A DNA stretch of 32,000 nucleotides from Candidatus Lokiarchaeum ossiferum. Lineage in GTDB: Archaea > Asgardarchaeota > Lokiarchaeia > Sigyniarchaeales > Promethearchaeaceae. The stretch is from the NCBI GenBank assembly GCA_025839675.1, contig CP104013.1, forward strand, positions 4,350,001-4,382,000, written 5' to 3'. Both the position numbers and the translations under genes were made by a program. Shown in pieces: positions 1 to 32,000 of this stretch (positions within the stretch are counted from its first letter, which is position 1; the number at the start of each line of letters is the position of its first letter). The notes under the pieces are model-generated. The model had not been told where the DNA came from. It ran no database searches and was given only the letters and a program-made list of their open reading frames with translations.

Positions 1-1308
1 ATCACACCAAGTGTTATTTTAGGGTTTACAAGCCAGGGATTTGGACAGGCTAGCCGTAATTTACATCATTTTCAAGAAGATTTAATTTTACCGAAAAAAC
101 ATAATAAAAAATTACGAAAAATACTCTACAATTCCTGGGAAGCAACTTATTTTGATGTCAATCTTGAAAATCAGACTTCTCTTGCAGAAAAAGCTGCTTC
201 TATTGGAGTAGAATTGTTTGTTATGGATGATGGGTGGTTTGGTCAACGAAATACTGATATGGCGGGACTTGGAGATTGGTATGTCAATACTCAAAAATTT
301 CCCGAAGGATTAGACCCCCTAATAAATAAAGTTAATGAGTTAGGTATGGATTTTGGATTGTGGGTTGAACCTGAAATGGTGAATCCAGATAGTGATCTTT
401 ATCGAGCTCATCCCGAATGGGTGTTTCAATTTCCCAATCGTGAAATAACTCGTGCTCGTCATCAGCTTAATTTGAATTTAGCTAAACCAGAGGTGAAGGA
501 CTTTGTTTTTCATATGGTAGATGATTTACTCAATAAATATAATATCAAATTTATTAAATGGGACTGGAACAAGTCTATTAGTGAACCGGGTTGGCCTGAT
601 GTCCCCAAAGAACATCAGCAAGAAGTAATGGTGCATTATATTAAAAATTTGTATGATATTTTTTCAAAATTACGTGTCAGTCATCCAAATGTGGTATTTG
701 AAACATGTTCTGGGGGTGGCGGGCGAATTGATATGGGAATTTTGAGTTTTACTGATCAGGCATGGATATCTGACAATACTAATCCTTATGATCGTTTGTT
801 TATCCAAGAAGGCTATTCTCACATCTATTGTCCGAAATCCATGGTCTGTTGGGTTACCGATGCTGGGGACGATAATCTATTTTCGCTAAAATACCGGTTT
901 TATAGTTCTATGATGGGAACGTTGGGAATTGGGGCAAATCTTAACAATTATACTGAAAAACAATTAAAAATTGCAAAAAAGCATATCAAAAGATATAAAG
1001 AAATTCGTCCGTTAATTCAAGAGGGAGAAATGTATAGATTACTCTCCCCTCGAGCTGGAAACGTTTCTGCGGTTCAGTATATGAATGTGGAAAAAACCGA
1101 AGGAGTGGTATTTATATTCTTGCAATCTTCGAAATTTCCCGAAAATCGGTTCCGCTTGATATTTCAAGGATTAAATCCTGAATCACAATACAAAATATCA
1201 AAAATTTCTCAAAAATTGAGCGGAAGACTACTCATGTCCTTAGGGGCCTTGATAACTTTGGATGGACATTTTAAGTCTGAGTTGTTAAAAGTTACACAAA
1301 TAGAATAG
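1..1308 (+). CDS. Alpha-galactosidase, glycoside hydrolase family 36 (C-terminal ~435 aa; 5' end cut by the window edge)
   Basis: Frame 1 has no stop from base 1 to the ORF-track Met at 214, so the gene starts upstream of the window. Motifs VMDDGWF, GLWVEPEMV, IKWDWN (K-x-D-x-N nucleophile-type motif) and CSGGGGRID are characteristic of GH36 AgaA/RafA-type enzymes. Confidence 0.85.
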   Translation: MTPSVILGFTSQGFGQASRNLHHFQEDLILPKKHNKKLRKILYNSWEATYFDVNLENQTSLAEKAASIGVELFVMDDGWFGQRNTDMAGLGDWYVNTQKFPEGLDPLINKVNELGMDFGLWVEPEMVNPDSDLYRAHPEWVFQFPNREITRARHQLNLNLAKPEVKDFVFHMVDDLLNKYNIKFIKWDWNKSISEPGWPDVPKEHQQEVMVHYIKNLYDIFSKLRVSHPNVVFETCSGGGGRIDMGILSFTDQAWISDNTNPYDRLFIQEGYSHIYCPKSMVCWVTDAGDDNLFSLKYRFYSSMMGTLGIGANLNNYTEKQLKIAKKHIKRYKEIRPLIQEGEMYRLLSPRAGNVSAVQYMNVEKTEGVVFIFLQSSKFPENRFRLIFQGLNPESQYKISKISQKLSGRLLMSLGALITLDGHFKSELLKVTQIE

Positions 1309-1368
1309 AAGTATTTTTTTAACTTTGTAAAAAGCAAATTTTTTCTGATTTCTTTTCTTTTTCTCCCT

Positions 1369-3279
1369 ATGGATTATATCTTGGGGTTAGCTCAGTTCTT
1401 TGAAAAGCTACTTGAAAATAAAAATTTAACTTCTAAAAAATTATCAAAGTTCATCAAACCTGCCAAGAAAGGTTTGAAAATTGATTTTGCGATGAATTGT
1501 TTTGCATTAAAAAGAGATTTAAATAAAGATGGTCCTGAAATTGCCCAGGATATTATTAATTTAATCACTGAAGATGTATTGTTGCACTTTCCATTTATCG
1601 CTGCCATCGAAGGTGATGGTCCTTATATTAATATAATATTAAACAAAGCAAGTATGGCTGCCGATATTTTTCCTCAAATTCTCTCCGATGTGCGCACTTA
1701 TGCAAAATCTCATTACTTAAAAACTCAAAAATCCGCTCGATTGGTGGTAGAATATCCAAGTCCGAATACTAATAAACCACTTCATTTAGGTCACGTTCGT
1801 AATATGCTATTGGGACAATCACTATCATTAATTAATCAAAAAGTTGATAATACTGTTTTTCAAACAAACTTGTTTAATGATCGGGGGATTCATATCTGCA
1901 AAAGTATGTGGGCTTATCAAAAATTTGGAGAAAAAAAGACTCCTGAATCTGAAAACCGTAAATCTGATCATTTTGTGGGTGATTTTTATGTCAAGTTTGC
2001 CCAAGAAGAAGCTCGACTAAAAAATGGGCTGGAAGACCAAATTGCACAATTGGAAAATGAACGTAAAAAACCACTTCCAGATCAAAATGTTGCCTATATC
2101 AATCAGCTTACTCGTGAAATTGATGCTACAGATTATGGAAAGATGCAAAAAGAACTAAAACAGATGTTAGTTGATTGGGAAAATAAAGATCCAGAAGTCC
2201 GTGCTCTCTGGCGAATGATGAATGATTGGGCAGAGATGGGTTATAAAAAAACCTTTGAGATTTTTAAAATTAAACATGATAAAACCTACTTTGAAAGCGA
2301 GATCTACAACAAAGGAAAAGAAATCGTTGTGCAAGGATTAAAAAAAGGTGTTTTTGAAGAATTAGAAGATGGAGCAATCATTGCTAAATTCAAAAAGAAA
2401 GGTCTTCCCAAACAAAAAGTATTCGTCCGAAGAGATGGGACCACTCTTTATGCAACTCAAGATTTATATTTAGCTTATTCAAAAATGGCCGATTTCAATT
2501 ATGATCGATCCATCTATGTTATTGGAAATGAACAAAACATGCAATTGAGAACGATTTTTGCTGTTCTTAATCGATTGGGGATGAAAGCAGAAAATTTCCA
2601 TTATTCCTACGGAATGATCAATTTAACAACAGGAAAAATGAAATCTCGAGAAGGAACTGTTGTAGATGCTGATGATATATTAGAAGAGTTGGAGTTATTA
2701 GCATTAGATGCGATTCGGGAAAGATATGATGATTTGGACGAAACTGTTGTTGTTGAACGTGCTCATGTAATTGCGATGGCTGCGTTACGATTCTTTATTC
2801 TGAAATATGATTATGCGCGAGATTTTCTATTCGATCCGAAACAAAGTATTGCATTTGAGGGCGAAACTGGACCCTATATTTTGTATTCGTATGCTCGAAT
2901 TTGTTCCGTGTTTAGAAAAGCGATAAAGGAAAACATCCATGTTCCATTTGATCCCATTACTTCTGAAAAAGAGATGCTTCTAACCTTTGATTCAAACTTA
3001 GTAAAAGAATATACAGATTCCCATGAACAATCTCTAATTGAATACTTACAAAGATATCCAGAAGTGATGACTGATTCTGCCCGTCATCTAAAACCTCATT
3101 TACTAACCCGATATCTTTATGAATTGGCTCAAGAATTCACCAGATTTTATCATGCATGCCCTATATTGCAAGAGAATGTTGAAATTCAAACCGCACGTTT
3201 ATGGTTAATTGAAGTGGTTCGGATTGTACTAAAAGATGGGTTGCAAACCTTAAATATTGAAGTTTTAAACGAAATGTAG
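1369..3279 (+). CDS. argS: Arginine--tRNA ligase (class I)
   Basis: 636 aa with ATG start. P-N-T-N-K-P-L-H-L-G-H-V-R-N (HIGH-type motif). GKMKSREG (KMSKS-equivalent, 'MSTR'-like). C-terminal DALR-type anticodon-binding region ending ...LNIEVLNEM, as is typical of ArgRS. Confidence 0.95.
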   Translation: MDYILGLAQFFEKLLENKNLTSKKLSKFIKPAKKGLKIDFAMNCFALKRDLNKDGPEIAQDIINLITEDVLLHFPFIAAIEGDGPYINIILNKASMAADIFPQILSDVRTYAKSHYLKTQKSARLVVEYPSPNTNKPLHLGHVRNMLLGQSLSLINQKVDNTVFQTNLFNDRGIHICKSMWAYQKFGEKKTPESENRKSDHFVGDFYVKFAQEEARLKNGLEDQIAQLENERKKPLPDQNVAYINQLTREIDATDYGKMQKELKQMLVDWENKDPEVRALWRMMNDWAEMGYKKTFEIFKIKHDKTYFESEIYNKGKEIVVQGLKKGVFEELEDGAIIAKFKKKGLPKQKVFVRRDGTTLYATQDLYLAYSKMADFNYDRSIYVIGNEQNMQLRTIFAVLNRLGMKAENFHYSYGMINLTTGKMKSREGTVVDADDILEELELLALDAIRERYDDLDETVVVERAHVIAMAALRFFILKYDYARDFLFDPKQSIAFEGETGPYILYSYARICSVFRKAIKENIHVPFDPITSEKEMLLTFDSNLVKEYTDSHEQSLIEYLQRYPEVMTDSARHLKPHLLTRYLYELAQEFTRFYHACPILQENVEIQTARLWLIEVVRIVLKDGLQTLNIEVLNEM

Positions 3280-3297
3280 GTAAGATGTCTAAATCGA

Positions 3298-3325
3298 TTT
3301 TTTTTTATTGATATTTTTTTTTTTT
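3298..3325 (+). terminator. Oligo-T tract pair downstream of argS (archaeal-type intrinsic terminator candidate)
   Basis: A T9 run at 3298-3306 and a T12 run at 3314-3325 begin 19 nt after the argS stop codon. Confidence 0.5.
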
Positions 3326-3366
3326 AATACGTACCTATTAATATTAATTTTTTTCCCATATATTAA

Positions 3367-4209
3367 ATGGGTTTTTTATGCGATGATAACAATGCACTTG
3401 GGGAAACTAAAACAACGCGCATGATTTATTTGGAACTGAAAAACTCTTGCAATTTAGAACATTCACTATCTTTGGTTCTTAAATATTTACAACAACTTAC
3501 AACCATTGAAGCTATCAGCATTCGACTACATGAAGATGGAGATTTTCCATATTTTGTCTATAATGGATTTACCAAAGAGTTCATTCAGCACGAAATGTAC
3601 TTATGTGTGAAAGATTTTTCTGGAAAAAGAGTCAAAGAACACGATAAAAATCAACTTTTACTTGAATGTATGTGCGGGAATGTGATTCGAGGTCGTACTA
3701 ATCCTGAATTTCCTTTTTTTAGCAAAGGGGGAAGTTTCTGGGCAAATCATACAACAGAACTTCTGGCAAATACAACTGAAGCTGATCGGCAAGCTTCTAC
3801 ACGTAATTATTGCAATAGATGTGGATTTGAATCAGTTGCCCTTATTCCCATCCGAAATGAAGGAAATACTTTAGGTTTAATACAATTGAATGATCATCGC
3901 ATTGGTATGTTCGATTTAGATCAAATCGAGTTTTTAGAAATGATCGGCGATATTATTGGCTCCAAAATTATTAGGGATAAAGAATTTCATCCCCCAAATT
4001 TCAAAGAATTTAATGATTTGATTGTAACCGTTTGCTCTTTTTGTAGAAGTGCAAAAGTTAGCGATATGGAATGGGTTTCTATCGAAAAATTCTTTACAAC
4101 AGTAGAAAAAATTGATAAAATATACTTTTCCCATGGTGTATGCCCAAATTGTCTTCCTTTATTAGATCCAGAATATCAAGGGTCGATGGAAAAAAAAAAT
4201 CACAAGTAA
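3367..4209 (+). CDS. GAF-domain sensor protein with a C-terminal Cys/His-rich CxxC...HGxCPxC module
   Basis: GAF-like core: ECMCGNVIRG...GGSFWAN...GFESVALIPIRNEGNTLGLIQLNDHR...FLEMIGDIIG. C-terminal CSFCRSAKVSDMEWVSIEKF...YFSHGVCPNCL. The start could instead be the Met at residue 19. Confidence 0.65.
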   Translation: MGFLCDDNNALGETKTTRMIYLELKNSCNLEHSLSLVLKYLQQLTTIEAISIRLHEDGDFPYFVYNGFTKEFIQHEMYLCVKDFSGKRVKEHDKNQLLLECMCGNVIRGRTNPEFPFFSKGGSFWANHTTELLANTTEADRQASTRNYCNRCGFESVALIPIRNEGNTLGLIQLNDHRIGMFDLDQIEFLEMIGDIIGSKIIRDKEFHPPNFKEFNDLIVTVCSFCRSAKVSDMEWVSIEKFFTTVEKIDKIYFSHGVCPNCLPLLDPEYQGSMEKKNHK

Positions 4210-4667
4210 TGTTCGTAATAATCTAATTCTGTATTCTTTTTGATTTTTAGTTTCATAAGAACACTTTGGAAATTTGAATCCCGTTTTAGGGCCCAAAGTC
4301 CAATTTTATCTATTTTCATGGTTTTTTTTAAGTAATTAAAGAGTTCACGGAGAATCATTTCTTCAATTCCATTTTTAAATGCATTTTCTTTTCGAGTCAC
4401 CACATCATGAATTAAACAATGTTGGTTTCCAAGAAAATCCGTCCAAATTGTAAAGAAACCTGCTCCAACTAGAGAATTTCCATCTTTTGCTAGCACAATT
4501 GAATTTCGATTTATCAACGATTTAGAGCGCTGATCTATTTCTTTGGAAAATTTGTCTAAATCGACCTTCTCACCTAATTGATCTAATCTGTACTGAAAAT
4601 CTGCAATCAATGCTTCTAAATCCGCTTTATCCTGTCGCGGATTATATCTAACTAATTTTATTTCCAT
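4200..4667 (-). CDS. GNAT-family N-acetyltransferase (putative)
   Basis: GNAT-like size and pattern (LAKDGNSLVGAGFFTI..., HDVVTRKENAFKNGIEEMILRELFNYL resembling motif A). The ORF-track start at 4679 is GTG; the first ATG is at 4667. The 3' end converges on and overlaps the GAF gene by 10 nt. Confidence 0.45.
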   Translation of the reverse strand: MEIKLVRYNPRQDKADLEALIADFQYRLDQLGEKVDLDKFSKEIDQRSKSLINRNSIVLAKDGNSLVGAGFFTIWTDFLGNQHCLIHDVVTRKENAFKNGIEEMILRELFNYLKKTMKIDKIGLWALKRDSNFQSVLMKLKIKKNTELDYYEHYL

Positions 4668-4751
4668 TTTTTTTCTCACTTTTTATTTTAAAGTTCTATA
4701 TATTGCCTTATTGATAATAATTTTAAAAAATGTTGCCATTAACCCTATCTT

Positions 4752-5243
4752 ATGAAACTGCAATTGCCTATCAAAAAATGGAAGGATGATGCTATTCTCC
4801 CCAAAATTGCTACAAAGGGAGATGCTGGAGCAGATTGTTTTATTAATGGATTTAAACGAATAATAAATGGGGATGCAAAAAAACTCGACGAAATTTCTGA
4901 TGATGAATATCTCCTCCAACCTCTCGAAAGAGTGTTATGTCCTCTTGGTTTCGCAACTGCTATTCCGGCAGGCTATTATGCTGCTGTTGTTCCTCGAAGT
5001 GGATTGGCTTTGTGGAGTGGGGTATCTATAGTCAATTCCCCTGGAACTATTGATGCGGGTTATCGTAATGAATGGGGTGCAATTGTTGTCAATCTTTCCA
5101 ATACACCAGTTACTCTTCATAAGGGTGATAAGATTTGTCAATTCATTTTAAGAAAACTGGATGATTATGAATTTGATATCGTTGAAACTCTTCCCACTTC
5201 GGAACGTGGTTTGGGTGGATTCGGTTCCACAGGCAAAAAATAA
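4752..5243 (+). CDS. dut: dUTP diphosphatase (homotrimeric dUTPase)
   Basis: All five dUTPase motifs are present: GDAGADC, PRSGLA, GTIDAGYRNEWG, GDKICQFIL, ERGLGGFGSTG. Confidence 0.9.
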   Translation: MKLQLPIKKWKDDAILPKIATKGDAGADCFINGFKRIINGDAKKLDEISDDEYLLQPLERVLCPLGFATAIPAGYYAAVVPRSGLALWSGVSIVNSPGTIDAGYRNEWGAIVVNLSNTPVTLHKGDKICQFILRKLDDYEFDIVETLPTSERGLGGFGSTGKK

Positions 5244-5278
5244 TCTTAAGATTATGATTACTTTTTTTTACAACAATT

Positions 5279-5683
5279 TTACACCCCTTTGGGTTTTCCA
5301 TCTTCATAGAACGCTTGAATTTCAATTGTATATTCCATCGGATCTTCATAAAAACCATTATACAATTTGAATTGGGGTGTGTGGGCCGGTTCTTTAATAC
5401 ATTTTACCCCTTTCTTGATTAATTCGGTGTGCCAATCATCAACTTCTTTAATATTTTCAACAACTAAAGTTAAGCACACTTTTTTCTGGTTTTGAATGTA
5501 TTCATCGTAATGACTGCAAAATCCCCAATAACTGAAGTGATTTTCAGTACCAATTTTATACAAAATGCATGGACCTTGTTCCAGTGCAACGGGAAGTTTT
5601 AATATAGTTTCATAGAAATGGCGATTTTCTTCTAAATTTTTACAAGGAAGAAAAGTGATTGGATATTGGAAGTTTGAAACCAT
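5279..5683 (-). CDS. VOC/glyoxalase-bleomycin-resistance family protein (putative)
   Basis: Beta-alpha-beta-beta-beta-type pattern (ITFLPCKNLEENRHFYETILKL...; CLTLVVENIKEVDDWHTELIKKGVKCIKEP...YNGFYEDPMEYTIEIQ). I chose the start at the internal ATG (residue 30 of the ORF). The longer ORF to 5770 would overlap the upstream gene by 29 nt. Confidence 0.5.
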   Translation of the reverse strand: MVSNFQYPITFLPCKNLEENRHFYETILKLPVALEQGPCILYKIGTENHFSYWGFCSHYDEYIQNQKKVCLTLVVENIKEVDDWHTELIKKGVKCIKEPAHTPQFKLYNGFYEDPMEYTIEIQAFYEDGKPKGV

Positions 5684-5741
5684 AATATAATGAGTAAAGA
5701 TGGAAAAAAAAGGCTTTAGTTTCTTCTTGAAATTCGAAAGT

Positions 5742-6146
5742 TCACACTTTAACTTGAAGTTTTTTAGCATAACCCATTGAAAAACTTACAGGCACCATCA
5801 CCAAAGTGATCATTAAGAACATTTGTGGTAAAATATTCAAGAATAGTCCTATGAGAACAACTGGGGTGAAAAACAATATTATATATGCAAATTTTAAACT
5901 CTTGCTGTGGTTTTCAGCCCATTTAAGGGTAAGGGCATTATATTTTTCAATAAGGAACCCAATTTTTTGTGAAACTACATTTCTTTTATCGGTTATCAAA
6001 AAGACATAGAGTATTGAAATTGCAATAAATATTATCAGTGTAAAAATTGTCGATTTTGCCGTCAAATATAGGTAAATATAGCAAACCCATAGGATAAAAA
6101 GGAAATCTATATGGGAAAGAGGGGATTTGTCGTTTTCTGTGAACAT
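5742..6146 (-). CDS. Hypothetical integral membrane protein (~4 TM)
   Basis: 134 aa with ATG start. Four hydrophobic stretches. No recognisable motif. Confidence 0.4.
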   Translation of the reverse strand: MFTENDKSPLSHIDFLFILWVCYIYLYLTAKSTIFTLIIFIAISILYVFLITDKRNVVSQKIGFLIEKYNALTLKWAENHSKSLKFAYIILFFTPVVLIGLFLNILPQMFLMITLVMVPVSFSMGYAKKLQVKV

Positions 6147-6388
6147 AAAGGATAACTTCCGTTTTTACTAATATACTAAATTGGGTCTGAATATATAAAC
6201 ACTTTCATTTGTCATGGGGTCTTAAGTTCATTTTTTTTTGAATTTTTGCTATCCAATAAGTGTCTCATCGGTTATCAAGATAATTTAGATTAATTTTTTT
6301 TTTCCTTTTCAATAAAAATAAAATTTCAATATTATGAAAAATAAAAGGACTCATCTGAGATATAAGTAGTTTGAAAAAAATCCAAAAT

Positions 6389-7372
6389 TTAATCGAATCT
6401 CCGACATGTTTCAATAGTTTTCACTATAGATTCTCTAACTCCACCAGTACTGTATTGCAATCTTTCTTTTTGATCTGAGAGCTCAATGTAGAAGTTATCT
6501 GTAAGAATATCTGAAAATAAGTAGTAGGAATCTAGACCTTCATATATCTCTTTTCGTTTCATTTTCCATTTTCTTATTTTCCCAACAATCAAAAATATCC
6601 ATTTTGGAAGAGAAATGACTTTCTTTTTCTTACCATATGTTGAGAACATGATCGTAAGCATTTCTTTCCATGTGATATTTTCATCACCAATCACATAGTG
6701 CTGGTTTTTTTTCCCATTTTCCATGGCGTCAACAATTGCTTCTGCTACATGTTCTACGGTAATCATTGTTGATCCACCTTTTGGAAAAAAAATGATGTTC
6801 CAGTTTTTGAACCGGTCGATGAAAACGCTTTTCCATAGAGGTGCTCTGGCACTTTCAGGCATTGTTCCAAATATATACGGCAATTCGAGAATCATTGTAT
6901 CTATTTGTTCTCCTCCTGCTTCAATTGCATATTCTGCTTGTTCAATTCGACATTGAATATAGGGGTGATGAATTGCCAGTTTTTTCTTGGGATATTTTCT
7001 GTCAAAATAGGCAAAGTATGAGTTTAAAATTACTGCACGTTTAATTTTCGCTAAATTTGCTGCTTGAAAAACTTTTTGGGTTGTTAAAGCTAATTTTTCA
7101 TGAAAAAATTCATAAGGAGGTCTATCTGGAGTGGTTCTATCATCAGGTCCTATAGCATATACTAATGCATCGAATCCGGATAACATTTCAACCATTCTTT
7201 CTTGTTCCATTGAAAAAATATCTCCATATTGAACAGAAACTTTTGATGGAAACCATTTTCCTAATTTTATATCTGGAATTGCAATGGTGCTCACTTCATG
7301 TTCTCTTTTCAAAAATTCTAGAGTTGCATGATATCCTATAAAACCTGTTCCGCCTATTATAAACACTTTCAT
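6389..7372 (-). CDS. NAD(P)-dependent epimerase/dehydratase-like protein (atypical SDR)
   Basis: N-terminal Rossmann motif MKVFIIGGTGFIGYH. About 327 aa. The ORF-track start at 7384 is TTG; the ATG at 7372 puts the GxxGxxG motif at the N-terminus. The active-site region reads YIQCR (YxxxR rather than YxxxK). Confidence 0.7.
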   Translation of the reverse strand: MKVFIIGGTGFIGYHATLEFLKREHEVSTIAIPDIKLGKWFPSKVSVQYGDIFSMEQERMVEMLSGFDALVYAIGPDDRTTPDRPPYEFFHEKLALTTQKVFQAANLAKIKRAVILNSYFAYFDRKYPKKKLAIHHPYIQCRIEQAEYAIEAGGEQIDTMILELPYIFGTMPESARAPLWKSVFIDRFKNWNIIFFPKGGSTMITVEHVAEAIVDAMENGKKNQHYVIGDENITWKEMLTIMFSTYGKKKKVISLPKWIFLIVGKIRKWKMKRKEIYEGLDSYYLFSDILTDNFYIELSDQKERLQYSTGGVRESIVKTIETCRRFD

Positions 7373-7410
7373 TTGTTTGATCAACCCTTTTTGTGTTAAA
7401 TATGTTATTT

Positions 7411-7429
7411 CAAAAATGAAAAGAAAAAA
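7411..7429 (-). terminator. Oligo-T tracts just downstream of the 818-aa gene (candidate end of the long minus-strand operon)
   Basis: After the stop at 7430-7432 the minus strand reads TTTTTTCTTTTCATTTTTG. Confidence 0.35.
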
Positions 7430-9886
7430 TCATGAAACTATCTTATTTCCACATGCCACGCAGAAATTACTACCGTCAGGATTTTCTGTACCGCAATTCG
7501 GACATTTTATCGCATTTTCAGACATTGTTTCTTCAAATTCATGAAAATCAGGAAAATGAGCTTCAATTTTTAACCGGAGGTTATCTTCACGACGTTTAAT
7601 ATGTAACATCTTCTGGATATATTGCTCATATTTCTCCCGAATGATCGGAAATATGACTCCGTCTTTAATATCATCCCATAAAGACAAAGTTTCAAAGCTT
7701 TCATATCCAAATGACATTTTACACCATGAAACTGGTGTTAATCCTTCTGATTCTATCAAAGTAAACATTTTTTGTAATGTAGATTGATCGATCGAATAGG
7801 GAGTGATTTCTTGGGATAAATCATCAAGATTATCGGATAGGATAAATAAATTGGCTGCTTCTTCATCAACACACATGATACCGCATATTTTACCCTTTTG
7901 AAATCTCGGATCTTCAACAGAATCTGCAGCAATGTCTAAAGCTCCATGAGAATTTGGATTTGTTAAAAACTCTATCGTTTTTGCTCTTCCAAAATAGCGC
8001 ATTTCAATCCAACTATCTTGCGTTATTTTAGGAAATTCAGTATCTGTCCTTCTTTTATGGTGAATTTCTATTAATTTTTGAATTTCATCACCGGGAAGTT
8101 CTAGTTCTTCAAACACATTATCTTCAAAACCATTTCCTTCTAATTCTGTAAGCCCTAAAAATATTTGATTATTTCTTCGAATGCGAATAAATGCTTTTTG
8201 AAGCATATCTTCCAATTCATCGGGAGATTCAATATCTTTTTCATCCATTGCGATGAAGTCCTTTATTTGAGGGTTTCCTTCTACTTCTTCTTGGCTCCAA
8301 AAATTTGCCCACATTTGCATTCTTCTTAATTCTGGAATCATCCAAATATTTCTGCCGACCCCCATTGAGATCATGCAAACTGAACCGCCAATTTGCATTC
8401 CTTCCTTATTTGCGTAAGAAATAAGTGTTGGTGGGGGGTAAAATACTCTACTGATTGCTTCATCCTTCTGAGCAAGATCATCCAACTCGGACATTGCTGC
8501 AAGCGATGCTTCTAAATCTTTAAATATATCTTGCTGTGCCATAAGAGATGGATCAATTGAACCAAAATCTCCAAAATCACTTTCCAACGCAGCAGTTCCT
8601 GCTTGAAGGATTTTATCCATATTGTTTGGATCCATGACTTGATTGTCATTTTGATTAAAATTCACGTCGCTTGGGGATCGATTGAAGACATCCTCATATT
8701 CTTCTTCAGAAGGTTGTGATTCAGATAGTTTATTTGGAGTCGTTTTTTCTATTTTTGGAATTGCAATTGTTTTTAACGGTTTAAGGGCAATTTTAGCTAG
8801 TTCTGGTTTTTCTAGTTGTGAATTGGGTGTAGATTGTGACTCCGTTGTAATTTTAGTTAAATTTAATGGTGGAATTGCAATTTTTTCAAGTTGCGTTTGA
8901 GTTTTTTCTGTGAGATCTTTCTCTCTTTCTTGAGGTTCATTTCTTTCATCATGAGCCAACATTTCTGAAACTTTTTCTAAATTAAATGGATTTGATGGGA
9001 TTAATGTATCAACATATTCAAAGTGTGATGGATTTCCTGCCATTAAATCTTTCAAGTATTGATTATACTTCAAGATCGGTTTTGAAAATTGTGGTAAAAT
9101 TTCCATAGAGCGCCATTGTGGAAGATTTTGGAGTGCCCAAATGCCATAATCTAATTTAAATCCTCCTGTTGGAGAAAATTGTTTCATTTTAATGAGTTGT
9201 TCAACTGTATCTCTTCCTTTTTTATCAAGACTTAATGGTTGGAGTGTTTTTTCTTTAGTAATATTTTGTGATAGGATGACAAACTGAAATCTTTTTTTGG
9301 ATACGATATTAGTTCCAAAAATTCCACACAAACTCCCTCGAAAATATGCAGACATTTGAGAAAGTTGTTGTAATTCAAGTTTTTCCAAAGAATCTGATTG
9401 GCGGAAAAATTTTTCTCCTGTTCCAATGAATTGAGTGTAGATCGAATTTGTTTTCTTCTCCAAATCGGGATATATCTCATTTTGGTGATAATTTGAGGGC
9501 ATATTTTCAAAATATTTTGTCTTTCTACGAAACCAACTTCTCTCTTCAGTGATTTGCTTGTCAAATGGTTGAGGACCAAGATGTAAAAGACCAATAAAAA
9601 CATAGCCTTTTTTAATAATATATTCAAGTCCCTTAACGATCTGGGTGCTGATCCATGTGATATTTTTGGGATCATCAGAAGGATCTTTTTCCAGAGTAAT
9701 ATATTCCAATTCTTTATCAGAAACTTGAGTCCAAAACGATCTCCAGATCGAAGGATTATATAATTCTTGCACAATTTCTATATTTTTTTCCGGTGTTAAT
9801 GCAAGCATGCCTACAGAATGATTATATTTAATCAATTCTGCCGGATCGGATTCAAACATTACTGGGTAGGGATAAAATAATTTCAC
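7430..9886 (-). CDS. Large two-module protein of unknown family, with an acidic/Pro-rich disordered linker and a C-terminal zinc ribbon (paralog of 9929-11821)
   Basis: 818 aa with GTG start. The N-terminus MKLFYPYP parallels MRLYNPP of its neighbour. A second module starts at VFYPPP (residue 481). C-terminal CPNCGTENPDGSNFCVACGNKI (7433-7504) is a CxxC-x10-CxxC ribbon. I recognise no known catalytic motif. Confidence 0.8.
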   Translation of the reverse strand: MKLFYPYPVMFESDPAELIKYNHSVGMLALTPEKNIEIVQELYNPSIWRSFWTQVSDKELEYITLEKDPSDDPKNITWISTQIVKGLEYIIKKGYVFIGLLHLGPQPFDKQITEERSWFRRKTKYFENMPSNYHQNEIYPDLEKKTNSIYTQFIGTGEKFFRQSDSLEKLELQQLSQMSAYFRGSLCGIFGTNIVSKKRFQFVILSQNITKEKTLQPLSLDKKGRDTVEQLIKMKQFSPTGGFKLDYGIWALQNLPQWRSMEILPQFSKPILKYNQYLKDLMAGNPSHFEYVDTLIPSNPFNLEKVSEMLAHDERNEPQEREKDLTEKTQTQLEKIAIPPLNLTKITTESQSTPNSQLEKPELAKIALKPLKTIAIPKIEKTTPNKLSESQPSEEEYEDVFNRSPSDVNFNQNDNQVMDPNNMDKILQAGTAALESDFGDFGSIDPSLMAQQDIFKDLEASLAAMSELDDLAQKDEAISRVFYPPPTLISYANKEGMQIGGSVCMISMGVGRNIWMIPELRRMQMWANFWSQEEVEGNPQIKDFIAMDEKDIESPDELEDMLQKAFIRIRRNNQIFLGLTELEGNGFEDNVFEELELPGDEIQKLIEIHHKRRTDTEFPKITQDSWIEMRYFGRAKTIEFLTNPNSHGALDIAADSVEDPRFQKGKICGIMCVDEEAANLFILSDNLDDLSQEITPYSIDQSTLQKMFTLIESEGLTPVSWCKMSFGYESFETLSLWDDIKDGVIFPIIREKYEQYIQKMLHIKRREDNLRLKIEAHFPDFHEFEETMSENAIKCPNCGTENPDGSNFCVACGNKIVS

Positions 9887-9928
9887 TTTGATATACCTTT
9901 TGATTTTTTTTTTTAAATAGTTTTATGG

Positions 9929-11821
9929 TCAATATATGCGATACGGTTCTTCTTTCTCCTTGATTTTAATTAGTTCATCCATATATTTTTTATAATTTTC
10001 GAGAACTATTCTTAATGTGTCATATTGTACAGCGTCTTTCCAATATGGGTGTGTATGTAAAGTATCTTCCCCCAAATTAATTTTAAACCAACATAAAGGT
10101 GCCATATTTGTTTGGGATAAAGTTTCAAACATTTCGTTTAATGTTTCGGAGTCGAATTTAGTTCCATAATCTTCAAATGAGTTCGATAAAATATAAAAAG
10201 ATGTCGATTCTTGTGTTGTACAAACGATTCCTGCAGCAAAAGTATTGTCATAGGCAGAATCTACTTTTATTTTTTCTACAATATCTAAAATACTTGGGAA
10301 AGAATCTGCAAACGTAAAATAATGACTTCCCTTACCATACCACTGAACTCGTATATGTCCATCTTGGAGCTTTGGAAATTTTCCGTTTCTGATTTTGGTG
10401 TGATAATATTTTTGTATCCGCCTTAAATTTTTATCATCAATTTCAAGTTCTTGAAATAGACTAAATTCAAAACTATTTGATTCCAACTCTAACATCCCCA
10501 AAAAAGCTTCCGAACCTTTCATTATGTGCTGGAATGCTTGGATATAAGTGTCACGAAGTTGCACTGGATTTTCAAGTTCTAAAAATTGTTGATCCTCTTG
10601 AATATCATAAAAAACATTCTCATCAGTTTCCTTGGTGTTATCATCGTAGTAATATTCCCCCCAGGATAAATTTTCTCTTAAATCGAAAATGCAATTTATA
10701 TTTTCACCAACATCAATCGAAAGAAGTGTCAAAGCACCTCCAATAACTGCTCTTTTTTGATCTCCGTAGGCAAATAGAATTTTTGGTGGATTATAAAGTA
10801 AGCTGACAGCTCTATCTTCTTCAGCTAATTCATTCACTTTATTGAGGGCTTCCATGATTGTTTCCAGATCTTCTTCAATTTCATCTTCCGTCATATTTTT
10901 AATTGAAATTGGTTTGCCAAGATCTTCATCCAAAATATTTTCTACGGTCTTTTCTTCTCGCTTTATAATTAATCCTCGAACATAATCTAAATATTTAGAA
11001 TGAGCTTCTTGAACATCAGGTCGGTCTTTAATCTCATCATATCCATCCAATTGTTCCAATCCGGATAATCCTAAATCTACCTTAAACCATGAAATTGGTG
11101 CGGCTAAGACTCCTTTTTTTAGAAGTTGAAACATTTGATTTAAATTGTTTTTATCAATATGCACTTCAGCGGTTTTTTCTTGCTTGAATATATTATCTGT
11201 TAGAAGAATAAAATTAGCTGCACCTTGGGCGACGGCTACTATCCCAGAAGCATATCCTTGATACGGATACACCATTGCGGCAATATCGTTGAAATTCTTC
11301 TTGTTTGGGATTGTAAAAAAAGCAGATGTTTCCCCAAAAAAGTTGATTTCAACAAATGAGTTTCCACTTCCAGCCGCCTTATATAAATTCGGAAATTCAT
11401 TTTTTACACGACTAGATTTATATAAGTTCATTAATCGGTTTTGATCTTCGAGCTCTAATTCGACTTCATCAAATACAAATGTTTCAAATGCATTTCCTTC
11501 AAATGATGCTACTCCAAATAATATCAATCCCCGTGTCCGAATTCGATTCAAAGATGAAATTATACGACTTGCAAGTTCATTTGAATCATAAAGAGCTTCC
11601 GAATCTTCATGTTTGATATTAATTTTCTCAATTTGATCAGCGATCCGGATATTTTCTTTCCCTTTCCAAAATTCTCCTTGGCTCAACTCTGAAAAAATAT
11701 CCGAAATTTTTATGAATTCTTTTTCCTCATCCATCGCTAAAATGCATTTTGCTCCCGCTAGTTCAACACTATATTTATCACCTTTTGGTAATAACGCTAC
11801 GGGAGGATTATAAAGTCGCAT
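9929..11821 (-). CDS. Two-module protein of unknown family (paralog of 7430-9886)
   Basis: 630 aa from the ATG at 11821, which has GGTGA 5 nt upstream. The ORF-track start at 11833 is TTG. Module A covers residues ~1-295 and module B starts at LLYNPP (nt ~10801). It shares the motifs ...FLG(M/L).ELE.N.FE..(L/V)F.E(L/V)E..., GI(V/M)C/A....(A/S)..F.IL(S/T)(D/N)N and L(N/Q).MF..L......P(I/V/L).W(F/C)K(V/I/M).(L/F)G with the 818-aa protein. Confidence 0.8.
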   Translation of the reverse strand: MRLYNPPVALLPKGDKYSVELAGAKCILAMDEEKEFIKISDIFSELSQGEFWKGKENIRIADQIEKINIKHEDSEALYDSNELASRIISSLNRIRTRGLILFGVASFEGNAFETFVFDEVELELEDQNRLMNLYKSSRVKNEFPNLYKAAGSGNSFVEINFFGETSAFFTIPNKKNFNDIAAMVYPYQGYASGIVAVAQGAANFILLTDNIFKQEKTAEVHIDKNNLNQMFQLLKKGVLAAPISWFKVDLGLSGLEQLDGYDEIKDRPDVQEAHSKYLDYVRGLIIKREEKTVENILDEDLGKPISIKNMTEDEIEEDLETIMEALNKVNELAEEDRAVSLLYNPPKILFAYGDQKRAVIGGALTLLSIDVGENINCIFDLRENLSWGEYYYDDNTKETDENVFYDIQEDQQFLELENPVQLRDTYIQAFQHIMKGSEAFLGMLELESNSFEFSLFQELEIDDKNLRRIQKYYHTKIRNGKFPKLQDGHIRVQWYGKGSHYFTFADSFPSILDIVEKIKVDSAYDNTFAAGIVCTTQESTSFYILSNSFEDYGTKFDSETLNEMFETLSQTNMAPLCWFKINLGEDTLHTHPYWKDAVQYDTLRIVLENYKKYMDELIKIKEKEEPYRIY

Positions 11822-11836
11822 CAAATTCACCAAGTT

Positions 11837-13477
11837 TTATAAGTCAATCATTGAAAAATTTAAATCTAAGGTATGCAAAATCATTGGTAAATCATGCAAT
11901 TCTTCACCTTTCAATAGATCTGTACTCGCGCCATAGTTTGCTCGATCAGGAGTAATTAATCTGACCGTGTTCCACGTATCTAATGGTTTTTTTAAACCTG
12001 ATCGAAGATAGAGACCTAATGAGCCTTGAGGTGCTTCCACAACATCAATAAAATGCTGATTCGGTTCCCACTGAATACCATTTTCCATAATTTCAGATTT
12101 AAGATTCCTTCCATATGAAGATAATCCATGTAGAATGTGCTTGCAGATAGCAATCGATTCTTTAATTTCCCATAATCTTACTTGAGTTCTTGCAAAACTG
12201 TCGCCTTCTTTAAAAGTGATAACATTCCATACTTGAGATATTTCCCCTAAAGTATATGTTAAGTACGGATCATTTAAGCGAACATCAATTGGGATTCCAC
12301 TTCCTCTAATTGAAGGTCCCGTTAATCCGCTCTTAATTGCATTTTCTTGTGAGATTTTGCCAATATGCGCAAGATTTTGACTCACTTTTTGAGAGTATGT
12401 GAAATTATAAATATCATCAAATATCTGGTTTTCACTATCCCTAAAATAGTGATATAAATTTTGAGCCGCTGTCATAGATATATCTGTGGCTGATCCATAG
12501 CTGATGATGCTTAGCAAGTTTTTTGGATCCATGTGATTTTCTAAATGAATGGTGAGTTTCAAGTAATTTCGATAAATTTTTTTCGCCGCTCGTTTCATTC
12601 CAAATAAATCTGCAAGATTTGTGAACCACAATAAATGAGAAAAAATTCGTTCCAGCTCTGCCCCAAGGGTTCGAATAAACTTTGCCTTTAATGGGACTGA
12701 TTTCTCATTGATGAATTCAGACATCTGAGTATATAATAAATAATTATGAAAAGCATGATTTTTTGACAGTTCACTTAATACGGGGGCAAAACCATTGATA
12801 GGATCGGCGTTTTCTAAACGAGGTTGAAATTTTTTGTAGTTCCAGCCGTCCCGAATTTCAACTTTCTGAACAATATTTTCTTGAATATTGAGATCAAAAT
12901 AGTTTGCAGATTTATGAATCTCATCATAAATACCCGTTTTATCTTGAAACTGGGTTTGGGGCTTGAAATCAAAATTAGTTGGTGTACAGTAAAGATCTTC
13001 GTTTGATATTGCTTTATATGCAATATTAATAAATTCTATTCCCATTCGATGAGTTAACGTAGTTTCATGAATTTGGGCGTTCTTATATATTAAAGCAATT
13101 GAATCCAATTCTAATTTTTTTTTAATGACTAACTGGATGATGATTGATGATTTGTGAACAAAAGGGCGATTATGGAATAAGTAGTTTACTTCAAGTGAAT
13201 CTCCGATGTCAGAAGCAAAAATAGAAGACAAATTGAACTTTAAATCCCTGAAATACTTTGCAATATCTTTAATTCGAATTCTATTGACAAGTATCATGTT
13301 ATTATTCTCAGTTGAAATCCTTTTTAGAAAATCTAAGCCCAAAAAATTCTCGAGATTCGTGATTACTGCCTCAATACTAAGTTGCACGTTACGATTAGGT
13401 AAAACCTCACTTTGATGCGTTCTTACATCTGAATTTAGGGATATTTTTGGTAATCTACTTGATTCTGGGCCTTCCAT
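11837..13477 (-). CDS. NuoC-NuoD fusion-like protein (complex I 30-kDa/49-kDa, [NiFe]-hydrogenase large-subunit superfamily), degenerate and orphan
   Basis: NuoC-like part: DSLEVNYLFHN...YKNAQIHETTLTHRMGIEF (compare A-x-W-x-E-R-E-x-x-D-M-F-G-I-x-F). NuoD-like part: AELERIFSHLLWF, GLTGPSIRGSGIPIDVRLNDPYLTY, GDSFARTQVRLWEIKESI, VEAPQGSLGLYLRSG, VRLITPDRANYG. At the position of the hydrogenase RxCGxCxxxH motif it reads LSELSKNHAFH, and the C-terminus is LNFSMIDL. Neither contains any Cys. Confidence 0.75.
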   Translation of the reverse strand: MEGPESSRLPKISLNSDVRTHQSEVLPNRNVQLSIEAVITNLENFLGLDFLKRISTENNNMILVNRIRIKDIAKYFRDLKFNLSSIFASDIGDSLEVNYLFHNRPFVHKSSIIIQLVIKKKLELDSIALIYKNAQIHETTLTHRMGIEFINIAYKAISNEDLYCTPTNFDFKPQTQFQDKTGIYDEIHKSANYFDLNIQENIVQKVEIRDGWNYKKFQPRLENADPINGFAPVLSELSKNHAFHNYLLYTQMSEFINEKSVPLKAKFIRTLGAELERIFSHLLWFTNLADLFGMKRAAKKIYRNYLKLTIHLENHMDPKNLLSIISYGSATDISMTAAQNLYHYFRDSENQIFDDIYNFTYSQKVSQNLAHIGKISQENAIKSGLTGPSIRGSGIPIDVRLNDPYLTYTLGEISQVWNVITFKEGDSFARTQVRLWEIKESIAICKHILHGLSSYGRNLKSEIMENGIQWEPNQHFIDVVEAPQGSLGLYLRSGLKKPLDTWNTVRLITPDRANYGASTDLLKGEELHDLPMILHTLDLNFSMIDL

Positions 13478-13556
13478 ATTGGGTTCCTTTTATTCAATTA
13501 ATTTTAGAAATGGAGAAATGCAGATTTCTCCTACTTAAACATTGGTTTTTAAACAT

Positions 13557-14075
13557 TTAATGCTTTTGAGGTATGAAAAGGTAATTTTGCAGTTGGCGCC
13601 AATTAATAATAGAGTGATGAAAAATAATTTTTTTAGAAATCCCAATCCAAAGTAATCCGATAAGTCCTATTATTTCAGTACTATACACGAGTGGATTATT
13701 AAATAAAGTGTAAAAAAAATCTTCAATTTTCGATTCATATATTGTAATTGGTACTATAGGCCATAGCCAAGGGACTGCTGGAATATCTAATAATAAATGA
13801 AACAAAGTTCCGATTCCAAAAGACGAAGCTACATTCTTGTTTTTCGTTAGTAGAAATAAAATCAAGCTTATAATTCCCAATAAAAGCGGGGTATGGAAAT
13901 ATCCTCTTCCTCCAGCAATCCCAAAAATGAGAAACAATGGTTTATCTATAAGATCTGGAAAGATAGATCCTACAATAATCCAGAATATATGTATTTCTGG
14001 TTTTTTTTCCTTTTTAATCAACAATAATATTTCAACACAAAGTAATGGGACAAATATATGGAATAAGATGAACAT
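13557..14075 (-). CDS. Membrane-bound metal-dependent hydrolase-like protein (DUF457/YdjM-like), putative
   Basis: 172 aa and polytopic. IFPDLIDKPL, GGRGYFHTPLL and LFHLLLD resemble the LPDIDH / GHRGxTHS / SHLxxD pattern of DUF457 proteins. The first motif lacks the His. Confidence 0.45.
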   Translation of the reverse strand: MFILFHIFVPLLCVEILLLIKKEKKPEIHIFWIIVGSIFPDLIDKPLFLIFGIAGGRGYFHTPLLLGIISLILFLLTKNKNVASSFGIGTLFHLLLDIPAVPWLWPIVPITIYESKIEDFFYTLFNNPLVYSTEIIGLIGLLWIGISKKIIFHHSIINWRQLQNYLFIPQKH

Positions 14076-14083
14076 TTGTTAAG

Positions 14084-15406
14084 CTAAATAATGAAGCGTG
14101 ATAAATAAACAAAAGCAACTGCCATAAAAGTAATGATTCCACTCATTTTCAGTGCCATTTTTAATAAATAATTGTAGGATAAGGGCTTTGGGGTGAATTT
14201 ATCTGTTTTTTGCAAAATAGAATCAATTTGTGGTAATCCAAAGCCTTGTGTATATTCTGGAAGTTGCAAAATCATTGAATTTTGTTGAAATAAAGACACT
14301 AAATCTGTTGAAGTACAATTTGGGACAACTTGTAGGAATAATGCTGCAAAACCCGCAAAAATGGCCGCCGCACTTGATGTTCCTGATATTCTAGAACTTG
14401 TTGCAGGAACATTTTTTCCAGGAAGGACAAATGTTGGTTTTAATTGTGAGGATTTGTTAAATGAAGCGCTTGAATTTCTACCTGAAAAGAAGAGCTTTTT
14501 ATATTGTTGATCGACTGCTCCAATACATATTACGTTTGGATTCATACTTGGATTACCAATATTCCCCGGATCTGGTCCTAAGTTTCCTGTTGGTGCTATT
14601 AGAATTATATTTTTTGAGGACAATAACGGTAAATAATGGCTGAATAAATCATCTGAAACGCCTTTAGAGCCTGTAGAACATCCAAAAAGCAGAATATGGG
14701 GCATTTCTTCTTGTGGTAAATCAAGTAGGTTTTCTAACCCTTGTATTATATCACTTAAAGTTGAAGATCCATCAGAATCAAAAACTTTAATGTCGATTAG
14801 TTTAATATTGGGGGCAATTCCCGCAAATAAATTTTGAGAGTTCTGTCCCGACCCAACAATGATACTGGCTAAATTCGTTCCATGAAGGTTATAGTGATTT
14901 GAATCTCCAATCGAATCTCCAATTTGTTTGATCTGTTTTTTAGAATATCCTAATTTATTAGGATCAATTCCTGAGTCTAGTATTGCAATGCGAATGCCTT
15001 TGCCGGTAATTTCTTCATAGGAATTATGAATTTCTTCAAGATTTATTTCTTCATTAAATTCTTCTCCACATAAATAGATTGGATAGTTACCATATATTCT
15101 AATGATTTCGTGGTTATCTGATAACTGGTAACATTCCTGGTACGTCGATTCTAACAATGCTATAGGAAAATGATGAAATTCTGATAGTATCTTCAATTTT
15201 ACATTTGAATCAGCCTGAGAATTTTTAATATTATTAACAAACTGTTCCAATTGTTCCAAATCTCCAAATTGGACGAGATAATTAATGATTATTTCGTTTG
15301 ACAACCTTTCCAAATCGAATTCATTTTCCAGTAATTCAATCGGAGAATGTTTCGCCACCCAAAGCTCAATGGGATCAAAATTTTCATGGAATTTGGATAT
15401 AATCAT
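14084..15406 (-). CDS. Subtilisin-like serine protease (peptidase S8) with a C-terminal TM anchor and no signal peptide
   Basis: Catalytic motifs in canonical order: IAILDSGID (Asp144), HGTNLASII (His175), APTGNLG (oxyanion Asn275), SGTSSAAAIFAG (Ser344). One hydrophobic helix at ~417-437, 3 residues from the C-terminus. The N-terminal ~130 aa are hydrophilic and acidic. GAGGT Shine-Dalgarno ~10 nt upstream. Confidence 0.8.
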   Translation of the reverse strand: MIISKFHENFDPIELWVAKHSPIELLENEFDLERLSNEIIINYLVQFGDLEQLEQFVNNIKNSQADSNVKLKILSEFHHFPIALLESTYQECYQLSDNHEIIRIYGNYPIYLCGEEFNEEINLEEIHNSYEEITGKGIRIAILDSGIDPNKLGYSKKQIKQIGDSIGDSNHYNLHGTNLASIIVGSGQNSQNLFAGIAPNIKLIDIKVFDSDGSSTLSDIIQGLENLLDLPQEEMPHILLFGCSTGSKGVSDDLFSHYLPLLSSKNIILIAPTGNLGPDPGNIGNPSMNPNVICIGAVDQQYKKLFFSGRNSSASFNKSSQLKPTFVLPGKNVPATSSRISGTSSAAAIFAGFAALFLQVVPNCTSTDLVSLFQQNSMILQLPEYTQGFGLPQIDSILQKTDKFTPKPLSYNYLLKMALKMSGIITFMAVAFVYLSRFII

Positions 15407-15468
15407 TAAAAAGAGACCTCAGTAAATAAAATAAGATGAAGACCTTTAAAAATATACAAGGTAAAAGA

Positions 15469-16221
15469 TTAATTGTGCTCTCTGATTTTATTCAAAATAT
15501 CTTCTAAAGCAAAATCTGCCATACCTAAGCTTGTGTTTGCATTGAACAGAAGCACTACGTATATTGGGGTATGAAAAGTCTCAATAGAAACGACTTGAGA
15601 AAAAATCAATTTATCGCCACCTTGCCAAATGAATTTAGGATTAGAGACGATTTCTCTTCGATTAGCCTTCGATCGTAGCTCTATTTCCCGCAAACTGGTT
15701 TCCAAATCTTCTAGTGGCAATGAAGAATAGTAGATTTCCCCTTTTAACGACATTAGTGCTGCAGCAAGAAGATCTCCTCTGGATATTTCCCCTTCAAAAA
15801 TATGTTTTAATGATTCGATGTTTGTATCACTGTAATCATCTTGGAAATTGAAAATTTCATCAATACGATTCTCTGTATCTTCATCGTCCAAAAAAATATT
15901 CGTGTCCAATGCCCGTTGGATTTTATCAAGATCAACGGCTGAAATTATTCGATCCATTCTTTCATCTAATAAAAGAGCACTCGAATCACTCGAAGTAATT
16001 ACTATGAAAATAAAATCTCCATGATGACGAAAGAAAAAACGAAGGCTTCCCATTTCCAAAATATTAAGTTTTTGATTAACAATTGTACTTGAAAAAGCCA
16101 TTATTGCCCCAAAAAAAGAAGAAAGTAGGGTAAAATCCGTTTTTATTAGTTCCTCGCTGAAATTTTTGTGATAAATTGGAATTCCAGAATTGTGGAGTAT
16201 GAAAAAACTATGAATTTGCAT
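15469..16221 (-). CDS. Two-domain protein: N-terminal longin-like domain plus C-terminal Roadblock/LC7-like domain (putative)
   Basis: The N-terminus MQIHSFFILHNSGIPIYHKNF...DFTLLSSFFGAIMAFSS...LEMGSLRFFFRHHGDFIFIVITS follows the longin / sigma-adaptin-like beta-beta-alpha-beta-beta-beta pattern. The C-terminus LLAAALMSLKGEIYYSSL...KFIWQGGDKLIFSQV...IYVVLLFNANTSLGMADFALEDILNKI follows the Roadblock pattern. Assigned by pattern only. Confidence 0.45.
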   Translation of the reverse strand: MQIHSFFILHNSGIPIYHKNFSEELIKTDFTLLSSFFGAIMAFSSTIVNQKLNILEMGSLRFFFRHHGDFIFIVITSSDSSALLLDERMDRIISAVDLDKIQRALDTNIFLDDEDTENRIDEIFNFQDDYSDTNIESLKHIFEGEISRGDLLAAALMSLKGEIYYSSLPLEDLETSLREIELRSKANRREIVSNPKFIWQGGDKLIFSQVVSIETFHTPIYVVLLFNANTSLGMADFALEDILNKIREHN

Positions 16222-16230
16222 TGCGAGTTC

Positions 16231-16680
16231 TTATTCCTGTGTTCGTTCCATTTGTAATTTGTAGAGTACAATCCTAAATCGTAATATATCCTTTAAAATT
16301 TTCTCAGGATGAGGTGTTTGCCCAGTAATAATAAAGGAATCATTACCTTCTAACGGAAAAATAACAAAATTCTTCTTTTCACCAAAGTTATAAGATATAT
16401 ACTTTAGAGGATTTTCTTCTTCATTGGGAAATAGTTTCAAAATTTGATATCGAATGAAATATTCACTCATTTTAGCATTGTATCTTTTTGATTGCTTATG
16501 ATCCTCAAGGTAGTTTTCTGAGAAAACACTCATGATTTCTAGTCCTTTAATCTTTCCAGTTACTCCGACTAAAGCTAAAAAAGAAGATTGAGATTTTTTA
16601 AGGGTTGATTCAAATTGCTGTTCTAGCTCCTTTATTGCTTCAATTTCTTGTTTAGAAAAGAATTTTGAAAGAATTCCCAT
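16231..16680 (-). CDS. Roadblock/LC7-fold-like small protein (putative)
   Basis: 149 aa. The predicted alpha-beta-beta-alpha-beta-beta-alpha order is readable from the sequence: EIEAIKELEQQFESTL / FLALVGVTG / IKGLEIMSV / YNAKMSEYFIRYQILKLF / LKYISYNFGEKK / FVIFPLEGNDSFIITG / PEKILKDILRFRIVLYKL. Confidence 0.4.
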   Translation of the reverse strand: MGILSKFFSKQEIEAIKELEQQFESTLKKSQSSFLALVGVTGKIKGLEIMSVFSENYLEDHKQSKRYNAKMSEYFIRYQILKLFPNEEENPLKYISYNFGEKKNFVIFPLEGNDSFIITGQTPHPEKILKDILRFRIVLYKLQMERTQE

Positions 16681-16697
16681 TATTATTTCAATCCTTT

Positions 16698-17162
16698 CTA
16701 ACTCATTTCACTCTCAAAAATGCATTTTTTGCATCCATTGGCGATAAGTTCTTTTGGTTCCATGTAAAATTGTTTGTCTGGAAACGCAAGTTGAAGGGCT
16801 GTATCAAATAATCCTTCTGTATAGTGGCAGAAAAATTCCATATCTTGAATGGGAAACCCTCCTGCTTTTTTATAAGGGCATGCATCTAATTCGATATCAA
16901 TTTTATTTCCATTTAGTTTTACTGACCCCTTATTTTCACCGATAACCGGTTCGATTACCTCAGACACGAGTAAATTGCAAAATTCCTCTACTGTAGTATA
17001 TTTTCCTTTAAATTTCCGGAAAATATCTTCTGCAGCGGCTTCACCAACTCTACGGAAAATCATCGTTAACGTTTCAAAGCCAAGGGTATCTTTAATCTCC
17101 TTTAAACTCATTTGAAATATATTTGCAATAAATTTTAATTGTCTAACTCTTTTTGTGACCAT
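16698..17162 (-). CDS. V4R (4-vinyl reductase / Bet3-TRAPP-related) domain protein
   Basis: IFRRVGEAAAEDI..., ELDACPYKK...FFCHYTEGLFDTALQLAF and C-terminal ELIANGCKKCIFESE match the V4R pattern (C-x-x-C... C-H-x-x-x-G-x-x-x-G ... E-x-x-C-x-x-x-G-x-x-x-C-x-F). I chose the start at ATG 17162 because GGTGA lies 5 nt upstream and abuts the upstream stop (TAAGGTGAAAAGAATG). An alternative ATG at 17189 would overlap the Roadblock gene by 17 nt. Confidence 0.6.
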   Translation of the reverse strand: MVTKRVRQLKFIANIFQMSLKEIKDTLGFETLTMIFRRVGEAAAEDIFRKFKGKYTTVEEFCNLLVSEVIEPVIGENKGSVKLNGNKIDIELDACPYKKAGGFPIQDMEFFCHYTEGLFDTALQLAFPDKQFYMEPKELIANGCKKCIFESEMS

Positions 17163-17172
17163 TCTTTTCACC

Positions 17173-17550
17173 TTATCCAAAAATTTCATTCAACTTCTCT
17201 GCTGCATCTTCCAGTTCCAAACTAATCAATCCTAAGTTTGGTTCTTGTTTAGTCAATACAATTAAGATCACTTTTCCTGTGAAAAGTAAGAAAACATTCC
17301 CAGTTGAAATTTCAATATTTAGCGATTTAAATTCTCCTTTTAGTAATTCTCCAGATGCTCGTTTGGAGATACTGTATAAAGCCGAAGCCATAGCTCCTAA
17401 AAGGCGTTCTGATTTTTTATCTTGGCTGATAGTTTTTCGTAGAGATAAAATAATCAAACCATTTGTTCGAGCAATAGCAAGATCATTTAAATCTGGAGCT
17501 CTGTTGTGTAGATCCTCCAGTAATTTTCTTGCTTCATCCATCCTACTCAT
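17173..17550 (-). CDS. Roadblock/LC7 (MglB-like) domain protein
   Basis: LNDLAIARTNGLIILSL...LLGAMASALYSISKRASGELLKGEFKSLNIEISTGNVFLLFTGKVILIVLTKQEPNLGLISLELEDAAEKL is a textbook Roadblock/LC7 pattern. I chose the start at ATG 17550, preceded by GGGGAG. The ORF extends to 17622, but its first 24 codons look non-coding. Confidence 0.75.
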   Translation of the reverse strand: MSRMDEARKLLEDLHNRAPDLNDLAIARTNGLIILSLRKTISQDKKSERLLGAMASALYSISKRASGELLKGEFKSLNIEISTGNVFLLFTGKVILIVLTKQEPNLGLISLELEDAAEKLNEIFG

Positions 17551-17573
17551 TTTTTTCTCCCCTCTCTGTCCTA

Positions 17574-17583
17574 TTTTAAATAT
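17574..17583 (-). promoter_or_regulatory. Candidate TATA box for the Roadblock-led operon
   Basis: The minus strand reads ATATTTAAAA 24-33 nt upstream of the ATG at 17550, inside a 280-nt AT-rich gap to the upstream gene. Confidence 0.3.
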
Positions 17584-17833
17584 CTGTTTTGTTCCATCAA
17601 AAAAAAGGTTTGTTGTAAACATAAAATTTCTCTTTACGATATGTATGGGAGAGAAATTTGTATTGTGATAAAATGAGTTTTTTTAACTTAAATTATTATG
17701 GTCACCAAACTTCGTTCATTAACAATTTAATCTTTTATTTATATTCTTTTTTCTTCTGCTTTAAAGCATGAAAAAATTCACTGCATAGATATCGAAAATA
17801 AATTTAGATTCTGAAGAGAATCTTCAATTCATA

Positions 17834-18229
17834 TTAATGGTTCAAAACATGTTCAGGAGGGGTGAAACAAATGAATTCACCATGAAAAATCTCTTCTTCA
17901 CTACGATAAACCATTACTTCGACAATCCTTTTTTTTCTTTCTTTCTGAACTTTGATGGCCTCTGCAATAAGGTAGTCTCCAACACTCACAGGTTTCATAA
18001 ACTTGACATTTGCACTTCCTAATACGACATTTGGATGATTAATTGCAATCATTGCTGCATAATCCGCAAAACCAAAAATAAATCCCCCATGTACTAAGTT
18101 GTATTCGTCGACAGCCATTTCTGGAGTTAAAGTCAAGGCGATTTGACACCATTCAGTATCCATCTCCAAGATTTCTCCACATAATTTTGGATCAATTTTA
18201 TGGTGTGTTTTAGGAATTATTTGGGTCAT
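17834..18229 (-). CDS. Hotdog-fold acyl-CoA thioesterase (PaaI/YbgC-like)
   Basis: NLVHGGFIFGFADYAAMIAIN...GSANVKFMKPVSVGDYLIAEA is a PaaI-type thioesterase pattern. The ORF-track start at 18289 is TTG; the first ATG is at 18229. Confidence 0.6.
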   Translation of the reverse strand: MTQIIPKTHHKIDPKLCGEILEMDTEWCQIALTLTPEMAVDEYNLVHGGFIFGFADYAAMIAINHPNVVLGSANVKFMKPVSVGDYLIAEAIKVQKERKKRIVEVMVYRSEEEIFHGEFICFTPPEHVLNH

Positions 18230-18544
18230 ATCAAAATTTAAGGGAATAAGGAGTAAAAAAGGTATGGAATGATGGAAAGATTTTTCCAAAAACCATAAAT
18301 CTCAAATTCTAAACAAATATAAAAAACATTAAGATCAATATGGGGAAAACCATACGTGATACCTTTTATGGCATATAAAATAACTACCATTTAATCGGAA
18401 ATTTTCCAGATCAATATTTTCACGCTCGATATTTCGATATATGTGCAGAAATTATACCTTCAAATTCATTTTGGCAAAATAAGATTCCCTCTTTAGTTGT
18501 TCAAAAAAACAGATCTAGGAAATTTCCGATTCTTGAAAAAAATT

Positions 18545-19438
18545 TTATTTTTCTGTTGAAAATCGTTTGAATGTTATCCAGTGGATAATTGAAAAAGGGA
18601 TAGCTAATAGATTCCAACCAATTATTAGAGTAAACCATAGAACATCATCCAACCGATTGAACAAAGCGACGATAGTTGTTGCTGTCACTTGTGAGGCTCC
18701 TGCCATCAGTGACCACATCCAAGGGAGAAATGAAAGTTTATCCTTAAATTTAGTTTGTTTTTCTTCTATAGATAACTCATGTTTATCTACATTGTGTATC
18801 ATTTTTTGTTCTATATTTGGAAAAGGTGTTAATTTTTTAACCAATTTTTCCAAAAAATTCAATTTAACTTCCGCATCACTATCAAACCCAAAGGAATTAA
18901 CAATGCTGTTATGTTTTGTTTTTGCTGTTAATTCATCATTTTGTAGACCTGCACGTAAATGTTTAAAATATCTCGCTTTGACACTAGTATGATAAAATAA
19001 GCCAATAAAATTTGATACAAGAGCTAAGGCTAAGTATAAAAAGACAAGATTCGTTCCTAGTCGAAGATATTGTTCGATGGCGATTGCAATTAGAACTGCT
19101 AAAACACCTACCCCATCACCAACAGCATCGAACATGGCTCCAAATTTCGAAAAATTCTTGGTCAATCGTGCCAAAGCTCCATCAATACAATCAAAATAAT
19201 GACGTAAAAAGAAAAACAACGCGCCTAAATAGACATGTCCTAATCCAAAGAAAATTGCTGCAATAAAAGCACAAAGTAATGAAATAAATGTAATAAAATT
19301 GGGTGTTAGACCTAGTTTGGCTGAAAGGTGGACCATTGGATAGGAAAGAGGGCGATATAGAATATTATTGATCATTTCTCCTTGTGTTTTGTTTCCTTTC
19401 TTGTATTCTTGGATAAAAGTTTCAAATTTACCTTTCAT
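18545..19438 (-). CDS. CDP-alcohol phosphatidyltransferase family protein (polar-lipid head-group transferase)
   Basis: Signature D-G-x2-A-R-x8-G-x3-D-x3-D is present as DCIDGALARLTKNFSKFGAMFDAVGDGVG. Polytopic membrane protein. It carries a ~75-aa hydrophilic insertion (LRAGLQNDELTAK...TKFKDKLSF). Confidence 0.8.
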   Translation of the reverse strand: MKGKFETFIQEYKKGNKTQGEMINNILYRPLSYPMVHLSAKLGLTPNFITFISLLCAFIAAIFFGLGHVYLGALFFFLRHYFDCIDGALARLTKNFSKFGAMFDAVGDGVGVLAVLIAIAIEQYLRLGTNLVFLYLALALVSNFIGLFYHTSVKARYFKHLRAGLQNDELTAKTKHNSIVNSFGFDSDAEVKLNFLEKLVKKLTPFPNIEQKMIHNVDKHELSIEEKQTKFKDKLSFLPWMWSLMAGASQVTATTIVALFNRLDDVLWFTLIIGWNLLAIPFSIIHWITFKRFSTEK

Positions 19439-19511
19439 AATTTAGTTAAGTTAAACCTTAATTTCTTTTATTGCTTTTTAATCAATTAATACCAAATCAT
19501 TGCGATGGCCT

Positions 19512-21077
19512 ATGGTTGAAAAAACAGATTATTTAATCATTGGAGGAGGTATCGCTGGTCTTTCCGCAGCCATCTCCTTGCAAAAATATGGAAATGTACT
19601 TATTTTAATGAAACGCAAGTACAATGATTGTAATACATATTATGCTGCGGGTGGCATTGCTGGATCTGGTCCCTGGAGTACTGATTTTGAAGGACATATT
19701 TCTGATACCCTTGAAGCTGGAGATGGTTTATGTGATCCTGATGTTGTTCGCTCCATTATTCATAAAGGGACATCCTGCCTTCAAGATTTGATGGGTTGGG
19801 GGATTGAATTTGACCGTGATGAAGAAGGTATTCTGGATTTAGGAAGAGAAGGAGGTCATCACACTCGTCGGGTGTTGCATACAAATGATCTGACTGGTCG
19901 TTCCATTTTACAAACTCTTCTTCATAAAGCTCATTCTTTTCCCAATATTGAATTTCGAGAAGATCATGTAGTGGTTAATTTAATCGAACGCGAAACTCAG
20001 TGTGTTGGAGCATATGTATTAGAAAAAGAATCGGAGGAAATTTATACAATAGAAGCTAAAGCAACAATACTTGCAACTGGAGGGATTGGAAAAGTTTATC
20101 TATACACAAGTAATCCTGATGTTGCATCTGGTGATGGAATTGCAATGGCTTCTCGAATTGGAGCGCGAATAAATAACATGGAGATGGTCCAATTCCATCC
20201 GACGTGTCTTTATCATCCGATGGCAAAGAATGCTTTAATTACAGAGGCAATACGTGGTGAAGGGGCAATTCTTCGTGATCAACGTGGAATACGATTCATG
20301 GTGGATGTGCATCCCTTAAAGGAACTTGCCCCTAGAGATATTGTTGCTCGAGCAATTGATTCCGTTCTCAAGGAGTCTGGAGATGATTTTGTATATTTGG
20401 ATATTTCTTTCAAAGATGCGGTTTTCTTGAAAAATCGATTCCCAGGTGTTTACCAAAAGTGTCTGGAATTTGATATTGACATCACAAAAGAACCAATTCC
20501 CGTGGTTCCAGCATGTCATTATGCTTGTGGAGGGATTGAAGCTACTATCGAAGGAAAAACTAATGTTGAACGTCTTTTTGCGATAGGTGAGTGTGCGTGT
20601 ACTGGTTTACATGGGGCAAACCGTCTAGCAAGTAATTCCTTATTGGAAGGGCTTGTCTGTGGGTCTGAATGTGGAGAATATATCGGAAACAATATTCAGA
20701 ATTTCCATGTATTACATTCTTCCCTTCCTGAATGGTCCACCTATGGGGCTGTTGATTCAAAGGAAGCTTTTGTTATCTCCTTTAATTGGGCTGAAATTAG
20801 GCAAACAATGCAATATTATGCGAGTATAATTCGTTCCGATAGTTATTTACTCCGGGCTCGTCATCGTATTACTCTGATCCATGAAGAAGTGGATCACTAT
20901 TACTGGAATTTTCGGATTAATAGTGATTTAATAGAGTTGCGAAATTTACTAACAGTTGCCCGTCTTATTGTGGAAAGTGCCCTTGCTCGTAAAGAAAGTC
21001 GAGGTGCTCATTATACACTGGATCATCCGAAAAAATCAAACGTTGTTCGAAATACAACAATTCAACGATATTGGTAA
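19512..21077 (+). CDS. nadB: L-aspartate oxidase
   Basis: DYLIIGGGIAGLSAA (FAD dinucleotide fold), HPTCLYHP, RGEGAILRD, ACHYACGGI, GANRLASNSLLEGLV, ESRGAHYTLDHP. The length (~521 aa) fits NadB rather than SdhA/FrdA. The ORF-track start at 19500 is TTG; the in-frame ATG is at 19512. Confidence 0.9.
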   Translation: MVEKTDYLIIGGGIAGLSAAISLQKYGNVLILMKRKYNDCNTYYAAGGIAGSGPWSTDFEGHISDTLEAGDGLCDPDVVRSIIHKGTSCLQDLMGWGIEFDRDEEGILDLGREGGHHTRRVLHTNDLTGRSILQTLLHKAHSFPNIEFREDHVVVNLIERETQCVGAYVLEKESEEIYTIEAKATILATGGIGKVYLYTSNPDVASGDGIAMASRIGARINNMEMVQFHPTCLYHPMAKNALITEAIRGEGAILRDQRGIRFMVDVHPLKELAPRDIVARAIDSVLKESGDDFVYLDISFKDAVFLKNRFPGVYQKCLEFDIDITKEPIPVVPACHYACGGIEATIEGKTNVERLFAIGECACTGLHGANRLASNSLLEGLVCGSECGEYIGNNIQNFHVLHSSLPEWSTYGAVDSKEAFVISFNWAEIRQTMQYYASIIRSDSYLLRARHRITLIHEEVDHYYWNFRINSDLIELRNLLTVARLIVESALARKESRGAHYTLDHPKKSNVVRNTTIQRYW

Positions 21078-21106
21078 AAAGACATAAAAAAAAATAATGA
21101 AGAATT

Positions 21107-21817
21107 TCATTTTTCGTATTTTAATCCTTTCTTTATGAAATCCATAACTATTTCAATAATATTTTGAGATGCTTGTGCAAAATTAGGCATCAAACTTGAA
21201 CGATTTAATAGTTCGTCTAGTAATCCTGTCATTAATGTGCCTATCGTCATGGCTAATATTGGAGCAGATAAATCTTGCCTAATTGTTTGATCATCTATAG
21301 CCTGTTGAATTGTGAATGTCCATATTTTTACGAATTGCATTTCGTGCATCTCAAAATTTTGAAGAATTTTTTTTAATCTCTCCATTTTTAGTTGATCTTT
21401 TTCACTATTTAATCTCTCAATCTGAATATTTATTTTTTTATAACTTTCTCCTGCATAATCGAGTGCTTTTCGGTAAAAGAATTGCTTAGTATGAAAATCA
21501 ATAAAGGCATACCCTAAAGCTTCGACATTTTCTATTCCTGATTTTGATTTTACAGTTGCTTTTTCAAATTTTTTAGTCAAAATATCATAAGCCTCTATCC
21601 CAAGTTTAATAAAAAGATCTTCCTTCGATTCAAAATAATTGTAAAGGGTTGCTCTGCTGAGTGCTGTCCTCTCGGCTAGTATGTTCATAGTCACATTTTC
21701 TGCACCAAACTCATCAATTATCTCTTTGAACGCAAGTAAGATTGTTTTTTTTACTTTTGCATGTTTAATTTTCCTTTTCTCAGACTTAGAAATTGACCTT
21801 TTGAGTGAATTCACCAT
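21107..21817 (-). CDS. TetR/AcrR-family transcriptional regulator
   Basis: N-terminal HTH: ILLAFKEIIDEFGAENVTMNILAERTALSRATLYNYFESKEDLF. Helical C-terminal ligand domain. Divergent from the flavodoxin gene. Confidence 0.85.
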   Translation of the reverse strand: MVNSLKRSISKSEKRKIKHAKVKKTILLAFKEIIDEFGAENVTMNILAERTALSRATLYNYFESKEDLFIKLGIEAYDILTKKFEKATVKSKSGIENVEALGYAFIDFHTKQFFYRKALDYAGESYKKINIQIERLNSEKDQLKMERLKKILQNFEMHEMQFVKIWTFTIQQAIDDQTIRQDLSAPILAMTIGTLMTGLLDELLNRSSLMPNFAQASQNIIEIVMDFIKKGLKYEK

Positions 21818-21865
21818 TATTAGAAAAATACCAAGATATAATTATAAATTTTACGTAATACCATT

Positions 21866-21909
21866 TTTGTATAAATTTTAGACAAAAATTGGCCTTTGTA
21901 TACTTTTAG
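21866..21909. promoter_or_regulatory. Imperfect direct repeat in the TetR/flavodoxin divergent intergenic region (candidate TATA boxes and/or operator)
   Basis: TTTGTATAAATTTTAG (21866-21881) and TTTGTATACTTTTAG (21895-21909). The second copy lies 25-39 nt upstream of the flavodoxin ATG at 21934. Confidence 0.3.
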
Positions 21910-21933
21910 TATCATCATGGATTTAAATGAAAT

Positions 21934-22461
21934 ATGTCTATTCGCAACAATGATGATACGACAAAAAAACAAGTAAACGCTTTGGTTGTTTATTATTCGC
22001 TTACCAACACTACAAAAACAATTGCAGAATCGATTCAAAAGGAACTTTCCTGTGATATCTTACGAATACAACCTGTCAAAGAACTCAATCCTGAAGGAGG
22101 TGCCAAATTTGTTTGGGGGGGAATGCAAGCAACAATGCACACTAAACCAAAAATTGAACCTCATTTCCTAGAACTCTCAAATTATGATTTAATATTCATC
22201 GGAACTCCAGTATGGGCATGGACTTTTGCACCTCCAATACGAACTTTTCTTGCTGAGAACAATTTACAAAATAAAAATGTGGCTCTTTGGACATGTGCTG
22301 GAGGTGTTGAGGAAAAAGCCTTACTTCGTTTAAAAAAGCAAATTAAGGATTGCAATTACATTGGTGGTATAAGATTCATTCAACCAGCGGATAATAATCA
22401 TGATGCTAACATTGCTAAAACAATAGAATGGGTCAAATCCATAAAATGGGCTCAAAGTTGA
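21934..22461 (+). CDS. Flavodoxin-like protein
   Basis: ALVVYYSLTNTTKTIAESI (FMN phosphate-loop-like S/T-x-T-x-x-T) and DLIFIGTPVWAWTFAPPIRTFL, typical of the flavodoxin_4 / NAD(P)H-dependent-oxidoreductase-like family. Confidence 0.7.
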   Translation: MSIRNNDDTTKKQVNALVVYYSLTNTTKTIAESIQKELSCDILRIQPVKELNPEGGAKFVWGGMQATMHTKPKIEPHFLELSNYDLIFIGTPVWAWTFAPPIRTFLAENNLQNKNVALWTCAGGVEEKALLRLKKQIKDCNYIGGIRFIQPADNNHDANIAKTIEWVKSIKWAQS

Positions 22462-22476
22462 AAGGGATGTAATCTG

Positions 22477-23280
22477 ATGCAAACAGAAATTAAAGTAAAA
22501 TCTAAAACTAATTTGGGTCTCCGTCAGAAGATTCGAAAATCTATCCTATTTCTATGGTTAGTAGTGATGCCTATTACTTTCAATCTATTTTCCCCTATCT
22601 TGATTATTATGGCGGGATTTGAGGCAACAATTAACATGAGTATTATTATATTTGCTATTTGGTTTCTATCCTCATTAATCTTTGGCCGTGCATATTGTGC
22701 TTATGGATGTCAATGGGGGGCTTTACAGGAAATTTTTGGGGAAACAATGAAGAAAAAATTGGATCCAAATAAAAAAACAAGAAATCGGAAAGTGAAATTT
22801 CCAGTTTTTATCATTTGGATTGTGGTTGTATTTTTGGGACCCATTTTAGCTGGAGGTTATTTTAATGGAATTAATTTCTTTTATCCAAATGTCGCTGAAC
22901 AAAATCAATGGTGGTCATTTGACGGAAGGGCTCCAAGTTCTTTGATTTTTTACTTCGGAATTCAAATTTCAGTGATATTAATCTTTGTTTTAATACCTGG
23001 AAATCGTGGTCTATGCGCCTATGGATGTCCGATGGGAGTTCTTGGGATTCTTGGCACAAAAATTAAAAATTTCTTCAAGTGGCCGAGCCTACATTTGGAG
23101 TCTGATTCGAGTAAATGCATAAAATGTAAGAAATGTTCCAAAGAATGTCCAATGTCGATAGATGTTCATACTCTTATCCAATCGGAAAATATAGAGGATA
23201 TGGAATGTATTTTGTGTGGGAGTTGTGTTGATGTTTGTTCTCACGATGTGATTAAATTTGCTTGGAAGTGGAAAAAATAA
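22477..23280 (+). CDS. Membrane-bound 4Fe-4S binding protein (NapH/MauN/YccM-like)
   Basis: Several TM helices. Paired CAYGCQWGA and CAYGCPMGV motifs. C-terminal 2x[4Fe-4S] ferredoxin motifs CIKCKKCSKECP and CILCGSCVDVCS. Starts 15 nt after the flavodoxin stop. Confidence 0.75.
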   Translation: MQTEIKVKSKTNLGLRQKIRKSILFLWLVVMPITFNLFSPILIIMAGFEATINMSIIIFAIWFLSSLIFGRAYCAYGCQWGALQEIFGETMKKKLDPNKKTRNRKVKFPVFIIWIVVVFLGPILAGGYFNGINFFYPNVAEQNQWWSFDGRAPSSLIFYFGIQISVILIFVLIPGNRGLCAYGCPMGVLGILGTKIKNFFKWPSLHLESDSSKCIKCKKCSKECPMSIDVHTLIQSENIEDMECILCGSCVDVCSHDVIKFAWKWKK

Positions 23281-23288
23281 TTTTTTTT
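23281..23288 (+). terminator. Oligo-T run directly after the 4Fe-4S gene stop
   Basis: T8 directly follows the TAA at 23278-23280. Confidence 0.35.
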
Positions 23289-23568
23289 AGCTCGTTTATT
23301 CGCTGGAATTTACATTAACGATTAATCTTTTAGAAGAATCGAAAGCGGACACGATTATACCCATTAAGGAAAATTCTAAAAAAATTTAACTACTTCAATC
23401 TCCTTGAATATCGCTCCATATCTCTGGATATTTGAAAAAAATTTGCTTTTGAATGGCGGAGAATTTGCTTTTAAAAAGAATGAAATATGTTGTATTATAG
23501 ATATAATAAATAAGAATATAATAAGAGTAAGCCTAAATTCTCTTGATCCATGGTAAAATGATATTACA

Positions 23569-23976
23569 TCAAGAAAATTCTACAATTGGAATTTGATTAG
23601 CAGCAGTTTCTAAATACAATCTATTTTTGTTCTCTATATTCCTGTCAACTAGGATTAATTCAATATTTTTATTTTTAATTACATTAAGAATATTTTTGGA
23701 ATGTGCTGTATTTCCCAAAAAAATTGTTTTAAATTGTGGGTTATAAGCATTCTTAATTGATTCTGTATATAAATGCAAATGAGATTGATTTTTTTCATCC
23801 AATTTGATAGTATTCAGTGTCTTTCTTATTTTTGGAAAATGTATTGAATCTTTCTTGACAATTAATATATTTCGGTCAAGATTTTTTCTCCTTTTATTTT
23901 TTTTGAGCCTATATTTTAAGATTTTCATATTTAAATTGCTTTCGCTTGCTTTCTTATTTTTTTGACTGGATTTCAT
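23569..23976 (-). CDS. Hypothetical basic protein; C-terminal third weakly resembles L7Ae/L30e-fold proteins
   Basis: 135 aa. Lys/Arg/Asn-rich N-terminus (KNKKASES..., RLKKNKRRKNLDR). The C-terminus GNTAHSKNILNVIKNKNIELILVDRNIENKNRLYLETAANQIPIVEF resembles the G-x4-K-x3-K-x-K-L-V-I-x-A-x-D...IP pattern. The resemblance is weak and unverified. Confidence 0.3.
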   Translation of the reverse strand: MKSSQKNKKASESNLNMKILKYRLKKNKRRKNLDRNILIVKKDSIHFPKIRKTLNTIKLDEKNQSHLHLYTESIKNAYNPQFKTIFLGNTAHSKNILNVIKNKNIELILVDRNIENKNRLYLETAANQIPIVEFS

Positions 23977-24049
23977 AATATCACCATTAAATTAATTAAA
24001 AAAAGATGGGAGTATAATCATTGGGTAGAAAATCCAAGCTATTGGCAGT

Positions 24050-24322
24050 TTATTGCGAAGAATTATCTTTTTTAGTTTTAAATATATATACATTCAAACT
24101 AATTAGGGTTATACTAATGAATACCATAGTGATAATCCTTACTGGTAAACTAACTCCTACAATCCCTGTAATTCCAAAAAGAACGAAAAGAGATAAAAAT
24201 CCAGACATAAGACTTAAAGAAAATAGTGCCAATTTTACGGATTCTTCCTTCTTCATATGAAATGAAACAGGGTACCCGGAATACGCTCTAACTGAAAAAT
24301 TCTGAATATTGCGCACCTCCAT
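24050..24322 (-). CDS. Hypothetical small membrane protein (2 TM)
   Basis: 90 aa with two clear hydrophobic helices. A competing 79-aa ORF lies on the plus strand (24021-24260). The choice of strand is uncertain. Confidence 0.25.
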   Translation of the reverse strand: MEVRNIQNFSVRAYSGYPVSFHMKKEESVKLALFSLSLMSGFLSLFVLFGITGIVGVSLPVRIITMVFISITLISLNVYIFKTKKDNSSQ

Positions 24323-24441
24323 TTTTTTTTACTATATTATGAAAGAAAATATTCATATTTATATGTTTCCATAATTTGGATTAGTCTTTTGTATGGACAC
24401 ATTTAAATTATTGTTTCACGTCTATTTAAATAGTGGCAATT

Positions 24442-24936
24442 ATGAGCTCAAAATCTTTATTTCTCAATGATATTATTAAATATTCGATCCTCTTTTTGAT
24501 TTTCCAAAGAGGAAATAAATGCAATGCAAAACAAATTCAAGATATTTTGGGTTTTAAAAAGCAAACGACATATAATTATCTCAAGGAATTAATTAATTCT
24601 GGTGATTTAATCGTTTCGTCACACTCTCACGAAACTAAAAAGCACATTAACGTATCTTATTATCAAGTGTCTAATCCTTCCAAATTTTTCGAATTTAAGC
24701 AAATTGAAGCCCTTAAAAACATGATCGACCACCAACAGAATGATGAACTTAGTAATATCGATCCTGATAAAATTAAGCAAGAATTCCGCCGATTTATGTT
24801 ATTTAAGATTGCAAAAAATCTGAAATTTAATCACTATCTCCAGTTGGTAGAAAATCAAGATTTTATTGAAGAAATTATGCAGAATCGAGACAAATTACCT
24901 TCAAAACAAGAAATTGACAATTTATTTTCTGAATAA
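24442..24936 (+). CDS. Winged helix-turn-helix DNA-binding protein (putative transcriptional regulator)
   Basis: CNAKQIQDILGFKKQTTYNYLKELINSGDLIV is a typical wHTH (ArsR/MarR-like) recognition segment. ATG at 24442 (GTG at 24433 is also possible). Confidence 0.5.
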   Translation: MSSKSLFLNDIIKYSILFLIFQRGNKCNAKQIQDILGFKKQTTYNYLKELINSGDLIVSSHSHETKKHINVSYYQVSNPSKFFEFKQIEALKNMIDHQQNDELSNIDPDKIKQEFRRFMLFKIAKNLKFNHYLQLVENQDFIEEIMQNRDKLPSKQEIDNLFSE

Positions 24937-24960
24937 ATAGGGAAAAAAAACAAAAGGAAT

Positions 24961-26223
24961 TTAATCATCAGAGTAGATTTCTTTATATTCTTTAATTTGG
25001 CCTTCAGTTAAGTTTTTTTCATCTTTCTTATCAAATTTGAACTTAGTGAGTTGAATCCCAAGAGCGAAGACGATTGCTGACAATCCACTAAGAACCCATC
25101 CAAAAATGTTTTCATTGGTTAAGGATAACAAAAATGTTCCGATCAGGGGAGAGATAATTTGGGAAAAGCTATCCAAAGACGAAGTTAATCCGTTAATTTT
25201 CCCTTGATTTTTGTGATCAACTACTCGCGATGCGAATCCCATCAAGATTCCTCGCGCCGAAGCTCCACAAAAACTTATGAAAAATACTGTCAAAGTAAGT
25301 TGCCAAGTAGTTCTCACCAAAGTTAGAAGGAAGAACGCAATTATATAGCCTCCCATTCCCATCAAGGCGGTCCATGTATCTCCAAATTTTTTCCGTATTC
25401 GATTAAAAAACAAAGATCGGTAGAAAATTTGAAAGACTCCCATTAAGGTATAGATGAGGCCAATATTTTTTTCATTTAGCCCCAACCTCAAAAATCCAAA
25501 AACGCTTAGCGTACTTTGGAACATGGTGGCTCCAATTACTAAAAGGCCATAAACCAAAAGTATATACATTGCTTGTTTATTTTGTAGGATTGAGGAAGAT
25601 CCACCTTTTTCCATTTTTTTTGATTGTTTCACTTGCCAATCTGCTAAAGTACCTGTTTTTAAGGGAAGTGTTTCTTTAAAATATACTGCTGTAAAGATAA
25701 TTGTTATTAGGGATAATGTACTGGCGAGTAATCCGGGGCCAATAATTCCAAAATCTGACAATAAGGCCCCTGTTCCCGGTCCAATCAATGATGCTAACGT
25801 AAAGGCGATTCCAATATTCGTCATTTGTTTTGATCTTTCTTTTGGGGGCACTACATCTCCTATGACGGCTTTTGAGATGGGAAATTGTCCTCCAAAAATA
25901 CCATCTACAATCCTCGCAATAAAGAGCATAGTGATATTCTGGGAAAACGCCAAAATTAGAAATCCGATGAAAGTTCCTAATTGAGAAATTAGTAGCAACT
26001 TTTTTCGCCCGAATTTATCACTTAAGGATCCTAAAATTGGTCCGCAAATGAATCCAAAAATGGCATTTGAGCTCAATAGAAGTCCAACTATTAATGGACT
26101 GCTGTTGTACTCGTTTACAAAGAATGGTAGAAACGGAAGAATGATGCTGAATCCAAGAATATCAACAAAAACTGCAATCCACAAAGGTGTTAATCGAGGA
26201 TATTGGAGATTTAGTTTTTTCAT
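24961..26223 (-). CDS. MFS transporter (DHA1 / tetracycline-resistance-like)
   Basis: About 12 TM. Motif A-like GPILGSLSDKFGRKKLLL between TM2 and TM3. The ORF-track start at 26286 is TTG; the ATG at 26223 (MKKLNLQYPRLTPLW...) is more plausible. Confidence 0.8.
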   Translation of the reverse strand: MKKLNLQYPRLTPLWIAVFVDILGFSIILPFLPFFVNEYNSSPLIVGLLLSSNAIFGFICGPILGSLSDKFGRKKLLLISQLGTFIGFLILAFSQNITMLFIARIVDGIFGGQFPISKAVIGDVVPPKERSKQMTNIGIAFTLASLIGPGTGALLSDFGIIGPGLLASTLSLITIIFTAVYFKETLPLKTGTLADWQVKQSKKMEKGGSSSILQNKQAMYILLVYGLLVIGATMFQSTLSVFGFLRLGLNEKNIGLIYTLMGVFQIFYRSLFFNRIRKKFGDTWTALMGMGGYIIAFFLLTLVRTTWQLTLTVFFISFCGASARGILMGFASRVVDHKNQGKINGLTSSLDSFSQIISPLIGTFLLSLTNENIFGWVLSGLSAIVFALGIQLTKFKFDKKDEKNLTEGQIKEYKEIYSDD

Positions 26224-26310
26224 ATCTACGACAAAATTTGTATTCCTATAAAAAATTGAGCTATGAAGAAATAATTTCTTGCCCAAAAAAACGAATAAAT
26301 TATTACTATA

Positions 26311-27201
26311 CTATGATCCAAAAATTAATGCTAATAAAGCTGCAAGTTGGGCCATTTTTAATAGAAAACTGGCGTTTTTTTGATTGCTGGGATTTATTTT
26401 ATCTTTTATTAATAATCCATTAGCAGTAATAACAATACCATCTTGTATAATTATGAATATAAGAAACCAAATTGACAGATCATAGAGAAAATACATGAGA
26501 TTGAAGCTAAAAATCCCCAACAATGAGAACACAATTGTAAAGATCGTTGCACTTGTATAACCCATTGTGTTTGCAATAGTTTTCACGCCAAATTTTTGGT
26601 CGCCAGCAACATCCTGCATTCCTTTGACAAATTCTCTGGAAGTTAATAACACGGCCGCCCCTAACATTGTATACCAGATTATTCCCGGAACATTTGAGAA
26701 TGGTTGAAGAAATAATGATGCAAATGGAAATCCGACAGCACTGGCAATTCCAACCATGATGTTCCCGGGTAATCCCGATGCTTTTGCTTTCCAAGAGTAT
26801 ACAAATCCTACTCCTTCGAAAAATAACACGATAAGGGGGATCCAAATCCCATTAACTGTAATTGCTCCAATGACTCCTGCTAAGACCAATGCAATTCCAT
26901 TTAGAAGTGCATAATATCGTAGTGCCATTTTTTTGGAGATCTCACCCCTAGGAAGTGGACGATTAGGACGATTCACCAGATCTGCTTCAATATCAAAGTA
27001 ATCATTTATAGTGTTAGTTCCTCCTGCGACTGTAAAGAAGATAATAAATCCCAAGATTGTCATGATCAGATTTTTAGGAGTGATCAGAAAAGTCCAAAAG
27101 GATTTTTCTTCATGGGAAATCATTAGCCCGATCACAACCGAAATTCCACCAAAAATCGCATTAATTGGACGTAAAATTTCAATTCTCGTTTTAAATTTCA
27201 T
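26311..27201 (-). CDS. UbiA-family prenyltransferase, most similar in motif pattern to archaeal digeranylgeranylglyceryl phosphate (DGGGP) synthase
   Basis: First Asp-rich motif NTINDYFDIEADLVNRPNRPLPRGEIS. Second motif KGMQDVAGDQKFGVKT. About 8-9 TM in 296 aa. The substrate assignment is inferred. Confidence 0.65.
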   Translation of the reverse strand: MKFKTRIEILRPINAIFGGISVVIGLMISHEEKSFWTFLITPKNLIMTILGFIIFFTVAGGTNTINDYFDIEADLVNRPNRPLPRGEISKKMALRYYALLNGIALVLAGVIGAITVNGIWIPLIVLFFEGVGFVYSWKAKASGLPGNIMVGIASAVGFPFASLFLQPFSNVPGIIWYTMLGAAVLLTSREFVKGMQDVAGDQKFGVKTIANTMGYTSATIFTIVFSLLGIFSFNLMYFLYDLSIWFLIFIIIQDGIVITANGLLIKDKINPSNQKNASFLLKMAQLAALLALIFGS

Positions 27202-27340
27202 CGGTCTACAAAACTATTTTGCTGATGAACAAAATAAATCATTTTGTTTTGATGGTGCGGGGTGAAAACAGATTACTAACATATTTAAAGCTAAAATCCA
27301 ATTTTCTTCCATATCAGTGTTAAAAATGCGGTAAACCAAA

Positions 27341-28255
27341 ATGGAAAATAGCAAGATGACCGAACTATCTGAATTTAAAAAAAAATTTCAAAATCATCAA
27401 ATCTCCGATGAAGGTGTGGAAATACCTCTTATTTTAGAAGGTCAATATCGGCGTGCTTATGATATATTAACTGATGCTTATAATGCTGGGCTCTATGCTG
27501 GAATTGTGGGTCCAGTCGGATCCGGAAAAACTGCTCTCTGTCGGAAATTTGCCGAGGATCAAAAGCTTGGCTTTTCTTGGGTTACATTTTCCGATTTAAT
27601 TCGCCCAAGTTCATTGATAGGTACATTTGATCCAACATTAGTATTCAAGTTGGGATATAGTGTGGATTCCTTTATCCCTGGACCTTTCACCTTAGCTAGC
27701 ATTGAAGGTAATATTTTCTTTGCAAATGAAGTAAATCGTGGTGAAGAGTATGTTTTGAACACATTGCTTGATGCGTTGGAAGAAAAGCGCCTCTATATAC
27801 CACAATTAAAGACTTGGGTATCCTTAGATGATCAGTTTTATTTTATTGCTTCAATGAATCCAAGTGACCTTCGCGGGACACGCGTATTACCCGAAGCATT
27901 TAAGGATCGGATACGGGTCTGGATCACCCTCGATTATCCTACCAAAGACGTTGAAAAAAAAATCATTCGAATGAATTGTCCTGAATTGAGTTTACGAGAA
28001 CAAGATATTGATAAAATTATTGAAATTGTGGCTCAAACACGTCAATCTCCTTTGATAACTAAGCCAGCCTCCATTCGAACTTCTATTAGTTTTGCGAAAT
28101 TGCTTGGACAAAGATGCAGTCGGTTAAATGTTGAACCTTCTTTAGATCTCTTTGTGGATATTGGTCGTTTAGTTTTAAATCAAAATTTAGAATCTAGTCC
28201 CGGAATTACTGTTGAAAAGATTGTTGATGAGATAATTTCAGCTGTTTTTTGTTAA
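27341..28255 (+). CDS. AAA+ ATPase of the MoxR / CbbQ-NorQ-GvpN (AAA_5) class
   Basis: Walker A GPVGSGKT (27509-27532). Walker B region IFFANEVNR (27713-27739), with Asn at the usual Asp position. Sensor-1-like FIASMNP. LPEAFKDRI. Lid segment KPASIRTSISFAKL. Confidence 0.8.
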   Translation: MENSKMTELSEFKKKFQNHQISDEGVEIPLILEGQYRRAYDILTDAYNAGLYAGIVGPVGSGKTALCRKFAEDQKLGFSWVTFSDLIRPSSLIGTFDPTLVFKLGYSVDSFIPGPFTLASIEGNIFFANEVNRGEEYVLNTLLDALEEKRLYIPQLKTWVSLDDQFYFIASMNPSDLRGTRVLPEAFKDRIRVWITLDYPTKDVEKKIIRMNCPELSLREQDIDKIIEIVAQTRQSPLITKPASIRTSISFAKLLGQRCSRLNVEPSLDLFVDIGRLVLNQNLESSPGITVEKIVDEIISAVFC

Positions 28256-28296
28256 ACATCTAGGAATTTAGATATGCAAAAATTGGATAAATAAAA

Positions 28297-30501
28297 ATGT
28301 TTGGAATCGCTCTTGATCTTGAAGAATTTATCTCTACTTTTATCCGTCGGATGCGGCAACATGAGAAAATTCGAAGTCCTCCGAGTATTCGTCAAGGGAT
28401 TGCTCTTTTTAAACTTCTAAATTCTCGTTTCCATCGATCTCCTCCCCTAAACATGCAAGATCTTTTGGAAGCAGCTATTATCACCACTTATTACTTGGAT
28501 CAACATATAGCTTCTGAAATTGCCCAAGATATCATCATCAGCACTTTGAACGAACGCATTGCAGATTCTCGGGAATTCCGAAGCTATGGAACATACGAAA
28601 ATTTACTTACCTTAGGCAATTTTGGGGCGGATTATTTGAAAGATATCAGGGTCTTGGATAAATTAATGAAGGCGGATCCTTCTGTCTTCCAAGATACTTC
28701 CAAGTTCTTAGATGAAATCTATGATGCCATAAAACAAGACTTAAGTCTTCAAGATCTACAATTTCTCGAAAAACGTGATAAATTAGAAGAAAATCTTGGT
28801 GATATTACTGATCCTGAACTTTCCATGTATGCTAATAAACTTCTTGGGAATGATAATCAATGGAAATCCCAGTTGGGTGAAATAATGCAAGATTTATCGA
28901 AAGATCTGCAGAAAATATTTAAGAATTTAAATGAATTGGGTGTTTCTAACGATGAAATTGAACAAATGAAGCAAGAATTTTGTATGGACGATAAAGATGG
29001 TAACTCACAATTCAAAAATTCTTCCGATTCTCGAGATTTTTCAGATTCTCATTCCGACTCTCTCACTCAACAGATATCAGATTCGATCGCCTCCAATTCT
29101 TTATCGCAGGATTCATCACGCTCTGAACTTGATCCAGATCAAATGGATCCTATGAATTTTTCTCAATTAAAAGAACTGATGGAAAAAAGCACAAAAATAC
29201 CTCCACAGTCTTCCTGGGATTCCACAAAATTTAAACAAGCTCTTGAAGAGATAAGATCAGCTGCGAAAGATCTATTGCAGCAAAGTACGACACAAGAACA
29301 ATTTTTCGAACAATTACAAGAAATGATGGAAAATTTGGTTCCTTGTGATATTCAAGATATTCAGGACATTGCCAATAATTTAGGGGTGGATCCATCTCAC
29401 CTCGATACAATACTTAATCAACCCTTGAATAATTTGCATGATCTAATTGAAAAAAATTTAGGAAATATGGGGCAATTTTCCAATATGATTCAACAATTGG
29501 GTCCAGATTCAAATATGAGCCGTGATTTGATTCAAAAAGGTATAGAATTTCAAAATTCCGAATTTCTGGGCTCTATGGCTCAATTCTCGCTAGAAGAAAC
29601 TGCCAATGCTGTAGCCAAGAAAAATAGTGATAGGTTGAATGCCTTGTTTTTACAGGGGCTTCGAAAAGCTTCTGGGGATAACCTCCTTCATTCGTGGTTT
29701 TTTCATCAATCCAAACTGTCTACCTCCATACGTGTGCTAATTAAACAATTTCTTCAACAACTCATTATTGATAAAGCCTGTTTTGTTGTAAAACATCAAA
29801 TGGGGAAGTTGAAACATGGTTTGATGTTCTCATCTCAAGATTTGCGATATTATCGTCCTGGAGATCCCATTTCTCAAGTCGATTTGGAGGCAACCTTTGA
29901 ACATTTATTAGATCAAGGGAAAAATCTCTCCACATTGAATCAAAATGATATCCTATGTCGGAAAGAAGGAGGAAGCTCAGTGAAATGTTTTCTTATTCTC
30001 GATAAATCTGGTTCTATGGAAGGAACGAAATTAAAACTCGCAACCTATTCAACCGCGGTGTTATCTTCTTTTCTCAAACGGGAAGATTTTTCAATAGTTC
30101 TCTTCGATAGCGATGCTTATAAATTCAAAACCTTCACTTCGCATGTAGATCTCGATACAATCGTAAGTTCCTTATTGGATCTTTCGGCTGAAGGTGGGAC
30201 TCAGATCGAACAAACTCTAAACTATGTTGCTCAAGAATGTGCAAAATGCCCCGCGAATCAAAAATTTCTCATCTTTCTTTTTTCGGATTTGGCTGTCTAT
30301 GAACAACCTGCCGAACTAAAGACCATTCTAAATCAAATGCAAAAATATCAAATTGATATTCATTTATTTCATCCTGAAAATCCCAATAAACTAATTTTGC
30401 AATGTTTAGAATCCATTTTACCCGTCTATGTTCATCACATTACTTCATTAAGCCAGATCCCTCAAATTTTAACTCGAGCTTTTCATACGGCTTTAAAATA
30501 A
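28297..30501 (+). CDS. Large von Willebrand factor A (VWA) domain protein, partner of the upstream AAA+ (CbbO/NorD-like architecture)
   Basis: C-terminal VWA domain with MIDAS D-x-S-x-S in FLILDKSGSMEG (30001-30015), plus later T and D positions (AEGGTQIE, FLFSDL). Long helical N-terminal region. Asp/Ser-rich low-complexity segment around 28990-29150. Starts 41 nt after the ATPase stop. Confidence 0.8.
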   Translation: MFGIALDLEEFISTFIRRMRQHEKIRSPPSIRQGIALFKLLNSRFHRSPPLNMQDLLEAAIITTYYLDQHIASEIAQDIIISTLNERIADSREFRSYGTYENLLTLGNFGADYLKDIRVLDKLMKADPSVFQDTSKFLDEIYDAIKQDLSLQDLQFLEKRDKLEENLGDITDPELSMYANKLLGNDNQWKSQLGEIMQDLSKDLQKIFKNLNELGVSNDEIEQMKQEFCMDDKDGNSQFKNSSDSRDFSDSHSDSLTQQISDSIASNSLSQDSSRSELDPDQMDPMNFSQLKELMEKSTKIPPQSSWDSTKFKQALEEIRSAAKDLLQQSTTQEQFFEQLQEMMENLVPCDIQDIQDIANNLGVDPSHLDTILNQPLNNLHDLIEKNLGNMGQFSNMIQQLGPDSNMSRDLIQKGIEFQNSEFLGSMAQFSLEETANAVAKKNSDRLNALFLQGLRKASGDNLLHSWFFHQSKLSTSIRVLIKQFLQQLIIDKACFVVKHQMGKLKHGLMFSSQDLRYYRPGDPISQVDLEATFEHLLDQGKNLSTLNQNDILCRKEGGSSVKCFLILDKSGSMEGTKLKLATYSTAVLSSFLKREDFSIVLFDSDAYKFKTFTSHVDLDTIVSSLLDLSAEGGTQIEQTLNYVAQECAKCPANQKFLIFLFSDLAVYEQPAELKTILNQMQKYQIDIHLFHPENPNKLILQCLESILPVYVHHITSLSQIPQILTRAFHTALK

Positions 30502-30642
30502 ATGCCATCAATTAAGATGATGCGTATTTTGTGATTTAAACCATGAAAAAAGCCTTCGTGTGTTTCTATCACATCAATGTAGCTGTAAGAAATCTTTTTT
30601 AATCCATGATCCCATAAATGGTTATAAAAAAAGTGATTTATT

Positions 30643-31767
30643 GTGAAACTTAAAGTAAATTTTGCTCGAATTGGTGCCCTTTTGTTGATTATCAGTTTTA
30701 CTGGTAATGTTTTGGGTTCATTGGTCCAATTTGAACCCGCCTCTTTTAATGTAATTCCTCGATCGAGCCAAAGTGTTCCGATAATTGCTGATCATACGAT
30801 TGTTGATCAAGTTCGGTTAGATCTTATCGCTGATGTTGATATCATTAACGCTAAAAATTCTCTTCACATTGCTTACGGCCACACTTCGCATGGGAGTCAA
30901 GTTACAGAGGGAATGGCTCCACTTTCTGCTTTTAAAGAAGCCAATGGAGGGACCGAGGGTTTATATGATTGGCATGATGGACCGGAAACGGGATCCTTAG
31001 ATTTGGATGATTACTTCATGAGTGGTGATCTGGGCCATAACGGTGATCTTGCTTGGGCCACTTCAACACGTACATATCTTGATAACAGTGCAAATTCTGA
31101 TGTCAATGTAGTAATGTGGTCATGGTGTGGAGGGGTGTCTGATAACACCGAAGAAGGCATTAATATTTATCTCAATGAGATGAATACCTTGGAATCCGAA
31201 TATCCTGATGTGCAATTTGTTTATATGACCGGTCATGCCTCTTCCTCCGGCACTGGGGAGTTGGGAAACACTCATATTCGAAATCAACAAATTCGCGATT
31301 ATTGTGTTACAAATAATAAGATCTTGTTTGATTTTTATGATATCGAATGTTACAATCCTTCGGGAGACTACTTTGGCAATAAAAATGTAACAGATGCTTG
31401 CTCTTATGATAGTGATGAAAATGGTAGTTTGGATGGGAATTGGGCAACAGAATGGCAAGAACAACATACTGAAGATGTAGACTGGTATTCCTGTGGGGCC
31501 GCTCATAGTGTTGCATTAAATGCCAATATGAAAGCTTATGCTGCGTGGTGGATGTTTGCTGTTATTGCAGGTGCCGATATTAACACAGCAACAACTAATA
31601 CGGATTCCAGTAGTTCCAGTTCTACTTCATCTAACACAGATCCAAGTTCTACAACAACAGGGGAATTTTTAGGGATGAGTTATAACACTCTAATCGGGGC
31701 TGGATTTGGTTTAGGATTTGTTGCAATTGTTGTTACCTTAGGTATTGTTATTAAAAAACAAATGTAA
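30643..31767 (+). CDS. Secreted protein anchored by a Ser/Thr-rich stalk and a C-terminal TM helix; unassigned globular domain
   Basis: GTG start. Signal-peptide-like MKLKVNFARIGALLLIISFTGNVLGS. Globular part with HIAYGHTSHGSQV, VVMWSWCGGVS and FVYMTGHA. C-terminus TTNTDSSSSSSTSSNTDPSSTTTG, followed by GAGFGLGFVAIVVTLGIVIKKQM. Confidence 0.6.
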   Translation: MKLKVNFARIGALLLIISFTGNVLGSLVQFEPASFNVIPRSSQSVPIIADHTIVDQVRLDLIADVDIINAKNSLHIAYGHTSHGSQVTEGMAPLSAFKEANGGTEGLYDWHDGPETGSLDLDDYFMSGDLGHNGDLAWATSTRTYLDNSANSDVNVVMWSWCGGVSDNTEEGINIYLNEMNTLESEYPDVQFVYMTGHASSSGTGELGNTHIRNQQIRDYCVTNNKILFDFYDIECYNPSGDYFGNKNVTDACSYDSDENGSLDGNWATEWQEQHTEDVDWYSCGAAHSVALNANMKAYAAWWMFAVIAGADINTATTNTDSSSSSSTSSNTDPSSTTTGEFLGMSYNTLIGAGFGLGFVAIVVTLGIVIKKQM

Positions 31768-31777
31768 TTTTTTTTTT
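31768..31777 (+). terminator. Oligo-T run directly after the stop codon
   Basis: T10 follows the TAA at 31765-31767. The position is shared with the convergent gene on the minus strand. Confidence 0.4.
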
Positions 31778-31808
31778 AGTTCTACTTATCGCTGACACTG
31801 AGAGGTTT

Positions 31809-31999
31809 TTCATTCTCTTGGGAACAAAATTGCTCTCACTGGGGCAGCTTCCACATTTTCCAAGGCTAAAGGGAAACAGCTTAACCAATATTTTCCTGGT
31901 TTTACTTCATGCAGATTTATTCCTTCTAAGATCAAAATATTTGCCTTTAAGAGAAGCTTATGAATTGGAAATGCGATATTACCAAATTGTTCAATTGAT
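31809..31999 (-). CDS. C-terminal fragment of a cyclase-family (kynurenine/aryl formamidase-like) protein; the start lies beyond the window
   Basis: Not in the ORF track because it has no start in the window. Minus-strand translation from the window edge gives SIEQFGNIAFPIHKLLLKANILILEGINLHEVKPGKYWLSCFPLALENVEAAPVRAILFPRE*. The ...L-E-x-(I/L)-N-L-x-x-V-x-x-G-x-Y-x-L-x-x-x-P-L-x-x-x-x-x-x-x-x-P-V-R-A pattern resembles cyclase-family C-termini. Stop at 31809-31811. Confidence 0.4.
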
Positions 32000-32000
32000 A

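Follow-up and report, generated by a model that had tools for sequence, protein, structure and literature searches.

A vertically inherited gene cluster of the Promethearchaeaceae comprises a predicted subtilase core operon and an optional Roadblock/longin cassette

The array described here lies at positions 7430-17550 of a 32-kb stretch of DNA (the window) from Candidatus Lokiarchaeum ossiferum, an Asgard archaeon in culture, and all nine of its open reading frames, g1 to g9, are on the minus strand (Table 1). Gene starts were set at 17550 for g1 (MSRMDE...), 17162 for g2 and 11821 for g8; the first two are backed by ortholog alignments, and the third agrees with the deposited 630-aa protein and its orthologs. 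With the starts used, the intergenic gaps from g1 to g9 are 10, 17, 9, 62, 8, 79, 15 and 42 nt. The nine minus-strand genes, the eight gap lengths and the AT-rich upstream gap reported in a preliminary description of this DNA were all reproduced from the sequence, in which both the TATA-like element upstream of g1 and the oligo-T tracts after g9 could also be read. A GGAG lies 11 nt before the g1 ATG. The gap 5′ of g1 is a candidate promoter of the four-gene cassette g1 to g4, and the oligo-T tracts are a candidate archaeal terminator.

Table 1. Coordinates of the array genes and associated features in the window
Feature	Position	Strand	Basis or remark
g1, 125-aa Roadblock/LC7 protein	17173..17550	-	Pfam Robl_LC7, E 1.6e-6
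g2, 154-aa V4R/TRAPPC3-like candidate	16698..17162	-	Ortholog alignment, MetOD1
g3, 149-aa protein, no family match	16231..16680	-	Alignment of 5 orthologs
g4, 250-aa longin (aa 1-107) plus Roadblock (aa 132-249) protein	15469..16221	-	Pfam, AF2, Foldseek
g5, 440-aa S8 subtilase	14084..15406	-	Pfam Peptidase_S8, 3.5e-29
g6, 172-aa YdjM/DUF457 polytopic membrane protein	13557..14075	-	Pfam YdjM, 41.3 bits vs cut-off 29
g7, 546-aa NuoC-NuoD fusion-like protein	11837..13477	-	Pfam Complex1_30kDa and Complex1_49kDa
g8, 630-aa protein, two copies of ~290-aa module	9929..11821	-	Internal repeat, E 6e-24
g8 module, N copy	10946-11821	-	Acidic helical linker joins the copies
g8 module, C copy	9932-10810	-	
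g9, 818-aa paralog of g8	7430..9886	-	BLASTP vs g8
g9 module N	9002-9886	-	
g9 linker, ~180 aa	8456-9001	-	P/K/E/S-rich, conserved EEYEDVF motif
g9 module C	7553-8455	-	
g9 C-terminal zinc ribbon	7439-7510	-	Zn_Ribbon_1, 5.6e-8
Gap 5′ of g1 (candidate cassette promoter)	17551..17833	-	283 nt, 75% A+T; sequence read directly
TATA-like ATATTTAAAATA	17572-17583	-	22-33 nt before g1 ATG; sequence read directly
g4-g5 gap, 62 nt	15407..15468	-	Sequence read
TATA-like TATATTTTTAAAG in g4-g5 gap	15444-15456	-	Sequence read
Oligo-T tracts TTTTTTCTTTTCATTTTTG (candidate terminator)	7411..7429	-	First 19 nt past g9 stop; read directly

The nine-gene array is real and operon-like, and it is more than a chance arrangement, since its full order recurs in divergent genomes (loci L017 and L019; partial copies in L003, L008 and L018). 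The five genes g5 to g9 were present in every Promethearchaeaceae relative examined, P. syntrophicum MK-D1 included, and the order S8-YdjM-NuoCD-630aa-~780aa was found in MK-D1, in Harpocratesius repetitus and on at least 8 MAG or metagenome contigs. Identity of the core proteins across these relatives falls to 25-33% for the S8 protease and to 32-46% for the NuoCD-like protein, with gaps that are short or overlapping. P. syntrophicum MK-D1, Harpocratesius repetitus and further MAGs have the core but not g1 to g4; most core-bearing genomes are of this kind, so the core does not need the cassette, and in cassette-less genomes the S8 gene directly abuts a divergent FAD_binding_2 gene. The cassette is present or absent as a block and, wherever the context is readable, always lies immediately 5′ of the core; lineages with the cassette 5′ of S8 on the same strand include ones in which g8 shares only 61% identity with the window copy. 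The single nine-gene array of the preliminary description is therefore not inseparable: the full order is kept in L017 and L019, but in MK-D1, H. repetitus and MAGs the five-gene core stands alone. The array proved to be syntenic in related genomes, a point on which that description had made its proposal depend; conserved order by itself nonetheless overstates functional coupling, because family-wide synteny extends over the entire region from FAD_binding_2 to dUTPase and ArgRS. No characterized pathway in Pfam, NCBIfam, PADLOC or the literature matches the array, in agreement with the earlier failure to recognize one, and no published description of the array was found in the literature.

In the family Promethearchaeaceae, the array is a vertically inherited cluster that consists of two units. 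Synteny delimits the first as a predicted five-gene core operon encoding the S8 protease, a YdjM-type polytopic hydrolase, the NuoCD-like protein and two module paralogs, and the second as an optional cassette, at the 5′ end of the core only, encoding a Roadblock protein, a four-Cys V4R-like protein, the 149-aa protein and a longin plus Roadblock protein. The region of TATATTTTTAAAG, in the gap between them, is a candidate internal promoter of the core. A 55-nt S8-proximal element (CGAATAGCTGAAAATTTAAGAAG...ATTGGATCATAT) is kept in relatives, whether they carry the cassette or lack it; the window sequence does not align with it. Because the core keeps its own promoter-like element, the cassette and the core may be separate transcription units. 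The g4-g5 gap measures 62-100 nt, compared with 9-17 nt inside the cassette.

The protease g5 retains an intact Asp/His/Ser triad. Asp and His are conserved in 15 of 15 S8 orthologs; 14 keep the Ser nucleophile, in place of which L021 has Cys. A hydropathy scan of g5 revealed one hydrophobic segment, or TM, at the extreme C terminus and none at the N terminus, and the orthologs agreed, the C-terminal TM being found in 15 of 15 and an N-terminal hydrophobic segment in none. Together with the Peptidase_S8 match, the single C-terminal segment upholds the earlier call of a tail-anchored subtilase. These features fit a tail-anchored protease whose catalytic domain is predicted to be cytoplasmic, a side assigned solely because a signal-like segment is absent. 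The next gene product, g6, was rightly described as a DUF457-like membrane protein, as it passes the Pfam cut-off for YdjM and has five hydrophobic segments by hydropathy. It also has a weak Pfam match to Zn_dep_PLPC, and across 15 orthologs there is almost no variation at H6, D41, D44, H61, H93, D97 and E134.

Both Pfam domains of a NuoC-NuoD fusion were detected in g7, which aligns to NdhH, NuoD, NUCM and MbhL across most of its D part and has PDB matches to NuoD, NdhH and Mbh-L at 1e-18 to 1e-10. The NCBIfam NuoD, FpoD and NuoCD models, in contrast, all scored far under their cut-offs (e.g., 124 vs 360). The protein has only two Cys residues and no CxxC, no conserved Cys was found in 17 orthologs, and Pfam identified no NuoB, NuoH or NuoI encoded in the array. 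Orthologs are full-length and intact at 17 loci, with about 60 near-invariant residues. The domains, the missing redox Cys and the low equivalog scores bear out the description of g7 as a degenerate NuoCD fusion; it is probably a pseudoenzyme without redox ligands that has a structural subunit role.

The g8 protein is 100% identical to NEF87_003727 and has an AF2 model with a pLDDT of 83.4; it matched no Pfam or NCBIfam family and no PDB or BFVD fold with E <0.001. When g8 was compared with g9 by BLASTP, the four pairings of modules gave E values of 1e-45, 5e-33, 2e-12 and 5e-9, so that g8 and g9 together hold four copies of one ~290-aa module. As this comparison, the internal repeat and the lack of a Pfam match to the module confirm, the two proteins are multimodule paralogs without a known family. 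The module had no Pfam, PDB or viral fold match, has only 67 representatives among 1.84 billion proteins, and is a previously undescribed domain. Most of its single-module relatives lie in housekeeping contexts, without S8, NuoCD or GTPase genes. The zinc ribbon of g9 is lineage specific, occurring only in the window and L015 among the orthologs dissected.

Within the array, conservation is highest for g1 and g2 (70-82% identity). The most conserved gene of all, g1 (76-82% identity to orthologs in the alignment), could be confirmed as a Roadblock/LC7 protein: in addition to the Pfam match, its ortholog profile matches the solved MK-D1 Roadblock3 (PDB 9jue, 2e-9) and Thor Roadblock (7f8m, 1e-8), and g1 also matches MglB. 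The assignment of g2 as V4R, by comparison, is weakly supported by sequence. Its orthologs (70-79% identity) share four invariant Cys residues (C95, C112, C144 and C147) that probably form a zinc site, as described for Thor-TRAPPC3 and PoxR (PMC10933270), and Pfam MetOD1 was detected in three of four orthologs (best E, 4e-5); however, the window copy falls under the cut-off, and although hhalign lined up C95, C112 and C147 with a Pfam-V4R protein from L021, it did so with a probability of only 9.5%. The proposal that g3 is Roadblock-like could not be substantiated, as g3 had no Pfam, NCBIfam or PDB match and hhalign against g1 and g4 gave probabilities of about 1% or less. An invariant N terminus, MGILS(K/R)(F/L)FSKQ, and a conserved loop, VGxxGKxKGL, were evident in the five-ortholog alignment of g3.

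The domain assignment of g4 was substantiated by a Fuz_longin_1 score of 32 bits against a Pfam cut-off of 26.1 and by an AF2 model (pLDDT, 83.2) containing a longin and a Roadblock domain. The best Foldseek matches of the model in the PDB were Mon1/Ccz1, BLOC-3 and Fuzzy/Inturned (E, 8e-9 to 1e-5); MglB, Asgard Roadblock proteins and LAMTOR ranked next. In sequence and predicted fold, g4 resembles Mon1/Ccz1/Fuzzy-type RabGEF subunits. Only 13 clusters among 5.8 billion clustered proteins make up the g4 family, and no copy at another location was found among them. In all five copies with a readable downstream side (window, L003, L008, L017 and L019), g4 lies directly upstream of the S8 gene.

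A motif scan for GxxxxGK[ST] was negative in all nine array products, as the preliminary description had stated. No P-loop GTPase was found across the window, in which the sole Walker A motif in a real gene belongs to a MoxR AAA ATPase at 27509, and none was found in the other full arrays. Nor was a divergent GTPase detectable among the array proteins: the PDB matches of the g8 model include no NTPase fold, and hhalign of g3 against two small GTPases gave probabilities of about 1% or less. More distant versions do have a GTPase, in two different arrangements. In three of three lineage-B loci (L021, L023 and L024), a Rab-like GTPase gene and a V4R gene lie at a distance of ~1.9 kb from the module gene. 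Two of these loci, L021 and L023, have S8 as well, and L021 alone has a NuoCD-like gene; S8, and in L021 the NuoCD-like gene, are still adjacent to the module gene despite changed gene orientation. At L072 and L086, another Rab-like GTPase gene lies 153 nt upstream of single-module genes. The absence of a GTPase from the window and the full arrays stands, but not as a notable one, since a missing GTPase is no anomaly in this clade: Lokiarchaea encode many unlinked small GTPases, and according to Tran et al. (2024, PMC10933270), genes for small GTPases in MK-D1 do not generally share an operon with those for Roadblock, longin or TRAPPC3 proteins.

Several known systems share features with the array. 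Like RabGEFs of the tri-longin-domain class (Mon1/Ccz1, BLOC-3 and Fuzzy/Inturned), g4 scores above the cut-off of the Pfam model built for the first longin domain in FUZ, MON1 and HPS1, and its predicted tandem aligns best to their subunits; unlike them, it has two domains rather than three and 250 aa rather than about 400-570 aa, and no cognate Rab gene lies nearby. The likeness comes from sequence and predicted fold, and as there is only one gene of this architecture, g4 has no paralogous heterodimer partner. The co-encoded V4R-like g2 and longin protein g4 recall the two fold classes of the TRAPP core, a multisubunit Rab GEF with Bet3-family/V4R-related and longin/sedlin subunits, but the g4 longin is of the Mon1/Fuz type rather than sedlin or Bet5, the V4R call for g2 is weak, and Roadblock proteins are not TRAPP subunits. 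As in Ragulator-Rag and MglB-MglA, small proteins encoded together contribute several Roadblock-type domains, here g1 and the C-terminal domain of g4, and a membrane-anchored platform is plausible for the array. MglB classically neighbors MglA, whereas the array has no adjacent GTPase; no LAMTOR1-like wrapping subunit was identified in it, and any anchoring would be via S8 and YdjM, not lipidation. Asgard TRAPPC3/V4R proteins with four-Cys zinc sites are documented (PMC10933270), as is an Asgard operon of a LAMTOR1-like Roadblock protein, a Rab-like GTPase and a DENN-domain protein (Liu et al., bioRxiv 10.1101/2020.10.19.343400). Both that operon and the array are conserved Asgard neighborhoods that combine Roadblock-superfamily proteins with larger eukaryote-like trafficking-type proteins, but the array has neither GTPase nor DENN protein, is linked instead with genes for a protease, YdjM, a pseudo-NuoCD and a new module family, and is confined to the Promethearchaeaceae. 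The g7 protein shares its NuoC and NuoD domains with the Q-module of complex I and membrane-bound hydrogenases (NuoC plus NuoD, Mbh-L) but lacks Cys ligands and NuoB, NuoI and NuoH neighbors, lying instead beside protease and scaffold genes. Finally, g5 resembles the mycosin (MycP) of type VII secretion, an S8 protease with a C-terminal TM anchor in a multiprotein membrane-complex operon, and the mycosin model is its best NCBIfam match. However, g5 reaches 84.6 where 278.75 is the cut-off, mycosin is exported and g5 has no signal peptide, and the array has no ESX/T7SS components.

Most likely, we infer, the cluster encodes a membrane-anchored protease and scaffold assembly that is coupled to a small GTPase through the cassette in some lineages. 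The core products would assemble on the cytoplasmic side of the membrane, where the S8 tail anchor and YdjM would hold them, and the NuoCD-like protein and four modules may serve the protease and hydrolase as a noncatalytic scaffold or as a platform that presents substrates. Where the cassette is present, as in L. ossiferum, its four small proteins would form a Roadblock/longin/V4R heteromer, like Ragulator, TRAPP and Mon1-Ccz1, and this heteromer could put the core under the control of a small GTPase whose gene lies elsewhere in the genome. Taken whole, this explanation of a two-unit cluster, with core assembly at the membrane and GTPase control via the cassette, is tentative; its content beyond synteny and domain composition we infer.

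It is somewhat unlikely that the cassette and core are unrelated neighbors, a free-standing GTPase-regulatory or ligand-sensing platform beside a separate operon, with inherited order and no coupling. The cassette-less cores of MK-D1, H. repetitus and several MAGs, the S8-proximal promoter-like element conserved regardless of the cassette, the wider g4-g5 gap, the sharply unlike conservation of g1/g2 and S8 (70-82% vs 25-33%) and the generally syntenic surroundings all point that way; yet the cassette families are found solely here, on the same strand and directly 5′ of S8 even where g8 is 61% identical, no g4 at another site was found among the 5.8 billion clustered proteins, and genes for V4R and Rab-like GTPases turn up again close to the module gene in the three lineage-B loci, with a Rab-like GTPase gene also beside it at L072 and L086. 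We consider it doubtful that the assembly is NTPase free, with the cassette as a small-molecule or lipid sensor (V4R/TRAPPC3-type cavities) directly gating the protease and hydrolase. To our knowledge, all characterized Roadblock/longin platforms (MglB, Ragulator, TRAPP and Mon1-Ccz1) act on a small GTPase; moreover, the best matches of g4 are RabGEF subunits, and GTPase genes adjoin distant module genes. The lack of a GTPase in the window or other full arrays and the four-Cys site of g2, typical of V4R and PoxR, argue for such a sensor, as does the conclusion of Tran et al. that ligand binding is the probable function of Asgard TRAPP/V4R proteins, but the many unlinked small GTPases of Lokiarchaea argue against it (PMC10933270).

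That the core is a decaying remnant of a complex I or group-4 hydrogenase type complex, with a NuoCD-like relic and no coherent cluster function, is very improbable. Although g7 clearly derives from NuoC and NuoD, retains none of the redox ligands and is without its partner subunits, its orthologs are intact and have been kept over deep divergence, tightly spaced or overlapping with their neighbors, and signs of pseudogenes are confined to split ORFs in a few low-quality contigs (L003 and L007). We give scarcely any credence to a defense island or mobile element. The weak matches of S8 to models for anti-phage subtilase and for IetS (in PADLOC, E of 1.7e-16 and 5.6e-10; in NCBIfam, IteS at 4e-7) are set against the absence of a PADLOC match for any other product, and the IetS matches span the generic S8 domain only; the chromosomal site between housekeeping genes is fixed across the family, the GC content of the array is that of its surroundings, and no integrase or repeats flank it. 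The core is a concrete candidate partner for the eukaryote-like GTPase-platform proteins of the cassette.

The nine ORFs of the array, g1 to g9 in transcription order, run head to tail and are separated by gaps of 10, 17, 9, 62, 8, 79, 15 and 42 nt. The starts used for g1 and g2 were backed by ortholog alignments, and that of g8 by its orthologs and by the deposited protein, NEF87_003727 of Candidatus Lokiarchaeum ossiferum, to which g8 is 100% identical; with these starts, the eight gap lengths of the preliminary description were reproduced exactly. The 283-nt gap 5' of g1 has 75% A+T and contains ATATTTAAAATA 22 to 33 nt before the ATG, and T-tracts lie immediately downstream of g9. The flanking genes are housekeeping genes (ArgRS, dUTPase, epimerase, thioesterase, CDP-alcohol phosphatidyltransferase and FAD flavoprotein), and Rfam and tRNA scans of the window gave no matches. 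The g6-g7 gap, which contains a hairpin, is not conserved in relatives, and the YdjM and NuoCD-like genes overlap in some of them. An ORF wholly within g9, with a low-complexity, Lys/Leu-rich translation, is almost certainly not a gene.

Coordinates of features in the window and at loci of relatives (L numbers)
Feature	Locus	Position	Strand	Details
Array, g1 to g9	window	7430-17550	minus	starts: g1 17550, g2 17162
g3	window	16231-16680	minus	149 aa
Hairpin, g6-g7 gap	window	13512-13531	minus	perfect 8-bp stem, 4-nt loop, GGAGAAAT-CTGC-ATTTCTCC, then A/T-rich stretch
g8	window	9929-11821	minus	630 aa
ORF within g9	window	9232-9774	minus, other frame	180 aa, TTG-initiated
g9 linker	window	8456-9001	minus	~180 aa
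g9 C-terminal zinc ribbon	window	7439-7510	minus	
MoxR-type AAA ATPase (AAA_5), then VWA-domain protein	window	27341-30501		VWA protein 734 aa; Walker A gene near 27509
Sister lineage, one strand	L021; L023; L024	6756-13978 (L021)		V4R 159 aa, Rab-like GTPase ~185 aa, small TM protein
Sister lineage, next	L021; L023; L024	6756-13978 (L021)		2-hydroxyacid dehydrogenase, single module 338 aa
Sister lineage, convergent	L021; L023; L024	6756-13978 (L021)	convergent	NuoCD-like 517 aa (L021 only), tail-anchored S8 454 aa (L021 and L023)
Rab-like GTPase gene	L072	927-1475		182 aa
Rab-like GTPase gene	L086	130-678		182 aa
Single-module protein	L077	7989-8999		~335 aa
Module-TPR protein	L020	10001-15640		844 aa
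Transposase-like ORF	L008	156-821		221 aa
Split ORFs	L003	524-1929, 4181-8581		

The array reads most naturally as a core operon (g5 to g9) fronted by an accessory cassette (g1 to g4), possibly with read-through. The core order, S8 subtilase, YdjM, NuoCD-like, 630-aa and ~780-aa proteins, was found in P. syntrophicum MK-D1, in H. repetitus FW102 and on eight or more contigs from MAGs or metagenomes, and adjoins dUTPase and ArgRS in every copy. The core genes keep short gaps or overlaps despite identities of 25 to 33% for S8 and 32 to 46% for the NuoCD-like protein; one distant core locus has no S8. The complete nine-gene order was recovered in L017 and L019 (g8 61% identical to the window copy), and partial arrays in L003, L008 and L018 are truncated where the contig ends or where a transposase-like ORF intervenes. 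With the nine-gene order recovered twice and the core widespread, the array first noticed in a single genome proved to be conserved in related ones. In cassette-less genomes, S8 directly abuts a divergent FAD_binding_2 gene. Therefore, the cassette behaves as one block, which is either there or missing at a single position. Only 13 clusters in 5.8 billion make up the g4 family, and g4 is followed directly by S8 in all five copies with a readable downstream side. A 55-nt S8-proximal element (CGAATAGCTGAAAATTTAAGAAG...ATTGGATCATAT) was kept in two cassette-bearing and two cassette-less genomes, and the window's 62-nt g4-g5 gap contains the TATA-like TATATTTTTAAAG; retention of the element with or without the cassette suggests that the core probably keeps its own promoter.

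Irregular copies were also observed. The transposase-like ORF in L008 occupies the place of g1 and g2, directly upstream of g3 and g4, an indication that this MAG has a disrupted cassette. The S8, g8 and g9 genes of L003 and L007 are broken into at least two ORFs, probably by assembly or sequencing frameshifts and not as real pseudogenes, because the pieces stay highly similar to intact orthologs.

Within the cassette, g1 and g2 show the highest conservation in the array (70 to 82% identity). The identification of g1 as a Roadblock/LC7 protein was upheld by Pfam (Robl_LC7, E 1.6e-6) and by solved Asgard Roadblock structures in the PDB (E 2e-9 and 1e-8), with MglB in the PDB matching at E 0.12 to 0.2. 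The V4R assignment proposed for g2, in which four Cys are invariant across orthologs, drew support from a weak Pfam MetOD1 signal (three of four orthologs, best 4e-5, the window copy under the cut-off) and from alignment of C95, C112 and C147 with a Pfam-V4R protein. It lost support from the probability of that hhalign alignment, only 9.5%, and from the absence of any match to PDB sequences; a V4R/TRAPPC3 identity is plausible, not proven. The 149-aa g3 had no match in Pfam, NCBIfam or the PDB, and its earlier description as Roadblock-like found no support in profile, PDB or hhalign comparisons. A degenerate GTPase was likewise rejected for g3 (hhalign against two Asgard GTPases, 0.08% and 0.24%). 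The invariant N-terminus of g3, MGILS(K/R)(F/L)FSKQ, resembles an Arf-type N-terminal helix or an MGxxxS motif, and residues 38 to 47 form a conserved Gly/Lys loop, VGxxGKxKGL. The longin-plus-Roadblock architecture proposed for g4, the one longin-containing gene of the array, was confirmed by Pfam (PF19036, first longin of FUZ/MON1/HPS1, 32 bits against a cut-off of 26.1, also on five orthologs) and by an AF2 model of the 250-aa protein (pLDDT 83) with a longin domain at residues 1 to 107 and a Roadblock domain at 132 to 249. Its top PDB folds were Mon1, Ccz1, HPS1/4, Fuzzy and Inturned (E 8e-9 to 1e-5), with MglB, Asgard Roadblock and LAMTOR behind them; the longin domain did not match the Sedlin or Sybindin Pfam models, the top folds being TLD GEFs.

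The cassette was compared with known longin and Roadblock complexes. Tri-longin RabGEFs (Mon1-Ccz1, BLOC-3 and CPLANE) share the FUZ/MON1/HPS1-type first longin domain of g4; however, their subunits have three consecutive longin/Roadblock domains, whereas g4 has two, and they are heterodimers of two paralogous subunits with a Rab GEF site, whereas the cassette contains no paralogous partner gene. The TRAPP core has a Bet3/V4R subunit, for which g2 is a plausible candidate, and sedlin/Bet5-type longin subunits, in contrast to the Fuz/Mon1-type longin of g4. Ragulator (LAMTOR) combines two Roadblock heterodimers with a lipid-anchored LAMTOR1 wrap and docks the Rag Roadblock domains; the array has Roadblock domains in g1 and in the C-terminal half of g4, and no LAMTOR1 homolog was detected. 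As for an MglB/MglA-type pair, g1 has the Roadblock fold, but no small GTPase gene adjoins it. These comparisons suggest that the cassette resembles in its working eukaryotic longin/Roadblock GTPase platforms, to which part of it is homologous, and that it belongs to no named complex, as indicated by two domains instead of three and by the absence of a paralogous partner, an adjacent GTPase or a sedlin-type longin.

The first core protein, g5, is an S8 subtilase (Pfam, 102.5 bits) whose window copy carries the motifs DSG, HGT and GTS. The triad Asp and His are present throughout the 15 orthologs; the Ser nucleophile is found in 14 of them and replaced by Cys (GTC) in L021, and L011 has GSS, with the nucleophile kept. 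All 15 orthologs have no N-terminal hydrophobic segment and a single transmembrane helix at the C-terminal end, from which we infer a tail-anchored, cytoplasm-facing protease. Unlike a T7SS mycosin, g5 falls under the equivalog cut-off (TIGR03921, 84.6 against 278.75), and ESX components are absent among its neighbours. The polytopic g6, with five hydrophobic segments, passes the Pfam cut-off for YdjM/DUF457 (41.3 bits against 29) and has conserved His/Asp residues, H6, D41, D44, H61, H93 and D97 being near-invariant. In g7, NuoC is fused to NuoD (PF00329, 1.7e-6; PF00346, 8.6e-29; PDB matches NdhH, NuoD and MbhL), domains shared with complex I and group-4 [NiFe] hydrogenases. It scores far under every NCBIfam equivalog cut-off (NuoD 124 against 360, FpoD 98 against 600, NuoCD 55 against 840), and it has two Cys and no CxxC, with zero conserved Cys across 17 orthologs. 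On visual inspection only, the quinone-site His and Tyr appeared to be missing, and NuoB, NuoI, NuoH or antiporter-like partners were found neither among the other eight products nor in the window flanks or relatives. We read g7 as a probable pseudo-enzyme retained for a structural role.

The last two proteins, g8 and g9 (818 aa), are paralogs in which a ~290-aa module occurs four times in all (pairwise E about 1e-10 to 1e-43). The module had no Pfam or NCBIfam match, and the confident AF2 model of g8 (pLDDT 83.4) matched neither PDB nor viral folds at E <0.001. A profile from the full-length g8 alignment retrieved only 67 representatives among 1.84 billion proteins, including complete single-module proteins of ~335 aa and one module-TPR fusion. 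The module is an undescribed family, without a Pfam, PDB or literature record. The linker of g9, P/K/E/S-rich, of low complexity and 170 to 217 aa long among orthologs, is probably disordered; its motif (E/D)(E/D)YED(V/I)F (EEYEDVF) and the acidic helix that follows are present in 13 of 13 orthologs, with or without a cassette, and may act as a short linear motif for binding or be a region where the protein is cleaved. Only two g9 proteins end in a zinc ribbon, that of L. ossiferum and the distant ortholog of L015; the other orthologs stop just past the second module.

Several identities were considered for the module. An MPN/JAB domain was rejected: the JAMM HxH is missing (W-F-K at the equivalent position), Foldseek MPN matches had E >=0.65, and the AMSH-LP profile matched at E ~1 (6% by hhalign with an approximate AMSH-LP query). 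The AMSH-LP match aligns the core strands of the module, and MPN domains recur among the weak Foldseek matches; MPN-likeness is a lead only. A giant-virus mRNA 5'-phosphatase (triphosphate tunnel) fold was also rejected (fold probability <=0.06), and no internal duplication was detected inside the module. As a separate observation, L020 encodes a protein with one module and a long TPR-repeat region, with a Prok-JAB (JAMM) protease gene two genes downstream, a single case that is curious beside the module's weak MPN-like signal.

A motif scan found no G1 motif, GxxxxGK[ST], in any of the nine products, the flanking genes had no GTPase Pfam match, and the window contains no Rag gene; the claim that array and flanks lack a GTPase was thus borne out. 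Across the 32-kb window, the MoxR AAA ATPase gene is the only genuine gene with a Walker A motif. The g8 model had no NTPase fold match, g9 being judged by its paralogy to g8, and a GTPase is likewise absent from the full arrays of L017 and L019. In MK-D1, GTPase genes generally lie outside operons of Roadblock, longin or TRAPPC3 genes (Tran et al. 2024, PMC10933270). Therefore, the absence of a GTPase here, presented in the preliminary description as a departure from the classic adjacency, is the rule in this clade and not an anomaly.

GTPase genes do accompany some distant versions of the array, a possibility that the preliminary description had proposed to check. In a sister lineage, all three loci (L021, L023 and L024) lack YdjM and have genes for a V4R protein and a Rab-like GTPase ~1.9 kb from the module gene; the single-module gene adjoins S8 at two of them, L021 and L023, and the NuoCD-like gene at L021 alone, convergently. 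We found 127 metagenomic relatives and retrieved 80, most of those outside the sister lineage with a single-module gene in a housekeeping context. These ~335-aa proteins (L026 to L102) are common in marine-sediment metagenomes with a GC of 28 to 33%, and the usual order is dUTPase, two ACS-like 502-aa genes, module and GatC; S8 and NuoCD were not found at these housekeeping-context loci. Since dUTPase adjoins single-module genes, the module-dUTPase linkage predates the core operon of the Promethearchaeaceae, the family of L. ossiferum, Promethearchaeum and Harpocratesius. In L072 and L086, a Rab-like GTPase gene (motifs GQSGVGKT, WDFGSQE and TKND/TKHD) lies 153 nt upstream of the single-module gene on the same strand. 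A GTPase is thus near the module in the sister lineage and in these two loci, not in most others, and the link is recurrent but sporadic. L093 has an AAA_5 and VWA pair similar to that of the window, at a distance of a few kb from single-module genes, probably as conserved regional synteny.

Domain, PADLOC and literature searches yielded no matching characterised pathway, in keeping with the initial failure to recognise the combination. The literature searches found no description of the array, its locus tags or homologs of tri-longin GEFs in Asgard archaea. No characterised system corresponds to the core, and on these searches we rate the composition of the array as apparently new.

We tentatively favor, at somewhat short of an even chance, a mechanism in which a membrane-held S8/YdjM machine and a NuoCD/module scaffold would be coupled to a GTPase by the cassette. 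The assembly would be fixed to the cytoplasmic membrane face by the S8 tail anchor and YdjM, and the NuoCD-like protein and four modules would serve, without catalysis, as a scaffold or a platform for substrates. Where the cassette is present, its Roadblock, longin and V4R-like proteins might form a heteromer that links the machine to a small GTPase from another locus, as Ragulator, TRAPP or Mon1-Ccz1 do. In a bolder version, which we consider improbable, the cassette would be a GEF- or GAP-like platform of several subunits in archaea, drawing on the TRAPP, Ragulator and tri-longin fold classes and docking on a novel membrane-anchored machine made of the tail-anchored protease, YdjM, pseudo-NuoCD and a four-copy new-fold scaffold.

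The cassette and core, separable among genomes and contiguous wherever g4 has a readable downstream side, could also be independent neighbours, which we regard as rather unlikely. The cassette might be a GTPase-independent ligand-sensing regulator, a reading favored by full arrays with no GTPase and disfavored by distant versions with one, and we consider this improbable. That the core is a decaying respiratory remnant, as the degenerate g7 might suggest, seems very improbable. We give almost no credence to a defence or mobile island, since PADLOC gave only generic subtilase/IetS matches on g5 and a weak LmuC match on g6, and no system matched by several array components.

The dozens of Roadblock, longin and V4R/TRAPPC3 proteins of Asgard archaea are thought to be forerunners of eukaryotic membrane-trafficking regulators. 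To our knowledge, nobody knows their targets. One reason for this obscurity is that the genes of these platform proteins seldom adjoin partners (PMC10933270). A tight four-protein set found solely at the head of one operon suggests a candidate partner machine, and an unprecedented one, with a tail-anchored, putatively cytoplasm-facing subtilase, a YdjM hydrolase, a respiratory subunit apparently turned pseudo-enzyme and an unrecorded domain family. If the docking reading is true, small-GTPase signalling in Asgard archaea would gain, in this machine, its first concrete effector. Both cultured Lokiarchaea have the core, and the cassette is present in L. ossiferum and not in MK-D1; therefore, the hypothesis is directly testable, and the two organisms would offer, if docking occurs, a natural comparison of cassette presence and absence.

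Follow-up and report, generated by a model that had tools for sequence, protein, structure and literature searches.

A two-gene locus of Candidatus Lokiarchaeum ossiferum encodes paralogous proteins that together contain four copies of an undescribed, lineage-specific module

What are the products of two adjacent archaeal genes that together carry four copies of a module without a known family, and what might such a pair of proteins do? We addressed this question in a 32,000-nucleotide stretch of Candidatus Lokiarchaeum ossiferum DNA (contig CP104013.1, positions 4,350,001 to 4,382,000), here called the window. The two genes, A and B, match NEF87_003726 and NEF87_003727, respectively, of this species with 100% identity (Table 1), and a search of the literature and its supplements with these locus tags retrieved no mention of either. 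A and B are paralogous, probably co-transcribed proteins. The gaps around their genes are short, with 15 nt between the stop codon of the NuoC/D-like gene and the ATG of gene B, which is preceded by a Shine-Dalgarno-like GGTGA, and 42 nt between the stop codon of gene B and the GTG of gene A; a T-rich tract lies 3' of the gene A stop codon. Both Lokiarchaea in culture, L. ossiferum and P. syntrophicum, have orthologues of A and B.

Table 1. Coordinates within the window of genes A and B, their parts and the conserved neighbouring genes; module bounds are approximate.
Feature	Position	Strand	Details
Gene A (NEF87_003726)	7430..9886	-	818 aa; two modules; GTG start
C-terminal zinc ribbon of A	7433..7516	-	PF13240, 5.6e-8
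A_C module	7517..8455	-	residues 478-790; E-x-N-x-x-E at ~8123-8140
Conserved helix before A_C	8456..8566	-	DPSLMAQQDIFKDLEASLAAMSELDDLAQ
A linker	8567..9031	-	residues 286-440; variable, Pro/Lys/Ile-rich
A_N module	9032..9886	-	residues 1-285; most diverged copy
Gene B (NEF87_003727)	9929..11821	-	two modules; ORF 9929-11833; 630 aa from the real ATG at 11821
B_C module	9932..10816	-	residues 336-630; conserved C-terminus ...YRIY
B inter-module linker	10817..10951	-	acidic helix MTEDEIEEDLETIMEALNKVNEL, residues 310-332
B_N module	10952..11821	-	residues 1-290; carries QGAANF and PISWFK motifs
NuoC+NuoD fusion-like protein	11837..13477	-	546 aa; conserved partner upstream of B
YdjM-family membrane protein	13557..14075	-	conserved cluster member
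S8 subtilase	14084..15406	-	no signal peptide; C-terminal transmembrane segment; conserved cluster member

The first-pass annotation of the window had described two paralogous genes with four copies of a ~290-aa module, and formal alignment bore this out. All six module pairs were significantly similar from end to end by BLASTP (A_C/B_C, 2e-47; A_C/B_N, 5e-37; B_N/B_C, 1e-23; A_N/A_C, 2e-15; A_N/B_N, 7e-14; A_N/B_C, 2e-9), and their Smith-Waterman scores were 15 to 63 standard deviations above those of 300 shuffles. Moreover, the four motifs quoted in that annotation were all present and collinear in a MAFFT alignment. Its view of A_N as the most diverged and degenerate copy was likewise borne out. 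Orthologues share 38-49% identity with the window's copy in the case of A_N, compared to 50-57% (A_C) and 45-67% (B_N and B_C). In addition, the conserved E and N are gone from motif 2 of A_N, as is the W from its motif 4. Of the four copies, B_N evolves most slowly and lies closest to relatives that have a single module. In a neighbour-joining tree of the modules, which is rough and places A_N on a long branch, A_C was sister to B_C.

Phyletic profiling restricted the module to Lokiarchaea. Among 1.84e9 protein cluster representatives we obtained 78 matches, 2 of them spurious (leaving ~76 true ones), and a third word-indexed protein search, with a profile, added few proteins; all 18 recovered genome loci were from Promethearchaeota (Lokiarchaeota). 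The giant Q-rich repeat proteins P0072 and P0085 were rejected as relatives, since their scores were summed from weak matches to one 47-position stretch of the profile (positions 154-200). Single-module relatives occur in other Lokiarchaeota near the same markers, either dUTPase or S8 together with L-aspartate oxidase. In about 30 of 35 orthologues, an HMM of the C-terminal tail helix of these proteins matched at one and the same position of the B linker (best shuffled control, E 0.73). Judged by these profile matches, the acidic helix of the B linker is homologous to the tail of the single-module proteins, and the conserved helix before A_C occupies the equivalent position. Survival of the tail helix as the B linker points to a tandem duplication that was followed by a gene duplication.

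The ancestor would have been a single-module gene, encoding the module and its tail helix, and its head-to-tail duplication would have produced an N-C protein. Duplication of the N-C gene would then have given B and A, of which A may later have gained its long disordered Pro/Lys-rich linker while its N module decayed. The ancestral protein probably self-associated, and A and B would today be obligate partners in a pseudo-symmetric hetero-oligomer whose four modules are not equivalent. Proteasome alpha/beta and prefoldin alpha/beta are pseudo-symmetric hetero-oligomers derived from a duplicated self-associating ancestor. A/B resemble such systems in the single-module ancestor, the tandem and gene duplications, the unequal divergence and the one degenerate copy; the oligomerisation of A/B is a prediction from gene structure.

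The neighbouring genes suggest partners for this assembly. The order S8 protease, YdjM, NuoC/D-like, B, A was kept in 11 of 11 loci that have the pair; since all loci come from one phylum, common descent and not selection may account for part of this conservation. The NuoC/D-like protein was recognized by Pfam (8.6e-29 and 1.7e-6) and matched NdhH in the PDB (7e-19). It is degenerate, scoring 124 bits against a NuoD cut-off of 360 bits and lacking the C-terminal Cys ligands. A NuoC/D-like gene adjoins the single-module gene at one locus (L017) and an S8 gene does so at another (L027), and adjacent NuoC/D, YdjM and S8 genes are missing at most single-module loci. The A/B assembly could be a cytosolic scaffold together with the degenerate NuoC/D-like protein, and it may sit at the membrane beside the YdjM-like protein and the tail-anchored S8 protease. 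Three modules would retain an acidic/polar site, made up of an E-x-N-x-x-E loop and one Asp, with a partner, a metal or a small molecule as its possible ligand, and A_N would be a purely structural copy. Our best explanation, to which we give a probability of roughly 50%, is that A and B are paralogues built from an undescribed, Lokiarchaea-only domain with this duplication history, forming a hetero-oligomeric scaffold with the NuoC/D-like protein.

We then considered the fold of the module. AlphaFold2 modelled A_C on its own with a pLDDT of 88.8 and a pTM of 0.87, and in each of the three modules modelled DSSP gave the order b-b-b-b-a-b / a-b-a-a-b-b-a-b, with a long helix in addition; b-a-b-b-a-b occurs within the second half. 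A common alpha/beta fold of the modules is predicted with confidence from these models. In the model of full-length B (pLDDT 82, pTM 0.49), both modules shared one element order. This pTM indicates that their packing in cis is not confident, and it permits no claim of arrangement, although the model was made to look for an intramolecular pseudo-dimer. The first-pass annotation had called the module unassigned, and indeed the modules gave no match above or near threshold among the curated families of Pfam-A, NCBIfam and PADLOC, and none to a PDB sequence profile. Foldseek searches with two confident models returned no match at E<=0.001 among 350,542 PDB chains and no significant structural match in BFVD; TM-scores were <=0.27 and probabilities <=0.20 throughout.

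It is plausible, if somewhat doubtful, that the fold is not new and that the module joins two small, known folds in a fusion which Foldseek missed. This concerns the classification of the module and is compatible with any functional reading. Examples would be a beta-rich N sub-domain joined to a ferredoxin-like half, with which the b-a-b-b-a-b order is consistent, or a core resembling MPN, RAMP or GAF domains. In favour of this reading, sub-threshold Foldseek matches recur. MPN domains (CSN6, Rpn8/Rpn11) matched at E 0.6-3 and Cas7/Csy3 at E 0.19-2.5. Moreover, well-folded structural orphans made up <0.1% of the 124,075 archaeal proteins in a survey that put most unclassified proteins down to limits of sensitivity (PMC13607799). 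The low TM-scores and probabilities, which hold for every match, argue against a known fold. MPN heterodimers (Rpn8-Rpn11, CSN5-CSN6) are, like A/B, paralogue pairs with one degenerate member, and MPN chains recur among the best, non-significant matches of both module models; however, these matches have an rmsd >10 A, and the module has neither a JAMM motif (E...HxH...S..D) nor a conserved His. The Cas7/Csy3 RAMP backbone proteins resemble the module in size (~300-340 aa) and long beta-hairpins and were the top single-module Foldseek matches, but the best E of 0.19 came with a TM-score of 0.17, PADLOC returned nothing and the locus has no CRISPR/cas context.

The first-pass annotation had also seen no metal-binding or catalytic signature and no conserved Cys or His in the module. 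The statement on Cys and His was correct, but the broader one needs qualification, since a polar set, E113, N115, E118 and D230 (A_C numbering), is 81-97% conserved in B_N, B_C, A_C and the single-module relatives, with E113 and N115 lost in A_N. As a counterpoint to the scaffold proposal, this E/N/E/D set could mark an enzyme instead. We consider an enzymatic module, or one that binds a metal or a small molecule, unlikely. Its site would be formed by the E-x-N-x-x-E loop and the Asp, A_N would be dead, and A/B would be a multi-site enzyme that perhaps acts together with the S8 protease and the putative hydrolase of YdjM type. The conservation of the polar set is consistent with such a role, as are the confident modelling of the loop, which follows strand 5 (block pLDDT 91), and the hydrolase-type proteins encoded by neighbouring genes. 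However, no enzyme family was matched by sequence or structure, and the remaining conserved positions are all Gly, Pro, aromatic or hydrophobic.

It seems quite unlikely that the fold is new and that the four modules of A/B form a pseudo-symmetric platform centred on a NuoC/D protein, exapted and redox-dead, in a non-respiratory, membrane-proximal complex. We are equally doubtful that such a complex would include the YdjM-like protein and the tail-anchored subtilase and would have been invented within Lokiarchaea, occurring in both cultured Asgard species. If true, a new fold assembled on a degenerate NuoC/D protein would clearly exemplify the reuse of complex I parts outside respiration, and a homo-oligomer would have become a four-module hetero-oligomer stepwise, its single-module form persisting in other genomes. 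The five-gene cluster is shared by both cultured Lokiarchaea, and three of its components are soluble. The likeness to complex I lies in the neighbouring NuoC+NuoD fusion homologue and not in the module, since hhalign of module profile A1 with the NuoC/D-like protein gave a probability of 0.15, indicating no homology, and the modules had no Pfam match. The NuoC/D-like protein is itself far under the family cut-offs, and the cluster contains no other nuo genes.

Very improbable, finally, is the idea, put forward as speculation in the first-pass annotation, that longin, Roadblock or DENN-type (profilin-like) domains have diverged strongly to give these modules and that A/B are GEF- or GAP-like, a platform for a small GTPase. 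A/B do recall the tri-longin GEF heterodimers (Mon1-Ccz1; Fuz-Inturned, HPS1-HPS4) as a paralogue pair with repeated alpha/beta modules and presumed pairing. Moreover, the window encodes a Roadblock and a Fuz_longin_1 protein just upstream of the cluster, on the same strand and with short gaps, its closest relative (L005) has the longin gene and a 149-aa gene in common with it, and a V4R protein and a Ras-like GTPase are encoded 2-4 kb from the single-module gene at L027. However, A, B and 42 modules gave no match at E<=1 to Pfam models of longin (e.g. PF19036 Fuz_longin_1, PF19031, PF13774), Roadblock/LC7 (PF03259) or DENN domains. Comparison of the module profile by hhalign with the window's own longin and Roadblock proteins gave a probability of 0.1. 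No longin, Roadblock (MglB/LAMTOR-type) or DENN/folliculin-type chain was among the best 50 Foldseek PDB matches of either model; the PDB includes structures of Mon1-Ccz1, Ragulator, TRAPP and folliculin. The predicted element order fits neither a Roadblock nor a longin domain, the longin fold having the order b-b-a-b-b-b-a-a over ~120-140 residues. The argument from operon context is weak, since the upstream Roadblock and longin genes occur only in the window and L005 and are missing from the loci of Promethearchaeum and Harpocratesius; the partners that are conserved are the S8 protease, the YdjM-like and the NuoC/D-like protein. The conserved cluster has no GTPase gene, and the V4R and GTPase genes of L027 were unlike the window's upstream genes in a homology check. 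The module family is real, undescribed and lineage-specific, and its kinship with longin or Roadblock domains is not supported.

A defence system was rejected, since PADLOC gave no match for A, B or the NuoC/D-like protein, and so was a viral or mobile origin, since tblastn against phage records was empty, BFVD had no match and the chromosomal position is syntenic. A bearing of A/B on eukaryogenesis does not appear, since no eukaryotic homologue was found and the longin/Roadblock link is local to one genus-level lineage; the general interest of A/B is thus limited.

Protein A has two further features of its own. Its linker contains the short repeats IAIPPL, IALKPL and IAIPKI as well as a conserved motif, EEYEDVF (8684-8704). 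The zinc ribbon is the sole curated-family match in A/B and was present in only 3 of 13 aligned A orthologues, namely the window's A, its closest relative and one other.

We compared the proteins of the adjacent genes A (818 aa) and B (630 aa), which are 100% identical to NEF87_003726 and NEF87_003727 of Candidatus Lokiarchaeum ossiferum, respectively, both as whole proteins and as excised N- and C-terminal modules (A_N, A_C, B_N and B_C). All six module pairs aligned end to end by BLASTP, with E values of 2e-47 (A_C/B_C), 5e-37 (A_C/B_N), 1e-23 (B_N/B_C), 2e-15 (A_N/A_C), 7e-14 (A_N/B_N) and 2e-9 (A_N/B_C), and the Smith-Waterman scores of the pairs exceeded those of 300 composition-preserving shuffles by 15 to 63 standard deviations. 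The four-fold similarity proposed in the first-pass annotation is thus significant, and the four motifs on which it was based were all found, collinear across the modules. Moreover, A_N, regarded there as the most diverged copy, indeed showed the lowest identity of orthologues to the window (38-49%; A_C, 50-57%; B modules, 45-67%).

No match for any module was found in Pfam, NCBIfam or PADLOC, the only family match being a zinc ribbon at the C terminus of A, and a profile of 42 aligned module sequences matched none of the PDB chains at a threshold as loose as E<=10. The AlphaFold2 model of A_C built on this alignment (pLDDT 88.8, pTM 0.87) is predicted to have the element order b-b-b-b-a-b-a-b-a-a-b-b-a-b followed by a 30-residue helix. 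The same order was seen in both modules of the full-length B model (pLDDT 82), whose pTM of 0.49 is too low to place them relative to each other. Foldseek comparison of the two models with 350,542 PDB chains gave nothing at E<=0.001; the top, nonsignificant matches were Csy3/Cas7 (E 0.19, TM 0.17), CheF (E 0.32) and MPN domains (E 0.6-3, TM 0.27 or lower). A BFVD structure search likewise gave no match. Taken together, these searches agree with the earlier view that the module belongs to no known family, and make the modeled module a provisional candidate for a new fold. A recent survey puts forward that <0.1% of archaeal proteins are structural orphans with a good fold (PMC13607799); the module might instead be a divergent known fold overlooked by Foldseek.

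Invariant and near-invariant module positions were chiefly Gly, Pro and aromatic residues. In addition, three residues of the loop that follows strand 5, E113, N115 and E118 (A_C numbering), were conserved together with D230 at 81-97% across B_N, B_C, A_C and the single-module proteins. The module family alignment contained no conserved Cys or His, as had been noted before; the accompanying statement that the module lacks a metal-binding or catalytic signature calls, however, for some qualification, because the E/N/E/D set forms a candidate acidic binding site on the basis of its conservation. This site is degenerate in A_N, where E113 and N115 are replaced; outside the site, A_N has also lost G31 and W251. 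The E/N/E/D set could also be read as the site of an unrecognised enzyme. The proposal that the modules form a divergent longin/Roadblock platform, or a DENN-like heterodimer, was not supported: the longin, Roadblock and DENN Pfam families gave no module match at E<=1, the module profile aligned to the Fuz_longin_1 and Roadblock proteins encoded in the window with an hhalign probability of 0.1, such chains were absent from the 50 best Foldseek matches of the A_C and B models, and the predicted topology fits neither the longin nor the Roadblock fold; it retains a small chance, since the structure comparison is by Foldseek only.

Searching 1.84 billion cluster representatives with an HMM yielded 78 proteins at E<=0.001. 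Two of these, P0072 (5535 aa) and P0085 (3875 aa), are Q-rich giant repeat proteins that we rejected as false positives, since their E values (2e-45 and 1e-26) come from a whole-sequence score summing 28 and 16 weak repeat matches, respectively. The remaining matches were A-type and B-type proteins, fragments, single-module proteins about 310-350 aa long and, as a further group, two single-module proteins that carry a long C-terminal extension; by eye, that of P0080 looks like TPR repeats. When 185,579 species genomes were scanned, all 18 loci recovered fell within Promethearchaeota (Lokiarchaeota); in these results, genomes with the A/B pair yielded no single-module locus, nor did single-module genomes yield a pair. 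Metagenomes added 14 loci, and phage records contained no match to the module proteins. P0035, a partial B homologue (66% identity) labelled Heimdallarchaeota, lies on a 1,174-bp contig that is probably mis-binned and Lokiarchaeal. That A and B define a Lokiarchaea-restricted domain family not described before is well supported. A real observation together with a family without assignment goes beyond the ordinary outcome; we nevertheless rate its interest as moderate, because function, eukaryotic link and mechanism are not demonstrable and Asgard genomes commonly contain hypothetical families that are lineage specific.

A rough neighbor-joining tree resolved four monophyletic module clades, with A_C sister to B_C, the single-module proteins grouping with B_N and A_N on a long branch. 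The single-module proteins end in a linker and an acidic helix, and an HMM of this tail matched the linker between the two modules of B (residues ~290-332) at a constant position in about 30 of 35 orthologues, 15 of them at E<0.05 (best of 250 shuffled controls, E 0.73). In A, a conserved helix at a similar position precedes A_C. These observations support an order in which a single module with its tail would have undergone head-to-tail duplication, followed by a gene duplication giving B and A; two duplication rounds for the four copies are well supported. Upstream of its helix, A has Pro/Lys-rich repeats in a region that varies, followed by a strictly conserved EEYEDVF motif; the repeats and the motif may be docking motifs. 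In the A orthologues the repeat is IPLKKA for P0041 (about 15 copies) and SPLQKP for P0048.

Features of the AT-rich window (GC about 0.33) and of related loci
Feature	Locus	Position	Strand	Remarks
Gene A	window	7430-9886	minus	GTG start 42 nt past B stop codon; T-rich tract after A stop codon
A linker, disordered	window	8567-9031	minus	lineage-specific short repeats IAIPPL, IALKPL, IAIPKI, then EEYEDVF
Gene B	window	9929-11821	minus	ATG start, GGTGA just before; 15 nt past stop codon of upstream gene
NuoC+NuoD fusion-like protein, 546 aa	window	11837-13477	minus	directly upstream of B in pair loci
S8 subtilase	window	14084-15406	minus	Asp, His and Ser motifs
Four small genes upstream of cluster	window	15469-17622	minus	same strand as cluster, gaps 9-62 nt; Roadblock/LC7, 163-aa protein (weak MetOD1 match), 149-aa protein (no match), 250-aa Fuz_longin_1
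MoxR-like AAA_5 ATPase adjoining 734-aa VWA-domain protein	window	27341-30501	plus	near window end
2279-aa protein (faint Big_1 match)	L004 (Harpocratesius)	12385-19224		between gene A and dUTPase
P0083/P0143-clade locus	L002	2822-5464		
P0083/P0143-clade locus	L023	1799-4540		
V4R-domain protein and Ras/Rab-like small GTPase	L027	6196-8229	opposite to single-module gene	2-4 kb from that gene

We then mapped the neighbourhood by tblastn of the window proteins against all loci. The order S8 subtilase, YdjM, NuoC/D-like protein, B, A recurred in every one of the 11 pair loci whose flank is long enough, P. syntrophicum MK-D1 and Harpocratesius among them. One side of the cluster is flanked by L-aspartate oxidase (7/11 loci), and the other by dUTPase and ArgRS, where the flank reaches. 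Of the four small upstream genes, the 149-aa and longin genes recur in the window's closest relative (L005); the remaining loci have none of the four.

The NuoC/D-like protein matched Complex1_30kDa (1.7e-6) and Complex1_49kDa (8.6e-29) in Pfam and NdhH and NuoD chains in the PDB (7e-19), but its score of 124 bits lies far below the NCBIfam NuoD cut-off of 360 bits. Its C terminus (...LDLNFSMIDL) lacks the Cys ligands of [NiFe] hydrogenases, and the cluster holds no further nuo genes; it could be a Q-module protein that became redox dead and was exapted. By its sequence, the S8 subtilase lacks a signal peptide and has one hydrophobic segment at the C terminus, which suggests that it is tail anchored, with a cytosolic protease domain. 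We infer that A and B might form a pseudo-symmetric hetero-oligomer, in which three sites would be "live" and one module degenerate, and which could act with the NuoC/D-like protein as a scaffold or ligand-binding platform near the membrane proteins of the cluster.

A flank marker of the pair cluster, dUTPase, is found no more than a few kb from many of the single-module genes, which lack the cluster partners. The exceptions were L017, where the single-module gene has a NuoC/D-like gene as its convergent neighbour, and L027, where an S8 gene and L-aspartate oxidase adjoin the single-module gene. The V4R and GTPase genes of L027 showed no BLAST similarity to the upstream genes of the window. 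In the most divergent single-module clade (P0083 and P0143), the convergent neighbour at both L002 and L023 is a DEAD/Helicase_C/DUF5814 helicase.

Follow-up and report, generated by a model that had tools for sequence, protein, structure and literature searches.

A NuoCD-like protein without the catalytic residues of its superfamily is encoded in a conserved five-gene cassette of Lokiarchaeia

In a window of 32 kb (the whole stretch of DNA analyzed here), the open reading frame (ORF) at 11837..13477 encodes a 546-aa NuoC-NuoD-like, HycE-like pseudo-subunit, here referred to as the NuoCD-like protein, which lacks all the catalytic residues that we checked. It begins with ATG and lies on the minus strand, as do all the features whose coordinates are given below, and its description is based on Pfam, AF2, Foldseek, and the family alignments A1, A3, and A4. 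Given that the catalytic residues and the usual partners in the window have been lost and that a fixed operon has nevertheless been kept, the protein is probably re-used for a non-respiratory job.

Results

The preliminary description of this DNA had placed the protein in the complex I 49-kDa/[NiFe]-hydrogenase large-subunit family. Three results agree with this assignment, namely, a Pfam match to PF00346 (Complex1_49kDa; E = 8.6e-29, 100.9 bits), the AF2 model (pLDDT 84.1, pTM 0.87), and the best structural match of that model by Foldseek, which was to full-length E. coli HycE (E = 5e-23, TM 0.76/0.78). The fused NuoCD proteins of Aquifex and E. coli were also matched by the model, and its NuoD domain aligned to NuoD folds with TM values of 0.57 to 0.60 and an rmsd of ca. 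3 to 4 Å. An N-terminal 30-kDa (NuoC-like) domain, likewise proposed at the outset, is indeed present at ca. aa 35 to 160 (12998..13375; pLDDT ca. 87 to 90), where PF00329 (Complex1_30kDa) matched aa 64 to 153 above its cutoff (E = 1.7e-6, 29.1 bits versus 22.5) and a profile search retrieved the NuoC of MBS (6u8y_K, 1.8e-5). The alignment shows that this domain is missing the C-terminal segment with PLRKDYP, which E. coli NuoCD, HycE, and P0017 all have. Alignments and profile matches delimit a NuoD/[NiFe]-large-subunit-like domain at aa 180 to 546 (11840..12940), with remodelled active-site motifs and a 4-aa insertion, SQVW. The peptides quoted in support of family membership (ELERIFSHLLW, GLTGPSIRGSGIPIDVRLNDPY, GDSFARTQVRLWEIKESI, and VEAPQGSLGLY) were all found in the protein, which keeps the superfamily core motifs ELERIxSHL, GPxxRGSGxxxDxR, PYxxY, GDxxxRxxVRxxExxxS, and ExPxG.

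The active-site positions have a different fate. At the N-terminal Ni-Fe motif (L1), which is also the position of the complex I RLDY quinone site, the alignment reads LSELSKNHAFH (aa 234 to 244; 12746..12778), with SELSKNH standing where DRxCGxC or DRLDYVS is expected. Alignment of HycE SDRVCGICGFAHS to this segment puts S238 and H241 in place of the Cys residues and K239 at the Tyr position. Along similar lines, LDLNFSMIDL (aa 537 to 546; 11840..11869) stands where the C-terminal Ni-Fe motif, DPCxxCxxR, would be expected, with N540 and M543 replacing the Cys pair of HycE and L546 replacing the terminal Arg, and both peptides lie at the coordinates given for them at the outset; the C-terminal motif of the NuoD-like domain is HTLDLNFSMIDL. 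Relative to the RxCGxCxxxH and DPCxxCxx(H/R) pairs of E. coli HycE, none of the four Cys is kept, as had been claimed, and the whole protein has only 2 Cys residues. In the family alignment, the Cys-equivalent positions are variable.

As a rule, Ni-Fe cysteines are absent in any NuoD. Since a Cys-less state is normal there, the informative losses are those of the quinone-site Tyr, of HRGxEK, and of the partners (see below). The quinone-headgroup Tyr of RLDY (equivalent to Tyr87 of T. thermophilus Nqo4) is K239 in the NuoCD-like protein, and the family has K, Q, A, E, S, or P at this position. The GxxHRGxEK motif is replaced by GWNYKKFQPRLE (aa 211 to 222), so the alteration previously reported for the G-Y-x-H-R-G-x-E-K block of NuoD stands; HRGxEK is absent by alignment, its position reading N213-Y-K-K-F-Q-P219, with LYxKIQP or (Y/N)xK(I/F)QP as the family consensus. 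GPQHPxxHG is replaced by GIYDEIH in the window protein and by GIF(h)PIH in the family. A check of the quinone-pocket His and Tyr, which the preliminary description had proposed, gave a clear answer for the Tyr, which is lost, and an ambiguous one for the His, given that the canonical His of the beta1-beta2 loop (equivalent to Nqo4 His38) aligns with K189 and the invariant H188 precedes it by one residue. The loop itself is one residue shorter. Invariant polar residues specific to the family include H188, E222, K264, D332, R506, and H535.

In the large-subunit domain, identity of the family is 19 to 25% with NuoD and 20.5% with HycE; between NuoD and HycE it is 26 to 30%. With the family profile, full-length members reached 626 bits or more and a 290-aa fragment belonging to the family reached 337 bits, and canonical NuoD never exceeded 145 bits. 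Databases annotate the protein as a NuoC/D or FpoD subunit, although its scores with the NCBIfam equivalog models were 124 bits for NuoD (cutoff, 360), 98.5 for FpoD (cutoff, 600), and 81.7 for NdhH (cutoff, 583). Judged by these scores, it is no equivalog of NuoD or FpoD. A rough neighbor-joining tree, in which the family was set against seven NuoD sequences and against NuoCD and HycE from E. coli, separated it as a long branch and says nothing more. On these comparisons, the family appears to be a clade of its own, further from NuoD and from HycE than those are from each other.

The gene is under purifying selection. The window locus and the "Candidatus L. ossiferum" sequence compared with it were 98% identical at the amino acid level, and this comparison gave a pN/pS ratio of 0.145 for the NuoCD-like gene; the neighboring P630 gene had 0 nonsynonymous and 7 synonymous changes. 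The family alignment has 50 invariant columns, with members down to 32% identical, and the ORF was intact in all good assemblies. Conservation to 32% identity across the class, the pN/pS ratio, and transcription in MK-D1 indicate that the gene is not decaying.

Its surroundings are equally constant. In ca. 16 distinct Lokiarchaeia loci, including those of L. ossiferum, P. syntrophicum MK-D1, and Harpocratesius, we found a fixed order on one strand: S8 protease, YdjM, NuoCD-like, P630 (ca. 630 aa), and P818 (ca. 770 to 850 aa). Both cultured strains carry this cassette. Scans of genomes and metagenomes returned 9 and 2 loci, low numbers that are due to the strict patterns used. The co-occurrence with the 630/818-aa family that had been suggested for examination was found throughout, every member with sufficient flank having P630 and a paralogue of ca. 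800 aa downstream and YdjM upstream. The S8 gene lies upstream of YdjM in all loci but L005 and L006, which represent one lineage. Intergenic gaps within cassettes are 8 to 90 nt, and overlaps of 4 to 20 nt occur between YdjM and the NuoCD-like gene (in L008 and L009), between S8 and YdjM, and between P630 and P818. The 15-nt gap described between the NuoCD-like gene and the next one depends on the start codon of P630: it is correct for the ATG at 11821, which the L. ossiferum annotation uses (630 aa); in the automatic ORF list, the frame begins further upstream, at a TTG at 11833. In MK-D1, the RPKM values available for the five cassette genes are 205, 163, 171, 197, and 216 (Imachi et al. 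2020, Suppl. Table 3). The upstream flank differs between lineages, while the cassette itself stays intact. The same loci also keep, downstream, the genes for dCTP deaminase (DCD), orf159, and ArgRS. Synteny reaches past the cassette, and adjacency alone is therefore weaker evidence here than where gene order is shuffled.

Always directly upstream of the NuoCD-like gene, a 172-aa polytopic membrane protein of the YdjM family is encoded at 13557..14075 (PF04307, 1.5e-10), with ca. five hydrophobic or transmembrane segments. Residues H6, E15, D41, D44, H61, H93, and D97 are invariant in 13 orthologues, a His/Asp/Glu set that looks typical of metal hydrolases, and Pfam showed a weak resemblance to Zn-phospholipase C. 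The next gene (14084..15406) encodes a 440-aa S8 subtilase (PF00082, 3.5e-29), whose transmembrane segment at aa 414 to 440 forms a C-terminal anchor and whose N terminus has no transmembrane-like hydrophobic segment. Its triad D144/H175/S344 and N275 are all invariant among orthologues. Both of these proteins keep catalytic-type residues.

On the other side of the NuoCD-like gene, P630 (9929..11821), the most conserved gene of the cassette, encodes two tandem modules of ca. 290 aa, recognized as an internal repeat, and belongs to an Asgard-restricted family with only 68 relatives in 1.84e9 representatives. P630 had no match in Pfam, NCBIfam, PDB sequences, or PADLOC, and its AF2 model (pLDDT 81) had none in the PDB by Foldseek at E ≤ 0.001. 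Weaker Foldseek matches (the tandem GAF domains of PDE6; the MPN domains of CSN6 and Rpn8/11; CheF; Cas7f) were mutually inconsistent and were dropped. P818 (7430..9886) has two such modules (BLASTP against P630, 1e-45 and 5e-33), an acidic linker that is long and of low complexity, and, at the C terminus, a zinc ribbon (PF13240, aa 794 to 815), the latter being its sole match in Pfam, NCBIfam, PADLOC, and PDB sequences. With no match in these collections beyond the zinc ribbon, a role of P630 and P818 in a defence system was rejected. By hhalign, the P630 profile showed no relationship to a neighboring longin protein or to the NuoCD-like profile. Among 98 extracted modules, the only invariant polar residues were E108, N110, E119, and D223, with no obvious active site among the invariants. 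Single-module relatives occur in other Asgard-like contigs without a NuoCD-like neighbor (L010, L025, and L026), some adjoining DCD/orf159, so the module family has no strict need of the NuoCD-like protein.

The genes that usually accompany a large subunit of this superfamily were absent. That NuoB, NuoH/L/M/N, and maturation genes are missing from the 32 kb had been claimed from the outset, and Pfam confirmed it, detecting no NuoB, NuoH, antiporter-like (NuoL/M/N), or Hyp domain in any sizeable ORF. In the ca. 16 related loci, covered with flanks of up to 10 kb, no nuo, mbh, ech, or hyp genes were found near the NuoCD-like gene. NuoI was likewise not found in the window or in these orthologous loci and flanks, and neither the window nor the related loci showed genes for a hydrogenase small subunit, for membrane subunits, for an endopeptidase, or for Hyp maturation. 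In every locus examined, the Cys-less large subunit was found without NuoB-, NuoH-, or NuoL/M/N-like partner genes. A transporter census of Loki, Thor, Odin, Heimdall, and MK-D1 reports NDH-family systems only in Odin (PMC7997004), and in the available part of the MK-D1 gene table, the name NADH-quinone oxidoreductase is given only to the NuoCD-like gene and a NuoE-like gene (Imachi et al. 2020). Literature searches by locus tag (DSAG12_01306-08 and NEF87_003726-28), by arCOG01547, and by the pairing of Loki with NuoD turned up no account of the protein, and the surveys of Asgard hydrogenases and complex I that were consulted are silent on it.

Discussion

To our knowledge, every NuoD and [NiFe]-hydrogenase large subunit described so far is the catalytic core of an electron-transfer complex and is always paired with a NuoB-type Fe-S subunit. 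We favor, with a confidence slightly above even, the reading that in Lokiarchaeia an inert Q-module scaffold now has a structural or adaptor function within a lineage-specific membrane-associated assembly, and it is the conservation of the operon that points to such a role together with the neighboring proteins. The ancestor would be a NuoC-NuoD or HycE-type large subunit of the complex-I/group-4 hydrogenase superfamily, and its descendant would have lost the Ni-Fe cysteines, the quinone-site Tyr, HRGxEK, and the Fe-S partner NuoB while the fold and the core motifs stayed. Electron transfer would have been abandoned, leaving a protein with a structural or adaptor role on the cytoplasmic side of the membrane. 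A single operon would encode the whole assembly, that is, the tail-anchored S8 protease, the metal-hydrolase-like membrane protein YdjM, the NuoCD-like protein, and P630 and P818, which would bring in a total of four copies of the Asgard-only module of ca. 290 aa. By analogy with NuoD on NuoH, the most likely arrangement would have the NuoCD-like protein docked on YdjM, where it may recruit or organize a P630/P818 heteromer. More tentatively, and with somewhat less than even confidence, the cassette may represent a previously unrecognized membrane machine specific to Lokiarchaeia, in which a group-4 hydrogenase or complex-I-like enzyme, itself lost, has left its Q-module scaffold as a non-redox dock for a heteromer of novel-fold modules.

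Other readings of the same data have to be considered. The remodelled pocket (for instance, around H188, E222, H535, and D538) might keep a small-molecule site, and the protein might then be a ligand sensor or part of an enzyme, its substrate perhaps being a lipid or isoprenoid that the YdjM-type hydrolase handles. Such a site would suit the family-specific invariant polar residues, the retained core residues, the location of H188 one residue from the canonical quinone-site His, and the YdjM features that recall metal hydrolases and Zn-phospholipase C. We nevertheless find it unlikely, as the Ni-Fe Cys and quinone Tyr positions vary within the family and no cofactor motif is present in a protein with 2 Cys. 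In known superfamily members, moreover, the pocket is completed by NuoB or the small subunit, and neither is encoded at the locus. It could also be that the adjacency reflects inherited synteny only and that the protein acts independently of its neighbors, e.g., as a moonlighting protein or assembly factor. DCD, orf159, and ArgRS are conserved downstream in the same loci, and single-module P630 relatives adjoin DCD/orf159 where the NuoCD-like gene is absent, both of which speak for such a reading. However, the cassette genes are on the same strand, tightly spaced, in part overlapping, and, by the RPKM values available for MK-D1, evenly transcribed, and they remain together where the upstream flank varies by lineage, which makes this explanation quite unlikely in our opinion.

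Two further possibilities would keep the protein tied to its ancestral function. One is that it is a functional large subunit, as the database names would suggest, and that the remaining genes for its energy-converting complex (complex-I-like or Ehr/Mbx-like) lie dispersed in the genome. Ehr-type complexes are also without the Ni-Fe cysteines, which counts in favor of this idea. The loss of the quinone Tyr and HRGxEK, scores far under the equivalog cutoffs, partner subunits in 0 of ca. 16 loci, the report of NDH-family systems only in Odin (PMC7997004), and a single other gene under that name, the NuoE-like one, in the available part of the MK-D1 table leave it little probability. The other is that the gene is a decaying, functionless relic of a lost membrane-bound hydrogenase. 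The loss of all catalytic residues checked and of the partners at the locus is what a relic would show, but this reading is already contradicted by the conservation pattern (intact ORFs in good assemblies, 50 invariant columns, and a pN/pS ratio of 0.145), together with a confident AF2 model and the expression values available for MK-D1, and we regard it as hardly tenable.

If the structural or adaptor role is true, the protein would provide the first example of a NuoD/[NiFe]-large-subunit homologue that belongs to no electron-transfer complex, and a conserved, expressed member without Ni-Fe cysteines or partners would show that this ancient scaffold is open to other re-use. Asgard metabolic reconstructions could wrongly infer a respiratory or energy-converting capacity from the NuoCD-like gene, and the cassette points to an uncharacterized protein family restricted to Asgard archaea.

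Comparison with known systems

The Ehr and Mbx-Mbs complexes resemble the NuoCD-like protein in having a large-subunit homologue without some or all of the Ni-Fe cysteines, and MBS subunit L (6U8Y_L) was among its best sequence matches (1.1e-18; 7.7e-30 in the profile search). Their operons keep NuoB-like Fe-S, NuoH-like, and antiporter-like membrane subunits, none of which was found in the window or the related loci.

Complex I, represented by fused NuoCD (7P61 from E. coli; 7Q5Y from Aquifex aeolicus) and by the NuoD/NdhH/49-kDa subunits, shares the fold and the fusion with the protein, and the best sequence-profile matches were to this group (7q5y_B, 3.9e-34; NdhH, 1e-33). The core motifs ELERIxxHL, RGSGxxxDxR, and GDxxxRxxxRxxE are common to both, as is a Cys-free C-terminal motif of the type xSxDxxxxxxD. 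However, complex I has the RLDY Tyr and HRGxEK, where the NuoCD-like protein has K239 (variable in the family) and (Y/N)xK(I/F)QP. The NuoD-specific insertion and the PLRKDYP linker of NuoC are missing from the latter, which has SQVW as an extra insertion and an operon without NuoB, NuoH, and NuoI.

HycE of E. coli hydrogenase 3/formate hydrogenlyase (7Z0S chain E), with 20.5% identity in the large subunit, has four Ni-Fe cysteines in place of S238, H241, N540, and M543 and a C-terminal extension for processing by HycI, which the NuoCD-like protein is without; the NuoCD-like loci have no HycG, HycF, HycC, HycD, or Hyp genes nearby. Both proteins are without the ca. 19-aa "LIHHFK" insertion of true NuoD, both have the same fusion of a NuoC-like domain to a large subunit, and in the available part of the MK-D1 annotation, the orthologue of the NuoCD-like protein is assigned to COG3261, the HycE-type COG.

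The NuoCD-like protein and its active site

Proteins of the window (G+C of ~33%) matched their Candidatus Lokiarchaeum ossiferum counterparts at 98 to 100% identity, and the cassette genes did so at 96 to 99.6% nucleotide identity; on this ground we assigned the window to a Lokiarchaeum (Asgard archaea, Lokiarchaeia). The NuoCD-like ORF (11837 to 13477, minus strand) encodes 546 aa, with a total of two cysteines, and Pfam recognized a Complex1_30kDa (NuoC) domain at aa 64 to 153 (E = 1.7e-6; 29.1 bits, cutoff 22.5) followed by a Complex1_49kDa (NuoD) domain (E = 8.6e-29). The preliminary description had proposed an orphan NuoC-NuoD fusion devoid of Ni-Fe ligands; both the fusion and every peptide quoted for it were recovered where it had placed them. 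Against NCBIfam, the protein fell far under every curated cutoff (NuoD, 124 versus 360; FpoD, 98.5 versus 600). The top matches among PDB sequences were NdhH, MBS subunit L, the Aquifex NuoCD fusion, and mitochondrial 49-kDa subunits, with MbhL and HycE scoring below them. An AlphaFold2 model built from an alignment of 20 sequences was confident (pLDDT, 84.1; pTM, 0.87), and Foldseek matched it over its full length to Escherichia coli HycE (E = 5e-23; TM, 0.76/0.78). The fused NuoCD of complex I, from both Aquifex and E. coli, was matched as well.

The family was then aligned with canonical NuoD sequences and with NuoCD and HycE of E. coli MG1655. The Ni-Fe motif SDRVCGICGFAHS of HycE paired with LSELSKNHAFHNY, both cysteines being replaced (S238 and H241), while HycE DPCYSCTDR paired with DLNFSMIDL, in which N540 and M543 take the place of the cysteines and L546 that of the terminal Arg. 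The Ni-Fe cysteines are absent, as had been claimed, and, judging from these aligned residues, the protein cannot bind a Ni-Fe center. In complex I, the Tyr of the RLDY motif binds the quinone headgroup (Nqo4 Tyr87/49-kDa Tyr144). Here, RLDY paired with ELSK, placing K239 at the Tyr position, and across the family this position is K, Q, A, E, S, or P and is therefore unconstrained. The GPQHPxxHG position reads GIF(h)PIH, one residue shorter, with an invariant H188 adjoining the canonical His position, so that its equivalence to that His is ambiguous. The HRGxEK position reads (Y/N)xK(I/F)QP, there is a four-residue insertion (SQVW) that includes the invariant W417, and the NuoC domain has lost the end that carries PLRKDYP. 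The superfamily core was nevertheless kept, namely, ELERIxSHL, GPxxRGSGxxxDxR, PYxxY, GDxxxRxxVRxxExxxS, ExPxG, and two C-terminal Asp residues.

Database searches delimited a tight family: members scored 295 bits or more with a single sequence and, when full length, 626 bits or more with a profile, against which a 290-aa family fragment scored 337. A score gap separated them from canonical NuoD (145 bits at most). In the large-subunit domain, identity was 19 to 25% to NuoD and 20.5% to HycE, versus 26 to 30% between NuoD and HycE, and the family formed its own long branch in a rough neighbor-joining tree. True NuoD has a ~19-residue "LIHHFK" insertion, which is missing from the family as it is from HycE. 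The architecture of the family and this missing insertion are HycE-like, whereas sequence-profile scores slightly favor NuoD, NdhH, and Mbs, so that the ancestor may have been either a HycE-like hydrogenase or NuoD-like.

A conserved cassette without respiratory partners

The NuoCD-like gene is the third of five tightly spaced genes on the minus strand, lying between those for an S8 subtilase (14084 to 15406) and a YdjM family protein (13557 to 14075) and those for the paralogues P630 (9929 to 11821) and P818 (7430 to 9886). A Pfam scan of the 32 kb found no NuoB, NuoH, NuoI, antiporter-like subunits, or Hyp maturation genes, upholding the preliminary description on this point. The 15-nt gap that it gave before P630 holds for the ATG at 11821 (630 aa; L. 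ossiferum annotation) but not for the TTG four codons earlier, at 11833, which starts the mechanical ORF (634 aa).

Related loci were gathered by three routes, namely, the NuoCD-like protein, P630, and scans of genomes and metagenomes, and all their ORFs were scored against the proteins of the window. The co-occurrence of this clade with the P630/P818 family, raised earlier as a question, was found in ~16 distinct loci, where the order YdjM, NuoCD-like, P630, P818 was invariant; these include L. ossiferum, Promethearchaeum syntrophicum MK-D1, "Ca. Harpocratesius," and many MAGs, with NuoCD-like identities down to 32%. S8 was upstream in every lineage except one (L005/L006). Overlaps of 4 to 20 nt joined YdjM to NuoCD-like (L008 and L009), S8 to YdjM (L007), and P630 to P818 (L005). 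The upstream flank varied by lineage (AMP-ligase, NadB-like, DeoC, or longin). The cassette of L023 (6550 to 13765), a 196-kb ENA contig, was split into numerous short ORFs in which fragments of S8, NuoC, NuoD, P630, and P818 were correctly ordered, most likely through frameshift errors of long-read assembly rather than pseudogenization; this fragmentation explains the 392-aa "NuoD-only" database entry P0012.

Several other genes of the window were recorded. Directly upstream of S8 on the same strand (15469 to 17622) are four tightly packed genes. One encodes a Roadblock/LC7 protein and another a Cys-rich protein of 163 aa that weakly matches MetOD1; the products of the other two are a 149-aa unknown and a 250-aa protein whose longin domain is of the Fuz/MON1 type. 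Such proteins are typical of Asgard GTPase-regulator-like sets. The longin gene comes before S8 in L012 as well, though not in MK-D1 or Harpocratesius. The plus-strand genes at 27341 to 30501, a MoxR-like AAA_5 ATPase (304 aa) followed by a 734-aa protein with a long low-complexity middle and a C-terminal VWA domain, make up a classic MoxR-VWA pair. The only redox-type genes, a flavodoxin-like gene and a membrane polyferredoxin (Fer4_5, NapH/MauN-like, 267 aa), lie beside a TetR regulator at 21934 to 23280 on the plus strand, 9 kb from the NuoCD-like gene, and do not accompany the cassette in other genomes.

Partner proteins

The S8 protein has a C-terminal transmembrane helix, no transmembrane-like hydrophobic segment at its N terminus, and an invariant triad (D144/H175/S344) plus N275, and thus looks like an active, tail-anchored protease on the cytoplasmic side. 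The YdjM family protein has ~5 hydrophobic segments and invariant H6, E15, D41, D44, H61, H93, and D97, which fits PF04307 as a putative metal-dependent hydrolase.

P630 consists of two ~290-aa modules in tandem, and P818 also has two, with an acidic linker of low complexity between them and a zinc ribbon at the C terminus. The module had no sequence match in Pfam, NCBIfam, PADLOC, or PDB; its AlphaFold2 model (pLDDT, 81) gave no significant Foldseek match in PDB, and only 68 relatives turned up when 1.84 billion representatives were searched exhaustively with an HMM. Among these were single-module proteins of 310 to 355 aa. Three single-module contigs (L010, L025, and L026) had no NuoCD-like gene nearby, so the module family is older or wider than its link to the NuoCD-like gene; L026 carries two single-module genes in tandem (211 to 2176), and L010 carries one near dCTP deaminase (DCD) and orf159 genes. 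When 98 modules were extracted and compared, conservation fell mainly on Gly, Pro, and aromatic residues and, besides these, on E108, N110, E119, and D223, with no obvious catalytic set. It may be this family, rather than the NuoCD-like protein, that holds the greater interest.

A DCD/dUTPase-like gene paired with a divergently oriented gene for a ~152- to 159-aa protein (no Pfam hit) occurs at 4200 to 5243 and in L002, L005, and L007 to L010, a pair conserved beside module family genes in Lokiarchaeia and in single-module contig L010. Three unrelated contigs (L025, 12491 to 12976; L026, 2895 to 4391; L005, 2354 to 3259) have Arf/Rag-type small GTPase genes no more than a few kilobases from module genes, which could be chance given the abundance of GTPases in Asgard genomes.

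A Q-module scaffold in a proposed non-redox role

The pN/pS ratio of the NuoCD-like gene was 0.145 versus L. ossiferum. P630, with 0 nonsynonymous and 7 synonymous changes in the same comparison, was the most conserved gene of the cassette (47 to 84% family identity versus 32 to 46% for NuoCD-like at comparable depth). In MK-D1, the cassette genes DSAG12_01304 to DSAG12_01308 had RPKM values of 205, 163, 171, 197, and 216, and the NuoCD-like gene was named "F420H2 dehydrogenase subunit D" (COG3261, arCOG01547, K13378) (Imachi et al. 2020, Supplementary Table 3). The protein is folded, according to its AlphaFold2 model, constrained, and expressed. By sequence, the residues that define the complex I quinone site appear to be absent, and the operon has no Fe-S partner. 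The best-supported reading is a pseudoenzyme, a Q-module scaffold reused as a non-redox subunit.

That the protein instead carries a remodeled ligand-binding site is an unlikely alternative. We also doubt that it is independent of its neighbors, although DCD, orf159, and ArgRS downstream are syntenic as well, and cassette conservation therefore reflects general synteny in part. Membership in a functional complex with scattered genes is improbable: among the Asgard groups that it covered, Loki and MK-D1 included, a transporter census reported NDH family systems only in Odin (PMC7997004), and the surveys of Asgard hydrogenases and complex I consulted here place group 4 complexes in other Asgard classes only. 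We give hardly any credence to a decaying relic.

We found no mention in the literature of this protein or its locus tags. What is new here is that a NuoCD/HycE homologue, both partner-less and Cys-less, has become fixed in a nonrespiratory operon, and its database names (NuoC/D and FpoD) should not be taken for signs of respiratory capacity in Lokiarchaeia. Any mechanism is hypothetical. Since its gene is locked in between those of the polytopic YdjM family protein and of P630/P818, we propose that the pseudoenzyme bridges these proteins at the cytoplasmic face of the membrane, an arrangement that would echo NuoD on NuoH.
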